Below, piece by piece: positions 1-64,000 of a stretch of 64,000 bases of DNA. How positions within the stretch are numbered: position 1 is the stretch's first letter; each line of letters begins with the position of its first letter. The notes under the pieces are model-generated. The model was not told where the DNA came from. It worked only from the letters and a program-made list of their open reading frames with translations, and ran no database searches. The position numbers were made by a program, and so were the translations under genes. The stretch comes from an uncultured Actinomycetes bacterium (GTDB lineage: Bacteria; Actinomycetota; Thermoleophilia; Gaiellales; Gaiellaceae): assembly GCA_963801855.1 (NCBI GenBank), contig CAWDGK010000003.1, positions 45,066-109,065 on the forward strand, in the 5' to 3' direction.

Positions 1-843
1 CTCGAGCTGTCCGACGGCGTCGAGATCTATCCCGGCCACGTCGCGGGCTCGCTTTGCGGCGCCGGAATGAGCTCGAAGCGCTCGTCGACGATCGGATTCG
101 AGCGGAGCTTCAACCGGACAGTTGGCGACCGAGTCGGAGGACGAGTTCGTCGCGGAGTCGATTCGCGCGGGCGTGCAGCCTCCGAACATGGAACGGATCG
201 TGGAGCTGAACCGCGGGCCGTTCGTCGGCGCCGCCGAGGCGATCCAGCCTGTGAACGGCGAGGGGGCGGCGCGATCCTCGACGTCCGGTCCGCCGAGGAG
301 TTCGCCGCGGGCCACGCTGCCGGCGCATTCAACGTGGCGGTCGCTTCCGGCGGCTTCCCGACCAAGGCGGCATTCGCGCTGCCGGCAGGGGAGCGGGTCG
401 TGGTTCACGCCGCGAGCGACGAGCAGGTACGGGCGGCCGCCCGGGGCCTCCGGTCGGTCGGGATCCTCGACCTGTCCGGCTACGTGATCGGCCCTCCGGC
501 ACAGGAGTCGCCCGGCTTCGTGGACGTGAACGACCTGCGGAGATCCTGGAGTCGGGCGAGGAGGTCGAGGTTCGTCGACGTCCGAGAGCCGCACGAGCGT
601 GATGAGGGCTACATCCCCGGCAGTCGCAACATCCCCTACCGGCTGGTGCGCGAGTGGGTCGACGACCTCGAAGGAGGGAAGCCCGTGGTCACGATCTGCT
701 CGAGCGGGTCACGGGCGGCCGTGGCCGCGAGCGTGCTCTCCGCCGCAGCGGGAATCGAGCCCGGCCGGTGCTGCACGGGGGCATCGACGACTGGGCGAAA
801 GACGGCGGCGAGCACGGTCAGCTTCAGGCGCTGCGGCTCGTAG
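1..843 (+). pseudogene. MBL-fold hydrolase fused to two rhodanese domains (5' end outside window); reading frame broken at least three times
   Basis: Frame 1 from nt 1 reads LELSDGVEIYPGHVAGSLCGAGMSSKRSSTIGFERSFNRT. The conserved sequence continues in frame 2 (SEDEFVAESIRAGVQPPNMERIVELNRGPF) and returns to frame 1 (ILDVRSAEEFAAGHAAGAFNV; FVDVREPHERDEGYIPGSRNIPY; VVTICSSGSRAAVAAS, a rhodanese active-site loop). It finishes in frame 3 (VLHGGIDDWAKDGG). Switch points are near 118-122, 262-266 (G5 run) and 758-768. Confidence 0.6.
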
Positions 844-3800
844 CCGAGAGGCGACTGAGCCTCGGCGAGGTAGGCCGTGGCGCCCACCTCGCGGAAGAAC
901 TCGATCGCCTTGTCGAGACTCACCGTGGCTCCATGCGCGCGCGCCGTAGAGCCTGCTCAGCGCCGCGTGGTAGCGGGAGCTCATTCGCTCGAAGATCTCG
1001 ACGGCGTGGGCGAATTCGCCGCGGCCGAGCGCCAGCCCGGAGTCCCGCCACGGCGTCGGGTGTAGATCTCGAGCGAGCTCGTCGAGCTCGTCCAACCACC
1101 CGAGCGCGCCGAGGACGGTCGCAGCGTCGATGAACCATTCGGAGACGACACGACGGGAGGTCGACCCGTGGATGTCGAGAACCTCTCGGGCGAGCGCCTC
1201 GACCGAGTCCCCACGGGCCTGCAGCTGCACGGCACGCCAGGAGAGGGCCGGCAGCAGAACCTGCGACTCGTTGCTCGAGCGAGCCCTCTCGAGCGCGACC
1301 CGCGCCTCGGAATCGGCCGCCTCGGCGTCGCCGCGTGCCAGGAGAATGCGGCTGCGCAAGAGCCTCCATGTCGGCTCGAGATAGTGGCTCTCGCCTTCCG
1401 GGACGCCTGCGAGGAGTGAGTCGCAGATCTCCTCTGCCTCCGCCCACTGACCCGCGTACAAGGCGTTCTCGGCCTTCGCCCCCCGCGCCCACCGAAGCCA
1501 CTCCACTCCGCCCCAGCGCAGCGCTTCCGCCAGTTGCTCGTCCCCGACTGCCCGAGCACGCTCGACCTCGCCGAGGAGAGAGAGCGAGTAGCGCAGATTG
1601 TTGTAGCTCCGGATCACGTACGGGGTGTTGAGCGCCCGCAGGATCTCGACGCTCTGCTCGAGCAGGGCGAGCCCCTGGCGGTCCCCCTCTGCGGCATGGC
1701 GGACTCCGAGATTGCCAAGAACGTGCCCGCGAACGAAGTCCAGCCCGAGCTCGGCGGCCATGGCCAGAGCGTCCTCACCGAACCGTTGGGCGTCCTCGAG
1801 CCGGTCCGCGAGGGCGTTCGCGCTGGAGAGGTACGAGTAGGCCAGCGCCTTGGTCGGCGAGAGCGGCAGCTCCGCCGCCATCTGGAGCAGGCGTTCCAGG
1901 CCGTGTCGCCTCTCGTCACCGCGTCCGTGGAGCCAGCGGACATTGACGATCCGCTGCTCGGCCTGGACGGCCCGGTCGAGGTCGCCGGCCGCCAGCAGGG
2001 CATCGCGTACGCCGACGAGCTCCTCCACGTTCGCGAAGGCGTGTTCGTACCGGGCGAGCGCCGCGTCGAAGCTGATGCGCGTGCGCTCGAGGTCGTCGTC
2101 GGGCCACAGCGTCGCCGCGCGGTCGTACCAGGCGGCCGCCTGCTGGAACGAACCGAGTGCGTTCGCCCGGTCGCCGGCATCACGGAGCGCGAAGCGAGCC
2201 GCGTCGGCGAGGCCTTCCGTGTCCTGCCGGGACGCCTGGGCGGCGTCGAGCGCGCTGACGTAGTGGTGAGCGAGCAGGTCGACGTGATCTTCGGGTCGAC
2301 CGAGCCCCTCGATCCATTCCGCCGCCCGCCGGTGCTTCTCCGCCCTCTGCGCGCGCGGGATCTGCCCGTACGCGACCTCTCGTACGAGGCCGTGCACGAA
2401 TGTGTGCTGGGTGTCGCCGCCGACCGACGACCGGCGCTCCGTGCGAACGTACTGCTTCCGCTCGAGCGCGTGCAAGAGCGCTTCTGCCTCGCCGTCGTCA
2501 CGGTCGCCGAGCGCCGCTACCGCGCCGCGCCAGAAGACCTTTCCGATGACCGCGGCGTCCTGGAGAAGCGCCTTCTCGTCGCTCGTCAGGGTGTCGAGGC
2601 GCGCGGCGATCAGCCCCTGGACGGACTCGGGAAGCGGCAGCTCGCCGCCGTCGGTTCCGTGACGGTCGCGCGCGATGCGGGCGAACTCCTGCGCGTAGAG
2701 CGGGTTACCGCCCGCGCGGTCGAGCAGGGTTGCCTGGGTCTCCGCGGGAAGGACGGCGCGCTCGAGCAGTCCGTGGATCAGCGTTGCGGTCTCCTCCTCG
2801 CTGAGGGGCGAGAGCGAGACGGCAGTCGCGTTGGGCTTCCCGCCACCCCAGGTCGCCCGGCGCGTCAGGAGCTCTGGCCGCGCCGTGACCACCACGAGGA
2901 TCGGCGCGTCCCCCGCCCAGTCGACGAGATGGTCGATGAAGTCGAGGAGCCCCTCGTCTGCCCAGTGGAGGTCTTCGAACACGAGGACGAGCGGGCTCAG
3001 GTCAGAGAGGCCCTCGAAGAATCGCCGCCAGGCGGCGAACGCTTCCGTGCGCCGGTCGCCGCCGGGGTCGCCGGCCTCGGCGGCGTCTCCGAAGCCGATC
3101 AGCGATCCGAGATGGCGCCCGGCCCACACCGCGTCGTCCTCATCCGGAATCGCCTCCTCGACGACGGCGCGCAGCTTCGCCGCGGCCTCCTCTGCCGCCT
3201 CTCCCTCGAGGATTCCAGCGTGCGCCTTCACGATCTCGCCGAGCGCCCAGAACCCGCTCTCCCCGTACGGCAGGCACCGCCCCTGGCGCCAGAACACGAG
3301 CTCCGGCGCGCTGTCGACGCGGAGGAACAGCTCCTGCACGATCCGCGTCTTTCCGATGCCGGGAACTCCGGAGACCGTGACCAGCTGCGGCGAGCGTTCC
3401 TGGGTCGCTCGGGCGAGCGCGCGGGCGAGGGTCTCGACCTCGTGCTTGCGGCCGACCAGGGGCGTCCCGGAGTCGCGCGTCACGTCTTCGCCGAACCGGG
3501 AGCGTGCTTCGACCACCTCCCAGACGGCGATCGGCTCGGACTTGCCCTTCGCTGCGACCGGCGGTGCGTCGCGGTAGTCGATCGTTCGCGACGTCGCGTT
3601 GTAGGTAGTCGCGCCGACGATGATCCCGTTTACCGGCGCGGCGCTCTGAAGGCGAGAGGCCGTGTTCACGACGTCGCCGGCGACGAGCCCTCGCTCCGCG
3701 CCGGGGCTTGGCTCGAGCGACACGAGCACCTCGCCGGTATTGACGGCGATCCTCACCTCGAGGTCACCCTCCTCGCGGATCCAATCCCTGATCGCAAGTG

Positions 3801-4050
3801 CCGCGCGCACGGCGCGCTCGGGGTCGTCCTCGTGTGCGACCGGAGCGCCGAACACCGCCATCACCGCGTCGCCGATGAACTTCTCCACCGTCCCCCCGCG
3901 CTGCTCGAGCTCGGTGCGGAGCCGGTCGTGAAACGGAGCGAGGATCGCCTCCACGTCCTCCGGGTCGAGGGTCTCGGCGCGCGCCGTGAAACCGACGAGG
4001 TCGGCGAAGAGGACGCTCACGACCTTGCGCTCTCGTCGGGGATCCGCCAC
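709..4050 (-). CDS. Class III adenylate/guanylate cyclase - P-loop STAND/AAA ATPase - TPR signalling protein; 3' end frame-disrupted
   Basis: The N-terminus (KVVSVLFADLVGFT...FIGDAVMAVFGAP) is a cyclase catalytic domain, followed by the P-loop GVPGIGKT and a long TPR-like C-terminal half. The plausible ending for such proteins (SLDKAIEFFREVGATAYLAEAQ) lies in a different frame (ORF 636..923). The switch falls inside a (GC)n run at about 935-945, so the true stop is uncertain. Confidence 0.8.
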   Translation of the reverse strand: MADPRRERKVVSVLFADLVGFTARAETLDPEDVEAILAPFHDRLRTELEQRGGTVEKFIGDAVMAVFGAPVAHEDDPERAVRAALAIRDWIREEGDLEVRIAVNTGEVLVSLEPSPGAERGLVAGDVVNTASRLQSAAPVNGIIVGATTYNATSRTIDYRDAPPVAAKGKSEPIAVWEVVEARSRFGEDVTRDSGTPLVGRKHEVETLARALARATQERSPQLVTVSGVPGIGKTRIVQELFLRVDSAPELVFWRQGRCLPYGESGFWALGEIVKAHAGILEGEAAEEAAAKLRAVVEEAIPDEDDAVWAGRHLGSLIGFGDAAEAGDPGGDRRTEAFAAWRRFFEGLSDLSPLVLVFEDLHWADEGLLDFIDHLVDWAGDAPILVVVTARPELLTRRATWGGGKPNATAVSLSPLSEEETATLIHGLLERAVLPAETQATLLDRAGGNPLYAQEFARIARDRHGTDGGELPLPESVQGLIAARLDTLTSDEKALLQDAAVIGKVFWRGAVAALGDRDDGEAEALLHALERKQYVRTERRSSVGGDTQHTFVHGLVREVAYGQIPRAQRAEKHRRAAEWIEGLGRPEDHVDLLAHHYVSALDAAQASRQDTEGLADAARFALRDAGDRANALGSFQQAAAWYDRAATLWPDDDLERTRISFDAALARYEHAFANVEELVGVRDALLAAGDLDRAVQAEQRIVNVRWLHGRGDERRHGLERLLQMAAELPLSPTKALAYSYLSSANALADRLEDAQRFGEDALAMAAELGLDFVRGHVLGNLGVRHAAEGDRQGLALLEQSVEILRALNTPYVIRSYNNLRYSLSLLGEVERARAVGDEQLAEALRWGGVEWLRWARGAKAENALYAGQWAEAEEICDSLLAGVPEGESHYLEPTWRLLRSRILLARGDAEAADSEARVALERARSSNESQVLLPALSWRAVQLQARGDSVEALAREVLDIHGSTSRRVVSEWFIDAATVLGALGWLDELDELARDLHPTPWRDSGLALGRGEFAHAVEIFERMSSRYHAALSRLYGARAWSHGESRQGDRVLPRGGRHGLPRRGSVASRLRAAAPEADRARRRLSPSRRCPRAAPAGLDSRCGGEHARGHGRP

Positions 4051-4164
4051 GTCGCGATCATAGGAAGGACAGCCTGAAGGAGTAGGCCGACGGACGTTTG
4101 CCGCATCACCCGCCCGCCGGCCCTCACCACTAGACGATTGACCAGCGGACGGATCTTCCTTCGG

Positions 4165-5334
4165 CTATCTCAGGCGCTCGACCTCGTAGCCCCAGGAGGC
4201 CATAGCACCGAGCAGGAGCCCCACGTGCTCCTGGTCGCGCGTGATCAGCGTCAGCTCGACCTCCGTTTGGGACACAGGCATGTCCATTCCCTCCCTGTGA
4301 TGCTCGACCGAGATGACGTTCGCCCGTTCCTGCGCGATGAGCGTCAGGAGCTTGACGAGCTCCCCTGGTCGGTCCGACAGCCTCGTCCGCAAGACGAGGA
4401 AGCGGCCGGAGAGCGTCAAGCCGTGTCGGATGACCGAGATCAGGAGCGTCGGGTCGATGTTTCCGCCGGACAGGACGATCGCGACGGGACCTGAACCACC
4501 GACCTTGTCGCCGAGCAGGGCGGCGACCCCAACGGCTCCTGCACCCTCCACGACGAGCTTCGTCCGCTCGAGCAGGAGCACGATCGCCTCGCTGATCGCC
4601 TCGTCGTCCACCTCGACCATGTCGTCCAGGAGCCGGTCGAGGATCGACATCGTGAGCTCGCCGGGCTTTTTCACGTAGATCCCGTCGGCGATCGTGTAGC
4701 CGGAGAGGCCGGCCTGGACTCCGACGAGACGGAGCTCGGGCCGTAGCTCGCGCAGGGCGATCGCAACCCCCGATGCCAGCCCGCCGCCCCCGACGGGAAT
4801 GACGACCGTCTGCGCGTCGGCCACCTGGTCGGCGAGCTCGAGCCCGAGCGTTCCCTGGCCGGCGATCACCAGCGGGTCCTCGAACGGGTGGATGAACGTC
4901 GCCCCGCGCTCCTCGACGTCGGCCCGGGCGGCCGCCATCGCGTCCTCGAAGCGCTCGCCAACCATGATCAGGTCGGCGCCATAGGTCCGGCAGGCTTCGA
5001 CCTTCGCCATCGGGGCCTCCTGCGGGACGTAGATCCGGGCTTTCACGCCGGCCTGCCGCGCCGCCCAGGCGACGGCCTGACCGTGATTTCCGGCGCTGGC
5101 CGCGACGACACCCGCCTCCCGCTCGTCGTCACTCAGCATCGCGAGCCTGTTGACGGCACCGCGCACCTTGAATGCGCCTGTGCGCTGGAGGTTCTCCGCC
5201 TTCAGCCAGACGTCCCGGCCCGAGATGCGCGAGAACGTCTCGGAGCTGTAGACCGGGGTCTCCCGCGCGACGCCCGCGATGCGCTCACGCGCCTCGCGGA
5301 TGTCAGTGGGGGTCGGTGCCGTTTCCGTCTGCAT
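4165..5334 (-). CDS. ilvA: Threonine dehydratase / threonine ammonia-lyase (PLP-dependent, C-terminal ACT-like regulatory domain)
   Basis: 389 aa. It has the PLP-lysine motif TGAFKVRGA, the glycine loop GGGGLASG, and a C-terminal ~80 aa regulatory domain. Confidence 0.85.
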   Translation of the reverse strand: MQTETAPTPTDIREARERIAGVARETPVYSSETFSRISGRDVWLKAENLQRTGAFKVRGAVNRLAMLSDDEREAGVVAASAGNHGQAVAWAARQAGVKARIYVPQEAPMAKVEACRTYGADLIMVGERFEDAMAAARADVEERGATFIHPFEDPLVIAGQGTLGLELADQVADAQTVVIPVGGGGLASGVAIALRELRPELRLVGVQAGLSGYTIADGIYVKKPGELTMSILDRLLDDMVEVDDEAISEAIVLLLERTKLVVEGAGAVGVAALLGDKVGGSGPVAIVLSGGNIDPTLLISVIRHGLTLSGRFLVLRTRLSDRPGELVKLLTLIAQERANVISVEHHREGMDMPVSQTEVELTLITRDQEHVGLLLGAMASWGYEVERLR

Positions 5335-6307
5335 CGTCTGGCCGGATGTGGAAGACCTTCTCCATGATCTCTCGAACGGCGGTGAGCGGGTCGAGCTCGC
5401 GGCGCTGGACCCCGTCCAGGAGCCGTCTGAGCTCGGGGTCGTCCGCGACCGTCTGCTCGAGATGGGATTTTGCCCGTGCCGAGGCGACCGTGAAGACCTC
5501 CCCGGCGAGATTCTCGCGCCGGCGCACGTCGAGGAGCTCGTTGGTCTCGAGATGCTCGCGGTGCGCTTCGATCCGATCCCAGAGCTCCACGACCCCCTCG
5601 CCGGTCACGGCCTCCGTCAGGACGATGGGCGGATGCCAGTCGCTTTCGAGGTCGAGCGCGAGGATCGACCGCACCTCGTTCAGCATCGTCTTGGCCGCCG
5701 GGTGATCCTTCTTGTTCACGGCGATCACGTCGGGGATCTCCATGATCCCGGCCTTCAACGCCTGGACGGAGTCGCCTGAGCCCGGCATCAACACGAGGAC
5801 GACGGTGTCCGCCACGCCGATCACCTCGATCTCGCTCTGCCCGGTCCCGACGGTCTCGAGGAACACGAGGTCTCGCCCGGCCGCGTCGAGGATGAGGAGG
5901 GCCTGCAGCGTTGCCTCCGCCAGCCCGCCGAGATGCCCGCGCGTCCCCATGGAGCGGATGAAGACCCCGGGGTCGAGGAAATGGTCGGCGAGACGGATCC
6001 GATCGCCGAGGAGCGCGCCCTTTGAGAACGGGCTCGACGGGTCGACGGAGATGACGCCGACCGTCTTCTCCTGGCCGCGCACATGCCGGACGAGCGCGCT
6101 GATGAGGCTCGACTTGCCGACGCCGGGTGGCCCTGTGATCCCGATGGCATACGCCTGGCCCGTCTCGGGATAGAGCGCCCGAACGAGGTCGTACGCCATC
6201 GGGTCGGAGTTCTCGACGAGTGAGATCGCCCGGGCGAGCGCACGCCTGTCGCCGCCCCGGACTCCCGCGAGCAGCGTCTCGGGGGTCCAGTCGCGCCGCC
6301 CGGCCAC
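5303..6307 (-). CDS. meaB: Methylmalonyl-CoA mutase-associated GTPase MeaB/ArgK family
   Basis: It has the P-loop GITGPPGVGKSS and the motifs DPSSPFSKGALLGDRIR and NKKD. I placed the start at GTG 6307 (VAGRRDWTPETLL...), just after the stop of the upstream MFS gene. The longer ORF start at 6460 would overlap that gene. Confidence 0.8.
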   Translation of the reverse strand: MAGRRDWTPETLLAGVRGGDRRALARAISLVENSDPMAYDLVRALYPETGQAYAIGITGPPGVGKSSLISALVRHVRGQEKTVGVISVDPSSPFSKGALLGDRIRLADHFLDPGVFIRSMGTRGHLGGLAEATLQALLILDAAGRDLVFLETVGTGQSEIEVIGVADTVVLVLMPGSGDSVQALKAGIMEIPDVIAVNKKDHPAAKTMLNEVRSILALDLESDWHPPIVLTEAVTGEGVVELWDRIEAHREHLETNELLDVRRRENLAGEVFTVASARAKSHLEQTVADDPELRRLLDGVQRRELDPLTAVREIMEKVFHIRPDDADGNGTDPH

Positions 6308-6317
6308 ACGAGCAAGC

Positions 6318-7574
6318 CTAGAGGCGCGCGGTCTCGACGGGCTCGGGTTCTCGTTGCGGCCTGACCGAGACCTGTGATCCGGTGTCCAGGCCGCGGGCAA
6401 GCAGGAGAGCCACGACCGCCGCCACCGCCGAGAGCGCTCCTGCAATCGCCCAGACCGCACGCGGGCCGAGCAGGTCGGTGAGCGGCCCGGACGCGACCAT
6501 GCCGATTCCGAGCACGACGTAGTTCGAGCTCATCAGGAGCGTGAAAGCCCGGCCGCGGAGCTCGTCCGGTGCCCCTCGCTGGACGAAGAGCGCGTTGCAG
6601 ACCACGGCGGCGCCGTTTCCCGTTCCGAGGACGATGACGCAGAGCGCGGCGATCCAGACGTTCGGCGAGGCTGCAGCCCCGACCATGCCGACGGCGACGA
6701 GGGCGATCGACGTCGCGTAGACGGTTGCGATCGCACGCTGTTCGAGCAGCGACCCGGCCAAGAGGCTCCCGAATGCCAGGCCGATGCCTGTGGCGCCGAC
6801 GAGCAGGCCGTAGCCGAAGTCGCCGGCGCCGAACGCTTCCTTGGCGAGCACGACCTCCGCGACGTTGACGCAGGCGCTCGCCAGCATGATCACGTTCCAG
6901 ACGGTGAGGACCGTGAGGAGAGCGCGGGAGCCTCGGACGAGCGCGAAGCCGTCCGCGAGATCGCGCCAGTAGCCGCGGCCGATCGCCGGCGCAGCCTGCA
7001 GCAGGCGATCCGGGATGCCGGCGAGCAGCGCCGCCGAGACGAGGAACGTGACCGAGTTGATCCAGTAGGCCGCGTCCGGACCGGTCGCCGCGACGAGGAT
7101 TCCGCCAATCACCGGCCCGATGGCCCACGCGAGATTCTCGATCGTCTGCAGAAGCGAATTCGCCTGAGGGAGATCCTCGTCCGGCAGGAGGTTCGGAAGC
7201 CCGGCGTAGAGCGCCGGCCGGAAGAATCCCGTTGCGAAACCGGCCACGGCCGCGAGGGCGACGATCGCCGCAGGCTCCTCAGCGAATGGCAGGGCGGCAA
7301 AGATCGCGACTCGCAGAAGGTCGGAGGCGATCATCAGGCGCCGCCGGGGGAGGCGGTCGACGAGGGAGGCGGCCGCAACTCCGATCAGGATCGCGGGGAG
7401 GAAGTCTGCGATCAGGAGCGCGCTGACCCACACCGCAGACTGGGTGCGGTCGTACACGTCGATCGTGAGGGCGACGAACGCGAGCCACGTTCCGAACGCC
7501 GAGCCGACCGTCGCGAGCGCGAGCAGGCGAAAGCTCTGGGCTTCCCGCAAGAGCGTGACCTGTCGGTTCAGCAA
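6318..7574 (-). CDS. MFS transporter (12-TM type, efflux-like)
   Basis: 418 aa, hydrophobic throughout, with the MFS loop motif LVDRLPRRRLM between TM2 and TM3. Confidence 0.8.
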   Translation of the reverse strand: MLNRQVTLLREAQSFRLLALATVGSAFGTWLAFVALTIDVYDRTQSAVWVSALLIADFLPAILIGVAAASLVDRLPRRRLMIASDLLRVAIFAALPFAEEPAAIVALAAVAGFATGFFRPALYAGLPNLLPDEDLPQANSLLQTIENLAWAIGPVIGGILVAATGPDAAYWINSVTFLVSAALLAGIPDRLLQAAPAIGRGYWRDLADGFALVRGSRALLTVLTVWNVIMLASACVNVAEVVLAKEAFGAGDFGYGLLVGATGIGLAFGSLLAGSLLEQRAIATVYATSIALVAVGMVGAAASPNVWIAALCVIVLGTGNGAAVVCNALFVQRGAPDELRGRAFTLLMSSNYVVLGIGMVASGPLTDLLGPRAVWAIAGALSAVAAVVALLLARGLDTGSQVSVRPQREPEPVETARL

Positions 7575-7639
7575 TCGTTCCCTCTACGGCAAACGCTAGC
7601 GCCGCGATTGCGCCAGGAAGCCAAATTCACTCGTTCGAG

Positions 7640-8777
7640 TTAGGTCCTGGCGACACTCATGACGCGACCGAGCGCCTCGGAGAAGAACGCGTTGTCCTCG
7701 GGGGATCCGACGGTGACCCGAATCGCCCCCGGGGCGCCGAAGCCGGCCGTCGGACGCACGATCACGCCCTCCTGGAGAAGCTGCTCGAACAGCGGCCGCG
7801 AATCAGAGCCGACCTCGGCGAACACGAAGTTGGCGACGGCCGGAGTCACCGGGTCGAGACCGCTCGCCCGGAGCGCTTGCTCGATCGCCGGACGGCCTTC
7901 GGCGTTGAGCCGGCGGCGGCGCTCCAGCTCGGCGGCCGCGCCGGGCGCTTCGAGGCTCGCGAGGGCGCAGGCCTGCGCGGGCGTCGTGATGTCGAATGCC
8001 CGCCGGACCTTCCCGATTGCGCGTCACGAGCTCTGCCGAACCGACGCCGTAGCCCACGCGGAGCCCGGCGAGCCCGTAGATCTTCGAGAACGTCCGCAGC
8101 ACGATCACGCGCCGCCCACCCTTCACGTACTCCTCGATTCCGTCCGCGTAGGCACCATCGTCGACGTACTCGAGGTAGGCCTGGTCGAGCACGGTGACCA
8201 CGTGTTCCGGGACCGTGTCGAAGTAGAGATCCAGCTCCTCGCGGGTGTTCATCGTGCCGGTGGGGTTGTTCGGGTGGCAGACGTAGACGAGCTTCGTCCG
8301 CTCGGTGACCGCGGCGAGCATCGCGTCGAGGTCGTAGCGGCCGTCCGCGAGCGGAATCGTGCGCGCGACGGCCCCGAGCTTCTTGGCCCCGATCACGTAG
8401 CTCGGGAAGCTCGGCCAGCCGCACACGATCTCGTCGCCCGCGTCGAGCGAGATCTGGGACAGGGCGTCGACGATGCCGTCGGCTCCGGCGCCGAGCGCGA
8501 TCTCCTCGAGACGAACGCCGTGCCGCTCGGCGAGCGCGGCGCGCAGGCGGTAGGCACCACCGTCCGGGTACCGGTTCAGCTCGGGCCCGACGGCCGCGAG
8601 CGCCTCGAGCGCCTCCGGGAACGGGCCGAACGGCCCCTCGTTCGACGCAAGCTTGACGACCCGCTCGAGCCCGAGCTCACGCTGGACCTCCTCCACGGGC
8701 TTGCCGGGCTCGTACGGGACGAGGTCACGGACGGCGGGCTTGAAGAAGCTGTCCGCGATCTCGGCAAGCGACGCCAC
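7640..8777 (-). pseudogene. hisC: Histidinol-phosphate aminotransferase with one frame disruption near 8030
   Basis: ORF 7803..8777 carries the class II aminotransferase core (NPNNPTG-type HPNNPTGT, and the PLP lysine in FSKIYGLAGLRVGYG). After ...SAELVT it goes out of frame. Removing one nucleotide (GTG ACG [C] GCA ATC GGG) restores AIGKVRRAFDITTPAQACALASL...VTPAVANFVFAEV, which joins ORF 7640..7849. Confidence 0.85.
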
Positions 8778-8787
8778 GGCGCGGAAT

Positions 8788-9297
8788 CTACTGAACCGTG
8801 TAGGCCATGAGGATCGCGTCGAGGTACTCGGAGCCTCGGCGATAGTGAGCCCTCCTCAAACCCTCCTGCTGGAACCCGAACCGCTCGTAGAGGGCGATGG
8901 CGGCCTCGTTGTGCGGAAAGACGTGGAGCTCGAGCTTCCGCACAGCGGCCGCGCGCGCCCACTCGACGGCGGCGTCCAGCAGCGCGTTCCCGATCCCCCG
9001 GCGCCGGTGGGCCGCGGCGACCATGAGGCCGAGATCCGCAACGTGCCTGCTGGCCGGATGCGGGTCGCGGCCGAGGGAGAGCCGTCCCACGAGGCCCTCC
9101 GGCAGCTCCGCGACGAACACCGCAGCGTCGTCGTAGCGGCGCAACGCTCGCAGGAAGCGCCGCTCCTCGCCCGGCGAACGCCACGCGCCGTCGGAGATGA
9201 GCCAACCCTCGGGCTCGGACGCGACGGCTTCGGCGAGCGCCACGAGCGCCCCCGCGTCGCCGGGCTGCGCTCGCCTGACGACGGCCCGCTCAGCCAT
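8788..9297 (-). CDS. GNAT family N-acetyltransferase
   Basis: From MAERAVVRRAQPGD. It has the acetyl-CoA motif RRRGIGNALL. The ATG at 9297 overlaps the ggt stop codon by 8 nt. Confidence 0.8.
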   Translation of the reverse strand: MAERAVVRRAQPGDAGALVALAEAVASEPEGWLISDGAWRSPGEERRFLRALRRYDDAAVFVAELPEGLVGRLSLGRDPHPASRHVADLGLMVAAAHRRRGIGNALLDAAVEWARAAAVRKLELHVFPHNEAAIALYERFGFQQEGLRRAHYRRGSEYLDAILMAYTVQ

Positions 9298-10861
9298 CGA
9301 CGACGATCCCGTGGCCGCCCCGGCGCGGGTCTCCCGCGGCGGCCAGCTCGCCGTCGGGCCGCATCTCGACGGCGGCGGCCCCGCCGAAGTAGAGGTTGCG
9401 GCGACGCCATGCGACGACGTCATACCCGCGGCGCTCCAGCTCCTCCAGCTCCTCCGCGTCGGACCCTCCCTCGCAGTGGACATGCCCCTCGTCCAGGTGG
9501 ACGCGCGGACGGCTGATCGCCTCCTCGACGGTGAGGCCGTGGCCGAGCACGTTGACGACGATCTGGAGGATCGCGCCCCGCAGCCGAGCGGAGCCCGCAC
9601 TCCCGACGACGAGGCGTGGACGCGCATCCCGAAGGACGATCGAGGGCGCCATCAGGCTCGACAGGCGACCCCCTGGCGTCTGCCGCCGACGAGCCAGATT
9701 GAGGTGGTGCTCACCGAGCATGTTGTTCAGGTGCACGCCGGTCCCCGGCACGACGACGCCCGAGCCCGAGCCGGTCGAAGCCGTCAAGGAGGCGGCGTTG
9801 CCGTCTGCGTCCACCACCGAGATGTGCGTCGTTCGCGAGGGCTCTGGAGGCTCGCGCAGCGCGCGGCCGAGACCTTGGCCGAGCCGCTCGACCGCCGCCC
9901 CGACTCGTTCCTCGCCGCACAGGCTGTCCGTAAGGCCACCGCGGTAGAGAGAGCGCGCGAAGTCGCCACCGCGGGCGACCGTCTGCTCGTGCATGACAGC
10001 GATGAGACGTTCGATCGCTCCGGCGGTTCCGGGCCCGCCCCCGAGTCCGGCCCGGTCGAGGAGCAGCAACCCATACGCAATGAGAACGCCGCCCGAGGAC
10101 GGGGGTGGGTTCGAGATGAAGCGGTCTCCGAGAAAGCCCACGTCGATCGGCCGCCGCCAGATCGCTCGGTACCGGCGGAGGTCTTCGCGCGTCAACGGGC
10201 CGCCTTCCGCGCGTATGTGCGTGGTGAGCCGGTCGGCGATGTCGCCCTCGTAGAACGGCGCGGCTCCCTCGGCCGCGAGCAGTTCCATCGTCGAAGCGAG
10301 ATCGCTCATCTTCAGGTTGTCTCCGGCAGCGAGGCGTTCGCCGTCCGGGCCGTAGATCGCTCGCCCCGAATCGGTGTGGCGCAGGATGGTGTCCAGAATC
10401 GCGTGCAGGTAGCCCTGCTCGCGCGTCAGCACGACCCCGTTCCGGGCCAGGTCAATGGCGGGCACGAACAGCTCGGCCCACGGAACGCGCCCGTACGCCC
10501 GGTGCGCCGTCTCGAGACCGGAGACCATCCCTGGCACCGCCGCCGAGGCCACGCCGATCCCGAACGCCTGGGTTGTCGAGCTGTCGAAATCGACGTCGGT
10601 CCTCTCCATCTCTCTGATCGCCCGGGTTCCCAGGCCTTCCCCTGGCACCGCGACGAAGAAGTCGAGCAGTCGGGAATGCCCGTCCCGGGCCCGGTGGACG
10701 AGGAGGAACCCTCCTCCCCCCGGGCCTGTGAGCGGGCTCTCCGCCACCCATGAGGTGAATGCCGCCGCGAGACACGCGTCGACGGCGTTGCCGCCTGCGG
10801 CGAGAATCTGGGCGCCCGCCTCGGCCGTCAGCGGGTGACCGGCTGCGATCGCGCCCTTCAC
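9290..10861 (-). CDS. ggt: Gamma-glutamyltransferase
   Basis: 523 aa. It has the autoprocessing/catalytic Thr region TTHISVVDADGNAASLT and the motif GSGSGVVVPGTGVHLNNMLGE. Confidence 0.9.
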   Translation of the reverse strand: MKGAIAAGHPLTAEAGAQILAAGGNAVDACLAAAFTSWVAESPLTGPGGGGFLLVHRARDGHSRLLDFFVAVPGEGLGTRAIREMERTDVDFDSSTTQAFGIGVASAAVPGMVSGLETAHRAYGRVPWAELFVPAIDLARNGVVLTREQGYLHAILDTILRHTDSGRAIYGPDGERLAAGDNLKMSDLASTMELLAAEGAAPFYEGDIADRLTTHIRAEGGPLTREDLRRYRAIWRRPIDVGFLGDRFISNPPPSSGGVLIAYGLLLLDRAGLGGGPGTAGAIERLIAVMHEQTVARGGDFARSLYRGGLTDSLCGEERVGAAVERLGQGLGRALREPPEPSRTTHISVVDADGNAASLTASTGSGSGVVVPGTGVHLNNMLGEHHLNLARRRQTPGGRLSSLMAPSIVLRDARPRLVVGSAGSARLRGAILQIVVNVLGHGLTVEEAISRPRVHLDEGHVHCEGGSDAEELEELERRGYDVVAWRRRNLYFGGAAAVEMRPDGELAAAGDPRRGGHGIVVDG

Positions 10862-10871
10862 GGCGCCCCGC

Positions 10872-12257
10872 TCAGCTCTGGAGGAACGAGGGCGGTTCGA
10901 GCGTGTCGCCGCCCGTCTCCGTCCGCGCCACGAACGATCGAGACCCGCCGCGCTGACCGACGCCGGTGACGATCACCGTCACCCAGACCTGGCCCTCGAG
11001 CCGCTCGTCGACGGTCGCGCCGAAGATGATGTTGGTGTCGTCGACCGAGGCTCCACGGATGACCTCCGCCGCCTCGTTCACCTCGTAGAGCGAGAGGTCG
11101 TTGCCGCCGGCAATCGAGAGCAGGATCCCCTTCGCGCTGACGAGCTCGGTGTCGACGAGGGGCGACCGCATGGCGCGCTCCGCCGCCTCGACGGCTCGGT
11201 TCTCGCCGGTCGCGAAGCCGATGCCCATGAGCGCCGTCCCGGCGCCGCTCATGATCGTTCGGACATCCGCGAAGTCCACGTTGATCAGGCCCGGCTCGGT
11301 GATCAGGTCGCAGATCCCCTGGACGCCCTGGCGCAGCACGTCGTCGGCGATCCGAAATGCGTCGAGCATGGACGTCTTCTTGTCGAGAACCTCGAGGAGG
11401 CGCTCGTTCGGGATCACGATCACGGTGTCGCACGCTTCTCTCAGCGTGTGGACGCCCTGCTCCGCCTGCGAGCGCCGCTTGGTGCCCTCGAAGCGAAACG
11501 GCATCGTCACGATCCCGACCGTGAGCGCGCCGACCTCGCGTGCGATGCGCGCGACGACCGGGGCGGCCCCTGAGCCGGTCCCGCCACCCTCTCCGGCGGT
11601 GACGAACACCATGTCGGAGCCCCGGAGGGCCCGCTTGACCTGGTCGTAGGCCTCCTCCGCGGCGCGTCGCCCGATGTCCGGCTCCGCCCCGGATCCCAGC
11701 CCGCCCGTCAGCTCCCGCCCGATGTGGATCTTGACCTCTGCGTCGCTGAGGGCGAGCTGCTGGAGATCGGTGTTCACAGCCACGAACTCGACGCCCGAGA
11801 TGCCGGCGTCGATCATCCGGTTGACAGCGTTCAGTCCGGCGCCGCCGACGCCGACGACGCGAATGACGGCGAGGTAGGCAGAGTCGGCCTGCGGGGCGCG
11901 ATGGAGCCGCGGAGGCGGCTCCGGAAGCGGCTCGAGCAGGCGAGCGATACCGCGGTCGGAGGGCTGCTCGCGCGCATGGACCGGCGTGGAGGGCGCCGGG
12001 GCCCTGGGCGGCGCAGGCTTGTGGACGGGCTCGGGGGCCGATGGTGCAGGCGCACGGTCGGCGCGGTCGGGCACCTCCGGCTCCGGCTCGGGCGCGGGCG
12101 CGACCTCGAGCTTTGGCGGCGGATGCTCGACGGTCTCCTCGAGCGGTTCGCCGGGGAGCGTCTTCCCTTCCTTCTCGGCCTGCTTCTGTGCTGCTTCGGT
12201 CGCCCGGAAGAGCTCGGCGAGCGGGCCCTCACGCATGCTTGCGCGCTTTCGCGCCAT
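10872..12257 (-). CDS. ftsZ: Cell division protein FtsZ with a ~125 aa Pro/Glu/Ala-rich N-terminal extension
   Basis: It has [15 protein letters not shown], the tubulin signature [11 protein letters not shown], and the C-terminal peptide [10 protein letters not shown]. The ATG at 12257 is preceded by AAGGAGG (12264..12270) with a 6 nt spacer. Confidence 0.92.
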
Positions 12258-13110
12258 TGAGCACCTCCTTCGCCAGGTCGCGGTACGCCGCCGCCGCGGT
12301 GCCGGTCGGGTCGTACTTCAGGACGGAGCTGCCCTTCACAGGCGCTTCCGCGTAGCGCACGGTCTTCTTGATGCGCGTCTTGAAGACGAGCTCGCCGAAG
12401 TTCTCCTGGAGGATCTCGACGGCTTCCCGTGCATGCAGCGTCCGCCCGTCGTACATCGTCGGGAGGATCCCCTGGATTCCCACGTCGGGATTCAGGTTCT
12501 CGCGGATCATCGTCAGCGTGTTCTCGAGCTGGACGAGCCCACGCAGCGAGAGGTACTCGCACTGGACAGGGACGATGACTCCGTTCGAGGCCACGAGCGC
12601 GTTGATCGTCAGCAGTCCGAGCGACGGCGGCGTGTCGATCAGGACGAAGTCGTACCGATCCTTGACCGCGTTCAACGCCTTCTCCAGCGCTCGCTCGCGC
12701 CCGATCATGCTCGAGAGCGCGAGCTCCGCCCCCGCGAGGTCGATCGACGACACGGCGAGATCGACCTCCGAGTGCTGGATCACCTGGTCGATCGGGAGCC
12801 GGTGCACGAGGACGTCGAACATCGAGCGCTCGATCTGATCCGGGTTGAACCCCTGGCTCATCGTCAGGTTCCCCTGGGGGTCCATGTCGACGATCAGGAC
12901 GCGGTAACCCTCCTCCGAAAGCGCGACGGCGAGGTTCAGCGTGGAGGTCGTCTTCGCCACACCGCCCTTCTGGTTGGCGAAGGCGATGACCCGGGCATCG
13001 CGCGGCACGTCCGGCTCCGGAGGGGGCTCGGGCGGAGGAACGGCGACCTCCTCGGGAGCACCGTCGTCCGGCTCGCCCGGGGGGCGCGTGAAGAGACCTG
13101 CAAGACGCAT
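12229..13110 (-). CDS. ParA/Soj/MinD-family ATPase (deviant Walker A)
   Basis: It has [31 protein letters not shown] and a Pro-rich N-terminal ~45 aa. Its 3' end overlaps the ftsZ start by 29 nt. Confidence 0.9.
12264..12270 (-). promoter_or_regulatory. Shine-Dalgarno box (AAGGAGG) for ftsZ, embedded in the 3' end of the parA-like gene
   Basis: The reverse complement of 12258..12272 is cgAAGGAGGtgctca, followed directly by ATG. Confidence 0.7.
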
Positions 13111-13212
13111 CAGCAGCCCATCGTTCTGTTTGGGGCCGGAGTGTCCTGCACAAACTCAGTGTGCCGGAAAACCCGGACTGCGCCAGCATCGGCGACTTCA
13201 ATTTTCGCGGTG

Positions 13213-13467
13213 CTAGCGGGCCAAAATCGCCACCTCCTCCGTTTCCGCCTCCAGGGCGGCTCGACAGCCGGCGAGCGCCGCCACGGCTCCACAGGGCTCG
13301 GGCTCGGCACGAAGCCAGTTCTCGGCGTCGCGAACAAGAGCGCGGAGCTCGCCCAGCAACTCGGCCGACGGGGCTTCAGCCCGGTCGAGAGCCTCGATGC
13401 GATCGAGTCGCCTGAGCACTGCGCGTGCCTCGTCCATGCCTCGAACGTACTTGCGTCCGGCGCGCAT
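13213..13467 (-). CDS. Small hypothetical protein (helical, acidic)
   Basis: 84 aa ORF in the same orientation, directly upstream of the parA-like gene. The composition is not of the Arg/Pro shadow type. I recognise no motif, and the start is uncertain (M1 or M11). Confidence 0.4.
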   Translation of the reverse strand: MRAGRKYVRGMDEARAVLRRLDRIEALDRAEAPSAELLGELRALVRDAENWLRAEPEPCGAVAALAGCRAALEAETEEVAILAR

Positions 13468-13495
13468 GTCTGGAACGGATCTGTGCCTAGAGAGG

Positions 13496-14755
13496 CTAAA
13501 ACGCGCCGGCTGCGGCGACCGGCTCGAGCGGTACCGCGGGCTTCGCGCGCAGGCCGAGCAGGGTCTCGTCGAGCGTCTTCAGGAGCTCGCGGCGGTCGCC
13601 ATGCTCGAGCACGGCTACGAGGGAGCGCCGCACGAGATCCGCAGTCACGGACGCTGCATCGCCCGCGGCCAGCAGTCGAAGCCGCGCCAGGAGCGCCGCC
13701 GCCTCGCGGGGAGTCTCCCCGAGGACGGATGCCGCGCGAAGCGAGGCTGCAAAGACGCCGTCGCCGCCGCCGAGCAGCGACCCGAGCGATCCGCGGAGCT
13801 GCTCCGAGGCGAACGGGTCGTCCTGGAAGAGCGAGAGCTCCCATCGGTCGAGGGCCTCGCCGAGCTCGCGGTCGCCGTCGGCCAGCGCCAGCCGCTCGCG
13901 CAGGCGAAGCGCTCGCTCGGCCCTGAGCGAGTCCAGGCGCACGGGCTCACCGGGAGGAGGCGTGCCGGCGATCGGGAGAACAGGGCGAATGCCATAGGGA
14001 CGCCAGTCGAGCCGCTCGAACAACACAGGCCCGGCGGCGATCGGTCCGGCGGTCGCAAGCCGCAGAGCGGTGACCGCGTCGGCGATCTCGCCCGGCGCAT
14101 CCGGAGGCGCCACCGCGACGCCGTCCCCGCCGAGATCCGCCTCGAGCTCGAGGACGCAGAGGCGGTCGGGCTCACGCTCGAAGCCATCCGGGAGCAACCC
14201 ACCGGCCTGCGGCCAGTGCGCCGCGAGCTCTCCCGAGGCCACATGGCGGATCTGCACTCCGCCCCCGAGCTCGAGAGGGCCTCCGATCGAGATGCCGACG
14301 AGCGGCGCGATGGCCCCGTAGGCGCGATGCGATCCGAAGAGCGACTCCTCGAACCCCGCGTAGGCCCGCTCGAAGGCGTCGTCGTCCCAGTCGAACCCTC
14401 CACAGCCCTCGGCCGTCTCGGCGAGGAGTGGAAGCAGCACCGTCTGCAGCAGCGCGTCCCGAGAGCTCGGGCGGCCGCTCGAGTGCGCTCGGGAGAAGAT
14501 CGCAGCGGCCGGCTCGCGCTCCAGCTCCGCCAGAGCCGGCTGCGCATCGGCCAGCGCGGCGAACCGGCCTGCACGAGCGTCGAGAAAGGGCTTCACGAGC
14601 GGCCTGTACTCGTAAAGGGTCGGCCGGCCCACGGACTCGTGCTCCTCGAACGAGAACGGGACGTCGCCGCCCTCGTCCAGTTCGTGCGAGACCGCGGCGA
14701 AGGCGCCGAGGCAGAAGCCGCGGAGCGCCTGGTGGAGGGTTGGTGAGCGAGCCAC
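13496..14755 (-). CDS. Hypothetical protein (~420 aa)
   Basis: This is the coding-looking part of ORF 13496..15265, beginning after the nei stop at 14764. I placed the start at GTG 14755 (VARSPTLHQALRGF...). I recognise no domain. Confidence 0.55.
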   Translation of the reverse strand: MARSPTLHQALRGFCLGAFAAVSHELDEGGDVPFSFEEHESVGRPTLYEYRPLVKPFLDARAGRFAALADAQPALAELEREPAAAIFSRAHSSGRPSSRDALLQTVLLPLLAETAEGCGGFDWDDDAFERAYAGFEESLFGSHRAYGAIAPLVGISIGGPLELGGGVQIRHVASGELAAHWPQAGGLLPDGFEREPDRLCVLELEADLGGDGVAVAPPDAPGEIADAVTALRLATAGPIAAGPVLFERLDWRPYGIRPVLPIAGTPPPGEPVRLDSLRAERALRLRERLALADGDRELGEALDRWELSLFQDDPFASEQLRGSLGSLLGGGDGVFAASLRAASVLGETPREAAALLARLRLLAAGDAASVTADLVRRSLVAVLEHGDRRELLKTLDETLLGLRAKPAVPLEPVAAAGAF

Positions 14756-14763
14756 CCTGCCGC

Positions 14764-15528
14764 TTACGCGCCGGGTAGCCGCACTCCTCTCTCGCCGGGC
14801 TGGCAGGTCGGGCACCAGTACGCGGTTCGATTCGCGTCGCCCTGCCCCCGAGAGCGGACCGGGGCACGGCAACGGGGGCAGGGTCGCCCGGCTTTTCGGT
14901 AGATCGAGCGCTGCTCGCGGCCGGAGTCGACCGACCGCCGCATGAGTCGGGCCGCCTCGTCGAGGACGGCGCGGATCTCCTCGTCCGTCGTGTCTGAAAG
15001 CCGGCGCCAGGGCGAGACGCCTGCTCCCCACAGTGCCTCGGCCTTCCAGAGGTTCCCGATGCCGGCGACGAGGCGCTGGTCGAGGAGTGCGTCGCCGAGC
15101 TCGCGGCCCTGGTCGATTCGGCGGAAATTGGAGACCATGCGGTCGAAGTCGGGGGGCCGAGCGAGGATGTCCGGCCCCAACCGGCGCACGGCACGCCTGT
15201 TGAGCTCGAGCACGGGTCCTCCCCAGAGCACCGCTTCTCTCCCGCTGCCGCGGAGCACGAGCCACGGGCGCCCGTGGGTGACCGAGCCAGGCTCCCGGAC
15301 GGTCCAGCGTCCGCTCATGCGGAGATGGCTGCGCAGGACGAGGCCGCCCTCGAAGCTCAGGATCAGGTTCTTCCCGATCGCCTCGACCCGCTCGAGTCGC
15401 CTGCCGTCGAGTTGCTCGGCGACCCCGGTTGCTGCAGCCCGCGGGTTCGGACTTTCGACTGCGACCGTCTCCCCCACGAGGACCTGGAGGCGGCGGGCGG
15501 CGCGATGGAGTGAGTCACCCTCGGGCAT
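14764..15528 (-). CDS. nei: Fpg/Nei family DNA glycosylase, Nei2-like
   Basis: It has the N-terminal MPEGDSLHRAA, the H2TH region LLDQRLVAGIGNLWKAEAL, and the C-terminal zinc finger CPRC...CPTC. Confidence 0.88.
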   Translation of the reverse strand: MPEGDSLHRAARRLQVLVGETVAVESPNPRAAATGVAEQLDGRRLERVEAIGKNLILSFEGGLVLRSHLRMSGRWTVREPGSVTHGRPWLVLRGSGREAVLWGGPVLELNRRAVRRLGPDILARPPDFDRMVSNFRRIDQGRELGDALLDQRLVAGIGNLWKAEALWGAGVSPWRRLSDTTDEEIRAVLDEAARLMRRSVDSGREQRSIYRKAGRPCPRCRAPVRSRGQGDANRTAYWCPTCQPGERGVRLPGA

Positions 15529-15973
15529 GCTCTGGATTGTGAACGAGCGAGGTCTTCACCCGGCGGTTGCGGGCGCAGCGGCGGCCATGGCGTGGGCGCT
15601 GCTCGAGCCGGTCGACCGGCGCGTCTTCCGTTGCGACTACTCGGATGTCGCCCTCCTCGGCAAGGCCGTGACCCGAGGCCCGCTCTGGCGACCGGCCGGG
15701 CTCGCCCTGCATGCGCTGAACGGCGCGGTGTTCGGCCTCGCCTTCGAGGAGGCGCGACGCCGTCTGCCCTTGGAGAAGAGGCGGCTCGCCCTCACCATGG
15801 CGCTCGCGGAGCACGTCGCCCTCTACCCGCTCTCGTACTTCGTCGACCGCTATCACCCCGCGCGCGGTGAGGAGGGGGTCCCGCCCCTCCTCACCAATGG
15901 GCGCGCGTTCGCCCAGGCAACCGCGCGGCACGCGCTCTTCGGCGTGCTCCTGGGGCGAATGGCTCGCGACTAG
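15527..15973 (+). CDS. Small hypothetical membrane protein
   Basis: This is the coding-looking C-terminal part of ORF 14942..15973 (MLWIVNERGLHPAVAGAAAAMAWALLEP...). It contains hydrophobic helices. The start is uncertain (ATG 15527 or the internal in-frame ATG encoding the M of MAWALLEP, ~60 nt downstream). Confidence 0.45.
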   Translation: MLWIVNERGLHPAVAGAAAAMAWALLEPVDRRVFRCDYSDVALLGKAVTRGPLWRPAGLALHALNGAVFGLAFEEARRRLPLEKRRLALTMALAEHVALYPLSYFVDRYHPARGEEGVPPLLTNGRAFAQATARHALFGVLLGRMARD

Positions 15974-16425
15974 CTGGAGCTGCCGTTCCAGCCGGCGACG
16001 ACCTCGGCGAAACGGTCGAGGGCCTCGTCCACCTGCTTCTCCGGATCTTCGAAGAGCTTTGCAACCGCATCGCCGGCCGCGCCTGCGGGCGGGTCGTACT
16101 CGATTGCGACCTCGATGCTCGTCTGCTCGCCACGCTTGTCGAAGCGCACGACGCCGGAGTTCTCGATGCGCGAGCCCTCAACCGACTTCCACGCGATCTT
16201 CTCGTTGGGCACGTCCTCGACGATCTCGGCGTCCCACTCCGCCGACGCGCCGAGCGGTCCGTCGACCTTCCAGTGCGTCCGTGTGTCGTCGCCGCTCATC
16301 GGAGTGACTTCCTTGACGTTCGGCATGAAGTTCGGGAAGTTCGTGAAGTTCCGCCAGTAGCTGTAGACCTTCTCGACAGGGGCGTCGACGGTCTTGTACT
16401 TCGCAATGCCGGGCATGGTGATCCT
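15970..16425 (-). CDS. SRPBCC/START-fold protein (polyketide cyclase/dehydrase-like)
   Basis: From MPGIAKYKTVDAPVEKVYSYWRNFTNFPNFMPNVKEV, with a GAAAGGA box upstream of the ATG at 16425. The longer ORF N-terminus is Arg/Gly-rich and looks like shadow sequence. Confidence 0.75.
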   Translation of the reverse strand, partial: RITMPGIAKYKTVDAPVEKVYSYWRNFTNFPNFMPNVKEVTPMSGDDTRTHWKVDGPLGASAEWDAEIVEDVPNEKIAWKSVEGSRIENSGVVRFDKRGEQTSIEVAIEYDPPAGAAGDAVAKLFEDPEKQVDEALDRFAEVVAGWNGSSS

Positions 16426-16445
16426 TTCGTCTCGTTTGTCGGTTC

Positions 16446-17426
16446 CTACCCGGCGACCGCTTCTGTCAAACTTCTGTCTAACTCCTCCCGACCGGCCGCT
16501 TCGGGCGCCACACGCTCGAGGGACCGGCGAAGCCACAGGACGGCGAGGTCCTTCGCCTTCGCCTCGACCATCACGTCGAGCGGTCGGTCGGCAGCCTCGA
16601 GCAGCGTCAGGAGATCCCAAGGCGTCAGGAAGTCGGCGTGCTGGTCGAGGAGCGGCGGTCGAAGCCTCCCACCGACCGAGCGAAGCTCGGTGCGAGGGCT
16701 CGAGACGTGCACCTTGGGCCGAACCTCGGCGGGCCAGGTGTCGAGCGCTGCTCGTAGAGCGGCGGCGACATCCTCCAGCCCCTCTGCGGCGTTGCAGCGG
16801 TGGTGGTGGAGGTCGAAGACGACGCGAACTCCGGTTCGCTCGTGAAGCTCCAGGACATCAGAGAGGTCGAAGCAGCGTTCGTCGTGCTCGACGACGAGTC
16901 GGGCCTGCGCGCGCTCCGACAGCTGGCCGAAGCCCCGAACCCAGCGATCGAGGGACGCCGCCGGGTCGCCGTACGCACCTCCGACGTGAATCACGACGAC
17001 TCCCTCCGGCCCGGCCCCGAGGGTGTCGAGCAGGAGCGCGTCCTGCTCGACGTCGAGCCGCGCCTTGCGCGCGATCTCGTCGTCCGGGGAGCTCAGGACC
17101 GTGTATTGCCCGGGGTGCGTGGAGAGGCGCAAACCGAGGCGCCGTGCCTTCTCCCCGAGCTGCTCGAGCGCCTCGGCGCATTCATCGATCTGGCGCCGGT
17201 AGTCGAACTCGGGCAGGTCGGGATGCGTCCCGTACGGAACCGTGCTGCTCGACATCCGGTACACGCGAACGTCGATCCCGTCGAGGTAGTCGAAGGCAGC
17301 GTCGAGAAGCTCGAGCGACTGCGACAGGTGCGGGCCGCTCTGCCAGCGACGCGTGTCCGACGTCTTCAGTCCGCCGGCGCCGAGAATCTTGACCGCGAAG
17401 CCCAGGCGGTATGGCTGAATGTCCAT
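16446..17426 (-). CDS. uvsE: UV damage endonuclease UvdE/UvsE
   Basis: 326 aa. Matching stretches include YRLGFAVKILG, YRMSSSTVPYGTHP, STHPGQYTVLSSP and VVEHDERCFD. Confidence 0.85.
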   Translation of the reverse strand: MDIQPYRLGFAVKILGAGGLKTSDTRRWQSGPHLSQSLELLDAAFDYLDGIDVRVYRMSSSTVPYGTHPDLPEFDYRRQIDECAEALEQLGEKARRLGLRLSTHPGQYTVLSSPDDEIARKARLDVEQDALLLDTLGAGPEGVVVIHVGGAYGDPAASLDRWVRGFGQLSERAQARLVVEHDERCFDLSDVLELHERTGVRVVFDLHHHRCNAAEGLEDVAAALRAALDTWPAEVRPKVHVSSPRTELRSVGGRLRPPLLDQHADFLTPWDLLTLLEAADRPLDVMVEAKAKDLAVLWLRRSLERVAPEAAGREELDRSLTEAVAG

Positions 17427-17468
17427 CTTTTGTCCAGCCTAGAGAAACGGCTGGAGGTCGGGCGTGCT

Positions 17469-20400
17469 CTAGGGGCGAAGCACCGCTCGGCGAGGACCGG
17501 CCGTGAAGCCGGCCTCCACCAGCAGCTCCATCGCGTCCGTCTCGCCGATGGGCTCCCCGTCGAAGCGCTCGACCGCGAGGCGCTTTGCTCCGCGGCGGCT
17601 CTTCACGTGTCCGACCAGGGCGGAGAGCGCCGGTCGCAGCCACTCGGGATCAGGGTCGCGCAGAGGGACGAGCGTTTTTCCTCCACGCTCGACGAAGAGC
17701 GCTGCCTCGCCACCGAGCAGGACGACGTAGGCGCCGGCGACTCTCGCCGCTCGGGCCCCCGCCCGCTTCGGCCAGGGCACTGCGGCGCCGTAGGGCTGGG
17801 CCGGATCCGCTGCCGCAAGGACCTTGACCTCGAGCGTGTCGTCCTCCCTCGGTCGCAGCTCGCGAATCCGCTCGACGGCCCCGCCGAGCGCGAACTGCGC
17901 TCCGCCGAGGCCCTCGACGAAGTAGCCGCGGCGGCAGAGCCCGAGCGTCTCGAGCGCCTTCAACTCCCCGTAGACGGCGGAGTACCCTCCGGCGATCCCC
18001 TCCGCCCGGACGCCGTCACGGGTCACGATTCCCTGGCGCTCCAGCAGGAGCTCGGCGAGCGCCCGCGGATCCCGGTCGCCGACGAACAGGCGGTCGGTGA
18101 GCGACCAGCGACCCTGGGTGGCGGTGATCGCCGTCGCCCGACGGCGTGAGAACCGACGGGGCCGGCGCTCCGGCTTCGGCACCCCGTACCGACGACCGGC
18201 CCGGAGTGGCGTCCAGGCGTCGTTCGTGGCCTCTCCCGCCCACACGAGATCCCAGAGCGCAGGCAGGGCCTGCTCGGCATCCAGACCCGTCGCAGCCAGG
18301 AGGTCGAACCAGAACTCCGCGCTCTTCGAGAGCGCCTCGCGCAACCGGTCGTGCACCTCGCCCTCGGGCGCGTCCGTCCCATCCGGCTTGCCCAGAACGG
18401 AGGCGTCCTCGCGGAAGTACACGGCTACGCGGTCGAGCCCGGCGCCGATCCAGACGAGCTCCCCGGTCGCGCACAGCTGGTCGAGTTGCGCCGGCGCGTA
18501 GTTGGGCACCCGGCGCGGCAGGACCTCGGACTCCCAGAGCGCCACCGGCAGCGCAAGCCCCTGGAGCGGAACGAGCGCCTCGCGGAGCGTCGCCCGCCGG
18601 TCGATGCCCTGCCAGCCCGGCAGGAACCGGGCGAGGGCAACCTGCTCGACGGGCTCGACCTCCTTCCGAAGCGCCGCAAGCGACGCCCGCCTGATCCGGC
18701 GGAGAACGTCCGGGTCGCACCACTCCCGCTCGGTGCCACCGGGCCGCAGCTCTCCCCGCACCAGCTTTTCCTCCCGCTCGAGCGCGACGAGCTCCGCGTC
18801 GGCTCGCGCGCCCTCGATCCCGAACCGCGTGGCAGCCTCGCCCGTCGTGAAGGGGCCGCGGCCTCGCGCGAATCGTGCGAGCAGGGAGCGAAGAGGCTGC
18901 TCGGTGCTCTCGAGGAACGCGTCCGGCAAACCGCTCGGCGGCATGACGCCGAGCGCGTCCCGGTAGCGGCCCGCGTCCTCGGCGGCGATCAGCCGCTCCT
19001 CGCCGGCGACGCGCACGCGAACCGCCCGGCGCTCGGCCTCGAGCACCGCGGCAAACGCCTCGTCGAACTCGCCCGGCCGCTGGTCACCGCGTCGCAGCAG
19101 TAGGTCGTGAAGCCCGTCGGGGTCCTTCGCCTGGCCGGTCAGGCTCTGCTCCACCTGATCGAGCGCGCCCGGGTCGAGCAGGTCGCGTAGCTCCTCCTGG
19201 CCGAGCAGCTCGCGCAGGAGATCCTTGTCGAGCGACAACGCCTGCGCCCGCCGCTCGGCGGGAGGCGTGTCGTCCTCGTACATGTACGTCGCGATGTAGT
19301 CGAAGAGGAGCGAGGACGAATACGGCGACGCCGACGCGCTCTCGACGTCGACGAGGTCGATCTGCCGCGTCTTGATCCCGTGCAGCAGCCGCTTCAACGC
19401 CGGGAGGTCGAAGACGTCCTGGAGGCACTCCCGGAAGGTCTCGAGCATGACCGGAAACGAGCCGTACTTCTTCGCCACCTGGAGGAGGCTCTGGGCCTTC
19501 AGCCGCTGCTGCCAGAGCGGTGTGCGCTCACCGGGCCGGCGCCGCGGGATCAGGAGCGATCGCGCCGCGTTCTCGCGGAAGCGGGCGCCGAAGAGCGCGG
19601 TGCCGCCGAGCTCGCCCATGACGAGCTCGTCGATCTCGTCCGGGTCGAGGACGATCTGCTCGGTCGGAGGCGGCTGGTCCGGAGTCGGGGAAGTGGAGCG
19701 CGATGCCGTCGTCCGACCAGAGGACGGAGGCGTCGACTCCGAGCGACTCCTGGAGCCGCGCGGAGACGGCGAGCGCCCACGGGGCGTGCACCCGGGCGCC
19801 GAACGGCGTCAGGACGCAGACGCGCCAGTCGCCGATCTCGTCCTTGAAGCGCTCGACCACCACCGTGCGGTCGGATGGGACGACCCCGGTCGCCTGTTCC
19901 TGGTCGCGGATGAAGGTCATGAGGTTCTTCGCGGCGAGCGGATCGAGCGAATAGTCGTTCTGCAGTCGTTCGCCCGCGACGTCGTCGGAGAGCGATGCAA
20001 GCTCGCGGGAGGCCTTGCCGATCGCCTCGCCGAGCTCGTAGGGCCTCCCCGGCCCCTCGCCCTTCCAGAACGGAATCGCACCCGGAACACCGGGTGCCGG
20101 GGAAACGAGCACGCGGTCTCGTGTGATCTCCTCGATCCGCCAGGTGGAGGCGCCGAGCATGAACGTCTGGCCGGCGCGCGCCTCGTAGACCATCTCCTCG
20201 TCGAGTTCCCCGACCCGGCCGCCGCCGTCGACGAGGTGGACGCCGAAGAGGCCGCGGTCGGGGATCGTGCCGGCGTTCGTGACCGCGAGGCGCGCTGCCC
20301 CTCCCCGGCCGCGGATGACGCCGGCCGTCCGGTCCCAGACGATGCGGGGCCGCAGCTCGGCGAACTCGTCGGACGGGTACCGGCCGGCCAGCATGTCGAG

Positions 20401-21742
20401 CACGTTCTCGAGCTGGACGCGCGAGAGGTCGGCGAAGGGATAGGCGCGCTTGACGAGCCCGTGCAGCTCGTCGACCTCGATCTCCTCCTGCGAGGAGATC
20501 GCGACGATCTGCTGCGCCAGGACGTCGAGGGGGTTCCGAGGGATCTGCGTCTCCTCGATCGCGCCTTCCTTCATGCGCTTGACGACCACGGCCGACTCGA
20601 GCAGGTCGGCCCGGAACTTCGGGAAGACACGGCCCTTGGAGACGGAGCCGAGATCGTGGCCCGCGCGCCCGATCCGCTGGAGGCCGCGCGCGACCGACTT
20701 CGGGGACTCGACCTGGACGACGAGGTCGACGGCGCCCATGTCGATCCCGAGCTCGAGCGACGAGGTGGCGACGAGGCACGGGATCTCGCCGCGCTTGAGC
20801 AGCTCCTCGACCTCGAGCCGCTGCTCCCGGGCCAGCGAGCCGTGGTGGGCGCGCGCAATCTCCTTCTCCGCCAGTTCGTTGAGCCGCAGCGCCAGGCGCT
20901 CGGCAAGGCGGCGGTTGTTGACGAAGACGATCGTCGAGCGGTGCTGCTCGACCAGCTCGAGGAGGCGCGGGTAGATCGAGGGCCAGATCGACTGCGACGG
21001 AGCTTCGCCCCCGGTCCCGAGGATGTCGGTGATCTCCGCGTTCACACCGGGCTCCCGCATGTCCTCGAGCGGCACCACGACCTGGACGTCGAGCTCCTTC
21101 GAGCGGCCGGCGTCGACCAGCTCGATCGGACGGCCCCCTGCGACGAACTTGCCGATCTCCTCCATCGGGTCGCTGGGTCGCGGAGAGCCCGATCCGCTGG
21201 AACGGCTCGTCTGTGAGCCGCTCGAGCCGCTCGATCGTCAGCGCCAGGTGGGCGCCGCGCTTCGTCCCTGCGACGGCGTGCACCTCGTCGAGGATCAGCG
21301 TCCGGACCCCGGCCAGGGTCTCACGGGCCTTCGAGGTCAGCATCAGGTAGAGCGACTCGGGCGTCGTGATCAGGAGGTCGGGCGGCTCGCGGAGCAGCTT
21401 CTGCCGCTCCTTCTGCGGTGTGTCGCCCGTGCGGACCGCGACCTTCACCTGCGCCTGCAGTCCGGCAAGCGGCCCGCGAAGGTTCCGCTCGATGTCGTAG
21501 TTGAGCGCCTTGAGCGGCGAGACGTAGACGAGGCGCGTCCCCTCCCCCGGCTCCGCGACGAGCCGGTCGAGCCCGTAGAGGAAGGCCGCGAGCGTCTTTC
21601 CGGACCCTGTGGGAGCCTGGATCAGCGTGTGCGCGCCGGAGGCGATCTTCGGCCAGCCGAGCTCCTGCGCGGGGGTCGGACCGTCGAACGTCTGCTCGAA
21701 CCAGGTGCGCGTCCCGGGGCTGAAAACGGAGAGCGCGTCCAT
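17469..21742 (-). pseudogene. lhr: Lhr-type large ATP-dependent DEAD/DEAH helicase, split into three frames
   Basis: ORF 19550..21742 carries APTGSGKT, DEVH and SAT (RIGLSATQRP). The sequence continues in ORF 19528..21165 (MEEIGKFVAGGRPIELVD...) after one extra nucleotide at about 21166. It changes frame again near 19690 into ORF 17469..19619 (ELGGTALFGARFRENAARSLLIPRRRPGERTPLWQQR..., the Lhr C-terminal domain). Confidence 0.88.
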
Positions 21743-21794
21743 GCCTCCAGGGTAGCCAGTGAGACAATCCTCACCATGGCCGATCTCGGACGCG

Positions 21795-22578
21795 ATGTTC
21801 AGCGGCCCCGCCGAGATCTACGACCGGTTCGTGGGTCGCTACAGCCCCCGGCTCGCCCGCGCCATGTGCGAGGCGGCGGGTGTCGAGCCGGGACAGACGG
21901 CGCTCGACGTCGGCTGCGGCTCCGGCGCGCTCGTCGGCGGCGCTGGCGGACGTCCTCGGCGCGGAGAACGTCGCGGGCGTCGACACCTCCGAGCCGTTCG
22001 TCGAGGCGACGCGAGCCAGGGTGCCGGAAGCCCGAATCGTCGTGGGGCCGGCCGAGTCGCTGCCGTTCGCCGACGGCGAGTTCGACGCGACCCTGTCGCA
22101 GCTCGTGGTCAACTTCCTGTCCGATCCTGAGCAGGGCCTGCGTGAGATGTCGCGGGTGACCCGCCCGGGTGGAGTCGTCGCCGGCTGCGTGTGGGACTAC
22201 GGCGGCGAGATGACGATGCTCCGGACCTTCTGGGACGCGGCGATCGCGCTCGATCCGGAACGGGCGGCAGGGCTGATGGAGTCGCACACGATGCGGTTCT
22301 CACACCCCGACGAGCTCGCGGAGCTCTGGCGAGTCTCAGGCCTGGGGGACGTCGACGTCTCTCCGCTCGTCGTCGAGGCCTCATACGACGACTTCGAGGA
22401 CCTCTGGGCGCCGTTCCCGACGGGTGTCGGCCCGGCCGGCGCGTACACGGCGAGTCTCGAGGCCGAAGGCCAGGCGCAGCTGCGCGAGGAGTACGCCCGA
22501 CGCCTCGGCGAACCGGAAGGTCCCTTCACGCTGTCCGCGCGAGCCTGGTGCGCGGTCGGCCGGGTCAGCGGCGAGTGA
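21795..22578 (+). pseudogene. Class I SAM-dependent methyltransferase with a frame disruption near 21930
   Basis: Frame 3 reads MFSGPAEIYDRFVGRYSPRLARAMCEAAGVEPGQTALDVGCGSGAL. The sequence then continues in ORF 21880..22578 (AALADVLGAENVAGVDTSEPFVEATRARV...). Removing one nucleotide (GCG CTC [G] TCG GCG) joins the two parts. Confidence 0.8.
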
Positions 22579-23438
22579 CCTACTCGATCGTCGCCCGCGA
22601 TGCCGAGACCGGGGAGCTGGGCGTCGCCGTCCAGTCACGGGCGTTTCGAAGCGGCGGAGCAGTGCCGTTCGCGATCCCCGGCGTCGGGGTTGTCGCGAGC
22701 CAGGCATTCAGCGAGCGAAGCTACGGCCCGCTCGGCCTCGAGCTGCTCGGAGCAGGGAAGACGCCGCAACAGGCGCTCGCCGAGCTGACGGCGGCAGACC
22801 CGCTTTCGGAGGTGCGTCAGGTTGCGGTGCTGGCAGCCGACGGAAGTGTCGCGGTGCACACCGGCTCGCACTGCATCCCTGCCGCGGGTCACAGGATCGG
22901 CGACGGAGTCAGCGCCCAGGCGAACTGCGTCGAGGCTCCGGCGGTGTGGGAGAGCATGGTCGACGCGTTCTCCGCGGCGAAGGGGCCGCTCACCCACCGG
23001 CTGCTCGCGGCGCTCGACGCCGCCGAGGAGGCAGGCGGCGACTGGCGTGGGCGGCAGGCGGCGGGAATCCTCGTCGTCGCCGCCGAGGCAGCGCCCTGGG
23101 AAACCGTTTGCGACCTCCGCGTGGACGACCATCCGGAGCCGCTGGAGGAGCTGAGGCGACTCGTCCTGCTCCACGGTGCCTACACGGTCATGGGCGAGGT
23201 GGACGGAAGCGCCGACATCGCCCGGGCGGCGAAGATGGCCGATCTCGACATCGGTTTCGCGGAGATCCTCGACGCGGCGCGGGCGGGTGAGATCGCCCGT
23301 GGACGGGAGTTGATTGCGGAACTCTGCGTGAAGGACGAGCGGTGGCGCCACTACCTGCGCGCGCTGGCCGACCTCGACTACCTACCGCACGCCGACGAGT
23401 TGCTCGCCGACGGCGGGCTCAGCGCCAGCTCAGGCTGA
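22575..23438 (+). CDS. DUF1028-type (Ntn-hydrolase-like) protein
   Basis: The GTG at 22575 overlaps the methyltransferase stop (GTGA). The N-terminus TYSIVARDAETGELGVAVQS is typical of this family. Confidence 0.7.
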   Translation: MTYSIVARDAETGELGVAVQSRAFRSGGAVPFAIPGVGVVASQAFSERSYGPLGLELLGAGKTPQQALAELTAADPLSEVRQVAVLAADGSVAVHTGSHCIPAAGHRIGDGVSAQANCVEAPAVWESMVDAFSAAKGPLTHRLLAALDAAEEAGGDWRGRQAAGILVVAAEAAPWETVCDLRVDDHPEPLEELRRLVLLHGAYTVMGEVDGSADIARAAKMADLDIGFAEILDAARAGEIARGRELIAELCVKDERWRHYLRALADLDYLPHADELLADGGLSASSG

Positions 23439-25353
23439 CGACCTCCACGGGGGCGGAAATCCCCTTCAGCTCCACGGATCGGGGCGCGGTGCTCGCGATG
23501 CCGCGTAGATCCTCCGCCGTCGCCCGGCTGGCCACGATCTCCCCGGCGTCTGCAAGGCCGCCGATCCGGGCGGCCTCGTGGACGCCCTTGCCCCAGTAGC
23601 CGCCGCGGGCCTGCTCCGCTTCGGCGGCGTGGAGCCCTGCGCGAACCTGGGGCGCGAAACCGTGGGTCCGCCGATGCTCGGCCAGCGAGCGCTGAATCGC
23701 GACCGCGCACTCAGCCGCGCTCTGCGGCTCCGGGAAGGCAACGAAAAATCCGTCTCCTGCGTGGTCGACCTCCTCTCCCGAGTGCTCGGCGAAGAGCGCA
23801 CGCAGCTTCCGGTCGTGCCAGGCGACCAGGCTCTGCCACGCCTCGTCGCCGATCGCGTCGATGAGGGGAGTGGAGTCGCAGATGTCCGTGAACAGAAACG
23901 TGCGCCCGGCTCGTACGGCCTCGTCACCGGTCATCGAGGCGAGCGCTCTGCCGGCAAGACCCGCATCGCGGGTGGCCCCGAGACGTTCGAAGGTCGCGTG
24001 CGCCGTGCGCAGCTCGAGCTCGGCGCTCGACCCGTCGCCGTCGAGACGCTCGGCCTCCGCGAGAAACGTCCGCACGCGTGCAGCCTCGTAGGGCGCCTCG
24101 ACCTCGTGGAACAGCTTGACGGCGCGCCGCAGCTCGCGGAGCGCGATCGGCAGGTCGCGACGGTCGAGCGCCACGGCACCGTCGGCCGCCGCCGAGCACG
24201 CGAACATCGAGGCGGAGCCGTAGTCCTTCGCACCGGCACGCAATTCGTTCGCCGCGGCCTCCGCAGCCTCCGCGTCGCCGGCAGCCAGTGCGACCTCCAC
24301 GGCGTAGGGCAGCAGCCTGACTCTGCGGAGCCGGTCGTTCGTCTCGGCGAGAACACGCTCCATGCCCCGTTTGGCCGCCTCCGTCTCGCCGCGGGCGAGG
24401 TGCAGGAGAGCGATCCCCGGATGCGGGTCGGTGCCGAGGGCGTGCGCCTCACGGAACGACTTCTCGGCCGCGTCGAGCTCTCCCATGCGCAACTGCAGCT
24501 CGCCGAGCTCGTAGAACGCGAGGCCGGCGACGTCCGGCGCGAAATCCTGCAGCTCGTCAACCGCGCGGTGAATCTCCTGCTCGGCCTCGACCCAGCTCCC
24601 GCGGAGCCGCATGACCTCCGCGCGATTGACACGGCAGACCCCCGGGAATCCGCTGATCGCCTGGCGGTCGCACCAGCGCTTGGCCGCCTCCGTCCAGTCG
24701 CCGGCCCGGGCGTAGTCACCGAGGTCACGGCACGCGGAGATGATCCCGCAGTAGACGATCGCGGTCGTGTAGGGGTAGAGCTCTCCGCTCACCGCCGCAA
24801 CCGTCGCCTCGTCGAGCAGGGCCAGACCGTCGTCCACCTGGCCCTGATGGACGAGGATCGTGCCCTTGTCGTGGAGGCCGAGCGCCATCAGGTTCCGCTC
24901 GCCGTGCTTCGTCCCGATCTCGATCGTCTCCTCGGCGTAGCCGAGCGCGCTCTCGTAGTCGCCCGAGCGCATGGCGAGCCTGGCGCGCGTGCGAACGAGG
25001 TAGCCGTACTCGACGGTGTCGGTCCTGTCGGCCAGGTGACGCTCCGCGCGCGTGAACCAGGCCTTCGCGAGCGGCGAGCGCTTGTGCTCGAGCTCTCGGG
25101 CGACCTTGAGCGCGAGCACACCGGCCCGCGGCTCGTCTCCTTGCTCCAGCCGGGCCGCGTAGGCGCGGGTGCGGGCGTCGATGCACTCGTCGACCCGCCC
25201 TGTCCACCACGCGACCTCGCCGAGCATCTCGAGCTCGTCGGGGTCGGTGATGTCCGATCCCTCGGTCTCGCGCAAGAGCGCGTACGCATCCGGCCAGGCG
25301 CCGGCCGCGGCTGCCGCTCGAGCCTCTTCCAGCCTGTTCGCGACCTCGGTCAC
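23419..25353 (-). CDS. TPR-repeat protein with C-terminal class III adenylate/guanylate cyclase domain
   Basis: 644 aa. The ~450 aa helical-repeat N-terminal part is followed by RTFLFTDICDSTPL...HAGDGFFVAFPEP...VRAGLHAAEA. Confidence 0.85.
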   Translation of the reverse strand: MTEVANRLEEARAAAAAGAWPDAYALLRETEGSDITDPDELEMLGEVAWWTGRVDECIDARTRAYAARLEQGDEPRAGVLALKVARELEHKRSPLAKAWFTRAERHLADRTDTVEYGYLVRTRARLAMRSGDYESALGYAEETIEIGTKHGERNLMALGLHDKGTILVHQGQVDDGLALLDEATVAAVSGELYPYTTAIVYCGIISACRDLGDYARAGDWTEAAKRWCDRQAISGFPGVCRVNRAEVMRLRGSWVEAEQEIHRAVDELQDFAPDVAGLAFYELGELQLRMGELDAAEKSFREAHALGTDPHPGIALLHLARGETEAAKRGMERVLAETNDRLRRVRLLPYAVEVALAAGDAEAAEAAANELRAGAKDYGSASMFACSAAADGAVALDRRDLPIALRELRRAVKLFHEVEAPYEAARVRTFLAEAERLDGDGSSAELELRTAHATFERLGATRDAGLAGRALASMTGDEAVRAGRTFLFTDICDSTPLIDAIGDEAWQSLVAWHDRKLRALFAEHSGEEVDHAGDGFFVAFPEPQSAAECAVAIQRSLAEHRRTHGFAPQVRAGLHAAEAEQARGGYWGKGVHEAARIGGLADAGEIVASRATAEDLRGIASTAPRSVELKGISAPVEVVSLSWR

Positions 25354-25373
25354 TTCTCTAGGATCGTACTCCG

Positions 25374-25937
25374 GTGCCCGCCACTGACAACCGCCTCCAC
25401 TTCACGCCGAGCGACGAGGCGAACGAGCTCCTCGCGCGCGACCCACTGGCACTCCTGATCGGGTTCGCGCTCGACCAGCAAGTCACGGTTCAGACCGCAT
25501 TCGCGGGCCCGCTGAAGCTGAAGGAGCGGCTCGGCACCCTCGACGCCGGCGAGCTCGCGTCGATGGAACCCGATCGGCTCGAGGCCGCTTTCCGCGAGAA
25601 GCCCGCCGTGCACCGCTTTCCGGGCGCCATGGCCGGGCGGGTGCGTGAGCTCTGCGCCGTGGTCGAGGACGAGTACGGCGGCGATGCGTCGCGGCTCTGG
25701 CACGAGGCCGGTGACTCTGCCGAGCTCAGACGCCGGATCGAGGCGCTGCCGGGCTTCGGCCAGATGAAGGTCAAAGCCCTGAGCGCGGTCCTCTTCAAGC
25801 GCTTCGGCGTCGAGGCGGCCGCGGAGCTGACCCCGTCGCACATGACGCTCGGCGACGTCGATTCCCTCGAAGCCCTCGACCGGTACCAGGCAGCGAAACG
25901 GGAGCACAAGGCGAAGCTGCGCGCTCAGCGCGCGTGA
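25374..25937 (+). CDS. HhH-GPD family base-excision repair protein
   Basis: 187 aa. The helix-hairpin-helix region is LPGFGQMKVKALSAVLFKRFG. The stop overlaps the next start (GTGA). Confidence 0.7.
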   Translation: MPATDNRLHFTPSDEANELLARDPLALLIGFALDQQVTVQTAFAGPLKLKERLGTLDAGELASMEPDRLEAAFREKPAVHRFPGAMAGRVRELCAVVEDEYGGDASRLWHEAGDSAELRRRIEALPGFGQMKVKALSAVLFKRFGVEAAAELTPSHMTLGDVDSLEALDRYQAAKREHKAKLRAQRA

Positions 25938-26725
25938 GAGACCGACCGGGCGCCCTCGTCTACGTCACACGCGCAGCCCCGGTCGAGTGGGAGCTGCTGC
26001 TCTTCGACGTGGTGGACGAGCCCGGCTACACGGCGATCGTGCCGGGCGGCGGAATCGAGCCCGGTGAAACGGCGGAGGACGCGGGGATCCGGGAAGTGCT
26101 GGAGGAGACCGGCCTCGAGGTCAGGATCCTTCGCGAGCTGGGCGTCGACGAGGGAACGCACTTTTTCCAGGCGATGCCGCTCGGCCCGACCGACGACGAG
26201 TGGTTCCTTGGCGACGGCGAGGTTCGCTGCTACTGGGTGCCGATCGACGCGAACCTGAAGGTCTGGGGCCGGCGCGGCGACCTGTTGCCGAAACTGCGCA
26301 GGCAGCGTGTGCTCGCCTATGTCACCCGGGACGCGGAGGCAGGCCGGGAGCTGCTCGTCTTCGAGCACCGCGACTACCCCGAGGCCGGCGTGCAGGTGCC
26401 TGCCGGCCGTCTCGATCCCGGAGAGGACCTGGTTCCCGCCCTCTTCCGTGAGATCGAGGAGGAGTCCGGGCTGACCGGCCTGCAGGTGGTTCGGGAGCTG
26501 CCGGGATTCGAGGACCACTATCCCTCGAAGTACGAGAACCACGGCTACCACCTCGTGCCGATCGAGCCGCTGCCCGACGAGTGGGACCACGTCGTCCAGG
26601 GCGGCGGCGACGACGCCGGTTTGGTGTTCCGGTACCGCTGGGAGCCGATCGAGCCCGAACTTCACCTGTTCGAGCGACCCCATCCACTGATTCACCTGCT
26701 CCTGCAGCCGATAGAGAACGTGTGA
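25934..26725 (+). CDS. Nudix hydrolase with two Nudix domains
   Basis: There are two Nudix boxes: GGGIEPGETAEDAGIREVLEETGL and AGRLDPGEDLVPALFREIEEESGL. Confidence 0.8.
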   Translation: MRDRPGALVYVTRAAPVEWELLLFDVVDEPGYTAIVPGGGIEPGETAEDAGIREVLEETGLEVRILRELGVDEGTHFFQAMPLGPTDDEWFLGDGEVRCYWVPIDANLKVWGRRGDLLPKLRRQRVLAYVTRDAEAGRELLVFEHRDYPEAGVQVPAGRLDPGEDLVPALFREIEEESGLTGLQVVRELPGFEDHYPSKYENHGYHLVPIEPLPDEWDHVVQGGGDDAGLVFRYRWEPIEPELHLFERPHPLIHLLLQPIENV

Positions 26726-27651
26726 GAGCTGCGCTCCTCTTCGTCATCGGCGTCGCCCTGCTCGTCGGCGGCAAGCCGGCAGAGGCGCTACGCCATCCGG
26801 CGGCGCCGCGATGCCCCGTCTTCCCGGCTTCGAACGCCTGGAACAAGCGGGTCGACCGACTGCCTGTCGCAGCGAACTCGGCGGCGATCGTCAACTCGAT
26901 CGGCGCCTCGGAGACGCTCCACCCGGACTTCGGTTCGGGGCTCTGGGAAGGCGCGCCTATCGGGATCCCGATCACGGTCGTCCGGCGCAGCCAGCCCAAG
27001 ACGCGCGTCCAGTTCGAGTACGCCGACGAGAGCGACCGTGGGCCCTATCCCATCCCGCGCAACGTCAAGATCGAGGGCGGCCGCTCGTCGGACGGCGATC
27101 GCCACGCCCTGATCCTCGACCGCGACAACTGCCGGCTCTACGAGCTCTTCGCCCTCTACCCCGCCTCCGGCGGCGGCTGGCGCGCCGGCTCCGGTGCGAT
27201 CTGGAACCTGAGGACGAACCGGCTGCGCCCCGCAGGATGGACATCGGCCGACGCCGCAGGCCTGCCCATCCTTCCCGGCCTGGCTCGCTACGACGAGGTC
27301 GCGCGCGGACGCATCGACCATGCGCTTCGCTTCACGGTCAGCCGGACGCGCCGCGCCTACGTCTACCCCGCCCGGCATCACGCGAGTAGCGCCACGGACC
27401 CGAACCTGCCGCCGATGGGCCTTCGCCTCCGGCTGAAAGCGAGCTTCTCCACCGCCGGCTATCCCCGCCAGGCCCGCATCGTCCTCGAGGCGCTGAAGCG
27501 CTACGGGATGCTGGTCTCCGACAACGGCTCGGACTGGTACATCACCGGCGCCCCCGACCCTCGGTGGTCGAACGATCAGCTGCGCGCGCTCAAGCGAGTC
27601 CCGGGCTCGGCCTTCGAGGTCGTCGACACCTCGCGGCTCCGTCCTCGCTGA
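26722..27651 (+). CDS. Secreted/membrane-anchored hypothetical protein
   Basis: The GTG at 26722 overlaps the Nudix stop. The N-terminal hydrophobic segment is AALLFVIGVALLVGG. The rest has a globular, non-shadow composition. Confidence 0.65.
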   Translation: MRAALLFVIGVALLVGGKPAEALRHPAAPRCPVFPASNAWNKRVDRLPVAANSAAIVNSIGASETLHPDFGSGLWEGAPIGIPITVVRRSQPKTRVQFEYADESDRGPYPIPRNVKIEGGRSSDGDRHALILDRDNCRLYELFALYPASGGGWRAGSGAIWNLRTNRLRPAGWTSADAAGLPILPGLARYDEVARGRIDHALRFTVSRTRRAYVYPARHHASSATDPNLPPMGLRLRLKASFSTAGYPRQARIVLEALKRYGMLVSDNGSDWYITGAPDPRWSNDQLRALKRVPGSAFEVVDTSRLRPR

Positions 27652-27690
27652 ACTAGCGGTCAGACCGAATCTCGGTCACAATCTCCGTGC

Positions 27691-29256
27691 TTGACGGGGG
27701 GTCGTCTCAGCCTGCGGAGCCTCTGTGCTTTCGCTCTCATCGTGCTCCTCGCGAGTGCGCCGGCCGCGCTCGGCGCCGAGGGCGGCGACAACATCGTGGG
27801 CGGGACGCCGGCAGCGGCGGGCGAGTATCCCGCGCAGGGCTATCTGGAAGTCGATGGCTCGCTCGCCTGTGGAGGGACGCTGGTGGGAAGCACCTGGTTC
27901 CTGACCGCTGCTCACTGTGTCGCCGGAGCGACGTCCCTCGCCATCCTGCTCGGCGACACGGATCTCAACGAGCCGAATACGGACGTCTACGGGGTTCGGG
28001 GCGCCGAGATCCATCCTGGCTACGACCCGATCACCTCGAGGAACGACGCGGCCATGATTCGACTCGACCGGCCGGCGCCATACCAGCCCCTCCGGGTGAT
28101 CCGCGGCGACGAGACGTCACGCTGGGTGCCGGGCACCACCGCGACGATCGTCGGCTGGGGCAGGACATCGGAAGGCGGCCCACCAAGCGACCAGCTTCTC
28201 GAAGCTCAGGTTCCGATCCGCAGCGATTCAGAGTGTGCCGCGGCCTATTTCCTCGAGTTCGATCCGGAGACGATGTTGTGCGCGGCGCCTGCGGCGGGAG
28301 GAACCGACACGTGTCAGGGCGACAGCGGCGGTCCACTCATGGTCTCCGACGGATCCGGCGGCCTTGTCCTCGCGGCAATCACATCGTGGGGCGACGGGTG
28401 CGCGAGACCGGACAAGCCGGGCGTCTACACGAGGCTCGGCGCACCCGGGCTGAACGACTGGGCGCACGCGCGAATTCCACGAGCTTCCTTCTCCGTCGGT
28501 CCGGCCCACTCCAACCAGGCGATTGCGTTCACCTCGACCTCCTTCCACCCAGACGGGGCGGGAGGCTTCACGGCGTTCGGTTGGGACTTCAACGGCGACG
28601 GCGTGTACGAAGACGCCGTCGGGCCCTCGGTGACAAGGGGTTTTCCGGCAGGCGTGGCGATCGCGGGCCTGAGGGCGACCGGTCCCAGCGGAGACGTCGT
28701 CGTCGCTCGTCAGGCGTTCACGGTCAACGGGTCGCCGACCGTTCTCGCCAATACGCGGGAGACGGCGTACAGCGTCGGCGAAGGGACGACCGTCGCGCTC
28801 TCCGGGTCCGGGTCCGACCCCGAGGGCGGGCCGCTGGCGTTCGCGTGGGATCTCGACGGCGACAGCACCTATGAGTCTGTGGGCCGGGAGACGACCTTCT
28901 CGGCCCTCGGCCTCGATGGCCCGCAAACCCGCGTCGTGAGCCTCCGGGCCTGCGACGCGGCTGGAGCTTGTGCAACGAGCGAAGCGTTCGTGCGCATCGC
29001 GAACGTCCGGCCGCGCGTGAACGCGGGGCCCGACAAGCGCGTGAAGCGAAACCGCAGGGTGCAATTCTTCGTCCGGGCGACGGATCCGGGCCGCGACGCG
29101 CTCAAGGTCACCTGGCGATTCCGGGGCAAGACCCGGAAGGGCTCGCGGGTGACGCATGTCTTCCGACGTGCCGGCGTGTACCGAATTCGTGTGACGGTGA
29201 CGGACGGAGACGGCGGCTCGACCACCGACGGCGTCCGCGTCCGTGTGCGCCGCTAG
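27691..29256 (+). CDS. Secreted trypsin-like (S1) serine protease with C-terminal PKD-like domains
   Basis: It has a signal peptide and the motifs IVGG, TAAHC, NDAAMI and DTCQGDSGGPL. Two repeats of the FxWDxxGDG type (FGWDFNGDGVYED; FAWDLDGDSTYE) follow. Confidence 0.88.
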   Translation: MTGGRLSLRSLCAFALIVLLASAPAALGAEGGDNIVGGTPAAAGEYPAQGYLEVDGSLACGGTLVGSTWFLTAAHCVAGATSLAILLGDTDLNEPNTDVYGVRGAEIHPGYDPITSRNDAAMIRLDRPAPYQPLRVIRGDETSRWVPGTTATIVGWGRTSEGGPPSDQLLEAQVPIRSDSECAAAYFLEFDPETMLCAAPAAGGTDTCQGDSGGPLMVSDGSGGLVLAAITSWGDGCARPDKPGVYTRLGAPGLNDWAHARIPRASFSVGPAHSNQAIAFTSTSFHPDGAGGFTAFGWDFNGDGVYEDAVGPSVTRGFPAGVAIAGLRATGPSGDVVVARQAFTVNGSPTVLANTRETAYSVGEGTTVALSGSGSDPEGGPLAFAWDLDGDSTYESVGRETTFSALGLDGPQTRVVSLRACDAAGACATSEAFVRIANVRPRVNAGPDKRVKRNRRVQFFVRATDPGRDALKVTWRFRGKTRKGSRVTHVFRRAGVYRIRVTVTDGDGGSTTDGVRVRVRR

Positions 29257-30182
29257 GAGGGTTCGGCGCGCAACTCGCGCAGCGCCCGGCCGAGCGACTG
29301 CCCGCCCTGAAGCGTCGGCGCGAACAGATCGCCGTGCCGTTCGAGCCGCTCCAGCGCCTCGCGCATCCCGAAGTCGCGCGGACGGATCTTCTCGCCGAGC
29401 TCGTCCCAGCGGAGCGGCGTCGAGACGGGGGCGCCGGGCTTCGGCCGGACCGAGTACACGGACGCGAGCGTCTTCCCGTGGCCGTTCTGACGGTGGTCGA
29501 CGAGGACGCCGCGCCGTTTCTTGATCAGCCACTCGGTCGTTACGAGGCCGGGATGCGCCTGCTCGAGCCGGCGGGAAACGCGCTCGGCGAACTCGTACGT
29601 CTCGGGGAACGAGGAGCGGCGGGCGATCGGCACGAGCACGTGGATGCCGTCCGCGCCGCTCGTCTTCACGTAGGAGCGGAGCTCGAAGCGCTCCAGCGCC
29701 TCGCGGACTAGGTGTGCCACCCGCACAGCCTGTGCGAACCCGTTCCGCGACGCGGGCGGATCGAGGTCGAACACGACATAGTCCGGCCGTTCGTGGCGGT
29801 CGGCACGCGAGTACCACGCGTTCATGTCGATGCAGTTCATCTGCACCATCCAGACGGCGGCCGCCGGCTCGTTCACGATCGCGAAGTCGACGAGCCGGGG
29901 CCCGCCCTCGCGGGGCATGGTGCGGAACTGGCGCGTCGGGACCCACGAAGGCTTCCCCTTCGGGACCTGCTTGTGGAAATAGGGCTGACCCCGGATTCCG
30001 TCGGGGTAACGCTTGAGCGTGAAGGGTCGGTTCCGCAGGTGCGGGATCAGTGCCGGGCCGACTTCGGCGTAGTACGTCGCGAGGTCGCCCTTCGTGACGC
30101 CGTCGCCCGGGAAGAGCACGCGTTCGCCGCTCGTCAGCCGGACGGAGCGCCGGCCGACGCGGAGCTCCTCGGCTTTAGCCAA
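29253..30182 (-). CDS. Stand-alone LigD-type polymerase/primase (AEP) domain protein
   Basis: 309 aa. Matching stretches include YPDGIRGQPYFHKQ, VVFDLDP, VKTSGADGIHVLVPI, and VLVDHRQNGHGKTLASVYSVRP. Confidence 0.85.
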   Translation of the reverse strand: MAKAEELRVGRRSVRLTSGERVLFPGDGVTKGDLATYYAEVGPALIPHLRNRPFTLKRYPDGIRGQPYFHKQVPKGKPSWVPTRQFRTMPREGGPRLVDFAIVNEPAAAVWMVQMNCIDMNAWYSRADRHERPDYVVFDLDPPASRNGFAQAVRVAHLVREALERFELRSYVKTSGADGIHVLVPIARRSSFPETYEFAERVSRRLEQAHPGLVTTEWLIKKRRGVLVDHRQNGHGKTLASVYSVRPKPGAPVSTPLRWDELGEKIRPRDFGMREALERLERHGDLFAPTLQGGQSLGRALRELRAEPS

Positions 30183-31356
30183 CGCCGGCGAGCAGGAATG
30201 CGCGCTGCTCGCGCAGCATCTCGCGGGCGATCACGAGCCGCTGGATCTGGTTCGTCCCCTCGTAGATCTGGGTGATCTTCGCGTCGCGCATCATCCGCTC
30301 GACCGGGTACTCCTGCATGTAGCCGTAGCCGCCGAGGATCTGGACGGCGTCGGTCGTGACGTCCATCGCGACATCGGTGCAGAAGAGCTTCGCCATGGCG
30401 CTGATCTTCGTCAGCTCGGAGCCGTCGACGCCGTCGTCGATCATCTGGCCGCACTTGTAGAGGAGGAGGCGCGCGGCCTCGCACTTCGTCTCCATGTCGG
30501 CGAGAGTCGCCGAGATCAGCTGGTGCTGCGCGATCGGCTTGCCCATCGTCTCGCGGCCCTTGGCGTAGTCGAGCGCGTAGTCCGTCGCCCCCTGGGCGAG
30601 CCCGAGGCCCTGCGCGCCGATGCCGGGTCGCGAGCGGTCGAGGATCCGCATCGCGATCTTGAAGCCCTCGCCCTCCTCGCCGAGCAGGTTGTCCGCCGGG
30701 ATCCGCATGTCGTTGAAGAAGATCTCGCCGGTCGTCGAGCCCTTGATCCCCATCTTCGGCTCGATCCGCCCCACCTCGAAGCCCGGCGTCGAGGCGTCGA
30801 CGACGAAGGCCGAGATCCCCGAGTGGCCCTCGGCCGGATCGGTCTTCGCGAACACGGTGTAGAGGCTCGCGACGCCGGCGTTCGTGATGAAGCGCTTCGA
30901 CCCGTTGATGACGTACTCGTCGCCTTCGAGGCGGGCTTCGCTTCGCATGGCTGCGGAATCCGACCCTGAACCGGGTTCCGTGAGGGCGTACGCGCCGAGC
31001 CATTCGCCGGACGCCAGGTTGGGCAGGAAACGCTGCTTCTGCTCGTCCGTTCCGGCCAGCTTGATCCCCAGCGATCCGAGCTCCTGGACGGCGATGATCA
31101 ACCCGCTCGTGGCGCAGACCTTCGAGACCTCCTCGATCGCCACCAGCGTCATCAGCGCCGAGGCGCCGAGCCCGCCGTACTCCTCGTCGTAGAGGACGCC
31201 GAAGATCCCGTGCTCGCGGAAGACCTCGACGACGTCCCAGGGAAACTCGGCCGACTTGTCGATCTCGGCGGCACGCGGAGCGATGCGCTCGCGCGCAAGC
31301 TCGCGGATCAGCTTGCGGATCTCCTGCTGTTCCTCGGAGAGCGGCTCGGTCGGCAT
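30175..31356 (-). CDS. Acyl-CoA dehydrogenase
   Basis: 393 aa. Matching stretches include GAYALTEPGSGSD, QILGGYGYMQEYPVERMMRDAKITQIYEGTNQIQ. Confidence 0.9.
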   Translation of the reverse strand: MPTEPLSEEQQEIRKLIRELARERIAPRAAEIDKSAEFPWDVVEVFREHGIFGVLYDEEYGGLGASALMTLVAIEEVSKVCATSGLIIAVQELGSLGIKLAGTDEQKQRFLPNLASGEWLGAYALTEPGSGSDSAAMRSEARLEGDEYVINGSKRFITNAGVASLYTVFAKTDPAEGHSGISAFVVDASTPGFEVGRIEPKMGIKGSTTGEIFFNDMRIPADNLLGEEGEGFKIAMRILDRSRPGIGAQGLGLAQGATDYALDYAKGRETMGKPIAQHQLISATLADMETKCEAARLLLYKCGQMIDDGVDGSELTKISAMAKLFCTDVAMDVTTDAVQILGGYGYMQEYPVERMMRDAKITQIYEGTNQIQRLVIAREMLREQRAFLLAGVG

Positions 31357-31394
31357 GGCTGAAATCCTAGAGCCACCCTGTTAGGTTCCGCACG

Positions 31395-32507
31395 ATGGCC
31401 AAGCGAATCGGCCTCCTCGCCGCCCTCTTCGCACTCGGTGCCAGCTCGATGGCGGTCGCCTCGGGCGGAAGCCGCGACTACGGCTGGGAGCTGACGCCGA
31501 CCGGTTCGGCGGCGCGACTCCGTGGGCTCTCCGTGGTCAACGAGCGCACGGTCTGGACGAGCGGAAGCCTCGGGACCGTGTTGCGCACGACCAACCACGG
31601 ACGGAACTGGGAGTCGGTCGGCCCCCCCGGCACGGAGACGCTCCAGTTCCGGGACATCGAGGCCTTCGACCGCAACCATGCCGTAATCCTCTCGATCGGA
31701 AACGGCCCCGACTCGCGCATCTACCGGACGTCGAACGGCGGCAGGACCTGGCAGCTCGCGTTCCTGAACCCGGACCCGCTGGCGTTCTACGACTGCATGA
31801 CCTTCTTCGACCGGAAACACGGCCTGGCGCTCTCCGACCCGGTCAACGGTCGCTTCAGAATCCTGGCGACGAAGGACGGAGGGCGCAGCTGGAACGTCGT
31901 GAACGCCGACATGCCGCCGGCGCTGCCCGGCGAGTTCGCCTTCGCCGCGAGCGGGCAATGCATCACGTCGACTGGCGACATCCTCGGCGGGCGCGGAGGG
32001 CACGACGATGACGACGATGACGACGGCGGACGCCACGGCAGCCGAGCCGGTGACATCGCCTGGTTCGGGACCGGCGGCGACGCCGTGGCCCGGGTGTTCC
32101 GCTCGAGCGACGGCGGCAAGCGCTGGACCGTCCACAACACCCCTATGCACAGCAACGCGGCTGCGGGAATCTTCGCCCTCGCCTTCCGCGACACACTCAA
32201 CGGGCTCGCGGTCGGTGGCGACCTGGTCACACCGGCAGCCTCACCGAACATGATGGCGCTGACGCGAGACTCGGGGAGAAACTGGGCCCTCGTAGCGGAC
32301 AACCCCAACCAGTACCGCTCGGGCGCCCACTGGGTGAACGACAAGAGCGCGATCGCGGTCGGGCCGACCGGCAGCGATGCGACGTTCGACCGGGGTCGCA
32401 CGTGGGACCGCTTCGACGACGGCAGCTTCGACACGGTCGACTGCGTCGAGGGCGGAGCCTGCTGGGCATCCGGCGAGCAGGGCCGCGTCGCCTTCCTCAC
32501 CCGCTGA
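31395..32507 (+). CDS. Secreted BNR/Asp-box beta-propeller protein (Ycf48-like)
   Basis: It has a signal peptide and repeated motifs of the form S/T-x-D/N-G-G-x-T/S-W (TTNHGRNWES, TSNGGRTWQL, TKDGGRSWNV, SSDGGKRWTV, TRDSGRNWAL, FDRGRTWDR). Confidence 0.75.
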   Translation: MAKRIGLLAALFALGASSMAVASGGSRDYGWELTPTGSAARLRGLSVVNERTVWTSGSLGTVLRTTNHGRNWESVGPPGTETLQFRDIEAFDRNHAVILSIGNGPDSRIYRTSNGGRTWQLAFLNPDPLAFYDCMTFFDRKHGLALSDPVNGRFRILATKDGGRSWNVVNADMPPALPGEFAFAASGQCITSTGDILGGRGGHDDDDDDDGGRHGSRAGDIAWFGTGGDAVARVFRSSDGGKRWTVHNTPMHSNAAAGIFALAFRDTLNGLAVGGDLVTPAASPNMMALTRDSGRNWALVADNPNQYRSGAHWVNDKSAIAVGPTGSDATFDRGRTWDRFDDGSFDTVDCVEGGACWASGEQGRVAFLTR

Positions 32508-32591
32508 TCTCGCTCGCGCCGAATCGGGGATACCGGCCGCGCCGGATGGGTGACACGCGAACCGCCATGGGCCCGCCGATGATCGTGGAAC

Positions 32592-33648
32592 ATGACCCGT
32601 TCCCGCTCCCATCGGCTGATCGTCCTCGCGATTCAGCTCCCTTTCCGTCCTCGGCCTGGCCGGGGCCGTCGGGGCGTCCGCCGCGGTCTGCCCGGCGCGC
32701 CCCCTTCCTCCCTGTAACCCGGGGAGATTCACGGGCAGCGTCGGGGCTCAGCCGGCTCGGTGCGCCACCAAGCCGCCCACTTGCCGCGATCGGCGAGGCA
32801 GTCAGGGCCCACGCGGAGCACGAGGTCGACGAGGTGCCCCGGGCAAGATCGGAGCAACGGGACAAGGCGCGACCGGTGCTGCCGGAGCGCAGGGCTTCCA
32901 AGGAGCCGCCGGCGTCTCGGACGTCCCCGGTCCTGCAGGGCCCATCGGCCTGCAAGGAGCCGCAGGGGTCGCGGGCTCCAACGGCTCCCAGGGAAATCAG
33001 GGCGTCCAGGGCGTAACCGGCGCAGCCGGTCTCCAGGGACCCTCCGGTCCCCAGGGAGTGACGGGTACGACAGGATCGACAGGCACGACGGGCGCAGGAG
33101 GCTCTCAGGGCGCCCAGGGAACCACCGGCCCGGATGGGCCCGCCGGCCCACAGGGACCTGCCGGAGGCGTGGGCCCTCAGGGCGTGACCGGGCCCGCAGG
33201 GTCGACTGGAGCGACCGGAGCGACCGGTTCGAACGGGCTGTCGCAGTACGCCTACGTCTACAACCTCACGGCCCGCACGGTTCCGATCAATGCCGATGTC
33301 ATCTTCGACTCGAACGGCGTCGCGACCGCCGGCATCACACACGCGCTGGGGACTGCCGAGATCGTGCTCGTGAACGCCGGCGACTACAAGGTCACCTACT
33401 CGGTCTCCGGCACGGAGACCAACCAGATGGCGCTGTTCGTGAACGGGGTCCTGGCTCCCGGCACCATCTACGGCGCGGGCGCCGGCACGCAGCACAACAC
33501 GGGACTGGCGATTCTCACCGTCGGCGCGGGCGCCTCGCTCTCGCTCAGGAACCACGGCTCCGCCGCGGCCGTCGGGCTTGCGTCAGCCGTCGGAGGCACC
33601 CAGCCGAACACGAACGCGGCCGTGACACTCGAAAAGCTCTCGCCGTGA
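32592..33648 (+). CDS. Collagen-like triple-helix repeat protein with BclA-type C-terminal domain; frame change in the signal-peptide region near 32640
   Basis: The ATG at 32592 (frame 3) gives MTRSRSHRLIVLAIQL. Frame 1 continues with LSVLGLAGAVGASAAVC, a Cys-rich linker, and about 49 GXY triplets (32797..33237). The ~136 aa C-terminal domain (LSQYAYVYN...ALFVNGVLAPGT...AAVTLEKLSP) resembles the BclA C-terminal domain, which ends ...IIIEKVA. Confidence 0.75.
32797..33237 (+). repeat. GXY (collagen-like) coding triplet repeat, about 49 units with two phase interruptions
   Basis: Frame 1 reads GSQGPRGARGRRGAPGKIGATGQGATGAAGAQGFQGAAGVSDVPGPAGPIGLQGAAGVAGSNGSQGNQGVQGVTGAAGLQGPSGPQGVTGTTGSTGTTGAGGSQGAQGTTGPDGPAGPQGPAGGVGPQGVTGPAGSTGATGATGSNG. 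Confidence 0.9.
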
Positions 33649-34355
33649 CCCTCGGCGCACTCGTCGTGGCCGTGGCGGTCATGACGGGAGCCGCAGCCCC
33701 GTCACGAGCGGATACCGGGTCGGCGATCAAGGTGAAGCCGACGCAAGAGCTCGCCGTCCTCTTCAGCTCGCACCAAGTTTTCTCAGCGCCCGATGCGCGC
33801 GCCACGCGGGTCAGCACTCTCCGAAGCTCGCGACCGGTCACAGGCGGCCAGACCGTCGTCCCGATCGTCGGTCGGAGGACCGCAAACGATGGCGTTCACT
33901 GGCTGCAAGTAATGGTTCCCGGTCGCCCGAACGGCGCGCACGGGTGGGTCAAACGATCCGGCACTCTCCAGACGAAGACGAGCTGGCACGTTGTCGTCCG
34001 GACATCCAGCCGCCGACTTCTCGTTTACCGTCGCGGCGGCATCGTGCGGTCCTTCCCTTCGATCGTCGGCAAGCGTTCCACCCCGACCCCACACGGGCGG
34101 TTCTTCGTCGAGGAGAGCGTCCGCCTTCCGAGGGGCGAGGCCGGGGCCCCGTTCGCCCTCGCACTCAGCGCTCGATCTACGGTGCTGCAGGAGTTCGCCG
34201 GCGGCCCGGGTCAGATCGCCGTCCACGGGATGTCGAACATCGGCGGGAACCTCGGAACCGCAAGCTCCCACGGCTGCGTCCGGGTAGCCGACGGGGGCAT
34301 TCGCTGGCTTGCGGCGCGCATCACGCCGGGCGTGCCGGTCTCGATCGTCCCCTGA
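33645..34355 (+). CDS. L,D-transpeptidase (YkuD domain) with signal peptide
   Basis: The GTG at 33645 overlaps the collagen-like stop (GTGA). It has VTLGALVVAVAVMTGAAAPSRA and the catalytic region IAVHGMSNIGGNLGTASSHGCVRV. Confidence 0.85.
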   Translation: MTLGALVVAVAVMTGAAAPSRADTGSAIKVKPTQELAVLFSSHQVFSAPDARATRVSTLRSSRPVTGGQTVVPIVGRRTANDGVHWLQVMVPGRPNGAHGWVKRSGTLQTKTSWHVVVRTSSRRLLVYRRGGIVRSFPSIVGKRSTPTPHGRFFVEESVRLPRGEAGAPFALALSARSTVLQEFAGGPGQIAVHGMSNIGGNLGTASSHGCVRVADGGIRWLAARITPGVPVSIVP

Positions 34356-34371
34356 CCGACGCGCTCGCGGC

Positions 34372-35907
34372 CTAGAGGTCTCGGGGCTTCAGGTCCTTCG
34401 TCGTCGGGCCCTGGATCGCCCGGCCGTCGGCTGCGTAGCGGGAGCCGTGGCAAGGGCAGTCCCAGCTCCGTTCGGCGGAGTTCCAGTCGACGTGGCAGTA
34501 CAGATGGGGACAGATCGGAGAGAAGCCGTGGACGGTGCCGTCGTCGTCCCGGTAGACCGCGGTTTTCCGGCCGCGGACCCGGACGATCGCCCCTTCACCG
34601 CGCCCGACCTCGTCCACCGAGCCCTTGCCGGCGCGCCGCAGCCGGTCGGCGACGAAGTGGTATCCGGCGCCCGCGTTCTCCTTGACGAGGCTGGCGAGTC
34701 CTGACCGGCGCACCATCCGCTTGGAGTCGAAGAGATCGGCCCAGGGACTGGTCCTTCCGAGGATCGAGTCGGTGATGATCGACGCGCCCACCGTCCCGTT
34801 CGTCATCCCCCACTTGTTGTAGCCCGTCGCTGTGTAGAGGTGGTCGGCGCCGCGACGGACCCGGCCGATCAGCGGCACCTGGTCGTGCGGCATGTAGTCC
34901 TGGGTCGACCACCGGTACTCGACTTCGCCGGCGCCCGGCCAATGCTTGCGGAGGAACTCCTCGAGCTGGTCGTAGCGCGCGGGCGTGTCGTCCTCGTCGC
35001 CGGTCTTGTGGCCGTTGCCGCCCACGTTGATGTAGAGCTGCCCGCCGTCGCTCATCGTCCGGATCGACCTCGTCGGCGTGCCGGCGTTCAGGAACATGCC
35101 GTCGGGCGCCTGCTCGAGATCGATCGGCGCGGCGATCGCATAGCTCCGGTGCGGGTAGGTCTTGGCGAAGAAGAGGCCGCGGTCGAGGATCGGGAGGTGC
35201 GTTGCGACGACGACGTCCTTCGCGCGCACGACGCCCTGCTCCGTGATCACCTCACACGGTTCGCCGTGCTTGACGGTCTGGACGCGCGAGTTCTCGAAGA
35301 CGTGGCTGCCGTCGCCCGAGATCGTCGCCGCCAGTGCGAGGAGGTACTTGCGCGGGTGGAATTGCGCCTGGTTCTCGAGCCGGACGGCGGCGGTGACCGG
35401 GTACGGAAGCGGTGTCTCGCGCACGAGGCTCGACGGGAGACCGGCAGCCTGCTCGGCGTCGACCTCCTCCTTCACCTGCGCCGCCTGCTCCTCGTCCTCG
35501 GCGTACGCGTAGTTCGCCTTGCGCTCGAAGTCGCAGTCGATCGCGTCCTCCTCGACGAACTGCGCGATCCGCTCGATCGCCGCCTGGTTGGCCGTGGCAT
35601 AGGTTCGGGCGCCGTCCTCGCCGAAGGCCTTCCGGATCTTCGTGTAGCCGAGCCCGTGGCCGGATGTGACCTTGGCGGTCGTGTAGCCCGTCGCGCCATG
35701 GACGATTCGGCGCGAGTCCAGGAGCGCGACGGTCTTTCCCTCCCGCTTCAGGAGGACGGCGGCGGTGATCCCGGTGATTCCGGCCCCGACGACGGCGACG
35801 TCGACGTCGATTCCGTCGGTCAGAGCCGGGTAGTCGGTCTCCGGCGTCGTCCCGATCCAGAAGGACGGTCCTCCCTGCGTCATGAGTGTGTCTTGGGCGC
35901 TCGTCAT
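34372..35907 (-). CDS. FAD-dependent oxidoreductase fused to a C-terminal Rieske [2Fe-2S] domain
   Basis: It has the dinucleotide fold VAVVGAGITGITAA and the Rieske motifs CPHLYCH...CPCHGSRY. Confidence 0.85.
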   Translation of the reverse strand: MTSAQDTLMTQGGPSFWIGTTPETDYPALTDGIDVDVAVVGAGITGITAAVLLKREGKTVALLDSRRIVHGATGYTTAKVTSGHGLGYTKIRKAFGEDGARTYATANQAAIERIAQFVEEDAIDCDFERKANYAYAEDEEQAAQVKEEVDAEQAAGLPSSLVRETPLPYPVTAAVRLENQAQFHPRKYLLALAATISGDGSHVFENSRVQTVKHGEPCEVITEQGVVRAKDVVVATHLPILDRGLFFAKTYPHRSYAIAAPIDLEQAPDGMFLNAGTPTRSIRTMSDGGQLYINVGGNGHKTGDEDDTPARYDQLEEFLRKHWPGAGEVEYRWSTQDYMPHDQVPLIGRVRRGADHLYTATGYNKWGMTNGTVGASIITDSILGRTSPWADLFDSKRMVRRSGLASLVKENAGAGYHFVADRLRRAGKGSVDEVGRGEGAIVRVRGRKTAVYRDDDGTVHGFSPICPHLYCHVDWNSAERSWDCPCHGSRYAADGRAIQGPTTKDLKPRDL

Positions 35908-35955
35908 GGCGGCTCACTACCTGTTCGCCCCGGAACGGAAACTAGATTGTCCCCG

Positions 35956-37491
35956 ATGATCCTGGAGCGCGGAATCGTCCGCACGCTCGAGCCGTCCCTC
36001 CCGACCGCCTCCGCGCTGGCGATCGCCGGCGACCGGATCGCCGGCGGCGTCGGGACGCACGAGCGGGCTCTGCCGGGCCCCGAGCGGGTCGATCTCGGCG
36101 GCCGGTGCGTCGTCCCCGGTTTCTCGGACGCGCACGTCCATTTCCCGACCTGGGCTCTCGCGCAGCGGGAGGTCCGGCTCGAGGGTGTCGGGTCGGTGGA
36201 AGAGGCGGTGGCGCGAGTCCGTGACGGCCTCGGCTCGATTCGTGAGGGCGGCTGGCTTCGCGGCCGCGGCTGGCGCGACGCCGGCTGGCCGACACGGCCG
36301 ACGAGGGAGGCGCTGGACGAGGCCGCCGGCGACGTGCCGGTCGCGTTGCTCGCGCAGGATTCGCACTCGCTCTGGCTGAACTCGGCGGCGCTGGCGAGGG
36401 CGAATGGGAATCTCGAGGTCGAGGGTGGAGTCGTCGAGCGGGACGCCTCAGGTGAGCCGACCGGGATCCTCCGCGAGGAAGCCTGCTGGATCTTTCGCGA
36501 CCGCCACATCGAGATCGCCGATTCCGAGCACATCGAGGCCATGCGGGCGGGGCTGCGGATCGCGGCTTCCAGAGGCGTCACCGCGGTTCACGACAAGGAC
36601 GGCTGGATCGGCGCGCTGCGGTTCTGGCAGGCACTCGCCGCCGACAGCGCGCTGACGCTTCGCGTCTGGCAGTCGGCCCCCGCCGAGCAGCTCGAAGAGC
36701 TGAACGATCTCGGGATCCGAAGTGGCTTCGGCAACGACATGCTCCGGCTCGGCTACCTAAAAGCCTTCATGGACGGGACGCTCGGCTCGCAGACCGCGAG
36801 GATGCTCGATGGCACCGGCGTCCAGATCACGAGCAAGGAATTGCTGGTCGACATCGTTCGGCAGGCTGCCCCTGCCGGCTGGCCCGTCGCGGTTCACGCG
36901 ATCGGAGACCTCGCGAACCGAGAGGCGCTCGACGCCTTCGAGGAGACGCGCGAGGAGTGGGCGCCGCTCGGGCTTCGGCACCGCATCGAGCACGCGCAGC
37001 TCCTGGCGCCGGAGGATGTCGGGCGCTTCGCCGCGATCGGGGTCGCAGCCTCGGTCCAGTTCAGCCATGCGCCGTCCGACCGGGACATCGCGGACAGGTT
37101 CTGGGCGGGCAAGACCGACTGCGCCTACGCGTACCGGTCGTTGTGGGAATCGGGCGCGGTCGTCGTGAACGGCTCGGACGCGCCGATCGAAGAGCTCGAC
37201 CCGCTCGCGGGAATCCGAGCGGGCGTCCTTCGCACGCTCGACGAGCGCCCGGCCTGGCATCCCGAACAAACGCTGAGCGTGGAGCAGGCGTTCCACGCAA
37301 CCTGCGTGACCCCGGCCTGGCTCTCCTACGACGAGCACCGGCGCGGAAAGCTCATCCCCGGCTACCTCGCAGACCTCGTCGTGCTCGATCGCGATCCGTT
37401 CGCGCTCGACCCCGAGGAGCTGGCGGAGGTCCAGGTCGTTGCCACGATGCTCGGCGGCCGCTGGACGCACAACCCGCCGCCCTGGGACTAG
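35956..37491 (+). CDS. Amidohydrolase family 3 (YtcJ-like metal-dependent hydrolase)
   Basis: From ATG 35956 (MILERGIVRTLEP). It has the motifs PGFSDAHVHF, AVHAIGD and NGSDAPIE. The upstream part of ORF 34840..37491 is antisense to the FAD/Rieske gene. Confidence 0.85.
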   Translation: MILERGIVRTLEPSLPTASALAIAGDRIAGGVGTHERALPGPERVDLGGRCVVPGFSDAHVHFPTWALAQREVRLEGVGSVEEAVARVRDGLGSIREGGWLRGRGWRDAGWPTRPTREALDEAAGDVPVALLAQDSHSLWLNSAALARANGNLEVEGGVVERDASGEPTGILREEACWIFRDRHIEIADSEHIEAMRAGLRIAASRGVTAVHDKDGWIGALRFWQALAADSALTLRVWQSAPAEQLEELNDLGIRSGFGNDMLRLGYLKAFMDGTLGSQTARMLDGTGVQITSKELLVDIVRQAAPAGWPVAVHAIGDLANREALDAFEETREEWAPLGLRHRIEHAQLLAPEDVGRFAAIGVAASVQFSHAPSDRDIADRFWAGKTDCAYAYRSLWESGAVVVNGSDAPIEELDPLAGIRAGVLRTLDERPAWHPEQTLSVEQAFHATCVTPAWLSYDEHRRGKLIPGYLADLVVLDRDPFALDPEELAEVQVVATMLGGRWTHNPPPWD

Positions 37492-37497
37492 CCCCGC

Positions 37498-38840
37498 TCA
37501 GTCTTTGAGCTTCGCGAAGTCGCGGAAGAGCTCCTTCGCCGACTCGACTGCCAGTGGAATGTGGTCGACGCGAAGGCGCTCGTTCGGGGAATGGATGTTT
37601 CCCTCGGGCAGGTCGAAGCCCGTGATGATCGTGGGAATGCCCTTGCCGGCGAGCGCTGGCACGATCGGCAGGGTTCCGCCGACGCGGATCAGAAGCGGTC
37701 TCGCCCCCACGACCCGCTCGAACGCGTCCTGCCCCAGCCTGATCGCGGGCGAGTCGGGCGGAATCAGGCCCGGAGCGGCGCTCGACCAGCGCTCGACCTC
37801 GACATCTGCGCCCTCCGGTGCCGATTCCCGGAGAAGCCGCTCGAAGACCGGAGCGATCGCGTCGGGATCCTGTCCGGGTGCGAGCCGGATCGAGACGTTC
37901 GCCTCGGCGAAGACCGGCAGCACCGTCTTCTGAAGAGTCGGCTCGCCGCCGACGAAGCCGTTCACGGTCACCGCCGGCTCGCCCCAGGTTCGGGAGTAGA
38001 ACTCGTCAGCTGCACCCCTGTCCGACGGCCGCGCCCCGCCTTCCGCCAGCATCTCCGCTCCCGGCTCGAGCTCCTGCCAGGCGCTCTCCTCTTCCTCAGA
38101 GGGCGGCACAAGCCCCTCGCGAAGCGGCTCGGGCAGGAGCCCGTTCTCGCCCGGAAGAACGCCGCGAAGCGTTGCCAGCAGCGCGTCTGTCGAGCTGAGC
38201 GCGGCGCCGCCGAAAACGCCCGAGTGGAGATCACGCTCGCCTGTGCGCACGCGAACGTGGAAGTAGACGAGGCCGCGCGTGGCCACGTGGAAGACCGGCG
38301 CGCCCGGCCGGAGCATCGCCGAGTCGAAGATGACTGCCGCGTCCGCTCCCCGCTCGTCCTGCTCGATGAACTCGACGACCTGATGTCCGCCGGTCTCCTC
38401 TTCGCCGTCACACACGAACCGGACGTTCACCGGCAGCTCGCCGGCGCCGGCGAGCGTCTTCGGCCGCCTTCAGGAGACAGTAGAGCTGGCCCTTGTCGTC
38501 GGCGGTGCCGCGCGCATACAGCCAGCCGTCCCGAACCGTCGGCTCGAACGGGTCGCTCTCCCACGCCTCGAGCGGCTCGGGCGGCTGGACGTCGAAGTGG
38601 CCGTAACAGAGCACGGTCGGCGCGTCGTCAGCGCCCGACGACGCGCGAACCTCGCCAACGACGAGCGGAAACGTCGGAGTCTCCGACGAGCTCGGCCTCG
38701 CCGCCCATCTCCCGAATGAACGCGGCCACCCACTCGGCGGCCACGCGCACATCGTCCTTGCGCTCGGGGTCGGCGCTGATCGAAGGGATGCGGAGAAGCT
38801 CGGAGAGCTCCTCCATCCACTGCTGCGGAACGTCAGCCAC
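37498..38840 (-). pseudogene. M20-family dipeptidase/peptidase, split into three frames
   Basis: ORF 38628..38840 (LLRIPSISADPE...) runs into ORF 38408..38752 (LCYGHFDVQPPEP...ARGTADDKGQL) after an extra nucleotide near 38685 (CTC GTC [G] GAG ACT). That ORF then runs into ORF 37498..38430 (VNVRFVCDGEEETGG...) after an extra nucleotide near 38461 (GCG GCC [G] AAG ACG). Confidence 0.85.
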
Positions 38841-38871
38841 GACGGGCGAGTCTATTCAGTCGCCGCCGGCG

Positions 38872-38896
38872 CGGAACGGGCTTTGCCCGTTCCGCT
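38872..38896. terminator. Perfect hairpin, 11 bp stem and 3 nt loop (gcggaacgggc ttt gcccgttccgc)
   Basis: Read directly from the sequence. It lies between the M20 peptidase start and the sigma factor 3' end. There is no U-tract. Confidence 0.5.
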
Positions 38897-38928
38897 CCCA
38901 AGAACTTTCGCCGATCCGCCTCCGGTAC

Positions 38929-40128
38929 TCAGCGGTCATCCGCGCCGCGCGGCGCGAGAGCGCCGCCCGGCTTCCGGACCGTCGCGGAAAGTCGCAAGAC
39001 TTTCCGCGAAAGCTCAGGCGACTCGCAGCTTCTGCGAGTCGCTGAGAGCGCCCGAAGCTTCTTCAGGCTCTGGTTCTCGATCTGCCGGATCCGCTCGCGG
39101 GTGACCTGGAACGTCCGGCCGACCTCGTCGAGCGTTCGCGGCTGCTCGCCGTTCAACCCATAGCGAAGCTCGAGCACCCGCCGCTCTCGCTCGGAGAGCG
39201 TGTGGAGGATCTTCACGAGCGCCTCCTTGCGCAGGACGTCCTCGGCAACCTCGTCGGGCTGGGGAGCCAGCTCGTCGGTGATGAAGTGCCCGAACTCGGA
39301 CTCCTCGTCGTCACCGACCGGCTTCTCGAGCGAGATCGGCGTCTGCGCACTGCGCCGGATCTGGTCGACCTCGTCGATCGTGAGGTCGAGCTCCAACGCA
39401 ATCTCGTTCGAGGACGGCTCGCGGCCGCGCTCGGCCCGGAGCTTGCGCTCGGTGCGAAGGATCTTGTTCAGCTTCTCGACCACGTGAACCGGCATGCGGA
39501 TCGTGCGCGCCTTGTCGGCGAGCGCCCGCGCGACTGCCTGGCGGATCCACCACGTCGCATACGTCGAGAACTTGAAGCCCTTGCGGTGGTCGAACTTCTC
39601 GGCGGCGCGAACGAGGCCGATCGTGCCCTCCTGGATCAGGTCGAGGAACGGCAGCCCCTGGTTCCGGTAGCGCTTCGCGATCGAGACGACGAGCCGGAGG
39701 TTCGCCTCGACCATCTCCTGCTTGGCCCGATGGTCGCCGCGCTCGATCCGCTTCGCGAGCTCGATCTCCTGAGCGGCGGTCAGCAAGCTCACCTTCCCGA
39801 TGTCCTTGAGGAAGAGCTGCAGCGCCTCCGTGGAGACCTCGCGCTCGTCCACCTCCGCCTCGACTTCCTCGGCGGCCTTCTCGACGACCTCGATGTGCAG
39901 CTCGTCGAGCTTGACGTGCAGCTCGTCGACCTGGGCCGGCTCGAGCTCGAGCTCGTCGACCGCGACGGCCAACTCCTCGGAGGCCAGCTGCCCCGTCTCC
40001 TGTGCGCTCGCGATGAGCGCCTCGAAAATCCCCTCGGCGGGCGGTGCCTGCCCCGCGACTCCCACTTGCTCCACCCGGTACCCCTCTCGTTCCGGTCGGT
40101 TCTCTTTCCCCAAAACCTGCTCGAACAT
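38929..40128 (-). CDS. rpoD: Primary-type sigma-70 factor (RpoD/SigA-like); 3' end uncertain
   Basis: Matching stretches are region 1.2/2 [25 protein letters not shown], region 2.4 [14 protein letters not shown], region 3 [12 protein letters not shown], and region 4.2 [21 protein letters not shown] placed the start at ATG 40128 (MFEQVLG), which is preceded by GGAAGGA. The 41 aa tail after KKLRAL runs through two hairpins. An alternative frame would end at 39015 (SDSQKLRVA*). Confidence 0.88.
38982..39009. terminator. Perfect hairpin, 12 bp stem and 4 nt loop (tcgcggaaagtc gcaa gactttccgcga)
   Basis: Read directly from the sequence. It lies inside the predicted C-terminal tail of the sigma factor ORF. 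Confidence 0.5.
39018..39042. terminator. Perfect hairpin, 11 bp stem and 3 nt loop (gcgactcgcag ctt ctgcgagtcgc)
   Basis: Read directly from the sequence. It lies just after the region 4.2 coding sequence of the sigma factor. Confidence 0.45.
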
Positions 40129-40206
40129 GTCGCATCCTTCCAAAGGACCTCCGGAACCGCCATAGGCCGACCGGCCCATCTTTCGGTTCGCTGGTCCTAT
40201 CGTCGA

Positions 40207-41163
40207 TCAGCGTTCTTTCACGACTTCTAGACGGTCGAGGAGCCGTTTTGCTTCCAGGGAGAGCGGAGGGCCCAGGCGTGTCGCCCGCGTCAGTTGGCGC
40301 GTCGCCTCCGGCACGTCGCCGAGCCAGAGGAGCAGGAGCCCGAGGTGGAAACGCACGGTGCCCGCCCTCGGAAAGCGCCTCGCGAGCGGGCCGAGGCGGG
40401 AGAACGCCCGTTCGGGATGCTCCTTGTCGAAGCGGCCGACAGCATTGGCGACCTGCGCGTCCGGGCTCTCGGGCGCCAACCGGGCCGCAGCGGTGAACTG
40501 CCGGAGCGCCGAGACGGGCCGGTCGAGCCGCTGGAGCGCGACCCCGAACAGGAGCTTTGCGCGGGCGTCGGGCTCTCGGGCCATGCGCCGAAGCGCTTTG
40601 AACTGACCCGGAGCGTCGAGCCGGCTCACCGACGCCGGCCCCCGGAAGCCGGGGACGAAGGTCGGCAGGCCGGGTGGAAACCGCCGGAAGAGCAGATCGC
40701 CGGCTCGTACGGCGAACGCCGTATCCGGATCCCGCTCCCGGGCTGCGCGCCAGGCCTCGACGGCGCCGTTCCCGTCGCCGCTCCAGAAACGTGCCAAACC
40801 GAGGTGGAACTGCACGGCGCCGCTCCGCGGGTGAAGCACGGCAAGCTCCTCCAACCGCTCGAGGCTCCCCTCGGGCCAGGCGGAGATCGCCTCGGCTGCC
40901 TCCGCCTGAAGAGAGCCCTGCCCGGCGAAGAGGCGGCGAGCCTGCTCGCGGCGGCCGGCCGAGTGAAGCTGACCGGCTCGCCGCAGTGCCCGGGCCTCGG
41001 GATCAGTGCGGACGCCGAGGTCGAGCAGGACGGGCGGTGCGCCTCGAGGCCTCGCGGCCTCCGGCTCGTCGTCTCCACTGAAGTACGTCAGCCCGCCGGC
41101 GACCCCGAAGGCCGCGGCAAGGGCCGTCGCGAGGACGAGCAGCACACGTGAGCGCCGGGTCAT
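40207..41163 (-). CDS. Membrane-anchored TPR-like hypothetical protein
   Basis: 318 aa. It has an N-terminal TM segment (VLLVLATALAAAFGVAGGL) and a helical repeat-like remainder. Confidence 0.65.
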   Translation of the reverse strand: MTRRSRVLLVLATALAAAFGVAGGLTYFSGDDEPEAARPRGAPPVLLDLGVRTDPEARALRRAGQLHSAGRREQARRLFAGQGSLQAEAAEAISAWPEGSLERLEELAVLHPRSGAVQFHLGLARFWSGDGNGAVEAWRAARERDPDTAFAVRAGDLLFRRFPPGLPTFVPGFRGPASVSRLDAPGQFKALRRMAREPDARAKLLFGVALQRLDRPVSALRQFTAAARLAPESPDAQVANAVGRFDKEHPERAFSRLGPLARRFPRAGTVRFHLGLLLLWLGDVPEATRQLTRATRLGPPLSLEAKRLLDRLEVVKER

Positions 41164-41207
41164 GAGGGCTCACGGTATCCCGATGGCTCGCGGGCTATCC
41201 TCGCCTC

Positions 41208-42345
41208 ATGGCCGGAACGACACGCCGCCGGGAGATCTCGGCGCGCGACACGCCCCAGTCCGTCGAAGGGAGCGGTGCGCTCCTCGTGGACGTTCGAAGC
41301 GACGAGGAGTGGCGGCTCGCCCACATCCCCGGCGCGATCCACGTCCCGCTGTCGCAGCTCGAGGCAAGGCTCCCCGCGGTCGCGCCCGACCGCAAGCGCC
41401 CGATCGTCACCTACTGCGCCGTCGGCGCCCGCTCGCTGCACGCACTCCCGACCCTCGACGAGCTCGGCTACGAGGACGCCGTCTCGATGGCGGGGGGAAT
41501 CGTCGCCTGGCAGGAGCTCGGCTATCCGGTCGAGTCGGAGAGCGGCCTCGACGCGGAGAAGCGCGAGCGCTACAGCCGGCATCTGCTGATCCCCGAGGTC
41601 GGCGAAGAGGGACAGGCAAAGCTGCTCGAGACGAGCATCCTCCTGATCGGCGCCGGAGGCCTCGGGTCGCCGTCGGCGCTCTACCTCGCCGCAGCCGGAG
41701 TCGGGCGGATCGGGATCGTGGACGACGACGTCGTCGACTCCTCCAACCTCCAACGGCAAGTCCTGCACTCGACCGCGGGCCTCGGGGAGCTCAAGGCGCG
41801 CTCGGCCAAAGCCGCGCTCGAGGCGCTGAACCCGGACGTCGACGTCGTGACCTACGAGGAGCGGCTGACTTCGGAGAACGTCGACCGGATCCTCGGCGAG
41901 GGCTGGGATCTCGTGGTCGACGGGGCCGACAACTTCCCGACCCGGTATCTGCTGAACGACGCCTCCGTCTGGCACGACATTCCGATCGTCCACGGGTCCA
42001 TCTATCGGTTCGAGGGCCAGGTCACGGTGTTCAAGCCGCGCGAGGGCCCGTGCTACCGGTGCCTCTTCCCGCAACCGCCGCCACCCGAGCTGGCACCGAG
42101 CTGCGCGGAGGGAGGGGTGCTTGGGTGTTCTCCCCGGCGTGGTCGGCTCGCTGCAGGCAAACGAGGCGCTGAAGCTTGCACTCGGGATCGGCGAGCCGGC
42201 GATCGGACGGCTCCTGCTCTTCGACGCACTCGCGGCGCGCCTCGACGAGGTGCAGGTCCGGCGTGACCCCGACTGCCCTGTCTGCGGTGTCGAGCCGACC
42301 ATCACCGAGTACGTCGACTACGCAGCGTTCTGCTCGGCGCGATGA
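41208..42345 (+). pseudogene. E1-like ThiF/MoeB adenylyltransferase with N-terminal rhodanese domain (MoeZ-like); frame disruption near 42125
   Basis: It has a rhodanese domain (LLVDVRSDEEWRLAHIPGAIHV...YCAVGARS), the ThiF nucleotide loop LLIGAGGLGSP, and CYRC. After SCAEGGVLG the frame changes (CTT GGG [T] GTT CTC) into ORF 42121..42345 (VLPGVVGSLQANEALKL...DPDCPVCG). Confidence 0.85.
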
Positions 42346-42376
42346 CGACGGTCCCGTCGACGGAGCACGTGGTCTG

Positions 42377-42751
42377 GTGGTAGTTCCGGTTGAGATTCGG
42401 GAGGCGCTGACCGCTCACGCGAGACAGGAGGCGCCGAACGAGGCCTGCGGCCTGGTGGCGTTCCGCGACGGCGTCGCCGAGCGCTACCTACCCGGCGAGA
42501 ACGCCCTGGCAAGCCCATATCGCTTCGAGCTTCGCCCGCATGATCCCGCGGATTTCTTCCTCGAGGACGAAGGCTACGAGCTGGCCGTCTTTCACTCCCA
42601 CCCGGAGAGTGAGCCCCGACCTTCGCGGACGGACGTCGAGAACATCGGGCTCTGGGAGGGCCGTCCGTATCTGATCCTTCGGGCCGATACGCAGGAGCTC
42701 GCAGGCTGGCGGATCGCAAACGGCGGTATCGAGGGGCTGGCGATCGAGTGA
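42377..42751 (+). CDS. JAB/MPN (JAMM) metalloprotease, Mec+-like
   Basis: It has EACGLV and the JAMM motif HSHPESEPRPSRTD. The start is uncertain (GTG 42377 chosen). Confidence 0.8.
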   Translation: MVVPVEIREALTAHARQEAPNEACGLVAFRDGVAERYLPGENALASPYRFELRPHDPADFFLEDEGYELAVFHSHPESEPRPSRTDVENIGLWEGRPYLILRADTQELAGWRIANGGIEGLAIE

Positions 42752-43896
42752 GCCGCGCGGCCGCCATCGTGGGCGCCGGGATCTTCGGCGCCTCTCTTGC
42801 CCATCGCCTCGGACGCGATGGCTGGGACGTCTCCCTCTACGAGCGCCACGAGCCGGGCCATGAGCGCTCGGCCTCGGGCGGCGAGTCGCGGCTCATCCGG
42901 TTCTCACACGGCTCCGACGCGTGGTACACCCGCTCGGCCTGGAGGGCGCGGGAGCTCTGGCGGGAGCTGGAGGCCGAGACCGGCCGGGACCTCTTCGTGG
43001 AGTGCGGAGTCGTGTGGTTCGCCCGCTCGGAAACGGGCTGGGAGGCCGACAGCGAGCGTGCACTGCACAAGGAAGGCATCCCGGTCGAGCGCCTCGGGCC
43101 CGACGAGGGCCGCCGGTTCTTCCCGAGCTTCGACCAGGGAGACCTCGAGTTCATCGTGCACGAGCCCCAGGCGGGCGTCCTGCGCGCAGCCGAGGCGACC
43201 CGCGCCACCGTCGCGGCGGCGCAGGCGGCAGGCGTCCGCGTCCTGCACGAGGAGGCGAAGCCCGGTCGCATCGAAGCCGATGTCGTCGTGTGGGCCTGCG
43301 GAGCCTGGCTTGCTTCGCTCTTCCCCGAGCTCGTTCCACTGAGGGTCACGCGCCAGGACGTCATCTTCTTCGGTGCAGACGACGGCTGGTCCACACCCGG
43401 GGTCCCCGGCTGGGTCGACTACGACCGGGCCATCTACGGCGTCGGGAGCCTCGACGGGATCGGTTTCAAGGCCGCGCCCGACGCGGAGGGAGCGCCGTTC
43501 GATCCGGAGAGCGACGACCGGGTCGGCGATCCCAGGAGCGAAGAGACCGCGCGCCGGTATACGGCTGAACGCTTTCCGGCCCTCGCAAGCGCTCCACTCG
43601 CCCTCGCGAAGGTCTGCCCCTACTCCCTCACGCCCGACACCCACTTCCTCCTGACCCCGCACCCGGACCTGTCCGCCAACTGGATCTTCGGCGGAGGCTC
43701 CGGCCACGGCTTCAAGCACGGCCCGGCGCTCGCCGAGCATGCGGCCGGTGTGATCTCGGGCGTGGAGGAGCCGGACGAGCGGTTCGGGCTCGGCCCGCGA
43801 GACCGCGGACCGAGCCTGCGAACAGCCGGAACGATCTACTTCACCGTGAAGGAGCCCTTCATGAAGCCTGCGTGCGGCGTGCACACGTACGTGTAG
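42748..43896 (+). CDS. FAD-dependent oxidoreductase (DAO family, sarcosine/glycine oxidase-like)
   Basis: The GTG at 42748 overlaps the JAMM stop (GTGA). It has AAIVGAGIFGASLA and GGGSGHGFKHGP. The last ~20 codons overlap the convergent cupredoxin gene. Confidence 0.8.
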   Translation: MSRAAAIVGAGIFGASLAHRLGRDGWDVSLYERHEPGHERSASGGESRLIRFSHGSDAWYTRSAWRARELWRELEAETGRDLFVECGVVWFARSETGWEADSERALHKEGIPVERLGPDEGRRFFPSFDQGDLEFIVHEPQAGVLRAAEATRATVAAAQAAGVRVLHEEAKPGRIEADVVVWACGAWLASLFPELVPLRVTRQDVIFFGADDGWSTPGVPGWVDYDRAIYGVGSLDGIGFKAAPDAEGAPFDPESDDRVGDPRSEETARRYTAERFPALASAPLALAKVCPYSLTPDTHFLLTPHPDLSANWIFGGGSGHGFKHGPALAEHAAGVISGVEEPDERFGLGPRDRGPSLRTAGTIYFTVKEPFMKPACGVHTYV

Positions 43897-44192
43897 GTGC
43901 CCTTCTTGAGAGTCAGGGTCACCGTCTTCGTGCCCTTGAAGCCGATCCCGGTGATGACCTTGTTCATGCCGGGGCCCTTGAGCCGGAAGTCGTGGATGCC
44001 CGACTTGTCGCTGACGGTGATCGTGTAGCTACCGGCCGGAAGCGTCCTGACCTTGGCGCCGGCCTTCTTCAGCGTGATCGTGAAGCCCGGGCCCGTCGTC
44101 CCTGCCAGTTTCGTCGCGGTCGTGCCGGCGGGTGCAGAGAGCGGCACCGTGAGGGCCAGAGCCGCCGCGATGGTGATGAATGCTCGTTTCAA
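43836..44192 (-). CDS. Secreted cupredoxin-like (type 1 copper) protein
   Basis: It has the signal peptide MKRAFITIAAALALTVPLSAPAG and putative ligands IHDF and YVCTPHAGFMKG (Cys-x2-His-x3-Met). Confidence 0.75.
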   Translation of the reverse strand: MKRAFITIAAALALTVPLSAPAGTTATKLAGTTGPGFTITLKKAGAKVRTLPAGSYTITVSDKSGIHDFRLKGPGMNKVITGIGFKGTKTVTLTLKKGTYTYVCTPHAGFMKGSFTVK

Positions 44193-44227
44193 TTGACTCC
44201 TTCGGTTCGAGAGAGACGTTTTGAGTT

Positions 44228-44629
44228 CTACGTGTCGGACACGCGTTCCGGATGTCGCTGCCGTGCTGCATCGTGGATCGCGGCGACGATGTCGTCCAGC
44301 TCCTCGTCCTTCGTGAGGCAGGCGACGGCGCCCGCCTCTTTGAGCGCCTCGACCTCACGAGGGTTCGCCGAGGCGGTCAGACAGACGACTGCGACCTCGG
44401 GGCACTCGCGATGGAGCACCGCGGTCGCCTGCACGCCGTCGAGGCCGGGCAATCGGTAGTCCATCAGCACGACGTCGGGCGAGTGCTTCCGGCACAGGTC
44501 GACCACGTCGTTGCCGTTCTCGATCGACGCGACGACCAGGACGTCGGTGCGCATCCCCAGGAGTAGCTCGAGCGCCTCGCGGAAGACGCGGTTGTCCTCG
44601 ACGAGCGCGACGCGAACGGGCCGCGTCAG
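44228..44629 (-). CDS. Stand-alone response-regulator receiver (REC) domain protein
   Basis: The in-frame upstream sequence reads (L)[49 protein letters not shown]. The only start-like codon is CTG at 44629, which overlaps the rpmB stop (CTGA). The ATG at 44554 would truncate the domain. Confidence 0.7.
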
Positions 44630-44817
44630 AGCGCTTTTTCGACCTTGCCCGCCTTGAGGCAGCGGGTGCAGACGTACGCGCGGGCGGGCTTGCCCTTCAG
44701 GAGGATGCGAACGCGCTGGAGATTCGGGTCGAAGCGGCGCTTCGTGGCGACCATCGAATGGCTCCGGTTGTTCCCGAAACCCGGCTTCTTCCCACAGATC
44801 TCGCAGACTCTGGACAT
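44626..44817 (-). CDS. rpmB: 50S ribosomal protein L28
   Basis: The full sequence is [63 protein letters not shown]. Confidence 0.93.
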
Positions 44818-44839
44818 CGGCGGAGGAGTCTAGCGACCC

Positions 44840-45379
44840 TCAGCGCGCAGCCGCTCGGAGCTGGCCGAAGACGTCGGCCATCTCGAGCGCACCGCGCACG
44901 ACGTCTGCCGCACGGTCGATCCGGGCCTCGGCCTGCTCGATCGTCTCGGTCGTCAGGACGCCGAACGCAACCGGCACGCCCGTCTCGATCGCGGCCAGCT
45001 GCAGGCCGCTCGCCGCCTCCCCCGCAACGAAGTCGAAGTGCGGGGTCTCGCCGCGCACGACGCATCCGAGCGCCACGATGCATGCGTAGCGGCGGGTCTT
45101 CGCGAGGGCGATCGCCGCCAGCGGGAGCTCGAAGGCACCGGGAACCGGGACGATCGTCACAGCTTCGCGCGGGACGTTCGCCGCCTCCAGCTCCTCGAGC
45201 GCGCGCTCGAGGAGACGGCTCGTGATGTCGCCGTTGAAGCGCGCCACGACGATCCCGACAGACCGCTCGCTTCCCTCCGAGGAGCCGGTCAGCACCTGGT
45301 AGCCGGCAGGGATCTCGAGGCGACCCGGTGCGTGATCCGGCGGCCCCTCCCCTTCGGGCTCGACCTCCCGTTCCGGCAT
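44840..45379 (-). CDS. ribH: 6,7-dimethyl-8-ribityllumazine synthase
   Basis: It has VGIVVARFNGDITSRLL, VPGAFELP, ALGCVVRGETPHFDFV and FGVLT. I took the start at ATG 45379. A longer PE-rich N-terminus is possible (see findings). Confidence 0.88.
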   Translation of the reverse strand: MPEREVEPEGEGPPDHAPGRLEIPAGYQVLTGSSEGSERSVGIVVARFNGDITSRLLERALEELEAANVPREAVTIVPVPGAFELPLAAIALAKTRRYACIVALGCVVRGETPHFDFVAGEAASGLQLAAIETGVPVAFGVLTTETIEQAEARIDRAADVVRGALEMADVFGQLRAAAR

Positions 45380-45380
45380 T

Positions 45381-45473
45381 GGCTCGGGCTCCTGTTCCGG
45401 CACAGGCGCGGGCCGCTGTCTCGGGCTGCGGGCTCGGGCTCGCGCTGGGGCTCGGGCTCGGGCTCGGGCTGGC
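45381..45473. repeat. Imperfect hexanucleotide (GGGCTC)n microsatellite, encoding Pro-Glu repeats on the minus strand
   Basis: The tract at 45422..45472 reads cgggctgcgggctcgggctcgcgctggggctcgggctcgggctcgggctgg, and there is another ggctcgggctcc at 45381..45392. Confidence 0.8.
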
Positions 45474-45518
45474 GATCCGGCACGTAGACGTTCTCGGCGC
45501 GGTCGTCGAGCCGATCGG

Positions 45519-46754
45519 TCACGAGTCGAACCGCAGATCTTGGTGGTGGAGCCGGTGCCCGAGCTTGTCCCGCTTCGTCTCGAGATAGCGACGGTTCTCA
45601 TCGTTCGGGGGCGTCTCGATCGGAACCTGCTCGACGACCGTGAGCCCGAAGCCCTCGAGACCGGTGATCTTCTTCGGGTTGTTCGTGAGGATCCTGATCG
45701 TCGTCAGCCCGAGGTCGGCAAGGATCTGGTTTCCGATCCCCCAGTCCCGGGCGTCGGCCGGGAATCCGAGCTCGAGGTTCGCCTCGACCGTGTCGAGCCC
45801 GCCCTCCTGCAGCTCGTACGCCTTCAGTTTGCTCAGGAGCCCGATGCCGCGCCCCTCCTGGGCCATGTAGAGCAGGACACCCCGCTCCTCTGCGCCGATG
45901 CGCTCGAGCGCCTCGGTGAGCTGCTCGCCGCAGTCGCAGCGAAGCGAGTGGAAGACATCGCCTGTCAGGCACTCGGAGTGAACTCGCACGAGTACGCCGT
46001 CCGCGCCGTCGACCTCTCCTTTCACGAGAGCGACGTGGTGCTTGCCGGTCAGCGTCTCGCGGAACGCGATCGCCTGAAAATCGCCGTGGGCGGTAGGGAG
46101 CCGCACCGAGACGGTCCGCTCGACGAGCTTCTCTGTCCGCCGGCGGTACTCGATCAGGTCGGCGACGGTGACCATCTTGACCTCGTGGCGCCGGCAAAAC
46201 TCCCGGAGGTCCGGAACCCGCGCCATCGTGCCGTCGTCGTTCATCACCTCGCAGACGACCCCGGCGGGGATCAGACCGGCGAGGCGGGCCAGGTCGACCG
46301 CAGCCTCCGTCTGCCCCGTCCGCTCGAGGACTCCGCCCGCGCGAGCGCGCAACGGAAAGATGTGGCCGGGCTGCACCAGGTCGTGCGGGCCCTTGTTGGG
46401 GTCGATCGCAGTCTGGATCGTGCGCGAGCGGTCAGCGGCGGAGATACCGGTCGTCACGCCTTCCCGAGCCTCCACCGAGACCGTGAAGGCGGTCTGGAGC
46501 GGCGCCTCGTTGTTCTCGGCCATCGGTCGAAGCGCGAGCTCGTCGACCCGGTCCGGAGTCAGGCAGAGGCAGATCAGGCCGCGGGCGTGCGTCGCCATGA
46601 AGTTGATCGCCTCCGGCGTCGCGAACTGTGCGGCGATCGTGAGGTCGCCTTCGTTCTCGCGGTCTGCCGCGTCGACGACGACCACGAACTTGCCCTCGCG
46701 AATGTCGTCGATCGCCTCTTCGATGGTTGCGAAAACGGTGTCGGCCGTGGTCAT
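45519..46754 (-). CDS. ribBA: Bifunctional 3,4-dihydroxy-2-butanone-4-phosphate synthase / GTP cyclohydrolase II
   Basis: From [38 protein letters not shown] (the DHBPS half) to [24 protein letters not shown] (the GCHII half). The longer ORF N-terminus is shadow-like. Confidence 0.92.
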
Positions 46755-46848
46755 GGTCACCGACTGATCGTAACCAGCCGCGCAGGTTCGGTCGCGCTCG
46801 GGTAGCCTCGACCCCGGTTCTCGCTCTACGCCGTCCCACCTCTGATTG

Positions 46849-49800
46849 ATGTCTCCCCGTCGCCCGGGTACGTCTCGCCGAGGCATCGCCTTCGGCGCAC
46901 TTGCGCTGCTCGTCGCGCTCTGCACCGGACTCGCAGGCGGCTCGCTGCAGGCGGGCGCCGCAACGCCGGGGCTCGTCGGCGCCTACGCGCTCAGCGAGGG
47001 AACCGGCCTCCAGACGGCCGACTCATCTGGAAGCGCCAACGGAGGCACGCTCTCGGGTGCGACCTGGGCTGCGGCGGGAAAGTACGGAGGCGGCCTCGCG
47101 TTCGACGGCACGAACGACTGGGTCACGGTCCCCGACGCCGCCTCACTCGACCTCACGACCGGCCTGACCCTCGAAGCCTGGGTGCGGCCCACGACGAACT
47201 CGAGCTGGCGCACGGTCATGCTCAAGGAGCACGGCTCGACCCTCGCCTACGGGCTGTACAGCGCTGCCACGAGCAGCCGTCCCATGGGCGTCGTCCTCAC
47301 CGGCGGTAGCCAGCAGAAGCTCTCGGGGCCGACGGCGTTGACCCTGAACACCTGGACGCATCTCGCTCTCACGTACGACGGCGCCCAGATGCGCCTCTAC
47401 GTCAACGGAACGCAGCGGGCGAGCAAGGCGGTGACCGGCGCCGCCCCGAACTCGACCGGGGCCCTCCGGATCGGCGGCAACAACGTCTGGAAGTCGGAGT
47501 GGTTCAGCGGCAGCCTCGACGAGCTGCGCGTCTACAACCGGGCGCTCTCGGCGGCCGAGGTCCAGGCCGACATGAACTCCCCTGTGGGGCTGAGCGATAC
47601 CACGGCGCCGACCGCGCCGGGCAACCTGCGCCAGACGGCCTCCGCGCAGACGACGGCCACGATCTCCTGGGACTCGTCGACCGACAACATCGGCGTGCAG
47701 GGCTACGAGATCTTCCGCGGCACGACCTCGCAGGGTACGACGACGACGAACAACTGGTCGCTCACCGGCCTGCCGTGCAACTCCACGACGGCGGTGGGAG
47801 TCGAGGCGTTCGACGCGGCCGGTAACCGATCCTCACGATCAACCCTCACCGTTGCCACGACCTCGTGCGACACCGCGCCGCCGTCGGTCTCGATCACCAG
47901 CCCCTCAGGCGGAGCGACGGTGTCAGGCACCGTCCAGGTCTCGGCGTCGGCGGCCGACGACTCCGGAGTCGCCGGGGTCCAGTTCTTCGTCGACGGGGCT
48001 GCGGTCGGGCCGGAGGATCCGACGGCCCCGTACAGCTCCGACTGGAACACGGCGTCGGCCGGAAACGGCCCTCGCTCGCTGACTGCCGTCGCGCGAGACA
48101 CCTCCGGAAATCTCACGACGTCGTCCGCCGTCGGCGTTGACGTCGACAACGACACGGTCGCGCCCACCGTCGCCCTCACCGCACCGGCCGACGGAGCGAC
48201 GGTCACCGGCGTCGTCCAGCTCGCCGCGGACGCGAGCGACGACCGCGCCCTTGCCGGTGTCCGCTTTCGTCTCGACGGCATCAACCTCGGAGCCGAGGAC
48301 ACGACGGCGCCGTACTCGCTCTCCTGGGACACCGCCGGAGCAACCTCCGGGTCGCACTCGATCACCGCTTTCGCTCGCGACGCCGCCGGAAACACGAAGA
48401 CGTCGGCGGCCCGGACGGTCTTCGTCCAGAACGGGCTCAACACGGCGGACGCCTGGAAGAAAGTGACCGTAGGCCCCGGTTACGTGGACGCCTCGACGCG
48501 CACGCCGGTTCGCACCGCGGGAGGCTGGGTCTATCTCTTTGCCGCCGACGACACTGCTCGAGGCAACGGCGTCGGGCCGACGGTGATCCGCGCCTGGAAG
48601 GCAAACCGGCCCGGAATCCCGACCGCCTTCAGCGAGATGGACGGGGCGAACCGCCCGTCAGCCGCGACCGGGACCCTCCAGGTCCTCGGAAGCCCGGACA
48701 CCCGGCTCGATCGCAGCGGCATCGCCCACCTCGTCTACATGAACGAGTCGACCGACACGCTGAACTACAGGACGTTCTCGACGGTGACGAACACCTGGGG
48801 GCCGAACGAGGTGGTCGAGTCGGCGATCGGAATGGATTTCGACGGCAACACGACCTACAGGCGCGAGACGACGAACTCGATCGTCCTCGACGCGAACGAC
48901 GTCCCGCACATCGTCTACAAGTCCGGCTCGTCGCTCGTCCACCGGCATCGCACCGGCGGAACCTGGAGCGCCAAGGTGATCGTCGACACGCCTCCGGTGG
49001 GAACGCCGCGGCACTCGTCGCTCGCAGCCGATGCGCTCGGAAACCTCCACGTGACCTGGCTCCGCAGCGACTGGCTCGTGGCCTCGAATCCGCACCCGCA
49101 GATCATGTACCGGCGCCGCGGTGTCGACGGCGTCTGGGCGCCTGCCGAAGTGGCGGCCGAGACCGACGTCCAGACGAACGAGAACTCCGATCAGGGCCCG
49201 AGCATCGTCATCACGCAGAACGGGACGCCCCATGTCCTCTACGTCAGCGACCTCGGCGACAGCTTCGTCCAGACCGCCAATCGCACGAACGGCGTCTGGG
49301 TCTCGAACCACCCGCCTGTCGGAGTGTTCACCCACGCGCCTCAGATCTACGGGCAGTACAACGACATCTACGTCTTCCTCGGGCATGACCGGGCAATTCA
49401 CTTCGGCTACCTCTACAAGCTCAACGGCCAGCCCTGGGTGCCGTACGAGCGGCTCGACAGCACCGGCGACAACGACGGCTCGGGCTCGCCGCGCTGGGAT
49501 CCCATGCGAGAGCCGAATCCGGAGGTGATCGACACCACCTTCTACGAGGAGAACCTGGCCAACGACTCCCGGCGGCTGACGGAGCTCTACTACATGGCGG
49601 TTCTCCCGAGCGGCGGCCCCACAGACTCCGACCCTCCGACGACTCCCACCGATCTGACGCAGACGGATGCGACCGAGAACTCTCTGTCGATCTCCTGGAC
49701 TCCGTCGTCAGACGCAGTCGGCGTTGCGGGCTACGGGCTCTATCGCAACGGGTCGAGCGTGGGCTCGTCGTCGGTTCCGTCGGCGACGATCGGCGGTCTG

Positions 49801-50826
49801 GCGTGCGGTACGACCCAGAGCGTCGGAGTCGACGCCGTCGACGGCGCGGGGAATCGCTCGCCGATCACGACCATCCAGGCGCAGACGAGCCCGTGCGACA
49901 CGATTTCGCCCTCGGTGAGCATCACGAGCCCCGCTGCCGGCGCCTCGGTCTCGGGAACGACGCAGGTCTCGGCCGACGCGTCGGACAACACGGGTCTCGT
50001 CGGCGTCCAGTTCCGCCTCGACGGCGCGAACCTCGGGGTCGAGGACACGACGGCGCCGTATCGAGTCGACTGGAACACGGTCGGATGGGCGAACGGCAGC
50101 CACACGCTCTCGGCGGTCGCGCGCGACGTGTCGTCGAACTCGACTCAGTCGGCCAACGTCACGGTCACAGTCGCGAACACCGGGCCTGCGATCCCCCCCG
50201 GGCTGGCCGCGGCCTATGCCTTCGCCGAAGGAACCGGGAGCCAGACCGCGGACGCGTCCGGCAACGGAAATCCCGGCACGCTCGCCGGAGCGGCGTGGAC
50301 GGCCGCGGGCAAATACGGGAGCGCACTCACCTTCGACGGCACGAACGACTGGGTCACGGTCGCCGACAAGCCCTCGCTGGACGCGTCCGGTGCCCTGACG
50401 CTCGAGGCCTGGGTGCGCCCGAACGGCGGACCGACCTGGCGCACGATCCTGCTCAAGGAGAACGGGAGCACACTCGCCTACGCGCTCTACTCGGCGGCCT
50501 CCGGCGGAACGCCGATGGGGATCGTCCTCGTCGGCGGAACGCAGCAGAAACTGTCCGGGCCGTCGGCGCTTCCCGCCGGCGCCTGGTCGCACCTGGCGCT
50601 CACCTATGACGGCTCGCAGATGCGCCTGTACGTGAACGGCGTCCAACGGGCGAGCAAGGCCGTGACCGGCTCGATGCCCAATTCCAGCGGCGCGCTGCGG
50701 ATCGGCGGCAACAACGTCTGGAGGAGCGAGTGGTTCAGGGGCGAGCTCGACGAGCTGCGCGTGTACAACCGCGCGCTGGGCGCCGGCGAGATCCAGGCGG
50801 ATATGGGCACTCCCCTAGCGGGGTAG
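46849..50826 (+). CDS. Large secreted multidomain protein: LamG - FN3 - Ig-like x2 - central repeat (propeller-like) domain - FN3 - Ig-like - LamG
   Basis: ~1325 aa with the signal peptide IAFGALALLVALCTGLAGG. The LamG-type blocks carry LDELRVYNRAL. The FN3 blocks read ISWDSSTDNIGVQGYEIF and ISWTPSSDAVGVAGYGLY. The Ig-like blocks carry VQFxxDG....EDTTAPY. The central part has a recurring G..H(L/I/V)(V/T)(Y/W) motif. Confidence 0.85.
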   Translation: MSPRRPGTSRRGIAFGALALLVALCTGLAGGSLQAGAATPGLVGAYALSEGTGLQTADSSGSANGGTLSGATWAAAGKYGGGLAFDGTNDWVTVPDAASLDLTTGLTLEAWVRPTTNSSWRTVMLKEHGSTLAYGLYSAATSSRPMGVVLTGGSQQKLSGPTALTLNTWTHLALTYDGAQMRLYVNGTQRASKAVTGAAPNSTGALRIGGNNVWKSEWFSGSLDELRVYNRALSAAEVQADMNSPVGLSDTTAPTAPGNLRQTASAQTTATISWDSSTDNIGVQGYEIFRGTTSQGTTTTNNWSLTGLPCNSTTAVGVEAFDAAGNRSSRSTLTVATTSCDTAPPSVSITSPSGGATVSGTVQVSASAADDSGVAGVQFFVDGAAVGPEDPTAPYSSDWNTASAGNGPRSLTAVARDTSGNLTTSSAVGVDVDNDTVAPTVALTAPADGATVTGVVQLAADASDDRALAGVRFRLDGINLGAEDTTAPYSLSWDTAGATSGSHSITAFARDAAGNTKTSAARTVFVQNGLNTADAWKKVTVGPGYVDASTRTPVRTAGGWVYLFAADDTARGNGVGPTVIRAWKANRPGIPTAFSEMDGANRPSAATGTLQVLGSPDTRLDRSGIAHLVYMNESTDTLNYRTFSTVTNTWGPNEVVESAIGMDFDGNTTYRRETTNSIVLDANDVPHIVYKSGSSLVHRHRTGGTWSAKVIVDTPPVGTPRHSSLAADALGNLHVTWLRSDWLVASNPHPQIMYRRRGVDGVWAPAEVAAETDVQTNENSDQGPSIVITQNGTPHVLYVSDLGDSFVQTANRTNGVWVSNHPPVGVFTHAPQIYGQYNDIYVFLGHDRAIHFGYLYKLNGQPWVPYERLDSTGDNDGSGSPRWDPMREPNPEVIDTTFYEENLANDSRRLTELYYMAVLPSGGPTDSDPPTTPTDLTQTDATENSLSISWTPSSDAVGVAGYGLYRNGSSVGSSSVPSATIGGLACGTTQSVGVDAVDGAGNRSPITTIQAQTSPCDTISPSVSITSPAAGASVSGTTQVSADASDNTGLVGVQFRLDGANLGVEDTTAPYRVDWNTVGWANGSHTLSAVARDVSSNSTQSANVTVTVANTGPAIPPGLAAAYAFAEGTGSQTADASGNGNPGTLAGAAWTAAGKYGSALTFDGTNDWVTVADKPSLDASGALTLEAWVRPNGGPTWRTILLKENGSTLAYALYSAASGGTPMGIVLVGGTQQKLSGPSALPAGAWSHLALTYDGSQMRLYVNGVQRASKAVTGSMPNSSGALRIGGNNVWRSEWFRGELDELRVYNRALGAGEIQADMGTPLAG
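46966..47586 (+). repeat. N-terminal LamG coding copy (direct repeat partner of 50197..50817)
   Basis: By my manual alignment 149 of 207 aa are identical to the C-terminal copy. Shared nucleotide strings include ttcgacggcacgaacgactgggtcacggtc. Confidence 0.8.
50197..50817 (+). repeat. C-terminal LamG coding copy (direct repeat partner of 46966..47586)
   Basis: Same evidence as its partner at 46966..47586. Confidence 0.8.
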
Positions 50827-51357
50827 CAGCCGCTCGACGTACTTGGCGAGGATGTCGACCTCGAGGTTGACCCGTTCACCCTCCCCGAGCGCTCCGAGCG
50901 TCGTCACGTCGAGAGTGTGCTCGACGAGGGCGACCGTGAAGGTCTCCTCGTCCAGTGCGGCGATCGTGAGTGAAACCCCGTCGACCGCGATCGATCCCTT
51001 CTCGACGCAGTAGCGCAGGATCTCGGGCGGCGCCTCGATCGTCATCCGCTCGCCCTCCAACGACCGGATCCGTCCAACGCCGTCGACATGACCCTGGACG
51101 TAGTGGCCGCCGAGCGGCTCTCCTGCCGAGACCGCAGGCTCGAGGTTCACGGAAGCTCCGAAGCCCTTCGAGCGCGCCTGCGTCTCGTCGAGCACGTCGA
51201 AGGACAGGTGGCCGTTCTGGGCGTCGACGACCGTGAGGCAGACGCCGTTCACGTTGATCGAGTCCCCGACCGAGGGCGCGAGCGATGACTCGACGACGAG
51301 GCGGTCGTCTTCGAACGAGACGGTGCGGGCGAGCTCCTGGACGATCCCCGTGAACAC
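50815..51357 (-). CDS. ribE: Riboflavin synthase alpha chain
   Basis: It begins MFTGIVQELA and has the duplicated lumazine-binding repeats GDSINVNGVCLTV and GSIAVDGVSLTI. Confidence 0.92.
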   Translation of the reverse strand: MFTGIVQELARTVSFEDDRLVVESSLAPSVGDSINVNGVCLTVVDAQNGHLSFDVLDETQARSKGFGASVNLEPAVSAGEPLGGHYVQGHVDGVGRIRSLEGERMTIEAPPEILRYCVEKGSIAVDGVSLTIAALDEETFTVALVEHTLDVTTLGALGEGERVNLEVDILAKYVERLLPR

Positions 51358-51367
51358 GGGGAGAACG

Positions 51368-51583
51368 TTACTGACCGAGCGCGATTGCCTCGATCGTCTC
51401 GCGGACGAGAGGCTGAAGCTTCGGGCGCGAGATGTCCGATCGGGCGAGCTCTCCCCGAAGCTCGTCGATCAGCTCCTGCGACTCCGGCCCGACCTGCCCG
51501 GGTTCGTCGAGCGCGTCTCGGACATGGCGCAGGTCGACGTGGCCGGCGAGCCAGTGGGAAAGCGTCTGGACGAGGTCAGGGCT
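51368..51583 (-). CDS. Small hypothetical protein between ribD and ribE
   Basis: The ATG at 51583 overlaps the ribD stop (ATGAGCCCTGA). The 71 aa product (MSPDLVQTLSHWLAGHVDLRHVRDALDEP...) has a non-shadow composition. There is an 11 nt gap to ribE. Confidence 0.5.
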   Translation of the reverse strand, partial: SPDLVQTLSHWLAGHVDLRHVRDALDEPGQVGPESQELIDELRGELARSDISRPKLQPLVRETIEAIALGQ

Positions 51584-52520
51584 CATTGAAATAGGCACTG
51601 AGGAGAATGTCCTCTCCGATCGGGAGGGCCTTCAAACGGTACAGCAGGCCCTCCGGGACCTGTCCAGCGAGCAGCGGCGGGCCAACGCCGGAGAGCCGGG
51701 GAGCGACGAAGAGGAGGAGCTTGTCGACGAGACCTTCGCGGAAGAACGTCGATGCGAGCCGCGGTCCGCCCTCGAGCAGGATCGACTGGACGCCCTCCTC
51801 GGCCAGGGCGGCGAGCTCCTCCACGAGGGGGCCGGAGCGCAGCTCGAGCTTCGACCCCTCCGGAAGCGGAGGCCTGCCGAACACGAGCCTCCGCGGCTGC
51901 CGAAGCACCTCCACGCCACGTGCGTCGAGCCGTGGATCGTCGGCCAGCACCGTGCCCATCCCGACGGCGACGGCGTCGGAGGCGGCGCGAAGCTCGTGAA
52001 CGATTTCTCTGCTCGGCTCTCCGGAGATCCAGCGCTCTCCCGGCAACGTCACGCGGCCGTCGAGCGTGACGGCCGCCTTGTACGTGACGAAGGGCCTTCG
52101 CTTCGAGACCCACGTCCTCCAGGCCTCGTTCTGCGCCCTCGCCTCGAAGAGATCAGCGTCCTCCACGTCCACGCCCGCGGCACGGAGCTCCTCGAGGCCG
52201 CCGCCCGCCTCGGGGTTCGGATCCAGGCAGCCGGCGACGACTCGAGCAACGCCGGCGCCGAGCACCGCCTGGGTGCACGGCGGAGTGCTTCCACGGTGCG
52301 CGCACGGCTCCAGAGAGACGTAGAGCGTCGCGCCCTTCGCCCGCTCTCCCGCCTCCCCCAGGGCTACGACCTCGGCGTGGGGCCCACCCCTCCGTTCGTG
52401 CCAGCCTTCGCCAACGACGTCACCGTCCTTCACGACGACGGCCCCGACGACCGGATTCGGATGCGCCGTGCCGCGTCCTCGCTCCGCAAGCTCGAGCGCT
52501 CGGACGAGAAATTCGCTCAC
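51576..52520 (-). CDS. ribD: Bifunctional riboflavin biosynthesis deaminase/reductase RibD
   Basis: It has a deaminase domain (HAEVVAL...LEPCAHRGSTPPC) followed by a reductase domain. The GTG at 52520 overlaps the rpe stop (GTGA). Confidence 0.9.
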   Translation of the reverse strand: MSEFLVRALELAERGRGTAHPNPVVGAVVVKDGDVVGEGWHERRGGPHAEVVALGEAGERAKGATLYVSLEPCAHRGSTPPCTQAVLGAGVARVVAGCLDPNPEAGGGLEELRAAGVDVEDADLFEARAQNEAWRTWVSKRRPFVTYKAAVTLDGRVTLPGERWISGEPSREIVHELRAASDAVAVGMGTVLADDPRLDARGVEVLRQPRRLVFGRPPLPEGSKLELRSGPLVEELAALAEEGVQSILLEGGPRLASTFFREGLVDKLLLFVAPRLSGVGPPLLAGQVPEGLLYRLKALPIGEDILLSAYFNEP

Positions 52521-53191
52521 GCGAGCTCTTGAACCAGCCGCTTGTACGCCCGGGTCAGGTCCTCGCGGCCGAAGATGCTCGTCCCGGCCACGAAGAGCGT
52601 GGCGCCCGCGCCGCGCACCAGCCGGATGTTGTCCGGCCCAACACCGCCGTCGACCTGGATGTGCTTCTCGGGAAGCAGGCCACGGAGCCGCTCGATCCGG
52701 CCGAGAGCCTCCGGCATGAATGCCTGGCCCGAGTAGCCGGGGTTGATGCTCATGCAGAGGACGAAGTCGAAGGGCTCCGCCACCTGCGCGACCTGCTCCG
52801 GCTCGGTCTCGGGATTGAACGCGAGCCCGACCTCCAATTCGTGCTCGCGCGCCTGGCGAGCGACGGCCGCCGGGTCTGCGACGGCCTCGATGTGAAACGT
52901 GACGCTGTCGCCACCGGCTTCAGCGATCGCGGCGAAGTGGCGAGCGGGCTCTTCCACCATCAGGTGGCAGTCGAGCCGGCCTCCGAGCTTGTGGACGATC
53001 GGCGAGATCGACTGGAGCACGATCGGCCCGATCGTGACCGGCGGGACGAAATGACCGTCGCCGACGTCGAAGTGGAAGATCCGCGCGCCCCCTCGCGAGA
53101 GCGTCTCGATCTGCTCTCCGAGCTTGGAGAAGTCCGCCGCATACAGCGACGGCTCGACCTCGACCGTCCGGATCCATTCCCGCCAGGGCAC
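52517..53191 (-). CDS. rpe: Ribulose-phosphate 3-epimerase
   Basis: Matching stretches are PSLYAADF, HFDVGDGHFVP, DCHLMV, MSINPGYSGQAF and VDGGV. Confidence 0.92.
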   Translation of the reverse strand: MPWREWIRTVEVEPSLYAADFSKLGEQIETLSRGGARIFHFDVGDGHFVPPVTIGPIVLQSISPIVHKLGGRLDCHLMVEEPARHFAAIAEAGGDSVTFHIEAVADPAAVARQAREHELEVGLAFNPETEPEQVAQVAEPFDFVLCMSINPGYSGQAFMPEALGRIERLRGLLPEKHIQVDGGVGPDNIRLVRGAGATLFVAGTSIFGREDLTRAYKRLVQELA

Positions 53192-53212
53192 GCCGCGATC
53201 TTATGGGCGCCC

Positions 53213-53237
53213 GTCTCGAGGGACTGTCCCTCGAGAC
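53213..53237. terminator. Perfect hairpin, 11 bp stem and 3 nt loop (gtctcgaggga ctg tccctcgagac)
   Basis: Read directly from the sequence. It lies in the 95 nt rsmB-rpe spacer. Confidence 0.45.
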
Positions 53238-53286
53238 TGCCACGCGAGGCCGTGTCCTTTGGAACAAATGCGTGCCAAAGGGCGCT

Positions 53287-54525
53287 TCAGGCTGGCCGAA
53301 GCAGGCGGGCGATGAAGAATCCGGAGGTCCGGTCTCGGTGGGGCAAGGTGAGCAGGATGCCCTTCCGATGTGGATGCTCGTACTGCGGCCATGTCTCGGC
53401 GAGAGACGGATCGAGAGCGAGCCCATTCGCCTGGTCCGAAACGATTGCGTCCACCACGTCCTCGTTCTCCTCCTTCGCGATCGTGCAGACGGAGTAGAGG
53501 ACGGTTCCACCCGGCTTCACGCGCTCGGCGGCGACCCGGAGCAGCTCGAGCTGGAGCCCCGGCAGGGGGCGGGCGCGCCACCGAAGATCCGGACGGGCCG
53601 CGAGCACGCCGAGGCCGGAGCACGGCGCGTCGACGAGCACCCGGTCGAATCCGGTCAGCTCGGGAGGCAACTCGCGGGCGTCCGCGATCACGACCGTGAC
53701 GTTCGTGGCTCCCAGGAGGCGCGCATTCACCTCGAGCTCCCGGGCCCGTGCGGGATGGAGCTCGACAGCCACGACCTCCGCCGCCTTCGCCGCCAGTTGC
53801 GTCGCCTTGCCGCCCGGAGCCGCGCAGAGGTCGAGCACTCGCTCTCCCGGCTGAACCCCGACCGCCTCGCCGGCAAGCTGCGACGCTCGACTCTGGGGCC
53901 AGACGAGACCCTGCTCGAGCTCCTCCGGGTCGATTCGATCGACGACGCGCGGCTCGCCGGTCGCGACCACCCTCACGGCCGTTTCCGGCGGCTCGTTCTG
54001 CGCCCTCATGAGCGCAAGCGCCTCCTCTTCCCCCCACTCGCTCCACCAGGTCTCCGCGACCCAGTCCGGGTAGGAGTGCTTGAGCGCGGCCTGGGGCGCG
54101 GTCGACTCGGGGAGCGCCTTCAGTAGCGGGCGGATCCCCTCTGCGAGCCGGCGAGCGACAGCGTTCGAGAATCCAGCGGCCCGCCATGCAGGCGTCCCTT
54201 TCACGAGCTCGACGACCTCGTTGACGGTCGCCCGGGGCGGAACGCCGCCCAGGTAGCCGAGCTCGTACGCGCCGAGCCGGATCGCCGCGCGCACGGGCGG
54301 GTCGATCGCGCTCGCCGGCCTCCCGCCCAGCTGCTCGATCGCATGGTCGAGGACCCGGGCCATCTGGATCGCGCCGTACGCGATCCGCTGTGCGAACGCG
54401 CGGTCGCGCGCGTCGAGGTCCTTGGCCTCGGACGCAAAGGCGCGGTCGGCGTAGGCGTCCTCCTCGAACACACGCATCAGGACGCTGTGCGCGACTCGTC
54501 TGGCGGGGCTAGCGCCGGATGCCAC
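53287..54525 (-). CDS. rsmB: 16S rRNA (cytosine-C5)-methyltransferase RsmB/Sun
   Basis: It has a NusB-like N-terminal part, the SAM motif LDLCAAPGGKA, and the catalytic motifs DAPCSGLGV and YSVCT. Confidence 0.88.
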   Translation of the reverse strand: MASGASPARRVAHSVLMRVFEEDAYADRAFASEAKDLDARDRAFAQRIAYGAIQMARVLDHAIEQLGGRPASAIDPPVRAAIRLGAYELGYLGGVPPRATVNEVVELVKGTPAWRAAGFSNAVARRLAEGIRPLLKALPESTAPQAALKHSYPDWVAETWWSEWGEEEALALMRAQNEPPETAVRVVATGEPRVVDRIDPEELEQGLVWPQSRASQLAGEAVGVQPGERVLDLCAAPGGKATQLAAKAAEVVAVELHPARARELEVNARLLGATNVTVVIADARELPPELTGFDRVLVDAPCSGLGVLAARPDLRWRARPLPGLQLELLRVAAERVKPGGTVLYSVCTIAKEENEDVVDAIVSDQANGLALDPSLAETWPQYEHPHRKGILLTLPHRDRTSGFFIARLLRPA

Positions 54526-55301
54526 GCTCGAACTCGGCCAGCGTCATGCGGCGACCGCCCTCCGGCTGGACTTCAAGGACTTCGAGGCGGCCGTCGGCGC
54601 CGACCCGCGTTCGCCAGACGATCACGGGACGATCGTGGAGCTGACCCCGCGCGCCGATGTGCGGGGAGAGAGCGCGGACCCGGTCGTGCAGCTCCTTTGC
54701 CGGCCGGGACCGGTCGAGGAGCCGATCCGCGGGCCCGATCTTCTCGGCGTACGTCGCCTCGCCTTCCTGCTCCTGGAACTCCTGCGACTCGAGCACACGC
54801 TCCACGAGACCCGGCGCAACCTGGGCGGCCCGGTCGTAGACGGCTCCTGCGTCGTCGTCCGGGCCGATCGAAAACGGCTCGACGGCGCCGACCGGTCCCG
54901 CGTCGAGCTCCTCCACCAGCCGGATCACTGTGACTCCTGTCTCGGTGTCCCCCGCCATGATCGCCCGCTCGACTGGCGCTGCCCCGCGCCAGCGCGGCAA
55001 CAGGGATGGATGGACGTTGAGCCAGAGCGCCTGCTCGAGGAGCTCGGACGGGATCAGCGCCCCGTAGTCGACCAGCAGCACGGCATCCGCGTCGAGCTCG
55101 AAAGCCCCCGAGCCGCTCGGGCTGCTGAACGGCGATGCCGAGCTCCGCGGCCGCGTCCTTCGCGGCCGGCGCGGCCAGTTCGCGACCTCGCCCCTTGGGG
55201 CGGTCCGGACGGGTCAGCACGTACTCGACGGGCCGGCGGGCCGCGACCTCGCGGAGGATGCTCGCGCCGAACGGCCCCGTGGCCGCGACGGCCAGGCGCA
55301 C
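54509..55301 (-). pseudogene. fmt: Methionyl-tRNA formyltransferase with one frame disruption near 55100
   Basis: The N-terminal part in ORF 54573..55301 (MRLAVAATGPFGASIL...LTRPDRPKGRGRE...IAVQQPERLGGF) joins ORF 54509..55081 (ELDADAVLLVDYGALIP...NVHPSLLPRWRGAAPV) if one nucleotide is removed at GGC TT[T] C GAG. The GTG start shares 1 nt with the def stop. Confidence 0.88.
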
Positions 55302-55882
55302 TACGGAGTCAGGACGGCCTTCGGCCGCAGGTGGGCGAGCGCCGCCTTCCGCGCCTCGTCGGTCGTGTGATCCAGGATGAGGACGCCGTCGAGGTGGTCG
55401 AGCTCGTGCTGAACCACGCGTGCCGCATGCTCGGTCAGCTCGATCGAGAGCTCGCCGCCTTCGAGATCGCGACCCTCGAGCCGAACCGACGTCGCACGCT
55501 CGACGGGCATCTGGACGCCGATCAGCGAGAGGCAGCCCTCGTCCTCCACCGCCTTCTCGTCGGACGTGTCGGCGAGTCTCGGGTTCACGACCGCCAACGG
55601 ATCCCCGTCCGAATCCGGCTGGAAGACGAAGACGCGGCGGATGATTCCGACCTGGGTCGCAGCAAGCCCGACGCCGCTCGCGTCGCGCATCAGCTGGGTC
55701 ATCCGCTCGGCAAGCCGCCTCAGGTCGCCGTCGAAGGTCTCGACCTCGCGCGCCTGCATGCGCAGCACGGGGTCGGGGTATTGCCGGATCTGGCCGAGCG
55801 CGAGCCGGCGGCGGGCTTCCGCCTCGGGATCGCGCTCTTCGGGCCCTTCCGCCTCGACGTCGTCTACTTCGTTTTCGGCCAT
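55301..55882 (-). CDS. def: Peptide deformylase
   Basis: It has the motifs GVGLAATQVG, EGCLS and HELDHLDG, plus an acidic ~25 aa N-terminal extension. Confidence 0.92.
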   Translation of the reverse strand: MAENEVDDVEAEGPEERDPEAEARRRLALGQIRQYPDPVLRMQAREVETFDGDLRRLAERMTQLMRDASGVGLAATQVGIIRRVFVFQPDSDGDPLAVVNPRLADTSDEKAVEDEGCLSLIGVQMPVERATSVRLEGRDLEGGELSIELTEHAARVVQHELDHLDGVLILDHTTDEARKAALAHLRPKAVLTP

Positions 55883-55895
55883 GACTGCAATCTAC

Positions 55896-57824
55896 TCAGA
55901 GGCTCTGGGGATCGACGTCGACTGTCGCACTGACTCCAAGCTTCCGCATCTCCGGCGCAGCCGCAGCGAGCAGGCGCGCCGACCGCGAGGCCACGGCGCG
56001 GACACGATCGGTCTTCGCCAGGAGCTGCGCTCGATGGTGGCCTCGAAGCCGGAGGAGTGGCGCCGGCCCGAGCACGCGCGCCTCCTCCGAGGCGAGCCCC
56101 GACGCGATCTCGGCGAGCAGGCGCATGGGGTCGCGCTCGTCCGGGCCGGCCGCGACGACTCGAACGAGGTGGCCGAATGGCGGATAGCCGAGCTCCCGGC
56201 GCCGCTCGAGCTCCTCGGCGAGGAATCGGGCGACGTCGTGCCGGGCCGCATGCACGATCGGCCGCGCGTCCGGCTGAAACGTCTGGACGATGACCCGGCC
56301 CGGCGCATCGCGACCGCTTCTTCCTGCGAGCTGCGTCACGAGCTGGAACGTCCGTTCTTCGGCCCGGAAATCCGGCATGGCGAGCCCGGTGTCCGCATCG
56401 ACGACCGCCGCGAGGGCGACGCCGGCGAAGTGGTGGCCCTTCGCGACCATCTGGGTCCCGACCAGGACCGCCCGATCTGTCTCGGCGAACCTGCGGAGAG
56501 CGGCGGCGAGCTCGCCGGGCCGGCGAACGGAGTCGGCGTCGAGCCGGATCCGCTCGAGCCCCGGAACCTTCTGCGCCAGCTCCTTCTCGAGCTTCTGGGT
56601 GCCCGCGCCGATGCGGGTGAGCTCGGGTGAGCCGCACTCAGGGCAAGCCTCACCCGTCTCCTCGGCGTGGGAGCAGTGGTGGCAGTGGAGGCGTCCGTCG
56701 GAGTGGAGCACGAGCGCGACGTCGCAGTTCGGGCACCGGCGGGTCTTGCCGCATGCACGGCAGTGAAGAGCAGGGGCGATCCCGCGCCGGTTCAGCAGGA
56801 GGATCGCCTTGCCGCCGTTCTCCTCGAGCGCCGCGAGCTCGGCGAGGAGCGGTGCCGAGAGCGGATAGCCCGCTTCCCGGCGGAGGTCGACGACCTTGAC
56901 GACCGGGAGCGGGCCGGCGAGGCGCTCGCCGAGCTCGAGCCGTTCCAGCGCCTGCCAGCTCTCGGGCCGCGGAGTCGCGGTTCCGAAGATGGCTACGGCG
57001 CCTTCGAGCCCGGCTCGCTTGGCGGCGACGGTGCGCGCGTCGTAACGGGGGTCGGACTCCTGTTTGTAGGAGGGGTCGTGCTCCTCGTCGACGCAGACGA
57101 CGCCGAGCCGGGCGACCGGCGCGAAGACGGCCGACCGCGCGCCGACGACGACAGGCGCAGCCCCGCTCGCGATTCGGGCGCGCTCGTCGCGCCGCTCTGC
57201 CTCCGTGAGCCCCGAATGGAGAATGGCGACGCGGTCACCGAATCGCGCGCGCAGCCGGCCCACGGTTTGCGGGGCAAGCGCGATCTCGGGGACGAGGACG
57301 ATCGCGCTGCGCCCTCGCTCGAGCGCCGCGGCACAGGCCTGGAGATAGACCTCGGTCTTGCCGCTTCCCGTCGCACCCTGGAGCAGGAAGTTGCCGCCGC
57401 CGGAGTCCATCGCCTCGACGATGCGCTCGAGCGACCGTTGCTGACTCTCGCTCAACGAGTCTGGCTCGGCCTCGCCGCCGAGCGCGTCCCGCTCGCCGGG
57501 CGAGGGCCTTTCGCCGCGAGCTTTCCGCTTCAGCGGCGCGACGAGCTCGAGGGCGCGGGCGGGTGTCGAGCCGTAGTAGTCGGCCAACCAGAGTGCGAGG
57601 TCGACGAGCGGCCCGGGCAGCTGGTCGACGACGTCCCCGACGGGCACCGCCTTGACGCCTTCCGGCGGGCTCTCCTCGAGCCCGACGACGACTCCACGAC
57701 GTCGTGCCCCGTTGAAAAAGAGCGAAACGACCGCGCCCTTTCCGACGTCCTCCGGCACTTCGTAGGTGAAGGGTCGGGCAACCGCCCGTGAGGACACGAG
57801 CGGATACACCGACGCGTACGGCAC
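55896..57824 (-). CDS. priA: Primosomal protein N' (replication restart helicase PriA)
   Basis: I placed the start at GTG 57824 (VPYASVYPLVSSRAVARPFTYEVP). It has GATGSGKTEVY, DEEHD and the Cys4-Cys4 zinc region CRACG..CPNC...CHHC..CPEC. The ORF part upstream of 57824 is antisense to the ABC ATPase gene. Confidence 0.9.
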   Translation of the reverse strand: MPYASVYPLVSSRAVARPFTYEVPEDVGKGAVVSLFFNGARRRGVVVGLEESPPEGVKAVPVGDVVDQLPGPLVDLALWLADYYGSTPARALELVAPLKRKARGERPSPGERDALGGEAEPDSLSESQQRSLERIVEAMDSGGGNFLLQGATGSGKTEVYLQACAAALERGRSAIVLVPEIALAPQTVGRLRARFGDRVAILHSGLTEAERRDERARIASGAAPVVVGARSAVFAPVARLGVVCVDEEHDPSYKQESDPRYDARTVAAKRAGLEGAVAIFGTATPRPESWQALERLELGERLAGPLPVVKVVDLRREAGYPLSAPLLAELAALEENGGKAILLLNRRGIAPALHCRACGKTRRCPNCDVALVLHSDGRLHCHHCSHAEETGEACPECGSPELTRIGAGTQKLEKELAQKVPGLERIRLDADSVRRPGELAAALRRFAETDRAVLVGTQMVAKGHHFAGVALAAVVDADTGLAMPDFRAEERTFQLVTQLAGRSGRDAPGRVIVQTFQPDARPIVHAARHDVARFLAEELERRRELGYPPFGHLVRVVAAGPDERDPMRLLAEIASGLASEEARVLGPAPLLRLRGHHRAQLLAKTDRVRAVASRSARLLAAAAPEMRKLGVSATVDVDPQSL

Positions 57825-57849
57825 GGCGGCCAGCGTACTGGCGCCCTCT

Positions 57850-57867
57850 TGTAAGGTGCCCCTTACA
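57850..57867. promoter_or_regulatory. 18 bp palindrome TGTAAGG-tgcc-CCTTACA, candidate DtxR-family operator
   Basis: Read directly from the sequence. It abuts the ATG at 57867 of the ABC ATPase gene and lies 26 nt from the divergent priA start. A second copy lies at 58901..58918. Confidence 0.6.
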
Positions 57868-58886
57868 TGGACTGCGGAATGGTGTGCGCGCACGACGTCT
57901 CGAAGCGCTTCGGCGACGTCGCTGCCGTGGACGGCGCCGACCTGTGCGTCGAGCGCGGCGAGTTCGTCGCGCTTCTCGGCCCGAGCGGATGTGGGAAGAC
58001 GACGCTGCTCCGCCTGATCGCGGGCTTCGAGCGGCCGGACACGGGCACGGTCGCCATCGCAGGGCGGCGCGTCGCCGGTGGCACCTGGGTCGCCCCCGAG
58101 CGCCGCAATGTGGGCATGGTGTTCCAGGACTACGCCCTCTTCCCGCACCTCACGGTGGCGGAGAACGTCGGCTTCGGACTGACCCGGAGCGACCGGTCCT
58201 CCCGGGTCGCCGACGCGCTGGCCCTGGTCGGCCTCGCCGGTCTCGACGCGCGCTACCCGGCCGAGCTGTCGGGCGGGCAGCAGCAGCGAGTCGCCCTCGC
58301 CCGCGCTCTCGCGCCGCGGCCGGGAGTCGTCCTTCTCGACGAGCCGTGGAGCAACATCGACCCGCTCATGCGCGCCTCGATGCGCGACGAGCTCTGCTCG
58401 ATTCTCAGGGAAGCCGACGTGACCGTCGTGCTGGTCACGCACGAGCGCGAAGAGGCCTTTTCCCTCGCCGACAGGATCGCGCTGATGCAGGGTGGGACGA
58501 TCGTCCAGGCCGGCTCGCCCGAGGAGATCTACTTCGAGCCCGCCAGCCGCTGGGCCGCCGAGTTCGTCGGCGCGGCCAACCTGGTCGCGGGACGCCTCGC
58601 CGGCGGCCATGTCGAGACCGCGATCGGCGATTTCGCAGCCGAGTGCGGCAACGGGCACGCGCCGGTCGACGTGCTCGTCCGGCCGGAGCTGATCGAGTTG
58701 CGGCCCGATCCGGCGGGCGCGGGATTCGTCGTCGGCCGCGAGTTCCGGGGTCACGACGTCTTCTACCGCGTCCGGTTGGACGACGGCAGCGAGCTCTGCT
58801 CGCACCGTCCCTCGACGGAACGGGTCTCGCTCGGAGACCGGGTTGCAGTCGTCCCCCACGCAGGTCGCGTCGCCATCTTCGACTGA
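57867..58886 (+). CDS. ABC transporter ATP-binding protein (FbpC/PotA-like, iron(III)-type importer)
   Basis: It has GPSGCGKTT, LSGGQQQRVALARAL, VLLDEP and a C-terminal TOBE-like domain. The start may be ATG 57867 or ATG 57879. Confidence 0.88.
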   Translation: MDCGMVCAHDVSKRFGDVAAVDGADLCVERGEFVALLGPSGCGKTTLLRLIAGFERPDTGTVAIAGRRVAGGTWVAPERRNVGMVFQDYALFPHLTVAENVGFGLTRSDRSSRVADALALVGLAGLDARYPAELSGGQQQRVALARALAPRPGVVLLDEPWSNIDPLMRASMRDELCSILREADVTVVLVTHEREEAFSLADRIALMQGGTIVQAGSPEEIYFEPASRWAAEFVGAANLVAGRLAGGHVETAIGDFAAECGNGHAPVDVLVRPELIELRPDPAGAGFVVGREFRGHDVFYRVRLDDGSELCSHRPSTERVSLGDRVAVVPHAGRVAIFD

Positions 58887-58900
58887 TCGCTCCTCGCTCT

Positions 58901-58918
58901 TGTAAGGTCACCCTTACA
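58901..58918. promoter_or_regulatory. 18 bp palindrome TGTAAGG-tcac-CCTTACA, candidate DtxR-family operator
   Basis: Read directly from the sequence. It lies 33 nt upstream of the substrate-binding protein ATG (58952), which has an AAGGAGG box. The flank ctcTTGTAAGGT is shared with the copy at 57850. Confidence 0.6.
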
Positions 58919-58951
58919 CACGGTGTCAGGGATACCTAACAAGGAGGCAGA

Positions 58952-59968
58952 ATGAAGTCTTGGGTGCTCCTCGGGGCCGTGGCGTTTGCGCTCGCCGGTT
59001 GCGGCGGCGATGACGGCACGGGCTCGGGCGAAGGGAAGCTGACGATCTACTCGGGCCGCGAGGAAGAGCTCGTCGCCCCGCTGATCGAGCAGTTCGAGAA
59101 GTCGAGCGGCATCGACGCCGAGGTTCGATACGGAGAGAGCGCGGAGCTCGCTGCGACGATCGCCGAAGAGGGAGACAACACGCCGGCCGACGTGTTCTTC
59201 GCGCAGGATCCAGGCTCACTGGGTGCGGTCGAGAGCGAAGGCCTCCTCGCCGAGCTGCCGGAGGAAGTCCTGGCGCTCGTGGACGAGCGGTACCGCGACT
59301 CGGACGGCCGCTGGGTGGGGACGAGCGGTCGAGTCCGCGTCATCGCCTACAACACGGAGGAGGTCCCCGAGCAGGAGGTTCCCGAATCGGTCTTCGAGCT
59401 GACGGACCCCCGGTGGAAGGGGAAGGTCGGGATCGCGCCGACGAACGGCTCCTTCCAGGCGTTCGTGACCGCCATGCGGTTGACGGCCGGCGAGGACAGG
59501 ACACGTGAATGGCTCGAGGGCATGAAGGCAAACGGCGCGAGGCTCTACGAGAAGAACACACCGATCGTCGAAGCCGTCGCCGCGGGAGAGCTGGAGCTCG
59601 GCCTCGTCAACCACTACTACCTCAGCCTGGTGAAGGAGGAGAGCCCGGACGCGCCGGTCGCCAACTCCTACCTCTCGTCGAACGACCCGGGCGCGCTCGT
59701 GAGCGCGGCGGGCGTGGCGATCCTGGACGCCTCGGACAACGAGGACGCAGCACGCGAGTTCGTCGAATATCTCCTGTCCGAGGAGGGCCAGCGGTTCTAC
59801 GTCGAGGACGCGGAGGAGTCGGAGTACCCGCTGATCGAAGGCGTCGCACCGAAGGAGGGCTTGCCGCCCCTCGACGAGATCCAGGGGCCTGACGTCGAGC
59901 TCGACCAGTTCGGCGCCGAACTGGAGAAGACCCTCGAGCTCCTGAACGAGGTCGGCCTGACGACATGA
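58952..59968 (+). CDS. ABC transporter substrate-binding lipoprotein (FbpA/AfuA-like iron(III) binding)
   Basis: It has the lipobox LAGCGG and a typical periplasmic binding protein composition. The stop overlaps the permease start (ATGA). Confidence 0.82.
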   Translation: MKSWVLLGAVAFALAGCGGDDGTGSGEGKLTIYSGREEELVAPLIEQFEKSSGIDAEVRYGESAELAATIAEEGDNTPADVFFAQDPGSLGAVESEGLLAELPEEVLALVDERYRDSDGRWVGTSGRVRVIAYNTEEVPEQEVPESVFELTDPRWKGKVGIAPTNGSFQAFVTAMRLTAGEDRTREWLEGMKANGARLYEKNTPIVEAVAAGELELGLVNHYYLSLVKEESPDAPVANSYLSSNDPGALVSAAGVAILDASDNEDAAREFVEYLLSEEGQRFYVEDAEESEYPLIEGVAPKEGLPPLDEIQGPDVELDQFGAELEKTLELLNEVGLTT

Positions 59969-61551
59969 GCGGAGGCCCACGGCGAGCCCGCCCACCGCTT
60001 GCTCTTGCGGCGGCTGGGCTCGCCGTCGTCGCCTTCCTGTCGCTTCCGCTCGTCTATCTCGTCCTCCGGGCGGTCTCGGGCGACGCGTGGGACGTCCTCG
60101 TCTCCGGCAACCTCGGCCGGCTGATCTGGGAGACCGGCGTGCTGGTCGCGCTCGTGACGCTCAGCGCCCTCGCGCTCGGCGTGCCGCTGGCCTGGCTGGT
60201 CGTGCGATCCGATCTGCCTGGAAGCGCGATCTGGGGCACCGCGGCTGCTCTTCCTCTGGTTGTTCCCAGCTACGTCGCCGCGCTCGTGTTGCTCGCGGCG
60301 TTCGGGCCGCGCGGACTGCTCCAGCGGGTCCTGGAGCCGCTGGGCGTGGAGCGGGTGCCCGAGATCTACGGGCTGCCTGGCGCCTGGCTCGCGTTGACCG
60401 TCTCCACGTACCCGTTCGTGTTTCTCCTCGCGGCCTCCGCCCTCCGCTCGCTCGATCCGGCGCTCGAGGATGCGGCGCGCGGGCTGGGCCGTTCGCCCTT
60501 CGACGCCTTCCGGCGGGTGACACTTCCCGTTCTCCGGCCCTCACTCGGCGCCGGCGCGCTGCTCGTCGCGCTGTACGTCCTCTCGGACTTCGGCGCGGTC
60601 TCGCTCATGCAGTACGACTCGCTGACCCGCGCGATCTTTCTCCAGTACCGCTCTCTCTTCGATCGAGCTCCTGCGGCCATGCTCGCGCTCGTGCTCGTCG
60701 TGCTGACCGGCCTCGTGCTCGTACTCGAGCTCAGGATGCGCGGCCGCGCTCTTGCCCGCTACCAGCGGACGGGGACGGGCGCCGCGAGACGATCCACGCG
60801 CGTCGCGCTTGGCCGCTGGCGCTGGCCCGCGCTCGCGTTCTGCTCCTTGGTGGTCGGGTTCGCGCTCGTGGTGCCGGTCGCAGTCCTCGTCTACTGGGCG
60901 GCAGGTCGCTCCGAGGCCGTCGACTGGAGCTGGGAGCCGGTCGTCGGCTCCGTCAGCGTCTCGCTCGTCGCTGCGGCTGTGGCCGTCCTGGCGACCCTGC
61001 CGGTGGCGATCCTCGCCGTTCGCTACCCGTCCGGCTGGACGACCGCGCTCGAACGGCTCTCCTACGCAGGAAACGCGCTGCCCGGAATCGTGATCGCGCT
61101 CGCGCTCGTGTTCTTCGCGGCCAACTACGCGGCGCCGCTCTACCAGACACTCGCCTTGCTGGTATTTGCGTACGTCGTGCGCTTCTTTCCGCAGGCGCTC
61201 GCCGGCTCGCACTCGGCGCTCGTCCGGGTGAGCCCACGCCTCGAGGAGGCCGCCCGGGGGCTCGGTCGGAGCCCGGGTGCGGTCTTTGCACGGGTCACGG
61301 CACCGCTCGTCGCACCGGGCTTGCTCGCAGGCGGCGCGCTCGTCTTCCTCAGCACGATGAAGGAGCTGCCCGCGACGCTGCTCCTGAGGCCGATCGGCTT
61401 CGAGACGCTCGCCACGGAGGTCTGGAAGTACACCTCGGTCGCCTCGTACTCGCAGGCGGCGCTCCCGGCGCTCGTCCTGATCGTCGTGTCCGCGCCGTTC
61501 GTCTACCTGCTCGGCGTCCGCTCGGGATCGGAGACGGGGCCGCCCGGGTAG
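59965..61551 (+). CDS. ABC transporter permease, duplicated 6-TM type (FbpB-like)
   Basis: 528 aa and hydrophobic. There are two EAA-type loops (LEDAARGLGRSPFDAFRRVTLP and LEEAARGLGRSPGAVFARVTAP). Confidence 0.88.
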   Translation: MSGGPRRARPPLALAAAGLAVVAFLSLPLVYLVLRAVSGDAWDVLVSGNLGRLIWETGVLVALVTLSALALGVPLAWLVVRSDLPGSAIWGTAAALPLVVPSYVAALVLLAAFGPRGLLQRVLEPLGVERVPEIYGLPGAWLALTVSTYPFVFLLAASALRSLDPALEDAARGLGRSPFDAFRRVTLPVLRPSLGAGALLVALYVLSDFGAVSLMQYDSLTRAIFLQYRSLFDRAPAAMLALVLVVLTGLVLVLELRMRGRALARYQRTGTGAARRSTRVALGRWRWPALAFCSLVVGFALVVPVAVLVYWAAGRSEAVDWSWEPVVGSVSVSLVAAAVAVLATLPVAILAVRYPSGWTTALERLSYAGNALPGIVIALALVFFAANYAAPLYQTLALLVFAYVVRFFPQALAGSHSALVRVSPRLEEAARGLGRSPGAVFARVTAPLVAPGLLAGGALVFLSTMKELPATLLLRPIGFETLATEVWKYTSVASYSQAALPALVLIVVSAPFVYLLGVRSGSETGPPG

Positions 61552-61561
61552 GCTGCCTGCG

Positions 61562-62245
61562 ATGGCGCAGGGGCACTCCGTCGACGAATACCTGGAGACG
61601 ATCTACTTCCTCGCCTTCCCGATCGGCGAGTACCGGCCCCTCAACACCGGCTCGCCCACGCTCGCCTCGCGTGTGGCCGAGATGCTCGGCGTCTCCCGCG
61701 CTTCGGCCGGCGAGATGCTGAAGCGCCTCGAAGCCGAAGGGCTGATCGAGCGCGGCGAGCAGAAAGAGGCAGTGTTGACCGCCTCCGGCCGGACGCGCGC
61801 GGAAGGCGTCGTGCGGAAGCATCGGATCATCGAGCGGCTCCTGACGGACTTCATGGGCTACAGCGCGGCGGAGGCTCACGTCCACGCTGACGAGCTCGGC
61901 GACACATTCAACGACGACATGGTCGAGCGCATCGCCACCAAGCTGGGAAACCCGGAGCGCTGCCCCCACGGCTGGCCGGTGGAGCCCGACGTGGAGCGCG
62001 CCGAGAACGATGAGCTGATCGCGCTCGCCGAGCTGGACGCCGGCGCGAAGGCGACGATCATCCGCCTCGCGGAGCACGACGGCGACCTGCTCCACTGGTT
62101 CTACGACCAGGGCTTCGAGCCCGGCCGCGAGCTCCAGATGACCGCTGCGGACCCGTCGGCGGGCAGCTTCCGCGTCAAGCTGAACGGCCGCGAGGCGACG
62201 GTCGCCGAGAAGGCGGCCGCCGGGCTCTTCGTCAGGCCGTCGTAG
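61562..62245 (+). CDS. DtxR/IdeR/MntR-family metal-dependent transcriptional repressor with C-terminal FeoA/SH3-like domain
   Basis: It has the winged-helix region VSRASAGEMLKRLEAEGLIER, the dimerisation/metal-site region RKHRIIERLLTDFMGY...AHVHADELGDTF...CPHG, and a C-terminal SH3-like domain. Confidence 0.88.
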   Translation: MAQGHSVDEYLETIYFLAFPIGEYRPLNTGSPTLASRVAEMLGVSRASAGEMLKRLEAEGLIERGEQKEAVLTASGRTRAEGVVRKHRIIERLLTDFMGYSAAEAHVHADELGDTFNDDMVERIATKLGNPERCPHGWPVEPDVERAENDELIALAELDAGAKATIIRLAEHDGDLLHWFYDQGFEPGRELQMTAADPSAGSFRVKLNGREATVAEKAAAGLFVRPS

Positions 62246-62801
62246 TCCTGTAGAGGACGTAGCGCGCAACGCGGCGGTCGTAGCGGTACAGGCGGGACCG
62301 TTGAGCGGTGGCGAAGCGCTCCTTCAACCGCAACTCCAGCCCCTTCACGCTCGGGTCCAGATCCGTGAGCTCCGCGGAGAAGCCCGTGAGCCGACCGTCG
62401 TTCGGAGCGACGTAGTGGAAGAGGAAGCGCGGCCGGGGACAGGGGCGGCGATTGGCGAGCTGGACGACTGCGACCTCCCCTCTCGCCGGACCGCCGCGAA
62501 GAACGTAGAAGACCTCGCGTCTCCCGACGAGCCCATTGGCTTCCGGTGCTCGAAGCGTCTCGAGGGTTCCGTTCCAGACGGCTGAGACGGGGTAGCGCTT
62601 CGAATTCCCGCATCGATCCTCGATGGCCACCGACCACCTCGAGTAGGTGTGACCGGAATCGACGTCGAGCAAGCCGACTGCACGTTCGGCGGCCCGGTCG
62701 CCGTCGAGGTTCGCGCTGCGGGTGACATAGGGGCCACTTGGATGGCCGGCGGGCGCCGAGGGAACGACGAGGAGCGCAAGCAGGAAGACGAGACGCCTCA
62801 C
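62232..62801 (-). CDS. Secreted hypothetical protein
   Basis: 189 aa. It has the signal peptide MRRLVFLLALLVVPSAPAG and a globular composition. I recognise no motif. Confidence 0.6.
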   Translation of the reverse strand: MRRLVFLLALLVVPSAPAGHPSGPYVTRSANLDGDRAAERAVGLLDVDSGHTYSRWSVAIEDRCGNSKRYPVSAVWNGTLETLRAPEANGLVGRREVFYVLRGGPARGEVAVVQLANRRPCPRPRFLFHYVAPNDGRLTGFSAELTDLDPSVKGLELRLKERFATAQRSRLYRYDRRVARYVLYRTTTA

Positions 62802-62821
62802 CTGAGGTAAGACGAACCGGG

Positions 62822-62917
62822 TTACGGCTTGGTTGCGGCCAGCAGCTTCGCGAGCGCGGCGGCGTCGAGCTCGCCGCGATTGCGGGCCAGCGCGATGAGT
62901 GCAGCTTGCTTCGTCAT
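62822..62917 (-). CDS. Possible 31 aa micro-ORF coupled to the metK stop
   Basis: The ATG at 62917 overlaps the metK TGA (ATGA). A GGGGAGG box ends 3 nt upstream. The product is [31 protein letters not shown]. It is too short to judge. Confidence 0.25.
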
Positions 62918-64000
62918 GGGCCTCCCCAATTCGGAGGCCGGCGCGGCAGTCCTGCTAGGAGGGTTGGCGCAGTAACGCTCGTTGCCGGTGCGAGCGGCAA
63001 GGACGCGCGTTCGCCTGCAGCGCGACGGTGCCTGGTCTCGGCGACGCCGGCTGCGGCCCGCAAGGCGTCTGCCTTGTCCGTCCGCTCCCAGCTGAAGTCG
63101 TGGTCGTCGCGGCCGAAGTGGCCGTACGCCGCGGTCTTCGCGTAGATCGGACGCGCGAGGTCGAGGTCGCGCAGGATTGCCCCGGGACGGAGGTCGAAAT
63201 GCTCGGCGATCAGCTCCTCGATCCGGGCGACCGGAATCTTCTCCGACTCGAAGGTGCGGACTGAGATCGAGACCGGCCGCGCGACACCGATCGCGTAGGC
63301 GACGTTCACCTCGCAGCGATCGGCCAGGTCCGCGGCGACGACGTTCTTGGCGACATACCTCGCTGCGTAGGCGGCCGAACGGTCGACCTTGGTCGGATCC
63401 TTGCCCGAGAACGCTCCGCCGCCGTGCCGAGCCGCCCCGCCGTACGTGTCGACGATGATCTTCCGCCCGGTCAGGCCCGTGTCCCCCATCGGCCCGCCGA
63501 TCACGAACTTGCCGGTCGGGTTCACGTAGACGAAGTCGCGGTCGTTGTGGAGCCGCTGCTCGTCGTAGAGGCGAGGGTCGAGGATCGGGTGCAGGACGTG
63601 CTCGATCACGTCCTCCTTGATCGTCTGCGCGTCGACGTTGTCGGCGTGCTGGGTCGAGACGAGGAGGCGCACGATCTCCACCGGCGTCTGGCGGCCGTGC
63701 TCGTCGACCTCGTAGCGAACGGTGACCTGAGCCTTCCCATCGGGCCGCAGGTACTTGAGCTGCTCCGACTTTCGCACCCCGGCGAGCCGCCGCGCGATCT
63801 TGTGGGCGAGCATGATCGGAAGCGGCATCAGCTCCTGCGACTCGTTCGACGCGTAGCCGAACATCATTCCCTGGTCCCCGGCGCCGACCCGGTCGAGCGG
63901 GTCGTCGTCGCCGGGGTCGTGCTGGATCTCGTAGGACTGGTCGACACCCTGCGCGATGTCGGGCGACTGCTCGTCGATCGCGACGATGACGCCGCAGGTG
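62914..64000 (-). CDS. metK: S-adenosylmethionine synthase (5' end outside window), with ~45 aa C-terminal tail
   Basis: In frame to the window edge, the sequence reads ...[19 protein letters not shown]...[28 protein letters not shown] and YGHFGR. The frame stays open for about 45 codons after the usual end ([15 protein letters not shown]). Confidence 0.92.

Follow-up and report, generated by a model that had tools for sequence, protein, structure and literature searches.

Several ATPases of the ParA/MinD family are known to act on the placement of the Z-ring. In M. xanthus this is the task of the nucleoid-binding ParA-type ATPase PomZ, which works with the activators PomX and PomY, and in PomX a peptide of 22 aa is combined with a disordered region rich in Ala and Pro and with a domain that polymerises (PMC7993993). 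The MinCDE system also uses a ParA/MinD-family ATPase to regulate Z-ring placement, and its activator MinE acts via a positively charged stretch at the N-terminus (PMC7993993). MipZ from Caulobacter crescentus is a ParA-like ATPase which acts directly on FtsZ with DNA as matrix (PMC3989709). It needs polar ParB, inhibits FtsZ through the core of the protein and is not encoded with ftsZ. To our knowledge no ParA-docking N-terminal peptide has been reported for the FtsZ of Caulobacter.

In Actinobacteria Min and Noc are missing, and the orphan ParA-like proteins PldP/Rv1708 and Rv3213c affect septum placement (PMC3989709, PMC10482377). For these orphan proteins the evidence comprises minicells, septal foci and a min mutant that was complemented in part (PMC3989709; PMC10482377). 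The genes of these orphan proteins are not found beside ftsZ, and we know of no report of an N-terminal peptide like the one described below on the FtsZ proteins of these organisms.

As a rule, ParA/MinD ATPases are encoded beside their cargo, which may itself include the partner (PMC10241942). Thus, the gene neighbourhood is informative for this protein family. As a criterion for partners which activate the ATPase, a short, conserved and positively charged peptide at the N-terminus followed by a disordered region has been described (PMC7993993, PMC10241942).

The parA–ftsZ pair in Gaiellales

Gaiellales are abundant soil bacteria that have been little studied, and a cultured member, Gaiella occulta, exists. 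The DNA analysed here, a stretch of 64 kb which we call the window, stems from a Gaiellaceae MAG (Gaiellales, Thermoleophilia) and carries a parA-like gene directly upstream of ftsZ:

12229..13110, minus strand: parA-like gene, 293 aa, Soj-type deviant-Walker-A ATPase
10872..12257, minus strand: ftsZ, 461 aa plus stop codon, matching TIGR00065 and the Pfam families Tubulin and FtsZ_C
12229..12257, minus strand: 29 nt shared by the end of parA and the beginning of ftsZ; independent gene calls on ENA contigs give the same starts
12264..12270, minus strand: Shine-Dalgarno box AAGGAGG of ftsZ within the parA codons A-K-E-V, 6 nt 5′ of the ATG

The overlap of 29 nt between parA (12229-13110) and ftsZ (10872-12257), which a preliminary description of this DNA had pointed out, is confirmed in the sequence, as the ATG of ftsZ occupies positions 12257-12255 and the TGA stop codon of parA positions 12231-12229. 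The AAGGAGG box that was said to be embedded in parA and to serve this ATG is likewise present (12270-12264), and it recurs at the same spacing in nearly all of the 40 related loci discussed below. With such a strong internal Shine-Dalgarno box the translation of ftsZ does not necessarily depend on the translation of parA.

It had also been stated that this ftsZ lies outside a dcw context and that parB and min genes are absent nearby. Both statements hold for the whole 64-kb window, as no dcw gene, no parB or min gene and in particular no ParB-type gene beside parA was found among the ORFs scanned; for the dcw genes the same was seen in 43 related loci. In addition, tblastn searches with the MurF, MraY, MurD, FtsW, MurG, MurC, FtsQ, PgeF, YlmE, SepF and DivIVA regions of Dietzia, Solirubrobacteraceae and Acidimicrobiales loci gave no match within 10 kb of ftsZ on either side in any Gaiellales locus.

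A check named beforehand was whether the adjacency of parA and ftsZ is kept in relatives. In a genome scan for FtsZ, of which the best 80 of 586 candidate matches were used, the two genes overlap in 40 of 40 loci from Gaiellales/Thermoleophilia, with ftsZ as the downstream overlapping gene in every one of them. Mostly the overlap has a length of 29 nt, in the other loci of 20, 17, 14, 11 or 4 nt. The FtsZ identity over these loci spans 51-100%, and the loci are drawn from many assemblies and sequencing technologies. The recurrence in all 40 related loci argues that the overlap is more than chance. In two deep lineages (L036, L039) every flanking gene examined differs and only the parA–ftsZ pair persists. 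The gene order ftsQ-ftsZ is retained in Solirubrobacteraceae and in another Thermoleophilia MAG, and the Thermoleophilia relatives L052 and L059, which have this order, possess neither the upstream ParA nor the N-terminal peptide of FtsZ.

A midpoint-rooted NJ tree is compatible with a single split of the ParA-linked FtsZ proteins, a tree which by itself does not prove their monophyly. The linkage to ParA and the peptide of FtsZ probably each arose once. The perfect co-occurrence of both traits therefore has to be read as one evolutionary event which was maintained and not as 40 independent ones.

An N-terminal extension of FtsZ

The FtsZ protein has the following parts, all encoded on the minus strand:

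12186..12257, minus strand: N-terminal peptide, aa 1-24, candidate ParA-binding/ATPase-activating peptide
11886..12185, minus strand: disordered N-terminal linker, aa 25-124, with 27 P, 14 A and 14 E per 100 residues
10947..11885, minus strand: GTPase core and C-terminal domain, aa 125-437
11568-11588, minus strand: tubulin signature GGGTGSG, aa 224-230
10875..10901, minus strand: conserved C-terminal peptide LEPPSFLQS; the C-terminal linker before it is unusually short

That this FtsZ looks like a bona fide division protein had been noted from the motifs GGGTGSG and LEPPSFLQS, and both motifs are confirmed. The protein reaches 419.3 bits with the NCBIfam equivalog TIGR00065 (cut-off 295.2) over aa 125-437, and with Pfam 170.6 bits for Tubulin and 106.5 bits for FtsZ_C. 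In the core it shares 61-65% identity with the dcw-linked FtsZ proteins of Paenibacillus, Coriobacteriia and Solirubrobacteraceae, and the T7 loop NVDFAD is found at aa 326. The C-terminal peptide is shared by the Gaiellales loci in the form (L/E)xPPSFL and is a putative membrane-anchor site for SepF/FtsA. After the core, Gaiellaceae have a tail of 22-41 aa, compared with 50-80 aa in most of the other loci.

What the preliminary description had overlooked is that the GTPase core begins only at about aa 125 and is preceded by a conserved N-terminal extension of about 124 aa. This extension is composed of an invariant basic peptide of 24 aa which is predicted to form a helix and of a variable disordered linker rich in Pro, Ala and Glu. 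An AF2 model of the full-length protein places a helix at aa 12-31 and disorder at aa 31-122 with a pLDDT of about 30 in the linker; as the model has a mean pLDDT of 54.6 and is based on a shallow alignment, it served for the helix/disorder call only. Between loci the length of the extension varies from about 50 to 190 aa. Two motifs of the linker are specific to Gaiellaceae, namely TVEH at aa 42 and a 19-aa motif at aa 104-122 (11892-11948).

The peptide occurs once per locus in 40 of the 40 ParA-linked loci and in 0 of 37 others. Across the orthologs R5, M8, L13, L16, F17 and T20 are invariant, positions 9 and 18 (R9 and R18 here) are always basic (R or K), E10 and E21 are conserved as E or D, and E15 is mostly acidic. 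With R3, K4, R5, R9 and R18 the 24 residues have a net charge of +2, and the hydrophobic stripe of the helix is narrow. Third codon positions vary in 13 of 14 cases while the amino acids are fixed, which shows that the peptide is translated and that purifying selection acts on it. The extension as a whole has a codon-position GC pattern that is coding-like in the ftsZ frame, and an alternative start near the core is not available, as no ATG, GTG or TTG exists at codons 96-132.

Among the matches inspected in a phmmer search of 1.84 billion representatives no other protein family with this peptide was found. When aa 1-36 were searched against the same 1.84 billion representatives for natural ParA-FtsZ fusions, the few matches with an internal motif (P0155, P0213, P0251, P0258) turned out to be frameshifted gene calls and no real fusions. 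A search of the peptide against solved structures returned a single chance match of 17 bits, and a profile search gave no link between the peptide and ParB.

The layout of the FtsZ N-terminus is by analogy the same architecture as in the ATPase-activating partners of this family (the ParB N-terminus, PomX and McdB). At its extreme N-terminus FtsZ has a positively charged peptide which is followed by a disordered region, as demanded of the ATPase-activating partners of ParA/MinD, and as in the case of these partners it is encoded next to and co-inherited with the ATPase, here in 40 of 40 loci. In M. xanthus ParB the motif comprises L11, L15, L18 and I19, with R/K13 in the centre (PMC12462528). 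Like that of ParB, the FtsZ peptide is N-terminal and unstructured-to-helical, and its four hydrophobic and its basic residues may be comparable to those of the ParB motif (PMC12462528). Its hydrophobic residues M8, L13, L16 and F17, all invariant, are spaced one residue off the ParB-type motif L11-x-R13-x-L15-x-x-L18-I19, the two registers being M-R-x-x-x-L-x-x-L-F in FtsZ and L-x-R-x-L-x-x-L-I in ParB, and the FtsZ peptide differs from ParB also in containing Gly-Pro.

A close parallel in kind is the PomXYZ system, and FtsZ of Gaiellales has the three-part layout of PomX. Unlike there, the polymer-forming module is FtsZ itself and no homolog of PomX or PomY is found beside the pair. PomXYZ amounts to three components plus FtsZ and the Gaiellales pair to two. 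The sequence of the PomX peptide is unrelated to that of the FtsZ peptide. A conserved lineage-specific N-terminal extension on a housekeeping FtsZ which matters for function has also been described for heterocyst-forming cyanobacteria (PMC6175996). There the N-terminal peptide affects polymerisation, and the abstract names no link to ParA (PMC6175996).

The ParA-like ATPase

In the upstream gene the following features were located:

13081..13110, minus strand: N-terminal peptide of 10 aa, a local variant of the Gaiellaceae consensus MGLxRLLPRP, followed by a variable Pro/Glu-rich spacer
12946..12969, minus strand: deviant Walker A motif KGGVAKTT, aa 48-55 (K48, signature lysine K53), invariant in 35 orthologs
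12814-12819, minus strand: F98 and D99, equivalents of pocket-site residues according to the alignment to 8RAY_B
12493..12741, minus strand: segment matching the ParB-peptide pocket of M. xanthus ParA, with L130, L164, L166, I169, M201 and L206, plus D124

The assignment as a deviant-Walker-A ATPase stands, as it is borne out both by the motif KGGVAKTT and by a match to Pfam AAA_31 of 204.5 bits. Among solved structures the highest scores are obtained with the orphan ParA-like protein of M. smegmatis (4PFS/5IF9, 203 bits), ParA of M. xanthus (8RAY, 191 bits) and Soj of T. thermophilus (188 bits). We take 4PFS/5IF9 to be an orphan of the Rv3213c/MSMEG_1927 type, judging from its length and the Rv3213c sequence. 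It shares the variant KGGVAKTT, where the Soj-type ParA/ParB systems have KGGVGKTT. The orphans PldP (Cg1610)/Rv1708 and Rv3213c/MSMEG_1927 are also from the same phylum, Soj-like and equipped with conserved DNA-binding residues. Since the score with the NCBIfam model ParA_partition NF041546 (123.1 bits) stays below the cut-off of 180 bits, the Gaiellales protein is by its sequence a member of the ParA group at superfamily level only.

In contrast, MinD structures score only 57 bits, and both MinD equivalogs are missed clearly (TIGR01968, 52.5 against 212.9 bits; TIGR01969, 84.1 against 201.75 bits). The translation has no C-terminal amphipathic membrane-targeting helix, and no minC or minE was found in the window. 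The matrix of the Gaiellales ATPase is probably DNA rather than the membrane. Pfam MipZ is matched with 45.8 bits (cut-off 20.7), which is far less than with AAA_31, so that the protein fits AAA_31 and Soj far better than MipZ.

The pocket residues were taken from the alignment to 8RAY_B and mapped on the residues defined in PMC12462528. In the alignment to 8RAY, D77 corresponds to the site of the D60A substitution in the M. xanthus chain. Of the arginine-binding site three of four residues are kept, and E117 is replaced by A131. Position R223 (in MYDGRTL), a predicted DNA-binding arginine, presumably corresponds to R189 of B. subtilis Soj. Likewise, R252 aligns with R238 of M. xanthus ParA and is predicted to bind DNA; the exchange R238E abolishes DNA binding in that protein (PMC12462528). 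As in the Soj-type ParA/ParB systems, to which the ATPase is nearest (188-191 bits with the T. thermophilus and M. xanthus structures), both the ParB pocket and the DNA-binding arginines are thus kept. Here, however, a parB/parS context is missing and the candidate for the partner is FtsZ. The pocket and the DNA-binding residues are common to all Soj-like ParA proteins and therefore do not distinguish FtsZ from ParB as the partner.

Possible role of the pair and alternative explanations

On balance we favour the joint reading that the housekeeping ftsZ of Gaiellales has moved out of the dcw cluster, that it and the gene of a Soj-like ParA of the DNA-binding type now make up a unit of two overlapping genes, and that FtsZ itself may be the partner or cargo of nucleoid-bound ParA. 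ATP-bound ParA dimers would sit on the nucleoid, and their hydrophobic pocket, which in ParA proteins normally receives ParB, would take up the FtsZ peptide. As FtsZ filaments would present many peptides side by side, ParA could tether the filaments and would be switched off locally, and the Z-ring would be placed relative to the nucleoid. This could be realised either by positive positioning at mid-nucleoid, similar to PomXYZ, or by ParA-mediated exclusion, similar to MipZ. The preliminary description had called a dedicated ParA-FtsZ module for Z-ring positioning plausible, and the conserved pairing and the partner-type peptide strengthen this case; the function we infer, and with it the contact between ParA and the peptide, the activation of the ATPase, the binding to the nucleoid and the positive or negative sign of the regulation.

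More tentatively, the two proteins could form a self-organising division-site system of their own. FtsZ would then be cargo and activator at once, with each subunit carrying its own ParA tag and the tags being paired only when FtsZ is polymerised, so that only the polymer would engage the ParA dimers on the nucleoid and turn them off. The flux of ParA on the nucleoid would then move the forming Z-ring to the middle of the nucleoid or into the gap between nucleoids. In such a system Min, Noc, MipZ-ParB and a PomX/Y adaptor would be unneeded.

A different explanation, which we consider unlikely but worth weighing, is that the two genes are only co-expressed. ParA would then serve segregation or another cargo through ParB, ScpA or another partner, the link to ftsZ would co-regulate segregation and division, and the peptide would be a membrane tether replacing FtsA or another docking site of the divisome. 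This ParA is indeed a generic member of the Soj-like proteins whose ParB-type pocket is intact, and the mycobacterial orphan Rv1708 binds ParB and ScpA (PMC10482377). A basic stretch followed by an amphipathic helix is a pattern also of membrane-targeting sequences, and the unusually short C-terminal linker makes an N-terminal tether conceivable. On the other hand, the helix with its conserved acidic and polar residues and its narrow hydrophobic stripe is more in keeping with a protein pocket than with a lipid surface, the retained canonical SepF/FtsA-binding peptide at the C-terminus already offers an anchor route, and peptide and ParA are never apart in the 40 loci despite the complete turnover of the flanking genes.

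It is much less probable still that the ftsZ described here is an accessory paralog, specialised or active outside division, and that the essential ftsZ resides in a dcw cluster elsewhere. The scan underlying our comparison covers the best 80 of 586 candidate matches, which leaves some room for this explanation, but every Gaiellales assembly recovered among these has a ParA-linked ftsZ and none a second ftsZ locus, although dcw-type FtsZ proteins of comparable similarity from other taxa are listed there. The equivalog score far over the cut-off, the core identity with dcw-linked FtsZ proteins, the T7 loop and the intact C-terminal peptide also speak against a divergent paralog, which had been named beforehand as the finding that would overturn the proposal. 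An artefact, be it chance synteny in one family or a miscalled start with the real FtsZ beginning near the core, might be suspected since the frameshifts in hisC and lhr show the assembly of the window to be imperfect. This reading is effectively refuted by the co-occurrence of peptide and ParA, the overlap in 40 of 40 loci and the codon analysis: the arrangement is conserved over many assemblies and sequencing technologies, the codons of the peptide vary synonymously while its amino acids are fixed, the codon-position GC pattern of the extension is that of coding sequence in the frame of ftsZ, codons 96-132 offer no start, and independent gene callers pick the same start of ftsZ.

In the searchable literature we found no published account of this ParA-FtsZ pair, in line with the preliminary description of such a module as undescribed. 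A ParA-like gene coupled to ftsZ together with a partner-type peptide on FtsZ leads to the hypothesis of a ParA-FtsZ contact which is specified to the level of residues. If this is true, no Z-ring positioning system simpler than this pair would be known, made as it is of two proteins and the nucleoid. In the more tentative reading FtsZ would be the first natural case of a cytoskeletal polymer which a ParA ATPase positions directly via a fused activator peptide. The pair would also mean that in nature a new cargo can acquire an activator peptide, which is the design principle put forward for synthetic "minimal autonomous positioning systems" (PMC10241942). Moreover, the case documents that throughout an order the dcw cluster, which is normally conserved, has been broken up.

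Two upstream genes, hyp434 (13496-14800) and sm84 (13213-13467), were considered as members of the module and rejected, as they match no family and no homolog of them turned up by tblastn in the deep-lineage loci L036-L042. An Rfam scan of the whole window and a promoter/terminator scan of positions 7400-13700 revealed no usable element. Downstream of ftsZ lie ggt, a GNAT gene and hisC; the last is frameshifted in the window, as is lhr. Gaps of 8-10 nt had been given for this series, and this applies to ftsZ-ggt and GNAT-hisC, both of which are 10 nt apart, while the GNAT gene overlaps ggt by 8 nt.

The ParA and FtsZ genes and their neighbours

The window has a G+C content of 70% and belongs to a Gaiellaceae bacterium (Gaiellales, Thermoleophilia, Actinomycetota); its FtsZ shows 81–100% full-length identity to the 120 best database matches, and those of them that carry an organism name are Gaiellaceae MAGs. 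The preliminary description had reported a ParA-like ATPase gene overlapping ftsZ outside the division and cell-wall (dcw) gene cluster, and we find every sequence detail of this observation. The gene order is as follows:

14764–15528, minus strand, fpg
13496–14800, minus strand, 434-aa protein without family match
13213–13467, minus strand, 84-aa ORF
12229–13110, minus strand, ParA-like gene
10872–12257, minus strand, ftsZ
9290–10861, minus strand, ggt
8788–9297, minus strand, GNAT acetyltransferase gene
7640–8777, minus strand, hisC, frameshifted
after hisC in minus-strand order, an MFS transporter gene and then meaB

The FtsZ carries the GGGTGSG signature, the T7 loop NVDFAD and the C-terminal peptide LEPPSFLQS, and reaches 419 bits on the FtsZ equivalog model (cut-off 295). 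The ATPase with the deviant Walker A motif KGGVAKTT is a Soj-type ParA, as it scores 204 bits with AAA_31 and 188–203 bits with solved Soj/ParA structures, but only 57 bits with MinD structures and far under the cut-offs of the MinD models. The ATG of ftsZ lies 29 nt within parA, with AAGGAGG 6 nt ahead of it, and the ORFs scanned over the 64 kb include no mur, other fts, mraZ/W, sepF, divIVA, parB or min genes. Of the gaps of 8–10 nt described downstream of ftsZ, the one between ggt and the GNAT gene is in fact an overlap of 8 nt; hisC is indeed present there, albeit frameshifted.

The 434-aa and 84-aa genes have no Pfam or NCBIfam match and are conserved in Gaiellaceae between fpg and parA. 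As tblastn found no homologs of them in the deep-lineage loci L036–L042 of our genome scan, they probably do not belong to the parA–ftsZ module.

Conservation of the overlapping gene pair

Using the FtsZ protein to scan a set with a single genome for each species, we took the best 80 of 586 candidate matches, which gave 80 loci. A ParA gene lies directly upstream in each of the 39 Gaiellales/Thermoleophilia loci whose sequence covers the 5′ end of ftsZ; with the window counted, an overlap of the two genes is seen in 40 of 40, so that the adjacency does hold in relatives. The overlap is mostly 29 nt, in others 20, 17, 14, 11 or 4 nt, and the Shine–Dalgarno box of ftsZ keeps its spacing in nearly all of the 40 loci. 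Contigs of ENA metagenomes, one of them 1.08 Mb long, carry both overlapping genes with identical starts in gene calls made independently.

Between the ParA-linked loci, FtsZ identity drops to as low as about 51%. The deep lineages L036 and L039 have other genes around the pair, among them those of a radical-SAM enzyme, an M48 peptidase and methyltransferases; of the neighbours examined there, none resembles those in the window, and parA–ftsZ alone is retained. None of 43 Gaiellales/Thermoleophilia loci has dcw-type genes within 10 kb of ftsZ. In two other loci, L052 from a Solirubrobacteraceae MAG and L059 from a further MAG of Thermoleophilia, ftsQ lies immediately 5′ of ftsZ and ParA is absent. 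A distance tree of the FtsZ core would fit with the ParA-linked FtsZ having arisen only once, and the co-occurrence of ParA with the FtsZ peptide described below probably reflects one ancestral event that was maintained rather than many independent ones.

The gene pair just 3′ of ftsZ in the dcw-linked L052 (12637–15551), which we take to be the glycine-cleavage genes gcvPA/gcvPB, has homologs near parA–ftsZ, on the opposite strand, in the deepest ParA-linked lineages L039 (4715–7590) and L042 (4533–7408). This may be what is left of the neighbourhood at the ancestral dcw end, and could hint at how ftsZ was separated from it by rearrangement.

A partner-type peptide on FtsZ and its possible role

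The GTPase core of FtsZ starts only at about residue 125 and is preceded by an extension of fixed design which the preliminary description had overlooked: a 24-aa N-terminal peptide followed by a Pro/Ala/Glu-rich linker, together about 50 to about 190 residues depending on the genome. In 35 sequences R5, M8, L13, L16, F17 and T20 of the peptide are invariant, S7, R9, G11 and P12 are nearly so, and R9 and R18 are Arg or Lys in every case. Within the otherwise variable linker lie two further motifs, (E/D)xTVEH(V/A)P(D/S)(F/W) and R(Y/W/L)LEPLPExPPRLHR (about 12120–12134 and 11892–11948, respectively, minus strand), which are restricted to Gaiellaceae and missing in deeper lineages. Judging from the sequence, the peptide is really translated: third positions vary in 13 of 14 codons with the amino acids unchanged, the codon-position GC of the extension is coding-like in the ftsZ frame, the Shine–Dalgarno box serves M1, and there is no alternative start codon near the core. 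An AlphaFold2 model (shallow alignment, low overall confidence) predicts a helix at 12–31 and disorder at 31–122.

A sequence pattern for the peptide matches the FtsZ N-terminus, and exactly one site per locus, in 40 of 40 ParA-linked loci, and has no match in the 37 loci of other lineages. A search with FtsZ residues 1–36 against 1.84 billion representative proteins yielded 346 matches, of which the best 150 were listed. These resemble FtsZ N-termini by match position and length, the 13 that we read comprise FtsZ N-termini and frameshifted calls of parA/ftsZ, and among the matches listed the motif was not seen in other protein families. Apparent ParA–FtsZ fusions of this lineage in metagenomes (P0155, P0213, P0251, P0258) proved to be artefacts, caused by frameshifts where genes were called on assemblies prone to error; in public sets they could pass for Rosetta-stone fusions.

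Behind the core, the tail (10875–10960, minus strand) has 22–41 aa in Gaiellaceae versus 50–80 aa in most of the other lineages compared, and the terminal anchor-binding peptide is retained. The usual layout is thus inverted in Gaiellaceae, with a long disordered linker at the N-terminus and a short one at the C-terminus.

ParA/MinD genes typically lie beside cargo genes and the partner may belong to the cargo itself (PMC10241942). Thus, we propose FtsZ as the ParA partner. In PomX, a peptide of 22 residues is followed by an unstructured region rich in Ala/Pro and by a domain that polymerises (PMC7993993). The motif by which M. xanthus ParB binds ParA comprises residues 11–19, with the hydrophobic L11, L15, L18 and I19 around a central Arg/Lys that touches Y81, E82, D110 and E117 of ParA, and efficient activation needs two motifs side by side (PMC12462528). 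The FtsZ peptide likewise has four invariant hydrophobic residues, always-basic residues, an N-terminal position, a predicted helix and a disordered tether, but its register, M-R-x-x-x-L-x-x-L-F, differs from that of the ParB motif L-G-R-G-L-x-x-L-I; we regard it as similar to ParB in type rather than as a homolog. In an alignment of the Gaiellales ParA with chain 8RAY of M. xanthus ParA, the pocket residues are conserved as L130, L164, L166, I169, M201 and L206, and three of the four arginine-site residues are kept (F98, D99, D124), E117 being replaced by A131. Such pocket residues are shared by Soj-like proteins in general. R223 is likewise kept at what we take to be the position of R189 in B. 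subtilis Soj. R252 is the counterpart of M. xanthus R238, and the R238E change there abolishes DNA binding (PMC12462528).

From these likenesses we infer that ParA contacts the peptide, is activated by it and binds DNA. ATP dimers of ParA would form on the nucleoid and the FtsZ peptide would enter their ParB-type pocket. FtsZ filaments, with many peptides on long flexible tethers, would be an effective multivalent partner similar to closed ParB clamps or PomX filaments, and mutual tethering together with ATPase activation would place the Z-ring relative to the nucleoid. The outcome might be positive mid-nucleoid positioning as with PomXYZ or nucleoid exclusion as with MipZ or Noc. Gaiella occulta, as depicted in Fig. 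1b of PMC6741124, divides by a central septum, so that a midcell-placing system is expected.

It is possible that the two genes are merely co-expressed without contact of their products, and that the peptide tethers FtsZ to the membrane or lets another protein dock. However, acidic and polar residues are conserved in its helix, and FtsZ still ends in the usual C-terminal anchor peptide. An accessory FtsZ paralog is unlikely in view of the equivalog score, a core 61–65% identical to that of dcw-linked FtsZs, and no second Gaiellales ftsZ locus per assembly among the best 80 of the 586 genome matches. That pairing or extension is an annotation or assembly artefact is effectively excluded by the presence of peptide and overlap in every ParA-linked locus, the synonymous variation and the independent gene calls.

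What we describe is a parA–ftsZ unit of overlapping genes that extends across the order, and its FtsZ itself carries an N-terminal peptide of the partner type. Conserved overlap and peptide strengthen the earlier proposal of a ParA–FtsZ positioning module, and the unit would be a new variant of ParA/MinD-based division-site positioning. In open-access papers and preprints we found nothing on FtsZ of Gaiellales or Thermoleophilia and no FtsZ with a ParA-partner peptide. The unit is open to experiment and concerns a problem still unsolved, how Actinobacteria select their division site.

Further observations in the window

The ParA of Gaiellaceae (loci L001–L034) bears a short conserved N-terminal peptide (13081–13110, minus strand) with the consensus MGLxRLLPRP, of which the window carries a local variant; a variable Pro/Glu-rich spacer separates it from the ATPase core. 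It is absent in the deep lineages L039–L042. As its composition, Leu around a central Arg, resembles the ParB-type ParA-binding motif, it could serve for auto-inhibition or localisation.

The frameshift in hisC lies near 8010, after ...GYGVGSAELVT, and is either an assembly indel or a sign of a pseudogene, the gene of relatives being intact (378 aa). The large helicase gene lhr (17469–21742, minus strand) is broken into three overlapping frames (17469–19619, 19528–21165, 19550–21742) and encodes a single protein of 1423–1424 aa in relatives, further evidence that the window assembly has indel errors.

An Rfam scan of the window gave neither an FMN riboswitch nor any other family at threshold. 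Three further genes lie at:

45519–46925, minus strand, riboflavin gene ribBA
46846–50826, opposite strand, secreted LamG/Big_7/fn3 protein of 1326 aa
50815–51357, minus strand, lumazine-binding-domain gene, probably the riboflavin synthase gene ribE

The gene of the secreted protein thus sits between ribBA and the ribE candidate.

Follow-up and report, generated by a model that had tools for sequence, protein, structure and literature searches.

In this study, we found that a collagen-like protein with a BclA/C1q-type head and a secreted L,D-transpeptidase (Ldt) of the YkuD type are encoded side by side in the window (the whole 64,000-nt stretch of actinobacterial DNA that was analysed; both genes and all their parts lie on its plus strand), and that this pairing is conserved in Thermoleophilia/Solirubrobacterales. 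We read the two genes as a Thermoleophilia-type envelope cassette, which would encode a fibre with a lineage-specific base together with a dedicated transpeptidase, covalent tethering of the fibre being hypothesised; we regard this reading as quite possible and just short of an even chance. A collagen-like protein with a BclA_C/C1q-type head is a known architecture. Its pairing with an Ldt appears to be new, as we found no description of a collagen-like/L,D-transpeptidase system in the literature on bacterial collagen-like proteins, on Actinobacteria, Solirubrobacter or Thermoleophilia, or on PF18573.

The conservation of the pair was examined at 38 actinobacterial and 42 Bacillota/Verrucomicrobiota loci, which were seeded on the head domain alone and searched by tblastn with the YkuD protein of the window within a reach of 2.5 kb. 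A YkuD orthologue (44-76% identical) lies no more than 2.5 kb from the BclA_C gene at 33 of the 38 loci from Thermoleophilia/Solirubrobacterales MAGs, and near the head gene at none of the 42 Bacillota/Verrucomicrobiota loci (tblastn, 2.5 kb). The head itself is 60-65% identical at these 42 loci and shares 60-70% identity with heads in soil Bacillota. In the reverse search, three YkuD orthologues on long contigs were each located directly 3' of a BclA_C collagen gene. The adjacency is kept in three gene orders, namely collagen-YkuD, Ice_binding-YkuD-collagen-DUF4333 and a divergent arrangement; where the order is collagen-DUF4333-YkuD, the DUF4333 gene stands between the collagen gene and the Ldt gene. 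The cassettes of most relatives include a DUF4333 lipoprotein, often together with an Ice_binding-like protein: at 31 loci the DUF4333 gene is found directly 3' of the collagen gene, and at 22 loci the Ldt gene overlaps the gene of an Ice_binding-like secreted protein by 4 nt, which is tighter than its coupling to the collagen gene. Five loci carry the fibre gene without a reachable Ldt. In two of these the upstream flank is shorter than 610 nt, and an upstream Ldt might be missed there; L058 is a clear Ldt-less locus in which the N-terminal module of the fibre is intact. In the relative L086, the two-gene cassette of approximately 1.87 kb (32501-34371) is missing, as seen in a blastn comparison with the window and in the L086 gene map. 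The flanks align over 29814-32500 (90.4%) and 34372-38736 (81.6%), and 32501-34371 is unmatched. Judged from these alignments, the collagen-like/YkuD pair is shown to be gained or lost as a unit. The sequence-only reading had proposed a survey of such gene pairs, and its outcome is a conserved pair that is present or absent as one cassette.

The C-terminal head (137 aa, coding positions 33235-33645; 33235-33648 with the stop codon) had been likened to the C1q/TNF-like domain of BclA from its letters alone, and the profile search suggested at that time gave a significant match. With 43.2 bits, the head clears the Pfam gathering threshold of BclA_C (PF18573), which is 38; the match (E = 4e-11) spans positions 2-127 of the 128 in the profile, and this family was detected in all of the 120 homologues listed. 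A sub-threshold DUF4183 match (15.8 bits vs 25.1) falls in the head, outside the connector. In the PDB, phmmer returned 9H38 (F-BclA CTD) as the best match (E = 3.8e-14). The AF2 single-chain model of the head (pLDDT 77) is all-beta, and Foldseek aligned it to 9H38 with a TM of 0.84, to BclA (1WCK/2R6Q) with 0.74-0.78 and to C1q (1PK6) with 0.73. The model indicates that the head has the BclA/C1q-like ten-strand jelly-roll fold. Ahead of the head, a collagen-like triple-helix region (32797-33234) is composed of approximately 48 Gly-X-Y triplets, arranged in runs of 7, 6 and 34 with two interruptions (GQ and DVP). The match to Pfam Collagen (PF01391; E = 1.5e-18, 66.8 bits vs a cut-off of 27.2) identifies the product as a collagen-like protein. 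The stalk is rich in Thr, Ser and Gln and would, with this number of triplets, reach a length of approximately 40 nm; across the homologues, the triplet number varies from 33 to 336. Each element of the proposed order, a signal peptide, a Cys-rich linker, about 49 triplets and a C-terminal domain of about 136 aa, is present in the sequence.

Between the signal peptide and the stalk lies a mature N-terminal module (32683-32796, AVCPARPLPPCNPGRFTGSVGAQPARCATKPPTCRDRR), in which four cysteines are arranged as A-V-C1-P-ARPLPP-C2-NPGR-FTG-SVG-AQPAR-C3-ATKPPT-C4-RDRR. The alignment retains the four-cysteine motif in 34 actinobacterial homologues, with C2 and C3 invariant. C1 is absent in four homologues that retain the AxA signal-peptidase-I motif, and in three of them C4 is also gone, a joint loss that would be expected of a disulfide pair and not of a lipidation site. 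The module is not present in the Bacillota/Verrucomicrobiota homologues, the Bacillota proteins having N-terminal modules unlike that of the window protein, and it is confined to the lineage with the Ldt. An exhaustive phmmer search with the 59-aa module against 1.84 billion representatives gave 7 matches. Six of these were inspected (all but P0243, 3,486 aa): five belong to the same family, P0246 is a low-complexity artefact, and none joins the module to another head. An LPXTG motif is absent from the fibre protein, and Pfam and NCBIfam profiles detected no SLH, LysM or further wall-binding domains in it.

The second gene begins within the stop codon of the first. As described in the sequence-only reading, the YkuD start codon GTG (33645-33647) and the collagen TGA (33646-33648) overlap in a GTGA (33645-33648); the public gene call on the contig uses the same YkuD start, and in the orthologue L083 the equivalent four bases are CTGA, with the N-terminal residues TLG being shared. 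The encoded Ldt (33645-34355, 236 aa) consists of a signal peptide (~aa 1-22), a beta-rich N-terminal domain (~aa 30-110) and a YkuD domain (aa 113-236), which passes the family threshold (PF03734, 68.4 bits vs a cut-off of 23.4). Its catalytic motif is intact (H194 and S208-H209-G210-C211-V-R213), the residues H/S/H/G/C/R being invariant in 29 orthologues. Matches in the PDB include B. subtilis YkuD (E = 1e-6, with the motif aligned) and M. tuberculosis Ldt1/2. The N-terminal domain has a weak SH3_3 match (E = 0.015). The AF2 model of the Ldt is confident for aa 30-140 only, and the fold search returned Ldts at a TM of ~0.3; the NCBIfam LdtE equivalog scored 14 bits vs 480. We know of no sequence signature that tells anchoring Ldts from cross-linking Ldts.

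The collagen-like gene starts with an ATG and a Sec-type signal peptide (32592-32682; translations and alignment with homologues), within which the reading frame changes. The frame of the ATG at 32592 reads MTRSRSHRLIVLA... and meets a stop codon at 32715. Between 32620 and the TGA at 33646-33648, no stop interrupts the collagen frame (+1), in which no ATG, GTG or TTG occurs before 33058. Thus, the frame change inside the signal peptide is real, the peptide being encoded in frame 0 from 32592 to approximately 32630 and in frame +1 for the remainder. Its last residues are ASA, followed by the predicted cleavage site, and the alignment shows the motif AxA/A-C-P (cleavage at the slash) to be shared by 33 full-length homologues, whose signal peptides are intact. 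The sequence-only reading had noticed the frame change and correctly assigned it to the signal-peptide region, but had placed it near 32640; a MAFFT DNA alignment with the intact orthologue L083 locates a single extra base at 32629-32633. At this site the window reads CTCGCGATTCAGC where L083 has CTCAC-ATTGAGC (in a shorter aligned segment, ctcgcgattcag against ctcac-attgag), and no homopolymer is present. Removal of one base from the window gives a protein of 351 aa, the same length as the intact L083/L084 orthologue. A programmed +1 frameshift or phase variation was rejected, as there is neither a slippery or homopolymeric tract nor an in-frame stop at the site and 33 homologues are in frame. 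Tat export was likewise rejected, because the twin-arginine is not conserved (SHRL in the window, RYRS in many homologues). A scan of 32300-34600 for promoters and terminators found none.

From these alignments, an assembly error is a likelier source of the extra base than a true inactivation, since two further 1-nt insertions occur in the M20 peptidase gene 5 kb away, in which protein identity is still normal, and L083, the nearest orthologue, encodes an intact protein of 351 aa. Genuine decay is also conceivable, because the extra base lies outside a homopolymer and a close relative does without the cassette. The gene would then be a pseudogene in this genome, a real 1-nt insertion having abolished export while the cassette decays. 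This we consider rather unlikely, even if the frame change does stand in the sequence, L086 does without the cassette and other MAG homologues are disrupted too (L017, L018, L059, L064, L079). The remaining collagen-like ORF is open over 342 codons with no stops and keeps 73% identity to the intact orthologue, the coupled YkuD gene is intact, and the insertions in the M20 gene point to technical indels. A different origin is suggested by the match of the head to PHROG 30509 ('collagen like minor tail', E = 5.9e-37) and by a 54% identical copy in the record of Bacillus phage PHBA67-J, namely that the gene stems from a prophage, in which it would have encoded a collagen-like tail fibre, and that the Ldt adjacency is incidental. 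The head is, however, nearly absent from phage records (2 of 50,697), and the PHBA67-J copy sits by an integrase, an IS and host genes with no tail module. The window pair is surrounded by ordinary chromosome (acyl-CoA dehydrogenase, BNR protein, amidohydrolase, M20 peptidase, primary sigma factor), the protein carries a signal peptide, and the Ldt linkage is repeated at 33 of 38 loci. A phage origin was therefore rejected as close to refuted, and we hold it to be extremely improbable.

The first gene thus encodes a Sec-exported protein and the second a secreted Ldt. By analogy with BclA, C1q and adiponectin, the head would trimerise and nucleate the triple helix, two disulfides (C1-C4 and C2-C3) would staple or bundle the fibre base, and the head would point outward from the wall, giving the vegetative, non-sporulating cells a nap or fibril. 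The Ldt might transfer a meso-DAP tetrapeptide stem to an amine at the base of the fibre; the likeliest acceptor would be the alpha-amine of the Ala that becomes N-terminal when signal peptidase cuts. The fibre would then be tethered covalently to peptidoglycan, similar to the Brucella Ala-Asp and Coxiella Gly-Gly outer-membrane proteins. N-terminal alpha-amines, Ala included, are known Ldt acceptors, and Ldt-mediated protein anchoring is known in Gram-negative bacteria only (PMC12729407). The described tethers are formed by E. coli LdtA/B/C with Lpp, by Brucella Ldt4 with OMPs that have an N-terminal Ala-Asp, and by Coxiella Ldt2 with BbpA via Gly-Gly (PMC12729407). In common with these systems, the pair comprises a YkuD enzyme and a dedicated protein partner, which is secreted and has a mature N-terminus starting with a conserved Ala, and the lineage has meso-DAP peptidoglycan. 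In contrast, the known cases are diderm and connect membrane to wall, whereas here the partner would be an outward-pointing fibre on a monoderm. By this analogy, covalent anchoring of the fibre to meso-DAP peptidoglycan by the Ldt is plausible, and the pairing hints at a novel means by which a Gram-positive wall could hold a protein fibre. The boldest reading, in which the dedicated YkuD enzyme would link the N-terminal amine of the collagen-like, C1q-headed fibre covalently with the meso-DAP peptidoglycan of a monoderm actinobacterium, we regard as doubtful.

Gene adjacency, as a feature of the sequence, shows a functional relation of Ldt and fibre and says nothing on the chemistry. The two might be linked functionally but not covalently, with the Ldt forming ordinary 3-3 cross-links or remodelling peptidoglycan locally. 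Such remodelling would let the co-expressed fibre, DUF4333 lipoprotein and Ice_binding-like protein insert or stay, and disulfides or non-covalent contacts at the four-cysteine base would hold the fibre. This explanation has, in our view, a serious chance of being correct, if clearly a minor one. The catalytic motif is the standard cross-linking one, including the Arg, and the nearest solved relatives, B. subtilis YkuD and M. tuberculosis Ldt1/2, are cross-linkers. Other secreted or lipid-anchored proteins are usually part of the cassette, and given the gene arrangements at the 22 and 31 loci, the substrate of the Ldt could be the Ice_binding-like protein, the DUF4333 lipoprotein or peptidoglycan. 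The four conserved cysteines offer an alternative attachment, and Ldt protein anchoring is without Gram-positive precedent (PMC12729407). Nevertheless, a general cross-linker has no obvious reason to adjoin one fibre gene through three rearrangements, nor to be lost together with it, and profile searches recognised no non-covalent wall-binding domain in the fibre. In many homologues, the conserved N-terminal A-A-C also agrees with a loosely defined lipobox, and lipidation would mean a different anchoring mode. The fibre would then be a lipoprotein with a lipidated C1, its stalk anchored N-terminally in the membrane while the Ldt ties another part to peptidoglycan; in other words, a collagen-based analogue of Braun's lipoprotein. 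In most homologues, [VTAS]-A-A-C follows the hydrophobic core and fits the permissive PROSITE lipobox (alignment read by eye), the DUF4333 neighbour is a clear lipoprotein, and Lpp is also a trimeric rod that is linked to peptidoglycan by Ldts (PMC12729407). However, the window protein has A-V-C, with a Val at -1 that argues against a lipobox, and C1 is missing in the four homologues with an AxA motif, with C4 co-lost in three. The signal peptides are long and carry a Pro at approximately -7, typical for signal peptidase I substrates. Of the two features of a Braun-lipoprotein-like tether, a lipobox Cys and a C-terminal Lys, neither is found (A-V-C; ...EKLSP). Lipidation is therefore improbable, also in the form of a Braun's lipoprotein analogue.

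Compared with known collagen-like proteins, the fibre is closest to F-BclA/L-BclA, the tip fibrilla of Bacillus endospore appendages that dock on ENA pili or the exosporium (Sleutel et al. 2025, PMC12357932). Both have a collagen-like stalk and a BclA_C/C1q-like head, 9H38 being the best PDB match by sequence and structure, and in both a lineage-specific N-terminal connector sets the attachment, L-BclA-type connectors being cysteine-rich as well (PMC12357932). They differ in that F-BclA/L-BclA belong to spore appendages, whereas the Thermoleophilia fibre comes from Gram-positive, non-spore-forming hosts, combines a Sec signal peptide with a four-cysteine module of its own, and has an Ldt partner that is missing from all 42 Bacillota/Verrucomicrobiota loci. 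BclA of B. anthracis (1WCK) shares the domain order of collagen-like repeats and BclA_C head, the fold (TM 0.74-0.78) and a stalk length that varies between strains or species. The heads are only ~21% identical, however, and the window protein starts with a cleavable signal peptide and the four-cysteine module instead of an exosporium leader, a family without match in the window protein (NCBIfam). BclA is the exosporium nap glycoprotein of Bacillus anthracis and is anchored via ExsFA/BxpB, not to peptidoglycan. Its host sporulates with an exosporium, whereas Solirubrobacter is Gram-positive, non-spore-forming and has meso-DAP peptidoglycan (PMC10722151). The order of a signal peptide, a short Cys-containing N-terminal segment, a collagen triple helix and a C1q-type head is also that of animal C1q, adiponectin and collectins, whose trimers are joined into higher oligomers by cysteines in this segment. 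Outside the head fold (TM ~0.73 to C1q), a sequence relation to these proteins is undetectable, and prolyl hydroxylation is not expected in the bacterial fibre. Scl1/Scl2 likewise display a globular domain on a bacterial collagen-like stalk at a Gram-positive surface and are anchored covalently to the wall by a transpeptidase, a sortase in their case and an L,D-transpeptidase as the candidate enzyme for the window fibre. In contrast, their globular domain is N-terminal and combined with a C-terminal LPXTG, whereas the window fibre has a C-terminal head and no LPXTG. The NCBIfam Scl models gave 69-73 bits against cut-offs of 325-400, and the Scl1/Scl2/Lcl models together 69-77 bits against 325-500, from collagen repeats only. 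The absence of LPXTG and these low scores indicate that the fibre is not of the sortase-anchored adhesin type.

The high-GC host had been regarded as unusual for a BclA-like fibre. This holds insofar as the lineage has no characterised member, but the gene is not isolated: its closest homologues are from Thermoleophilia/Solirubrobacterales, and hundreds of such genes exist in their MAGs. Public gene calls for these fibre proteins are systematically too short, with starts that fall within the collagen repeats, so that databases show neither the N-terminal module nor the true architecture. Thermoleophilia/Solirubrobacterales belong to the soil actinobacteria that are most abundant and yet least cultured, and to our knowledge their cell surface is almost undescribed. 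The fibre family is widely conserved and is a candidate for a surface nap, which would measure 30 to almost 300 nm. It raises the question of whether Ldts, which are so far known to tether proteins only in Gram-negative envelopes, can also display proteins on Gram-positive walls. If this were true, the pair would represent the first L,D-transpeptidase-dependent surface-protein display on a Gram-positive wall and a sortase-independent route, and abundant soil Thermoleophilia would carry a widespread, so far unseen surface nap.

The C-terminal domain of the collagen-like fibre gene (32592-33648, plus strand) had been likened to BclA and C1q, and this recognition was correct, as profile, sequence and fold matches all agree. 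Taken alone, the domain matched Pfam BclA_C from position 2 to 127 of the 128-position profile, with 43.2 bits for a gathering score of 38. Its closest solved relative by sequence, over the whole domain, is 9H38 (E = 3.8e-14). Sleutel et al. (2025, PMC12357932) describe this structure as the head domain at the C-terminus of F-BclA, a collagen-like protein that forms the tip fibrillum on the F-type endospore appendages of Bacillus thuringiensis. The AlphaFold2 model of the head (11 homologues, pLDDT 77) is all-beta and superposes on 9H38 (TM 0.84), on B. anthracis BclA (1WCK/2R6Q, TM 0.74-0.78) and also on ExsFA/BxpB, C1q and TNF-family ligands. Head identity is about 27% to F-BclA and about 21% to BclA, far below the 60-70% found between Actinobacteria, Bacillota and Verrucomicrobiota. 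Searches with the head recovered 223 proteins and, in species-representative genomes, 362 loci; among the best 80 of these, 38 belong to Thermoleophilia, Solirubrobacterales or 'Actinomycetes' MAGs and 42 to Bacillota (including Sporosarcina, Paenibacillus and Neobacillus) or Verrucomicrobiota. The N-termini are lineage-specific and mutually unrelated across the three phyla, with Cys/Lys-rich connectors in Bacillota, an extra domain of roughly 150 aa in Verrucomicrobiota and a four-cysteine module in Actinobacteria. From these alignments, it looks like one head has been exchanged between lineages onto different anchors.

The ATG at 32592 opens a frame starting MTRSRSHRLIVLA..., which soon turns to nonsense, with a stop at 32715. 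From 32620 the +1 frame runs uninterrupted as far as the TGA at 33646-48, and translation of the window revealed no ATG, GTG or TTG in it upstream of 33058. It encodes the rest of a signal peptide (...SSLSVLGLAGAVGASA), a four-cysteine segment of 38 residues, a collagen-like stalk of about 48 Gly-X-Y triplets, interrupted twice (Pfam Collagen, E = 1.5e-18), and the 137-residue C-terminal domain, which ends at the TGA. In the nearest orthologues (L083/L084; head identity 81%, same flanking genes) the fibre protein is intact, with 351 aa starting MSDMRCRRLLVLTLSSLAVLGPATAVSASAAACPARPLPPCNPGRFTGSVG..., and in a DNA alignment with L083 the window has a single additional base at roughly 32629-32633 (CTCGCGATTCAGC vs CTCAC-ATTGAGC), outside any homopolymer. 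Removing one base yields a 351-aa protein. The frame change noticed in the sequence-only reading is thus present in the signal-peptide region, but at this site and not near 32640. Programmed frameshifting was judged unlikely, since the insertion lies outside a homopolymer and 33 other actinobacterial homologues keep the frame across this region.

Two more single-base insertions split an M20 peptidase gene (37507-38816, minus strand) over three frames; its orthologue is intact in L083 (439 aa) and a continuous ORF in L086, a close relative that lacks the cassette. Three +1 insertions within 6 kb, in sequence that otherwise looks undecayed, suggest that the assembly contains indel errors, and the fibre frameshift is therefore probably an artefact. 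A true pseudogene, which would fit with the dispensability of the cassette in L086, is the less likely reading, given the additional insertions in the M20 gene, whose product is no less conserved (79-86% identity) than those of intact neighbouring genes. A phage origin of the fibre gene was also considered, as the head matches PHROG 30509, 'collagen like minor tail' (5.9e-37). However, only 2 of 50,697 phage records carry the head, the copy in Bacillus phage PHBA67-J adjoins integrase, IS and host genes, and the setting in the window is ordinary chromosome that includes the primary sigma factor.

All intact actinobacterial members share a signal peptide ending in AxA, with A following the cleavage site, and thereafter the pattern C1-P-x2-P-x-P-P-C2-x4-[FL]-T-G-x2-G-x3-4-R-C3-x4-6-P-x-C4-x3-R-G-P-R-G (four-cysteine module, at 32683-32796 in the window). 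In an alignment of 34 homologues C2 and C3 are invariant; 30 of the sequences have both C1 and C4, three have neither (L024, L026, L080), and one lacks C1 alone (L021). This joint loss suggests C1-C4 and C2-C3 disulfides in the fibre base, and argues against C1 as a lipidated lipobox cysteine; a lipoprotein anchor was accordingly judged unlikely. Tat export was also judged unlikely from the N-terminal alignment. Stalks range from 33 to 336 triplets, the latter in a solirubrobacterial protein of 1,210 aa (L055, 2776-6408) with a predicted stalk of nearly 300 nm. Most public calls of the family (P0001-P0120) start within the repeats (MGPxGPAG..., MGPxG...), and the window gene is publicly called only as a 159-aa fragment from an internal GTG (33172). 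Because the repeats lack start codons, callers take an internal GTG or ATG, so that signal peptide and cysteine module are missing from database entries.

The stop of the fibre gene overlaps GTG 33645 (GTGA), as had been seen in the sequence, and public annotation starts the partner gene (33645-34355, plus strand) at the same codon. The 236-aa product has a hydrophobic N-terminus and a YkuD domain (Pfam, 68.4 bits vs 23.4), with B. subtilis YkuD and M. tuberculosis Ldt1/2 as closest solved relatives. H194 and S208-H-G-C211-V-R213 are invariant in 29 orthologues and include the Arg described as missing in the amidase DpaA (PMC12729407). The segment between signal peptide and catalytic domain is beta-rich with a weak SH3_3 match, and the structure model gave no further detail. 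At the L083 junction (5864-5870) CTGA replaces GTGA and the first YkuD residues (TLG) are conserved, which is consistent with reinitiation coupling. The L083 YkuD signal peptide has no canonical in-frame start until well within the mature protein, and the public call is a 199-aa protein without signal peptide. Either reinitiation makes use of the CTG, or the start codon has been called wrongly.

Conservation of the pair was borne out by tblastn with the window YkuD protein against the 80 head-seeded loci. In 33 of 38 actinobacterial loci an orthologue (44-67% identity, >150 bits) lies no more than 2.5 kb from the fibre gene; two of the five other loci have <610 nt of upstream flank. No orthologue was found in any of the 42 Bacillota or Verrucomicrobiota loci. 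Adjacency is maintained through three gene orders: collagen->(DUF4333)->YkuD, as in the window; Ice_binding->YkuD->collagen->DUF4333 on a single strand, with frequent 4-nt overlaps; and YkuD<-Ice_binding divergent from collagen->DUF4333. Conversely, 3/3 YkuD orthologues picked only for long contigs lie directly 3' of a BclA_C collagen gene. L086, which matches the window at 90% identity in the left flank and 82% in the right, lacks exactly 32501-34371, and its BNR gene directly adjoins that for the Rieske/FAD oxidoreductase (L086 2685-2693). This absence as one piece indicates that the two genes behave as one accessory cassette, and by locus comparison its site is a small hot-spot of gene turnover.

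Several neighbours deserve mention. In L083 the cassette is present with a glyoxalase gene in place of the Rieske gene. Many Solirubrobacterales carry a same-strand four-gene cassette encoding an Ice_binding-like secreted protein (PF11999 + Big_7), YkuD, collagen-BclA_C and a small DUF4333 lipoprotein, frequently with 4-nt overlaps between neighbours (L001, L003, L006-L009, L011, L012, L014, L015, L018-L020, L032, L034, L043, L076; about 3000-6800). The Ice_binding and DUF4333 genes are absent from the window. In seven loci (L001, L003, L006, L007, L009, L019, L076; about 2200-3100, minus strand) the cassette is immediately preceded by a gene for a small secreted matrixin-like metalloprotease (Peptidase_M10, HExxH), a member of the collagenase family encoded next to a collagen-like gene. 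The BNR/Ycf48-like secreted protein upstream in the window (31395-32507) has an eight-aspartate run (GGHDDDDDDDDGG) inserted in its propeller.

At the sequence level, the first gene encodes a secreted, collagen-like protein whose head is of C1q type and whose base is conserved and contains cysteines, and the second a dedicated, co-inherited secreted L,D-transpeptidase (Ldt). By analogy with the BclA/C1q family, the fibre would trimerise through its head and form a stalk of about 40 nm, the head pointing away from a base at the wall. The Ldt might then tether the base to meso-DAP peptidoglycan, the type described for the Gram-positive, non-spore-forming Solirubrobacter (PMC10722151). Such covalent anchoring, already proposed from the sequence, is a tentative reading with somewhat less than an even chance. 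It is favoured by the lack of LPXTG, SLH, LysM or any other anchoring device in sequence and profile searches of the fibre protein, by the co-occurrence of the lineage-specific base with the enzyme, and by the known Ldt acceptors, which include N-terminal alpha-amines (Ala-Asp in Brucella; Gly-Gly and Ala-Gly in Coxiella) besides C-terminal lysines (PMC12729407). However, every precedent for protein anchoring by Ldts comes from Gram-negative bacteria (PMC12729407), the Ldt is equally tightly coupled to the Ice_binding-like gene where this is present, and the fibre could be held by disulfides or by the DUF4333 lipoprotein. A functional but non-covalent link is almost as likely as the covalent anchor.

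The domains themselves are known and receive automatic annotation, and we found no description in the literature searched of collagen-like proteins linked with YkuD enzymes or of BclA-type proteins in Thermoleophilia. New are the occurrence of the fibre gene in a non-sporulating actinobacterium, the base with four cysteines, and a conserved cassette that pairs this gene with an L,D-transpeptidase and usually also includes genes for a DUF4333 lipoprotein and an Ice_binding-like protein. Covalent anchoring by the Ldt, if demonstrated, would be without precedent on Gram-positive walls.

Follow-up and report, generated by a model that had tools for sequence, protein, structure and literature searches.

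Is a riboflavin cluster that is split by a long gene on the opposite strand a broken operon, an assembly error or a genuine arrangement, and if it is genuine, where does it come from and how is it tolerated? The stretch of DNA analysed here (the window; 64,000 nt) comes from an uncultured soil actinobacterium of the family Gaiellaceae, whose genome is a metagenome-assembled genome (MAG) of 6 contigs, with an assembly of 2.63 Mb that is 86% complete. A preliminary description of the window had proposed that an unrelated gene on the opposite strand interrupts its riboflavin cluster, and Pfam identities and coordinates bear this out. The minus-strand rib genes form two blocks, one with ribH and ribBA (44840..46760) and the other with ribE, a 72 aa ORF, ribD and rpe (50815..53191), which are separated by a plus-strand gene. 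The features of the locus are the following.

44840..45379, minus strand: ribH, lumazine synthase (Pfam DMRL_synthase, E 2.4e-45)
45519..46760, minus strand: ribBA, DHBP synthase / GTP cyclohydrolase II (Pfam PF00926 DHBP_synthase and PF00925 GTP_cyclohydro2)
46767..46772, minus strand: TACGAT, a -10-like box 6 nt upstream of the ribBA GTG 46760; candidate promoter of a leaderless ribBA-ribH transcript
46803..46808, plus strand: TAGCCT, putative -10 box of the inserted gene (leadered transcript, about 38 nt to the start)
46846..50826, plus strand: inserted accessory gene, 1326 aa (Pfam; dN/dS 0.24-0.30 between carriers)
48376..49620, plus strand: central domain of the inserted protein (residues 511-925), a predicted beta-propeller (AlphaFold2 and Foldseek)
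50815..51357, minus strand: ribE, riboflavin synthase, 180 aa, C-terminus ERLLPR* (two Pfam Lum_binding domains)
51368..51586, minus strand: 72 aa ORF between ribD and ribE, its start overlapping the ribD stop (recognized by conservation)
51576..52520, minus strand: ribD, deaminase / reductase (Pfam PF00383 and PF01872, RibD_C)
52517..53191, minus strand: rpe, ribulose-phosphate 3-epimerase (Pfam PF00834), proposed first gene of the upstream unit
53198..53203, minus strand: TAAGAT, a -10-like box 6 nt upstream of the rpe GTG 53191; candidate promoter of a leaderless rpe-ribD-orf72-ribE transcript

All four riboflavin enzyme genes (ribD, ribE, ribBA and ribH) carry their diagnostic domains and lie on one strand in the canonical order, which is kept in about 35 related genomes. 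The start of ribH is uncertain, with a first ATG at 45379 and a reading frame open back to 45601; its orthologues are 78-92% identical across the genus. For ribBA, the GTG at 46760, proposed to be leaderless, is a more likely start than the ATG at 46754. The 72 aa ORF has no Pfam match and was not found in the other families examined; in most loci of the genus it shows 64-92% identity, with a full-length match in 22 of 31, and it is missing mainly in the second subclade. The end of rpe and the start of ribD share 4 nt. The suggestion that ribD-ribE is fused to rpe and to the genes upstream of it therefore holds for rpe, but it does not extend to rsmB (whose identity, like that of rpe, was supported by Pfam), because a spacer of 95 nt with a hairpin and a -10-like box lies between the two, and rpe has its own leaderless-type box.

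The inserted ORF starts at TTG 46846 or ATG 46849 and fits its place as tightly as had been described. Its 3' end overlaps that of ribE convergently by 12 nt (50815..50826), its TAG stop being read on the minus strand as a CTA codon of ribE, four codons ahead of the stop of that gene, and on the other side 94 nt separate it from the ribBA ATG, or 88 nt if the GTG is used. Pfam and repeat searches of the insert, which is a single ORF, revealed no transposase, integrase or recombinase domain and no target-site duplication, and no flanking direct or inverted repeats were found, the only repeats being the internal domain duplications of the inserted gene itself. The insert and the rib genes on either side have the same range of GC content, 0.67-0.71 (the wider 18 kb profiled spans about 0.65-0.74), with no shift at the junctions. 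By its domains, repeats and composition the insert thus resembles neither a mobile element nor a genomic island, in agreement with the earlier observation that insertion scars (mobile-element genes, flanking repeats, a GC shift) are missing. A tblastn search of the far junction gave no match to the original tail of ribE.

Such a picture could in principle stem from a chimeric join, since the genome is an incomplete MAG and its assembly contains at least one probable indel error, a frameshift in fmt. However, three independent assemblies from different projects (the Gaiellaceae MAG DATBMH010000019 and the ENA contigs ERZ25039555 and ERZ1761214) contain the same gene in the same place, with 70-72% protein identity and flanks that have diverged along with it. 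An artefact, to which we give almost no credence, is effectively refuted, and the possible assembly error at the junctions did not materialize.

The synteny comparison that had been proposed as a check shows that the split is not the original state of the genus and is not common in it. In 24 of the 31 other species of the genus ribE and ribBA lie only 27-51 bp apart, and the gap is 40-95 bp in four genomes that belong to other families of the order; six further species have gaps of 99-767 bp with other fillers. A gap of about 4.06 kb is limited to this genome (G000) and one other (G036), the same two in which the central domain of the insert was found among the 39 genus genomes searched. Two metagenome contigs (L079 and L080) have the same layout, giving four carriers in which the position and orientation of the insert are identical. 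The ribE of all four is 180 aa long, ends in ERL[LV]xR* and overlaps the insert convergently (by 12 nt in G036, read from the sequence; 12 nt in L079, from called-gene coordinates; 4 nt in L080), as opposed to 181-182 aa and an end in L-x-G-x(2-3)* in eight non-carriers examined. The junction of the four carriers evidently has a single origin, and the split is clearly a derived and rare state, the adjacency of ribE and ribBA being, by this comparison, ancestral in the genus.

The same junction harbours five further unrelated fillers in other species: a 199-bp perfect palindrome (G005), a 200-bp filler (G035), a small membrane-protein ORF (G023), a lipoprotein-like ORF (G022) and terminator hairpins (G006 and G021). 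It therefore appears to be a permissive site. A comparable arrangement occurs in Mycobacterium tuberculosis, whose rib region runs rpe-ribG ... ribC ... ribA2-ribH and is interrupted by lprG and Rv1410c and by Rv1413 and Rv1414; this actinobacterial cluster is likewise linked to rpe, and its rib genes are separated by others, including genes for envelope or secreted proteins. The interrupting genes and their positions are different there, and the arrangement is fixed in Mycobacterium, whereas here the split is a presence/absence polymorphism within one genus.

We next consider how the rib genes on the far side of the insert may be transcribed. A promoter for ribBA-ribH had been postulated within the short divergent spacer, and it most probably lies there, with TACGAT (46772..46767) as the candidate; the accompanying idea that the insertion itself uncoupled ribBA-ribH from ribD-ribE did not stand, as the box is present in the genus with or without the insert. 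A TAC[CG]AT or TAGCAT box is found 6-9 nt before the ribBA start in 34 of 34 genus loci, lies inside the last ribE codons in several of them, and is also present where ribE is only 27-51 bp away. The ribBA promoter is therefore older than the insertion, as far as this candidate box represents it, and its prior presence probably explains why the insertion was tolerated. Likewise, in 25 of 30 genus loci the aligned rpe start is preceded at 5-7 nt by TAAGAT, TAAGCT, TAGGAT or TAGTAT, and in one more at 10 nt. The putative box of the inserted gene has equivalents in the other carriers (TAGGTT in L079 and L080, TATGTT in G036), in a shared G-TA-G/T-G/C-T/C-T-CG context. Scanning for E. coli-type promoters returned nothing, as expected for a 70% GC actinobacterium scanned with an E. 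coli model.

Both rib boxes, each a TANNNT 6 nt before a GTG, fit a leaderless-unit signal that the organism uses generally. Across the genome, TANNNT is about ten times as frequent 6-9 nt ahead of the candidate starts of 1331 high-GC3 long ORFs as at other offsets (0.35-0.67% of candidate starts, compared to about 0.05%), and in a set of 1307 long ORFs 12.6% of the first starts have it at this distance. For Actinobacteria, both TANNNT -10 elements that lack a -35 element and an abundance of leaderless mRNAs have been documented (Cortes et al. 2013, PMC3898074; see also Zheng et al. 2011, PMC3160421). As in those units (PMC3898074), TANNNT stands here a few nucleotides upstream of the ATG or GTG, neither a Shine-Dalgarno sequence nor a -35 consensus is present, and the GGA that precedes TACGAT fits the S-R-N preference reported for actinobacterial leaderless promoters (PMC3898074); the evidence here consists of motif position, conservation and genome-wide enrichment. 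From these data we infer that two leaderless units with predicted start sites, at ribBA and at rpe, predate the insertion.

The ribA(BA)-ribH part of a known riboflavin cluster likewise has its own promoter (here a predicted one) downstream of the riboflavin synthase gene, and the riboflavin cluster is therefore not one obligatory transcription unit. What differs here is that the proposed -10 boxes are of the leaderless type, leaving no 5' UTR, that there is no FMN riboswitch, and that foreign DNA has in fact entered the junction. FMN riboswitches (RFN elements) upstream of rib genes are common in Firmicutes and in many Actinobacteria, and are not obligatory. Searches with RF00050 gave no match in the window, either at the gathering threshold or at E<=1, and none in the 2.63 Mb assembly (86% complete), while the same search was positive in 7 control genomes. 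The proposal that FMN might control ribBA thus found no support in either sequence.

How old is the insertion, and how did it come to be distributed as it is? Between carriers, dS is 0.55-0.82 for the insert and 0.32-0.90 for the flanking genes, with a dN/dS of 0.24-0.30 for the insert. Because the dS of the insert matches that of its flanks, the insertion appears to be old, and the insert is, by these ratios, under purifying selection. The earlier statement that nothing marks a recent insertion was correct in this sense, although the lack of scars does not make the arrangement original. In the flank tree the closest relative of each of G000, L080 and L079 is a strongly supported non-carrier (G036 is unresolved within the second carrier clade), and forcing the carriers into one clade is rejected (AU p = 1.7e-141). 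In the unlinked rpoB, G000 is sister to G008, which is 98.6% identical and has an empty site, and G036 falls in another clade (AU p = 6e-4). The carriers are evidently non-monophyletic. If the insert is as old as its dS suggests, at least seven losses, each restoring an ancestral-looking junction, would be needed, which is unparsimonious unless recombination is invoked.

This pattern can be read as lateral spread, in which the gene entered one lineage and was then passed among species of the genus by homologous recombination via ribE and ribBA, that is, by repeated gains and not by losses. Non-monophyly on both trees speaks for such gains, as does the co-segregation of the ribE 3' allele with the insert. 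In addition, ribD and the 72 aa ORF show about 90% nucleotide identity between G000 and G008, but ribE only 74-83%, and the tree of the right-hand block (ribE, ribBA and ribH) separates the two genomes. However, an AU test on that block allows both to be kept together (p = 0.058), and the flank windows of carriers are not clearly closer to each other than to those of non-carrier sisters. The equality of insert and flank dS is also unfavourable, as are the identities of the inserted protein, which form the same two groups as the flanks do and mirror the species clades; any transfers would therefore have to date from roughly the time at which the species split. Taken together, we regard spread by repeated gains as unlikely, and the data hint weakly at recombinational exchange of carrier and empty alleles.

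The inserted gene encodes a protein of the class of secreted multidomain proteins with LamG-like jelly-roll, Big_7 and fn3 domains, in the order signal peptide, LamG, fn3, Big_7 repeats, beta-propeller, fn3, Big_7, LamG (PF13385 twice, E 1e-37 each; Big_7 PF17957 at least four times; fn3 PF00041 twice). The predicted signal peptide, read from the sequence, has a hydrophobic N-terminus and an AGAA/TPGL-type cleavage region. The central domain had no Pfam match at E<=1 and no sequence match in the PDB, and its AlphaFold2 model, built on a 72-sequence alignment, reached a pLDDT of 91 and a pTM of 0.90. Its best Foldseek matches are the seven-bladed propellers of GH145 (4irt, 5mum, 5mul), PL42 (7esk) and Photorhabdus lectins, with 5mvh also among the top matches (E about 1e-12, TM 0.59-0.65, probability 1.00). 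As modelled, then, the domain is a seven-bladed beta-propeller of the GH145/PL42/lectin fold. Residues R163, H320, H337, D338, D272, E87 and several Trp are invariant in its family, which has at least 74 metagenomic homologues at E <= 1e-5.

Seven-bladed propeller families include GH145 (BT3686), PL42 (FoRham1), PL24, PL25 and the Photorhabdus PLL/PHL lectins, and catalysis in the enzymes relies on His/His/Arg/Tyr on the anterior face or, in BT3686, on His48 on the posterior face (PMC8377490). The 415 aa central domain shares with them the predicted fold and the setting, here a secreted multidomain protein with carbohydrate-binding-type modules, but its sequence identity to them is only 10-16%, and the mirror-like LamG-fn3-Big_7 ... 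fn3-Big_7-LamG frame is foreign to GH145/PL42-type enzymes. The protein most probably binds or cleaves an extracellular glycan, as a candidate enzyme or lectin, and we saw no link to riboflavin synthesis.

One could nevertheless imagine that the secreted protein was recruited beside ribBA for a reason, the divergent spacer co-regulating both genes and coupling, for example, flavin supply with extracellular glycan use. The candidate divergent promoters lie about 30 nt apart (46772 and 46803), and the arrangement has persisted under purifying selection in more than one lineage. Nonetheless, the gene is missing entirely from most species of the genus, the -10 box of ribBA does not differ between loci with and without the insert, Pfam detects no flavin-binding or flavin-dependent domain in the protein, no FMN riboswitch or shared operator was seen, and the more distant homologues occur in unrelated genomic contexts. 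A functional pairing is thus very improbable.

The explanation that we consider best, and hold to be fairly likely, is an ancestral two-unit cluster, an old single insertion and a later patchy survival. The ancestral cluster was contiguous (rsmB / rpe-ribD-(orf72)-ribE / ribBA-ribH), with two proposed leaderless units, at rpe and ribBA, whose starts each follow a TANNNT -10 box at a distance of 6-9 nt. A single gene, equipped with a promoter of its own and pointing towards ribE, would then have landed in the junction of about 35 bp in one ancestral lineage, so that the last five or so ribE codons were replaced by three antisense codons of the inserted gene. Since the promoter of ribBA lay immediately beyond the insertion point on its downstream side, neither rib unit would have lost expression. 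The insert now survives as a scattered presence/absence polymorphism, the nearest relatives of carriers having an intact ancestral junction, and carrier and empty alleles were most likely exchanged or lost by homologous recombination via the conserved rib flanks. The actual start sites, the mechanism of insertion and loss and the protein's biochemical activity are all inferred here. More speculatively, it is possible, though doubtful, that the junction is a machinery-free "landing pad" between two leaderless units, where the presence/absence polymorphism of a secreted glycan-active gene has been kept across many speciation events and shuffled by recombination, possibly under balancing or niche-dependent selection, and that the central propeller may found a new carbohydrate-active family related to GH145/PL42.

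The case is one of tidy but ordinary genome evolution, and does not overturn current understanding. It provides a clear natural case of a single-gene presence/absence polymorphism that is long-lived and bears no signature of a mobile element. The beta-propeller domain of the inserted protein, well modelled and unmatched in Pfam, is a candidate for a new glycan-active or lectin family, and there is evidence for riboflavin synthesis with no FMN riboswitch in this Gaiellaceae lineage. The case also illustrates that an operon can look broken without being so. In leaderless-rich Actinobacteria a complete promoter can hide in a short intergenic gap; gene order alone therefore overstates co-transcription, and such gaps are safe landing places for new genes, which bears on operon prediction and on the reading of metabolic gene clusters in uncultured high-GC lineages.

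The window has a GC content of about 70% and lies on contig C3 of its genome (G000; 2.63 Mb in 6 contigs, 86% complete), whose nearest named relative is a Gaiellaceae MAG. Pfam searches bore out all the gene names assigned in the preliminary description, and the split of the rib cluster by a gene on the opposite strand is confirmed:

44840..about 45379, minus strand, ribH (Pfam)
45519..46754 or 46760, minus strand, ribBA (Pfam)
46846 (TTG) or 46849 (ATG) to 50826, plus strand, inserted 1326 aa ORF in the ribBA-ribE interval
50815..51357, minus strand, ribE (Pfam)
51368..51586, minus strand, 72 aa ORF between ribD and ribE (orf72)
51576..52520, minus strand, ribD (Pfam)
52517..53191, minus strand, rpe (Pfam)
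53287..54525, minus strand, rsmB (Pfam)

The inserted gene ends in a TAG that reads as CTA on the ribE strand, a codon lying four codons ahead of the stop of ribE; the two genes consequently overlap by 12 nt. A 94-nt spacer separates the insert from the ribBA ATG. GC content is level across the region.

Several further features of the locus were recorded. The ribBA-ribH interval (45380-45522) holds an imperfect GGGCTC repeat tract, across which the ribH reading frame stays open far upstream (253 aa ORF); the true start of ribH is therefore ambiguous, and gene calls for it in relatives span 150 to 197 aa. The start side of orf72 overlaps the ribD stop. This ORF has no Pfam match. Most of the genus has it, at 64-92% identity, and one subclade and other families lack it; it has the look of a genuine gene, lineage-specific and belonging to the rpe-ribD-ribE unit. 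The methionyl-tRNA formyltransferase gene fmt (54509-55301, minus strand) is broken over two frames near 55101, with residues 1-67 in one and 67-260 in another as compared to an intact 260 aa orthologue on locus L079. An assembly indel is the probable cause, the alternative being a pseudogene; similar frame breaks occur in the rib genes of four relatives assembled in few contigs (G003, G023, G025 and G028).

A search of 60 relatives for ribBA and ribE placed the pair side by side in about 30 congeneric species, with a gap of 27-51 bp in most and 99-767 bp in six; in four genomes belonging to other families of this order the gap is 40-95 bp. Among the genomes searched, a gap of ~4.06 kb occurs only in G000 and G036 (Gaiellaceae MAG DATBMH010000019), the same 2 of 39 genus genomes in which the central domain of the inserted protein is present. 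A large protein collection yielded orthologues of the insert that are 78-90% identical in this domain, and the layout ribH-ribBA <- gene -> ribE-orf-ribD-rpe recurs on two of their contigs, ENA ERZ25039555 (L079) and ERZ1761214 (L080). Since independent assemblies share the arrangement it is real, and the assembly error at the junctions that the preliminary description had considered was not borne out. The synteny comparison that it had called for shows that the split is neither ancestral nor widespread: the cluster was contiguous in its ancestral state, and the insertion is derived. On a 13.5 kb contig of JGI metagenome 3300041965, an orthologue (protein P0004) with 85% identity to the insert seems to neighbour a 192-aa gene whose family is not recorded, with rpe beyond it and no ribD call in between; the locus may have undergone further rearrangement on this contig.

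In all four loci that carry the insert (carriers: G000, G036, L079 and L080), ribE encodes 180 aa, ends in ERL[LV]xR* and shares an overlap with the insert's 3' end, as compared to 181-182 aa and an L-x-G-x(2-3)* ending in the eight non-carriers examined. The common ending and overlap point to an insertion that happened once. In a tree of concatenated flanking proteins the nearest relative is, with strong support, a non-carrier for G000 (G008), L080 (G016) and L079 (G025/G011), the placement of G036 within the second clade being unsettled, and forcing the carriers into one clade was rejected (AU p = 1.7e-141). The N-terminus of the unlinked rpoB likewise makes G000 and G008 sisters (98.6% identical, support 99/99) and places G036 in another clade, with a grouping of G000 and G036 rejected (p = 6e-4).

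Between carriers, dS is 0.55-0.82 for the insert and 0.32-0.90 for the flanking genes; the dN/dS of the insert is 0.24-0.30, and its identity groups fall into the two clades that the flanks also show. These measures argue for an old and functional insert that has diverged together with its flanks, and a dS as high as theirs led to the rejection of recent lateral spread. The scattered presence of the insert would reflect homologous recombination in which empty alleles repeatedly took the place of carrier alleles, or carrier alleles that of empty ones. Nucleotide identities hint at such mosaicism: G000 and G008 share ~90% in ribD and orf72 and only 74-83% in ribE, and the tree of the right-hand block sets G000 apart from G008. 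A recombination breakpoint at the ribE start is suggestive but not significant, as the AU test does not reject pairing of the two genomes in this block (p = 0.058).

No recombinase gene, repeats or composition change were found at the insert. A search for terminal repeats or a target-site duplication around it returned only the internal duplications of its LamG, fn3 and Big_7 modules, and a 7-nt repeat, GCGGCTG, found at each end of it in G000 was treated as chance because the other carriers do not share it. In none of the four carriers did local alignments for a displaced ribE tail at the ribBA-side junction score above shuffled sequences; a remnant that by eye resembled such a tail in G036 was dropped after this comparison.

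The inserted protein consists of a signal peptide, LamG (PF13385), fn3, Big_7 repeats, a central region of 415 aa, and then fn3, Big_7 and LamG, its two halves being internal duplicates with 73-75% nucleotide identity. The central region has no Pfam match and no matches in the PDB by sequence search, and at least 74 homologues at E <= 1e-5 occur in varied frames of LamG, Big_7, fn3 and DUF4082. A single-sequence structural model (pLDDT 33) was discarded for one based on a 72-sequence alignment (pLDDT 91, pTM 0.90). The best structural matches (E about 1e-12 to 1e-10, TM 0.59-0.65) were GH145 seven-bladed beta-propellers (4IRT, 5MUM, 5MUL, 5MVH), a PL42 rhamnose-glucuronate lyase (7ESK) and Photorhabdus fucose/rhamnose lectins, families that have one fold in common (PMC8377490). 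Most likely, the inserted protein acts outside the cell and either binds or cleaves glycans. Contig C4 of G000 (about 2700-26000) holds several large paralogous genes whose LamG, fn3 and Big_7 modules share 41-52% identity with the ends of the inserted protein; these lack the central propeller, of which there is no second copy in the genome.

The 70-nt stretches ahead of ribBA in all 34 genus loci were aligned and share an almost invariant G[AT]TA[CG][CG]AT, with a −10-like hexamer (TACGAT, TACCAT or TAGCAT) ending 6-9 nt ahead of the start codon (ATG or GTG). This box is kept regardless of the distance to ribE, be it 28 bp or 4 kb, and in one subclade lies inside the last ribE codons. A similar box precedes rpe:

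46772..46767, minus strand, ribBA −10-like box TACGAT, 6 nt before GTG 46760
53203..53198, minus strand, rpe −10-like box TAAGAT, 6 nt before GTG 53191

The rpe box comes after a hairpin (GAGGGACAGTCCCTCGAG) 3' of rsmB, both lying within 53198-53260 on the minus strand. Of 30 genus loci, 25 have a box similar to TAAGAT 5-7 nt upstream of the position at which the rpe start aligns, and one more has it at 10 nt. Most of the genus keeps the hairpin and box, putatively a terminator plus leaderless promoter, as a module; four species have no such box, their rpe overlapping or directly adjoining rsmB. Genome-wide, among candidate start codons of long high-GC3 ORFs, TANNNT is found at offsets 6-9 in 0.35-0.67% and at other offsets in ~0.05%, and it lies before 12.6% of first-in-frame starts. 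Leaderless transcription in Actinobacteria has a described signature (PMC3898074): a TANNNT −10 box, preferentially preceded by S-R-N, and no consensus at −35. The ribBA and rpe −10-like boxes match it.

On the basis of both boxes, the genome-wide pattern and this precedent, we propose that two leaderless units, rpe-ribD-orf72-ribE and ribBA-ribH, predated the insert, which would have landed in the narrow space that separates the end of the first unit from the promoter of the second. The ribBA promoter previously postulated in the spacer is supported by the conserved motif (TACGAT, TACCAT or TAGCAT in the 34 genus loci), but the uncoupling of ribBA-ribH from ribD-ribE, attributed to the insertion, appears to predate it, as the box is found with or without the insert. 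A sigma-70 scan of the spacer gave no sites, its E. coli-type model being uninformative at this GC content. A putative promoter box (TAGGTT, TATGTT or TAGCCT; 46803-46808 in the window) lies upstream of the insert in all four carriers, so that the insert seems to bring its own promoter. Searches for an FMN riboswitch came back empty for the window (gathering threshold; E<=1) and for the assembly as a whole.

In other species the same ribE-ribBA gap holds five further, unrelated fillers, a pattern that fits the two-unit proposal: a 199-bp perfect (or nearly perfect) palindrome flanked by TAG (G005), a 200-bp filler (G035), a small membrane-protein ORF (G023), a lipoprotein-like ORF (G022), and terminator-like hairpins (G006, G021). 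The palindrome (locus L044, G005:C178, about 2690-2885) sits exactly at the ribE TAG stop, with TAG on both sides, terminal inverted repeats AGAGGCTCCAACA...TGTTGGAGCCTCT and a predicted hairpin of dG -140 kcal/mol; it looks like a MITE-like element.

The features seen or proposed at this locus have precedents: riboflavin clusters with unrelated genes between their members, internal rib promoters and leaderless actinobacterial promoters are already known.
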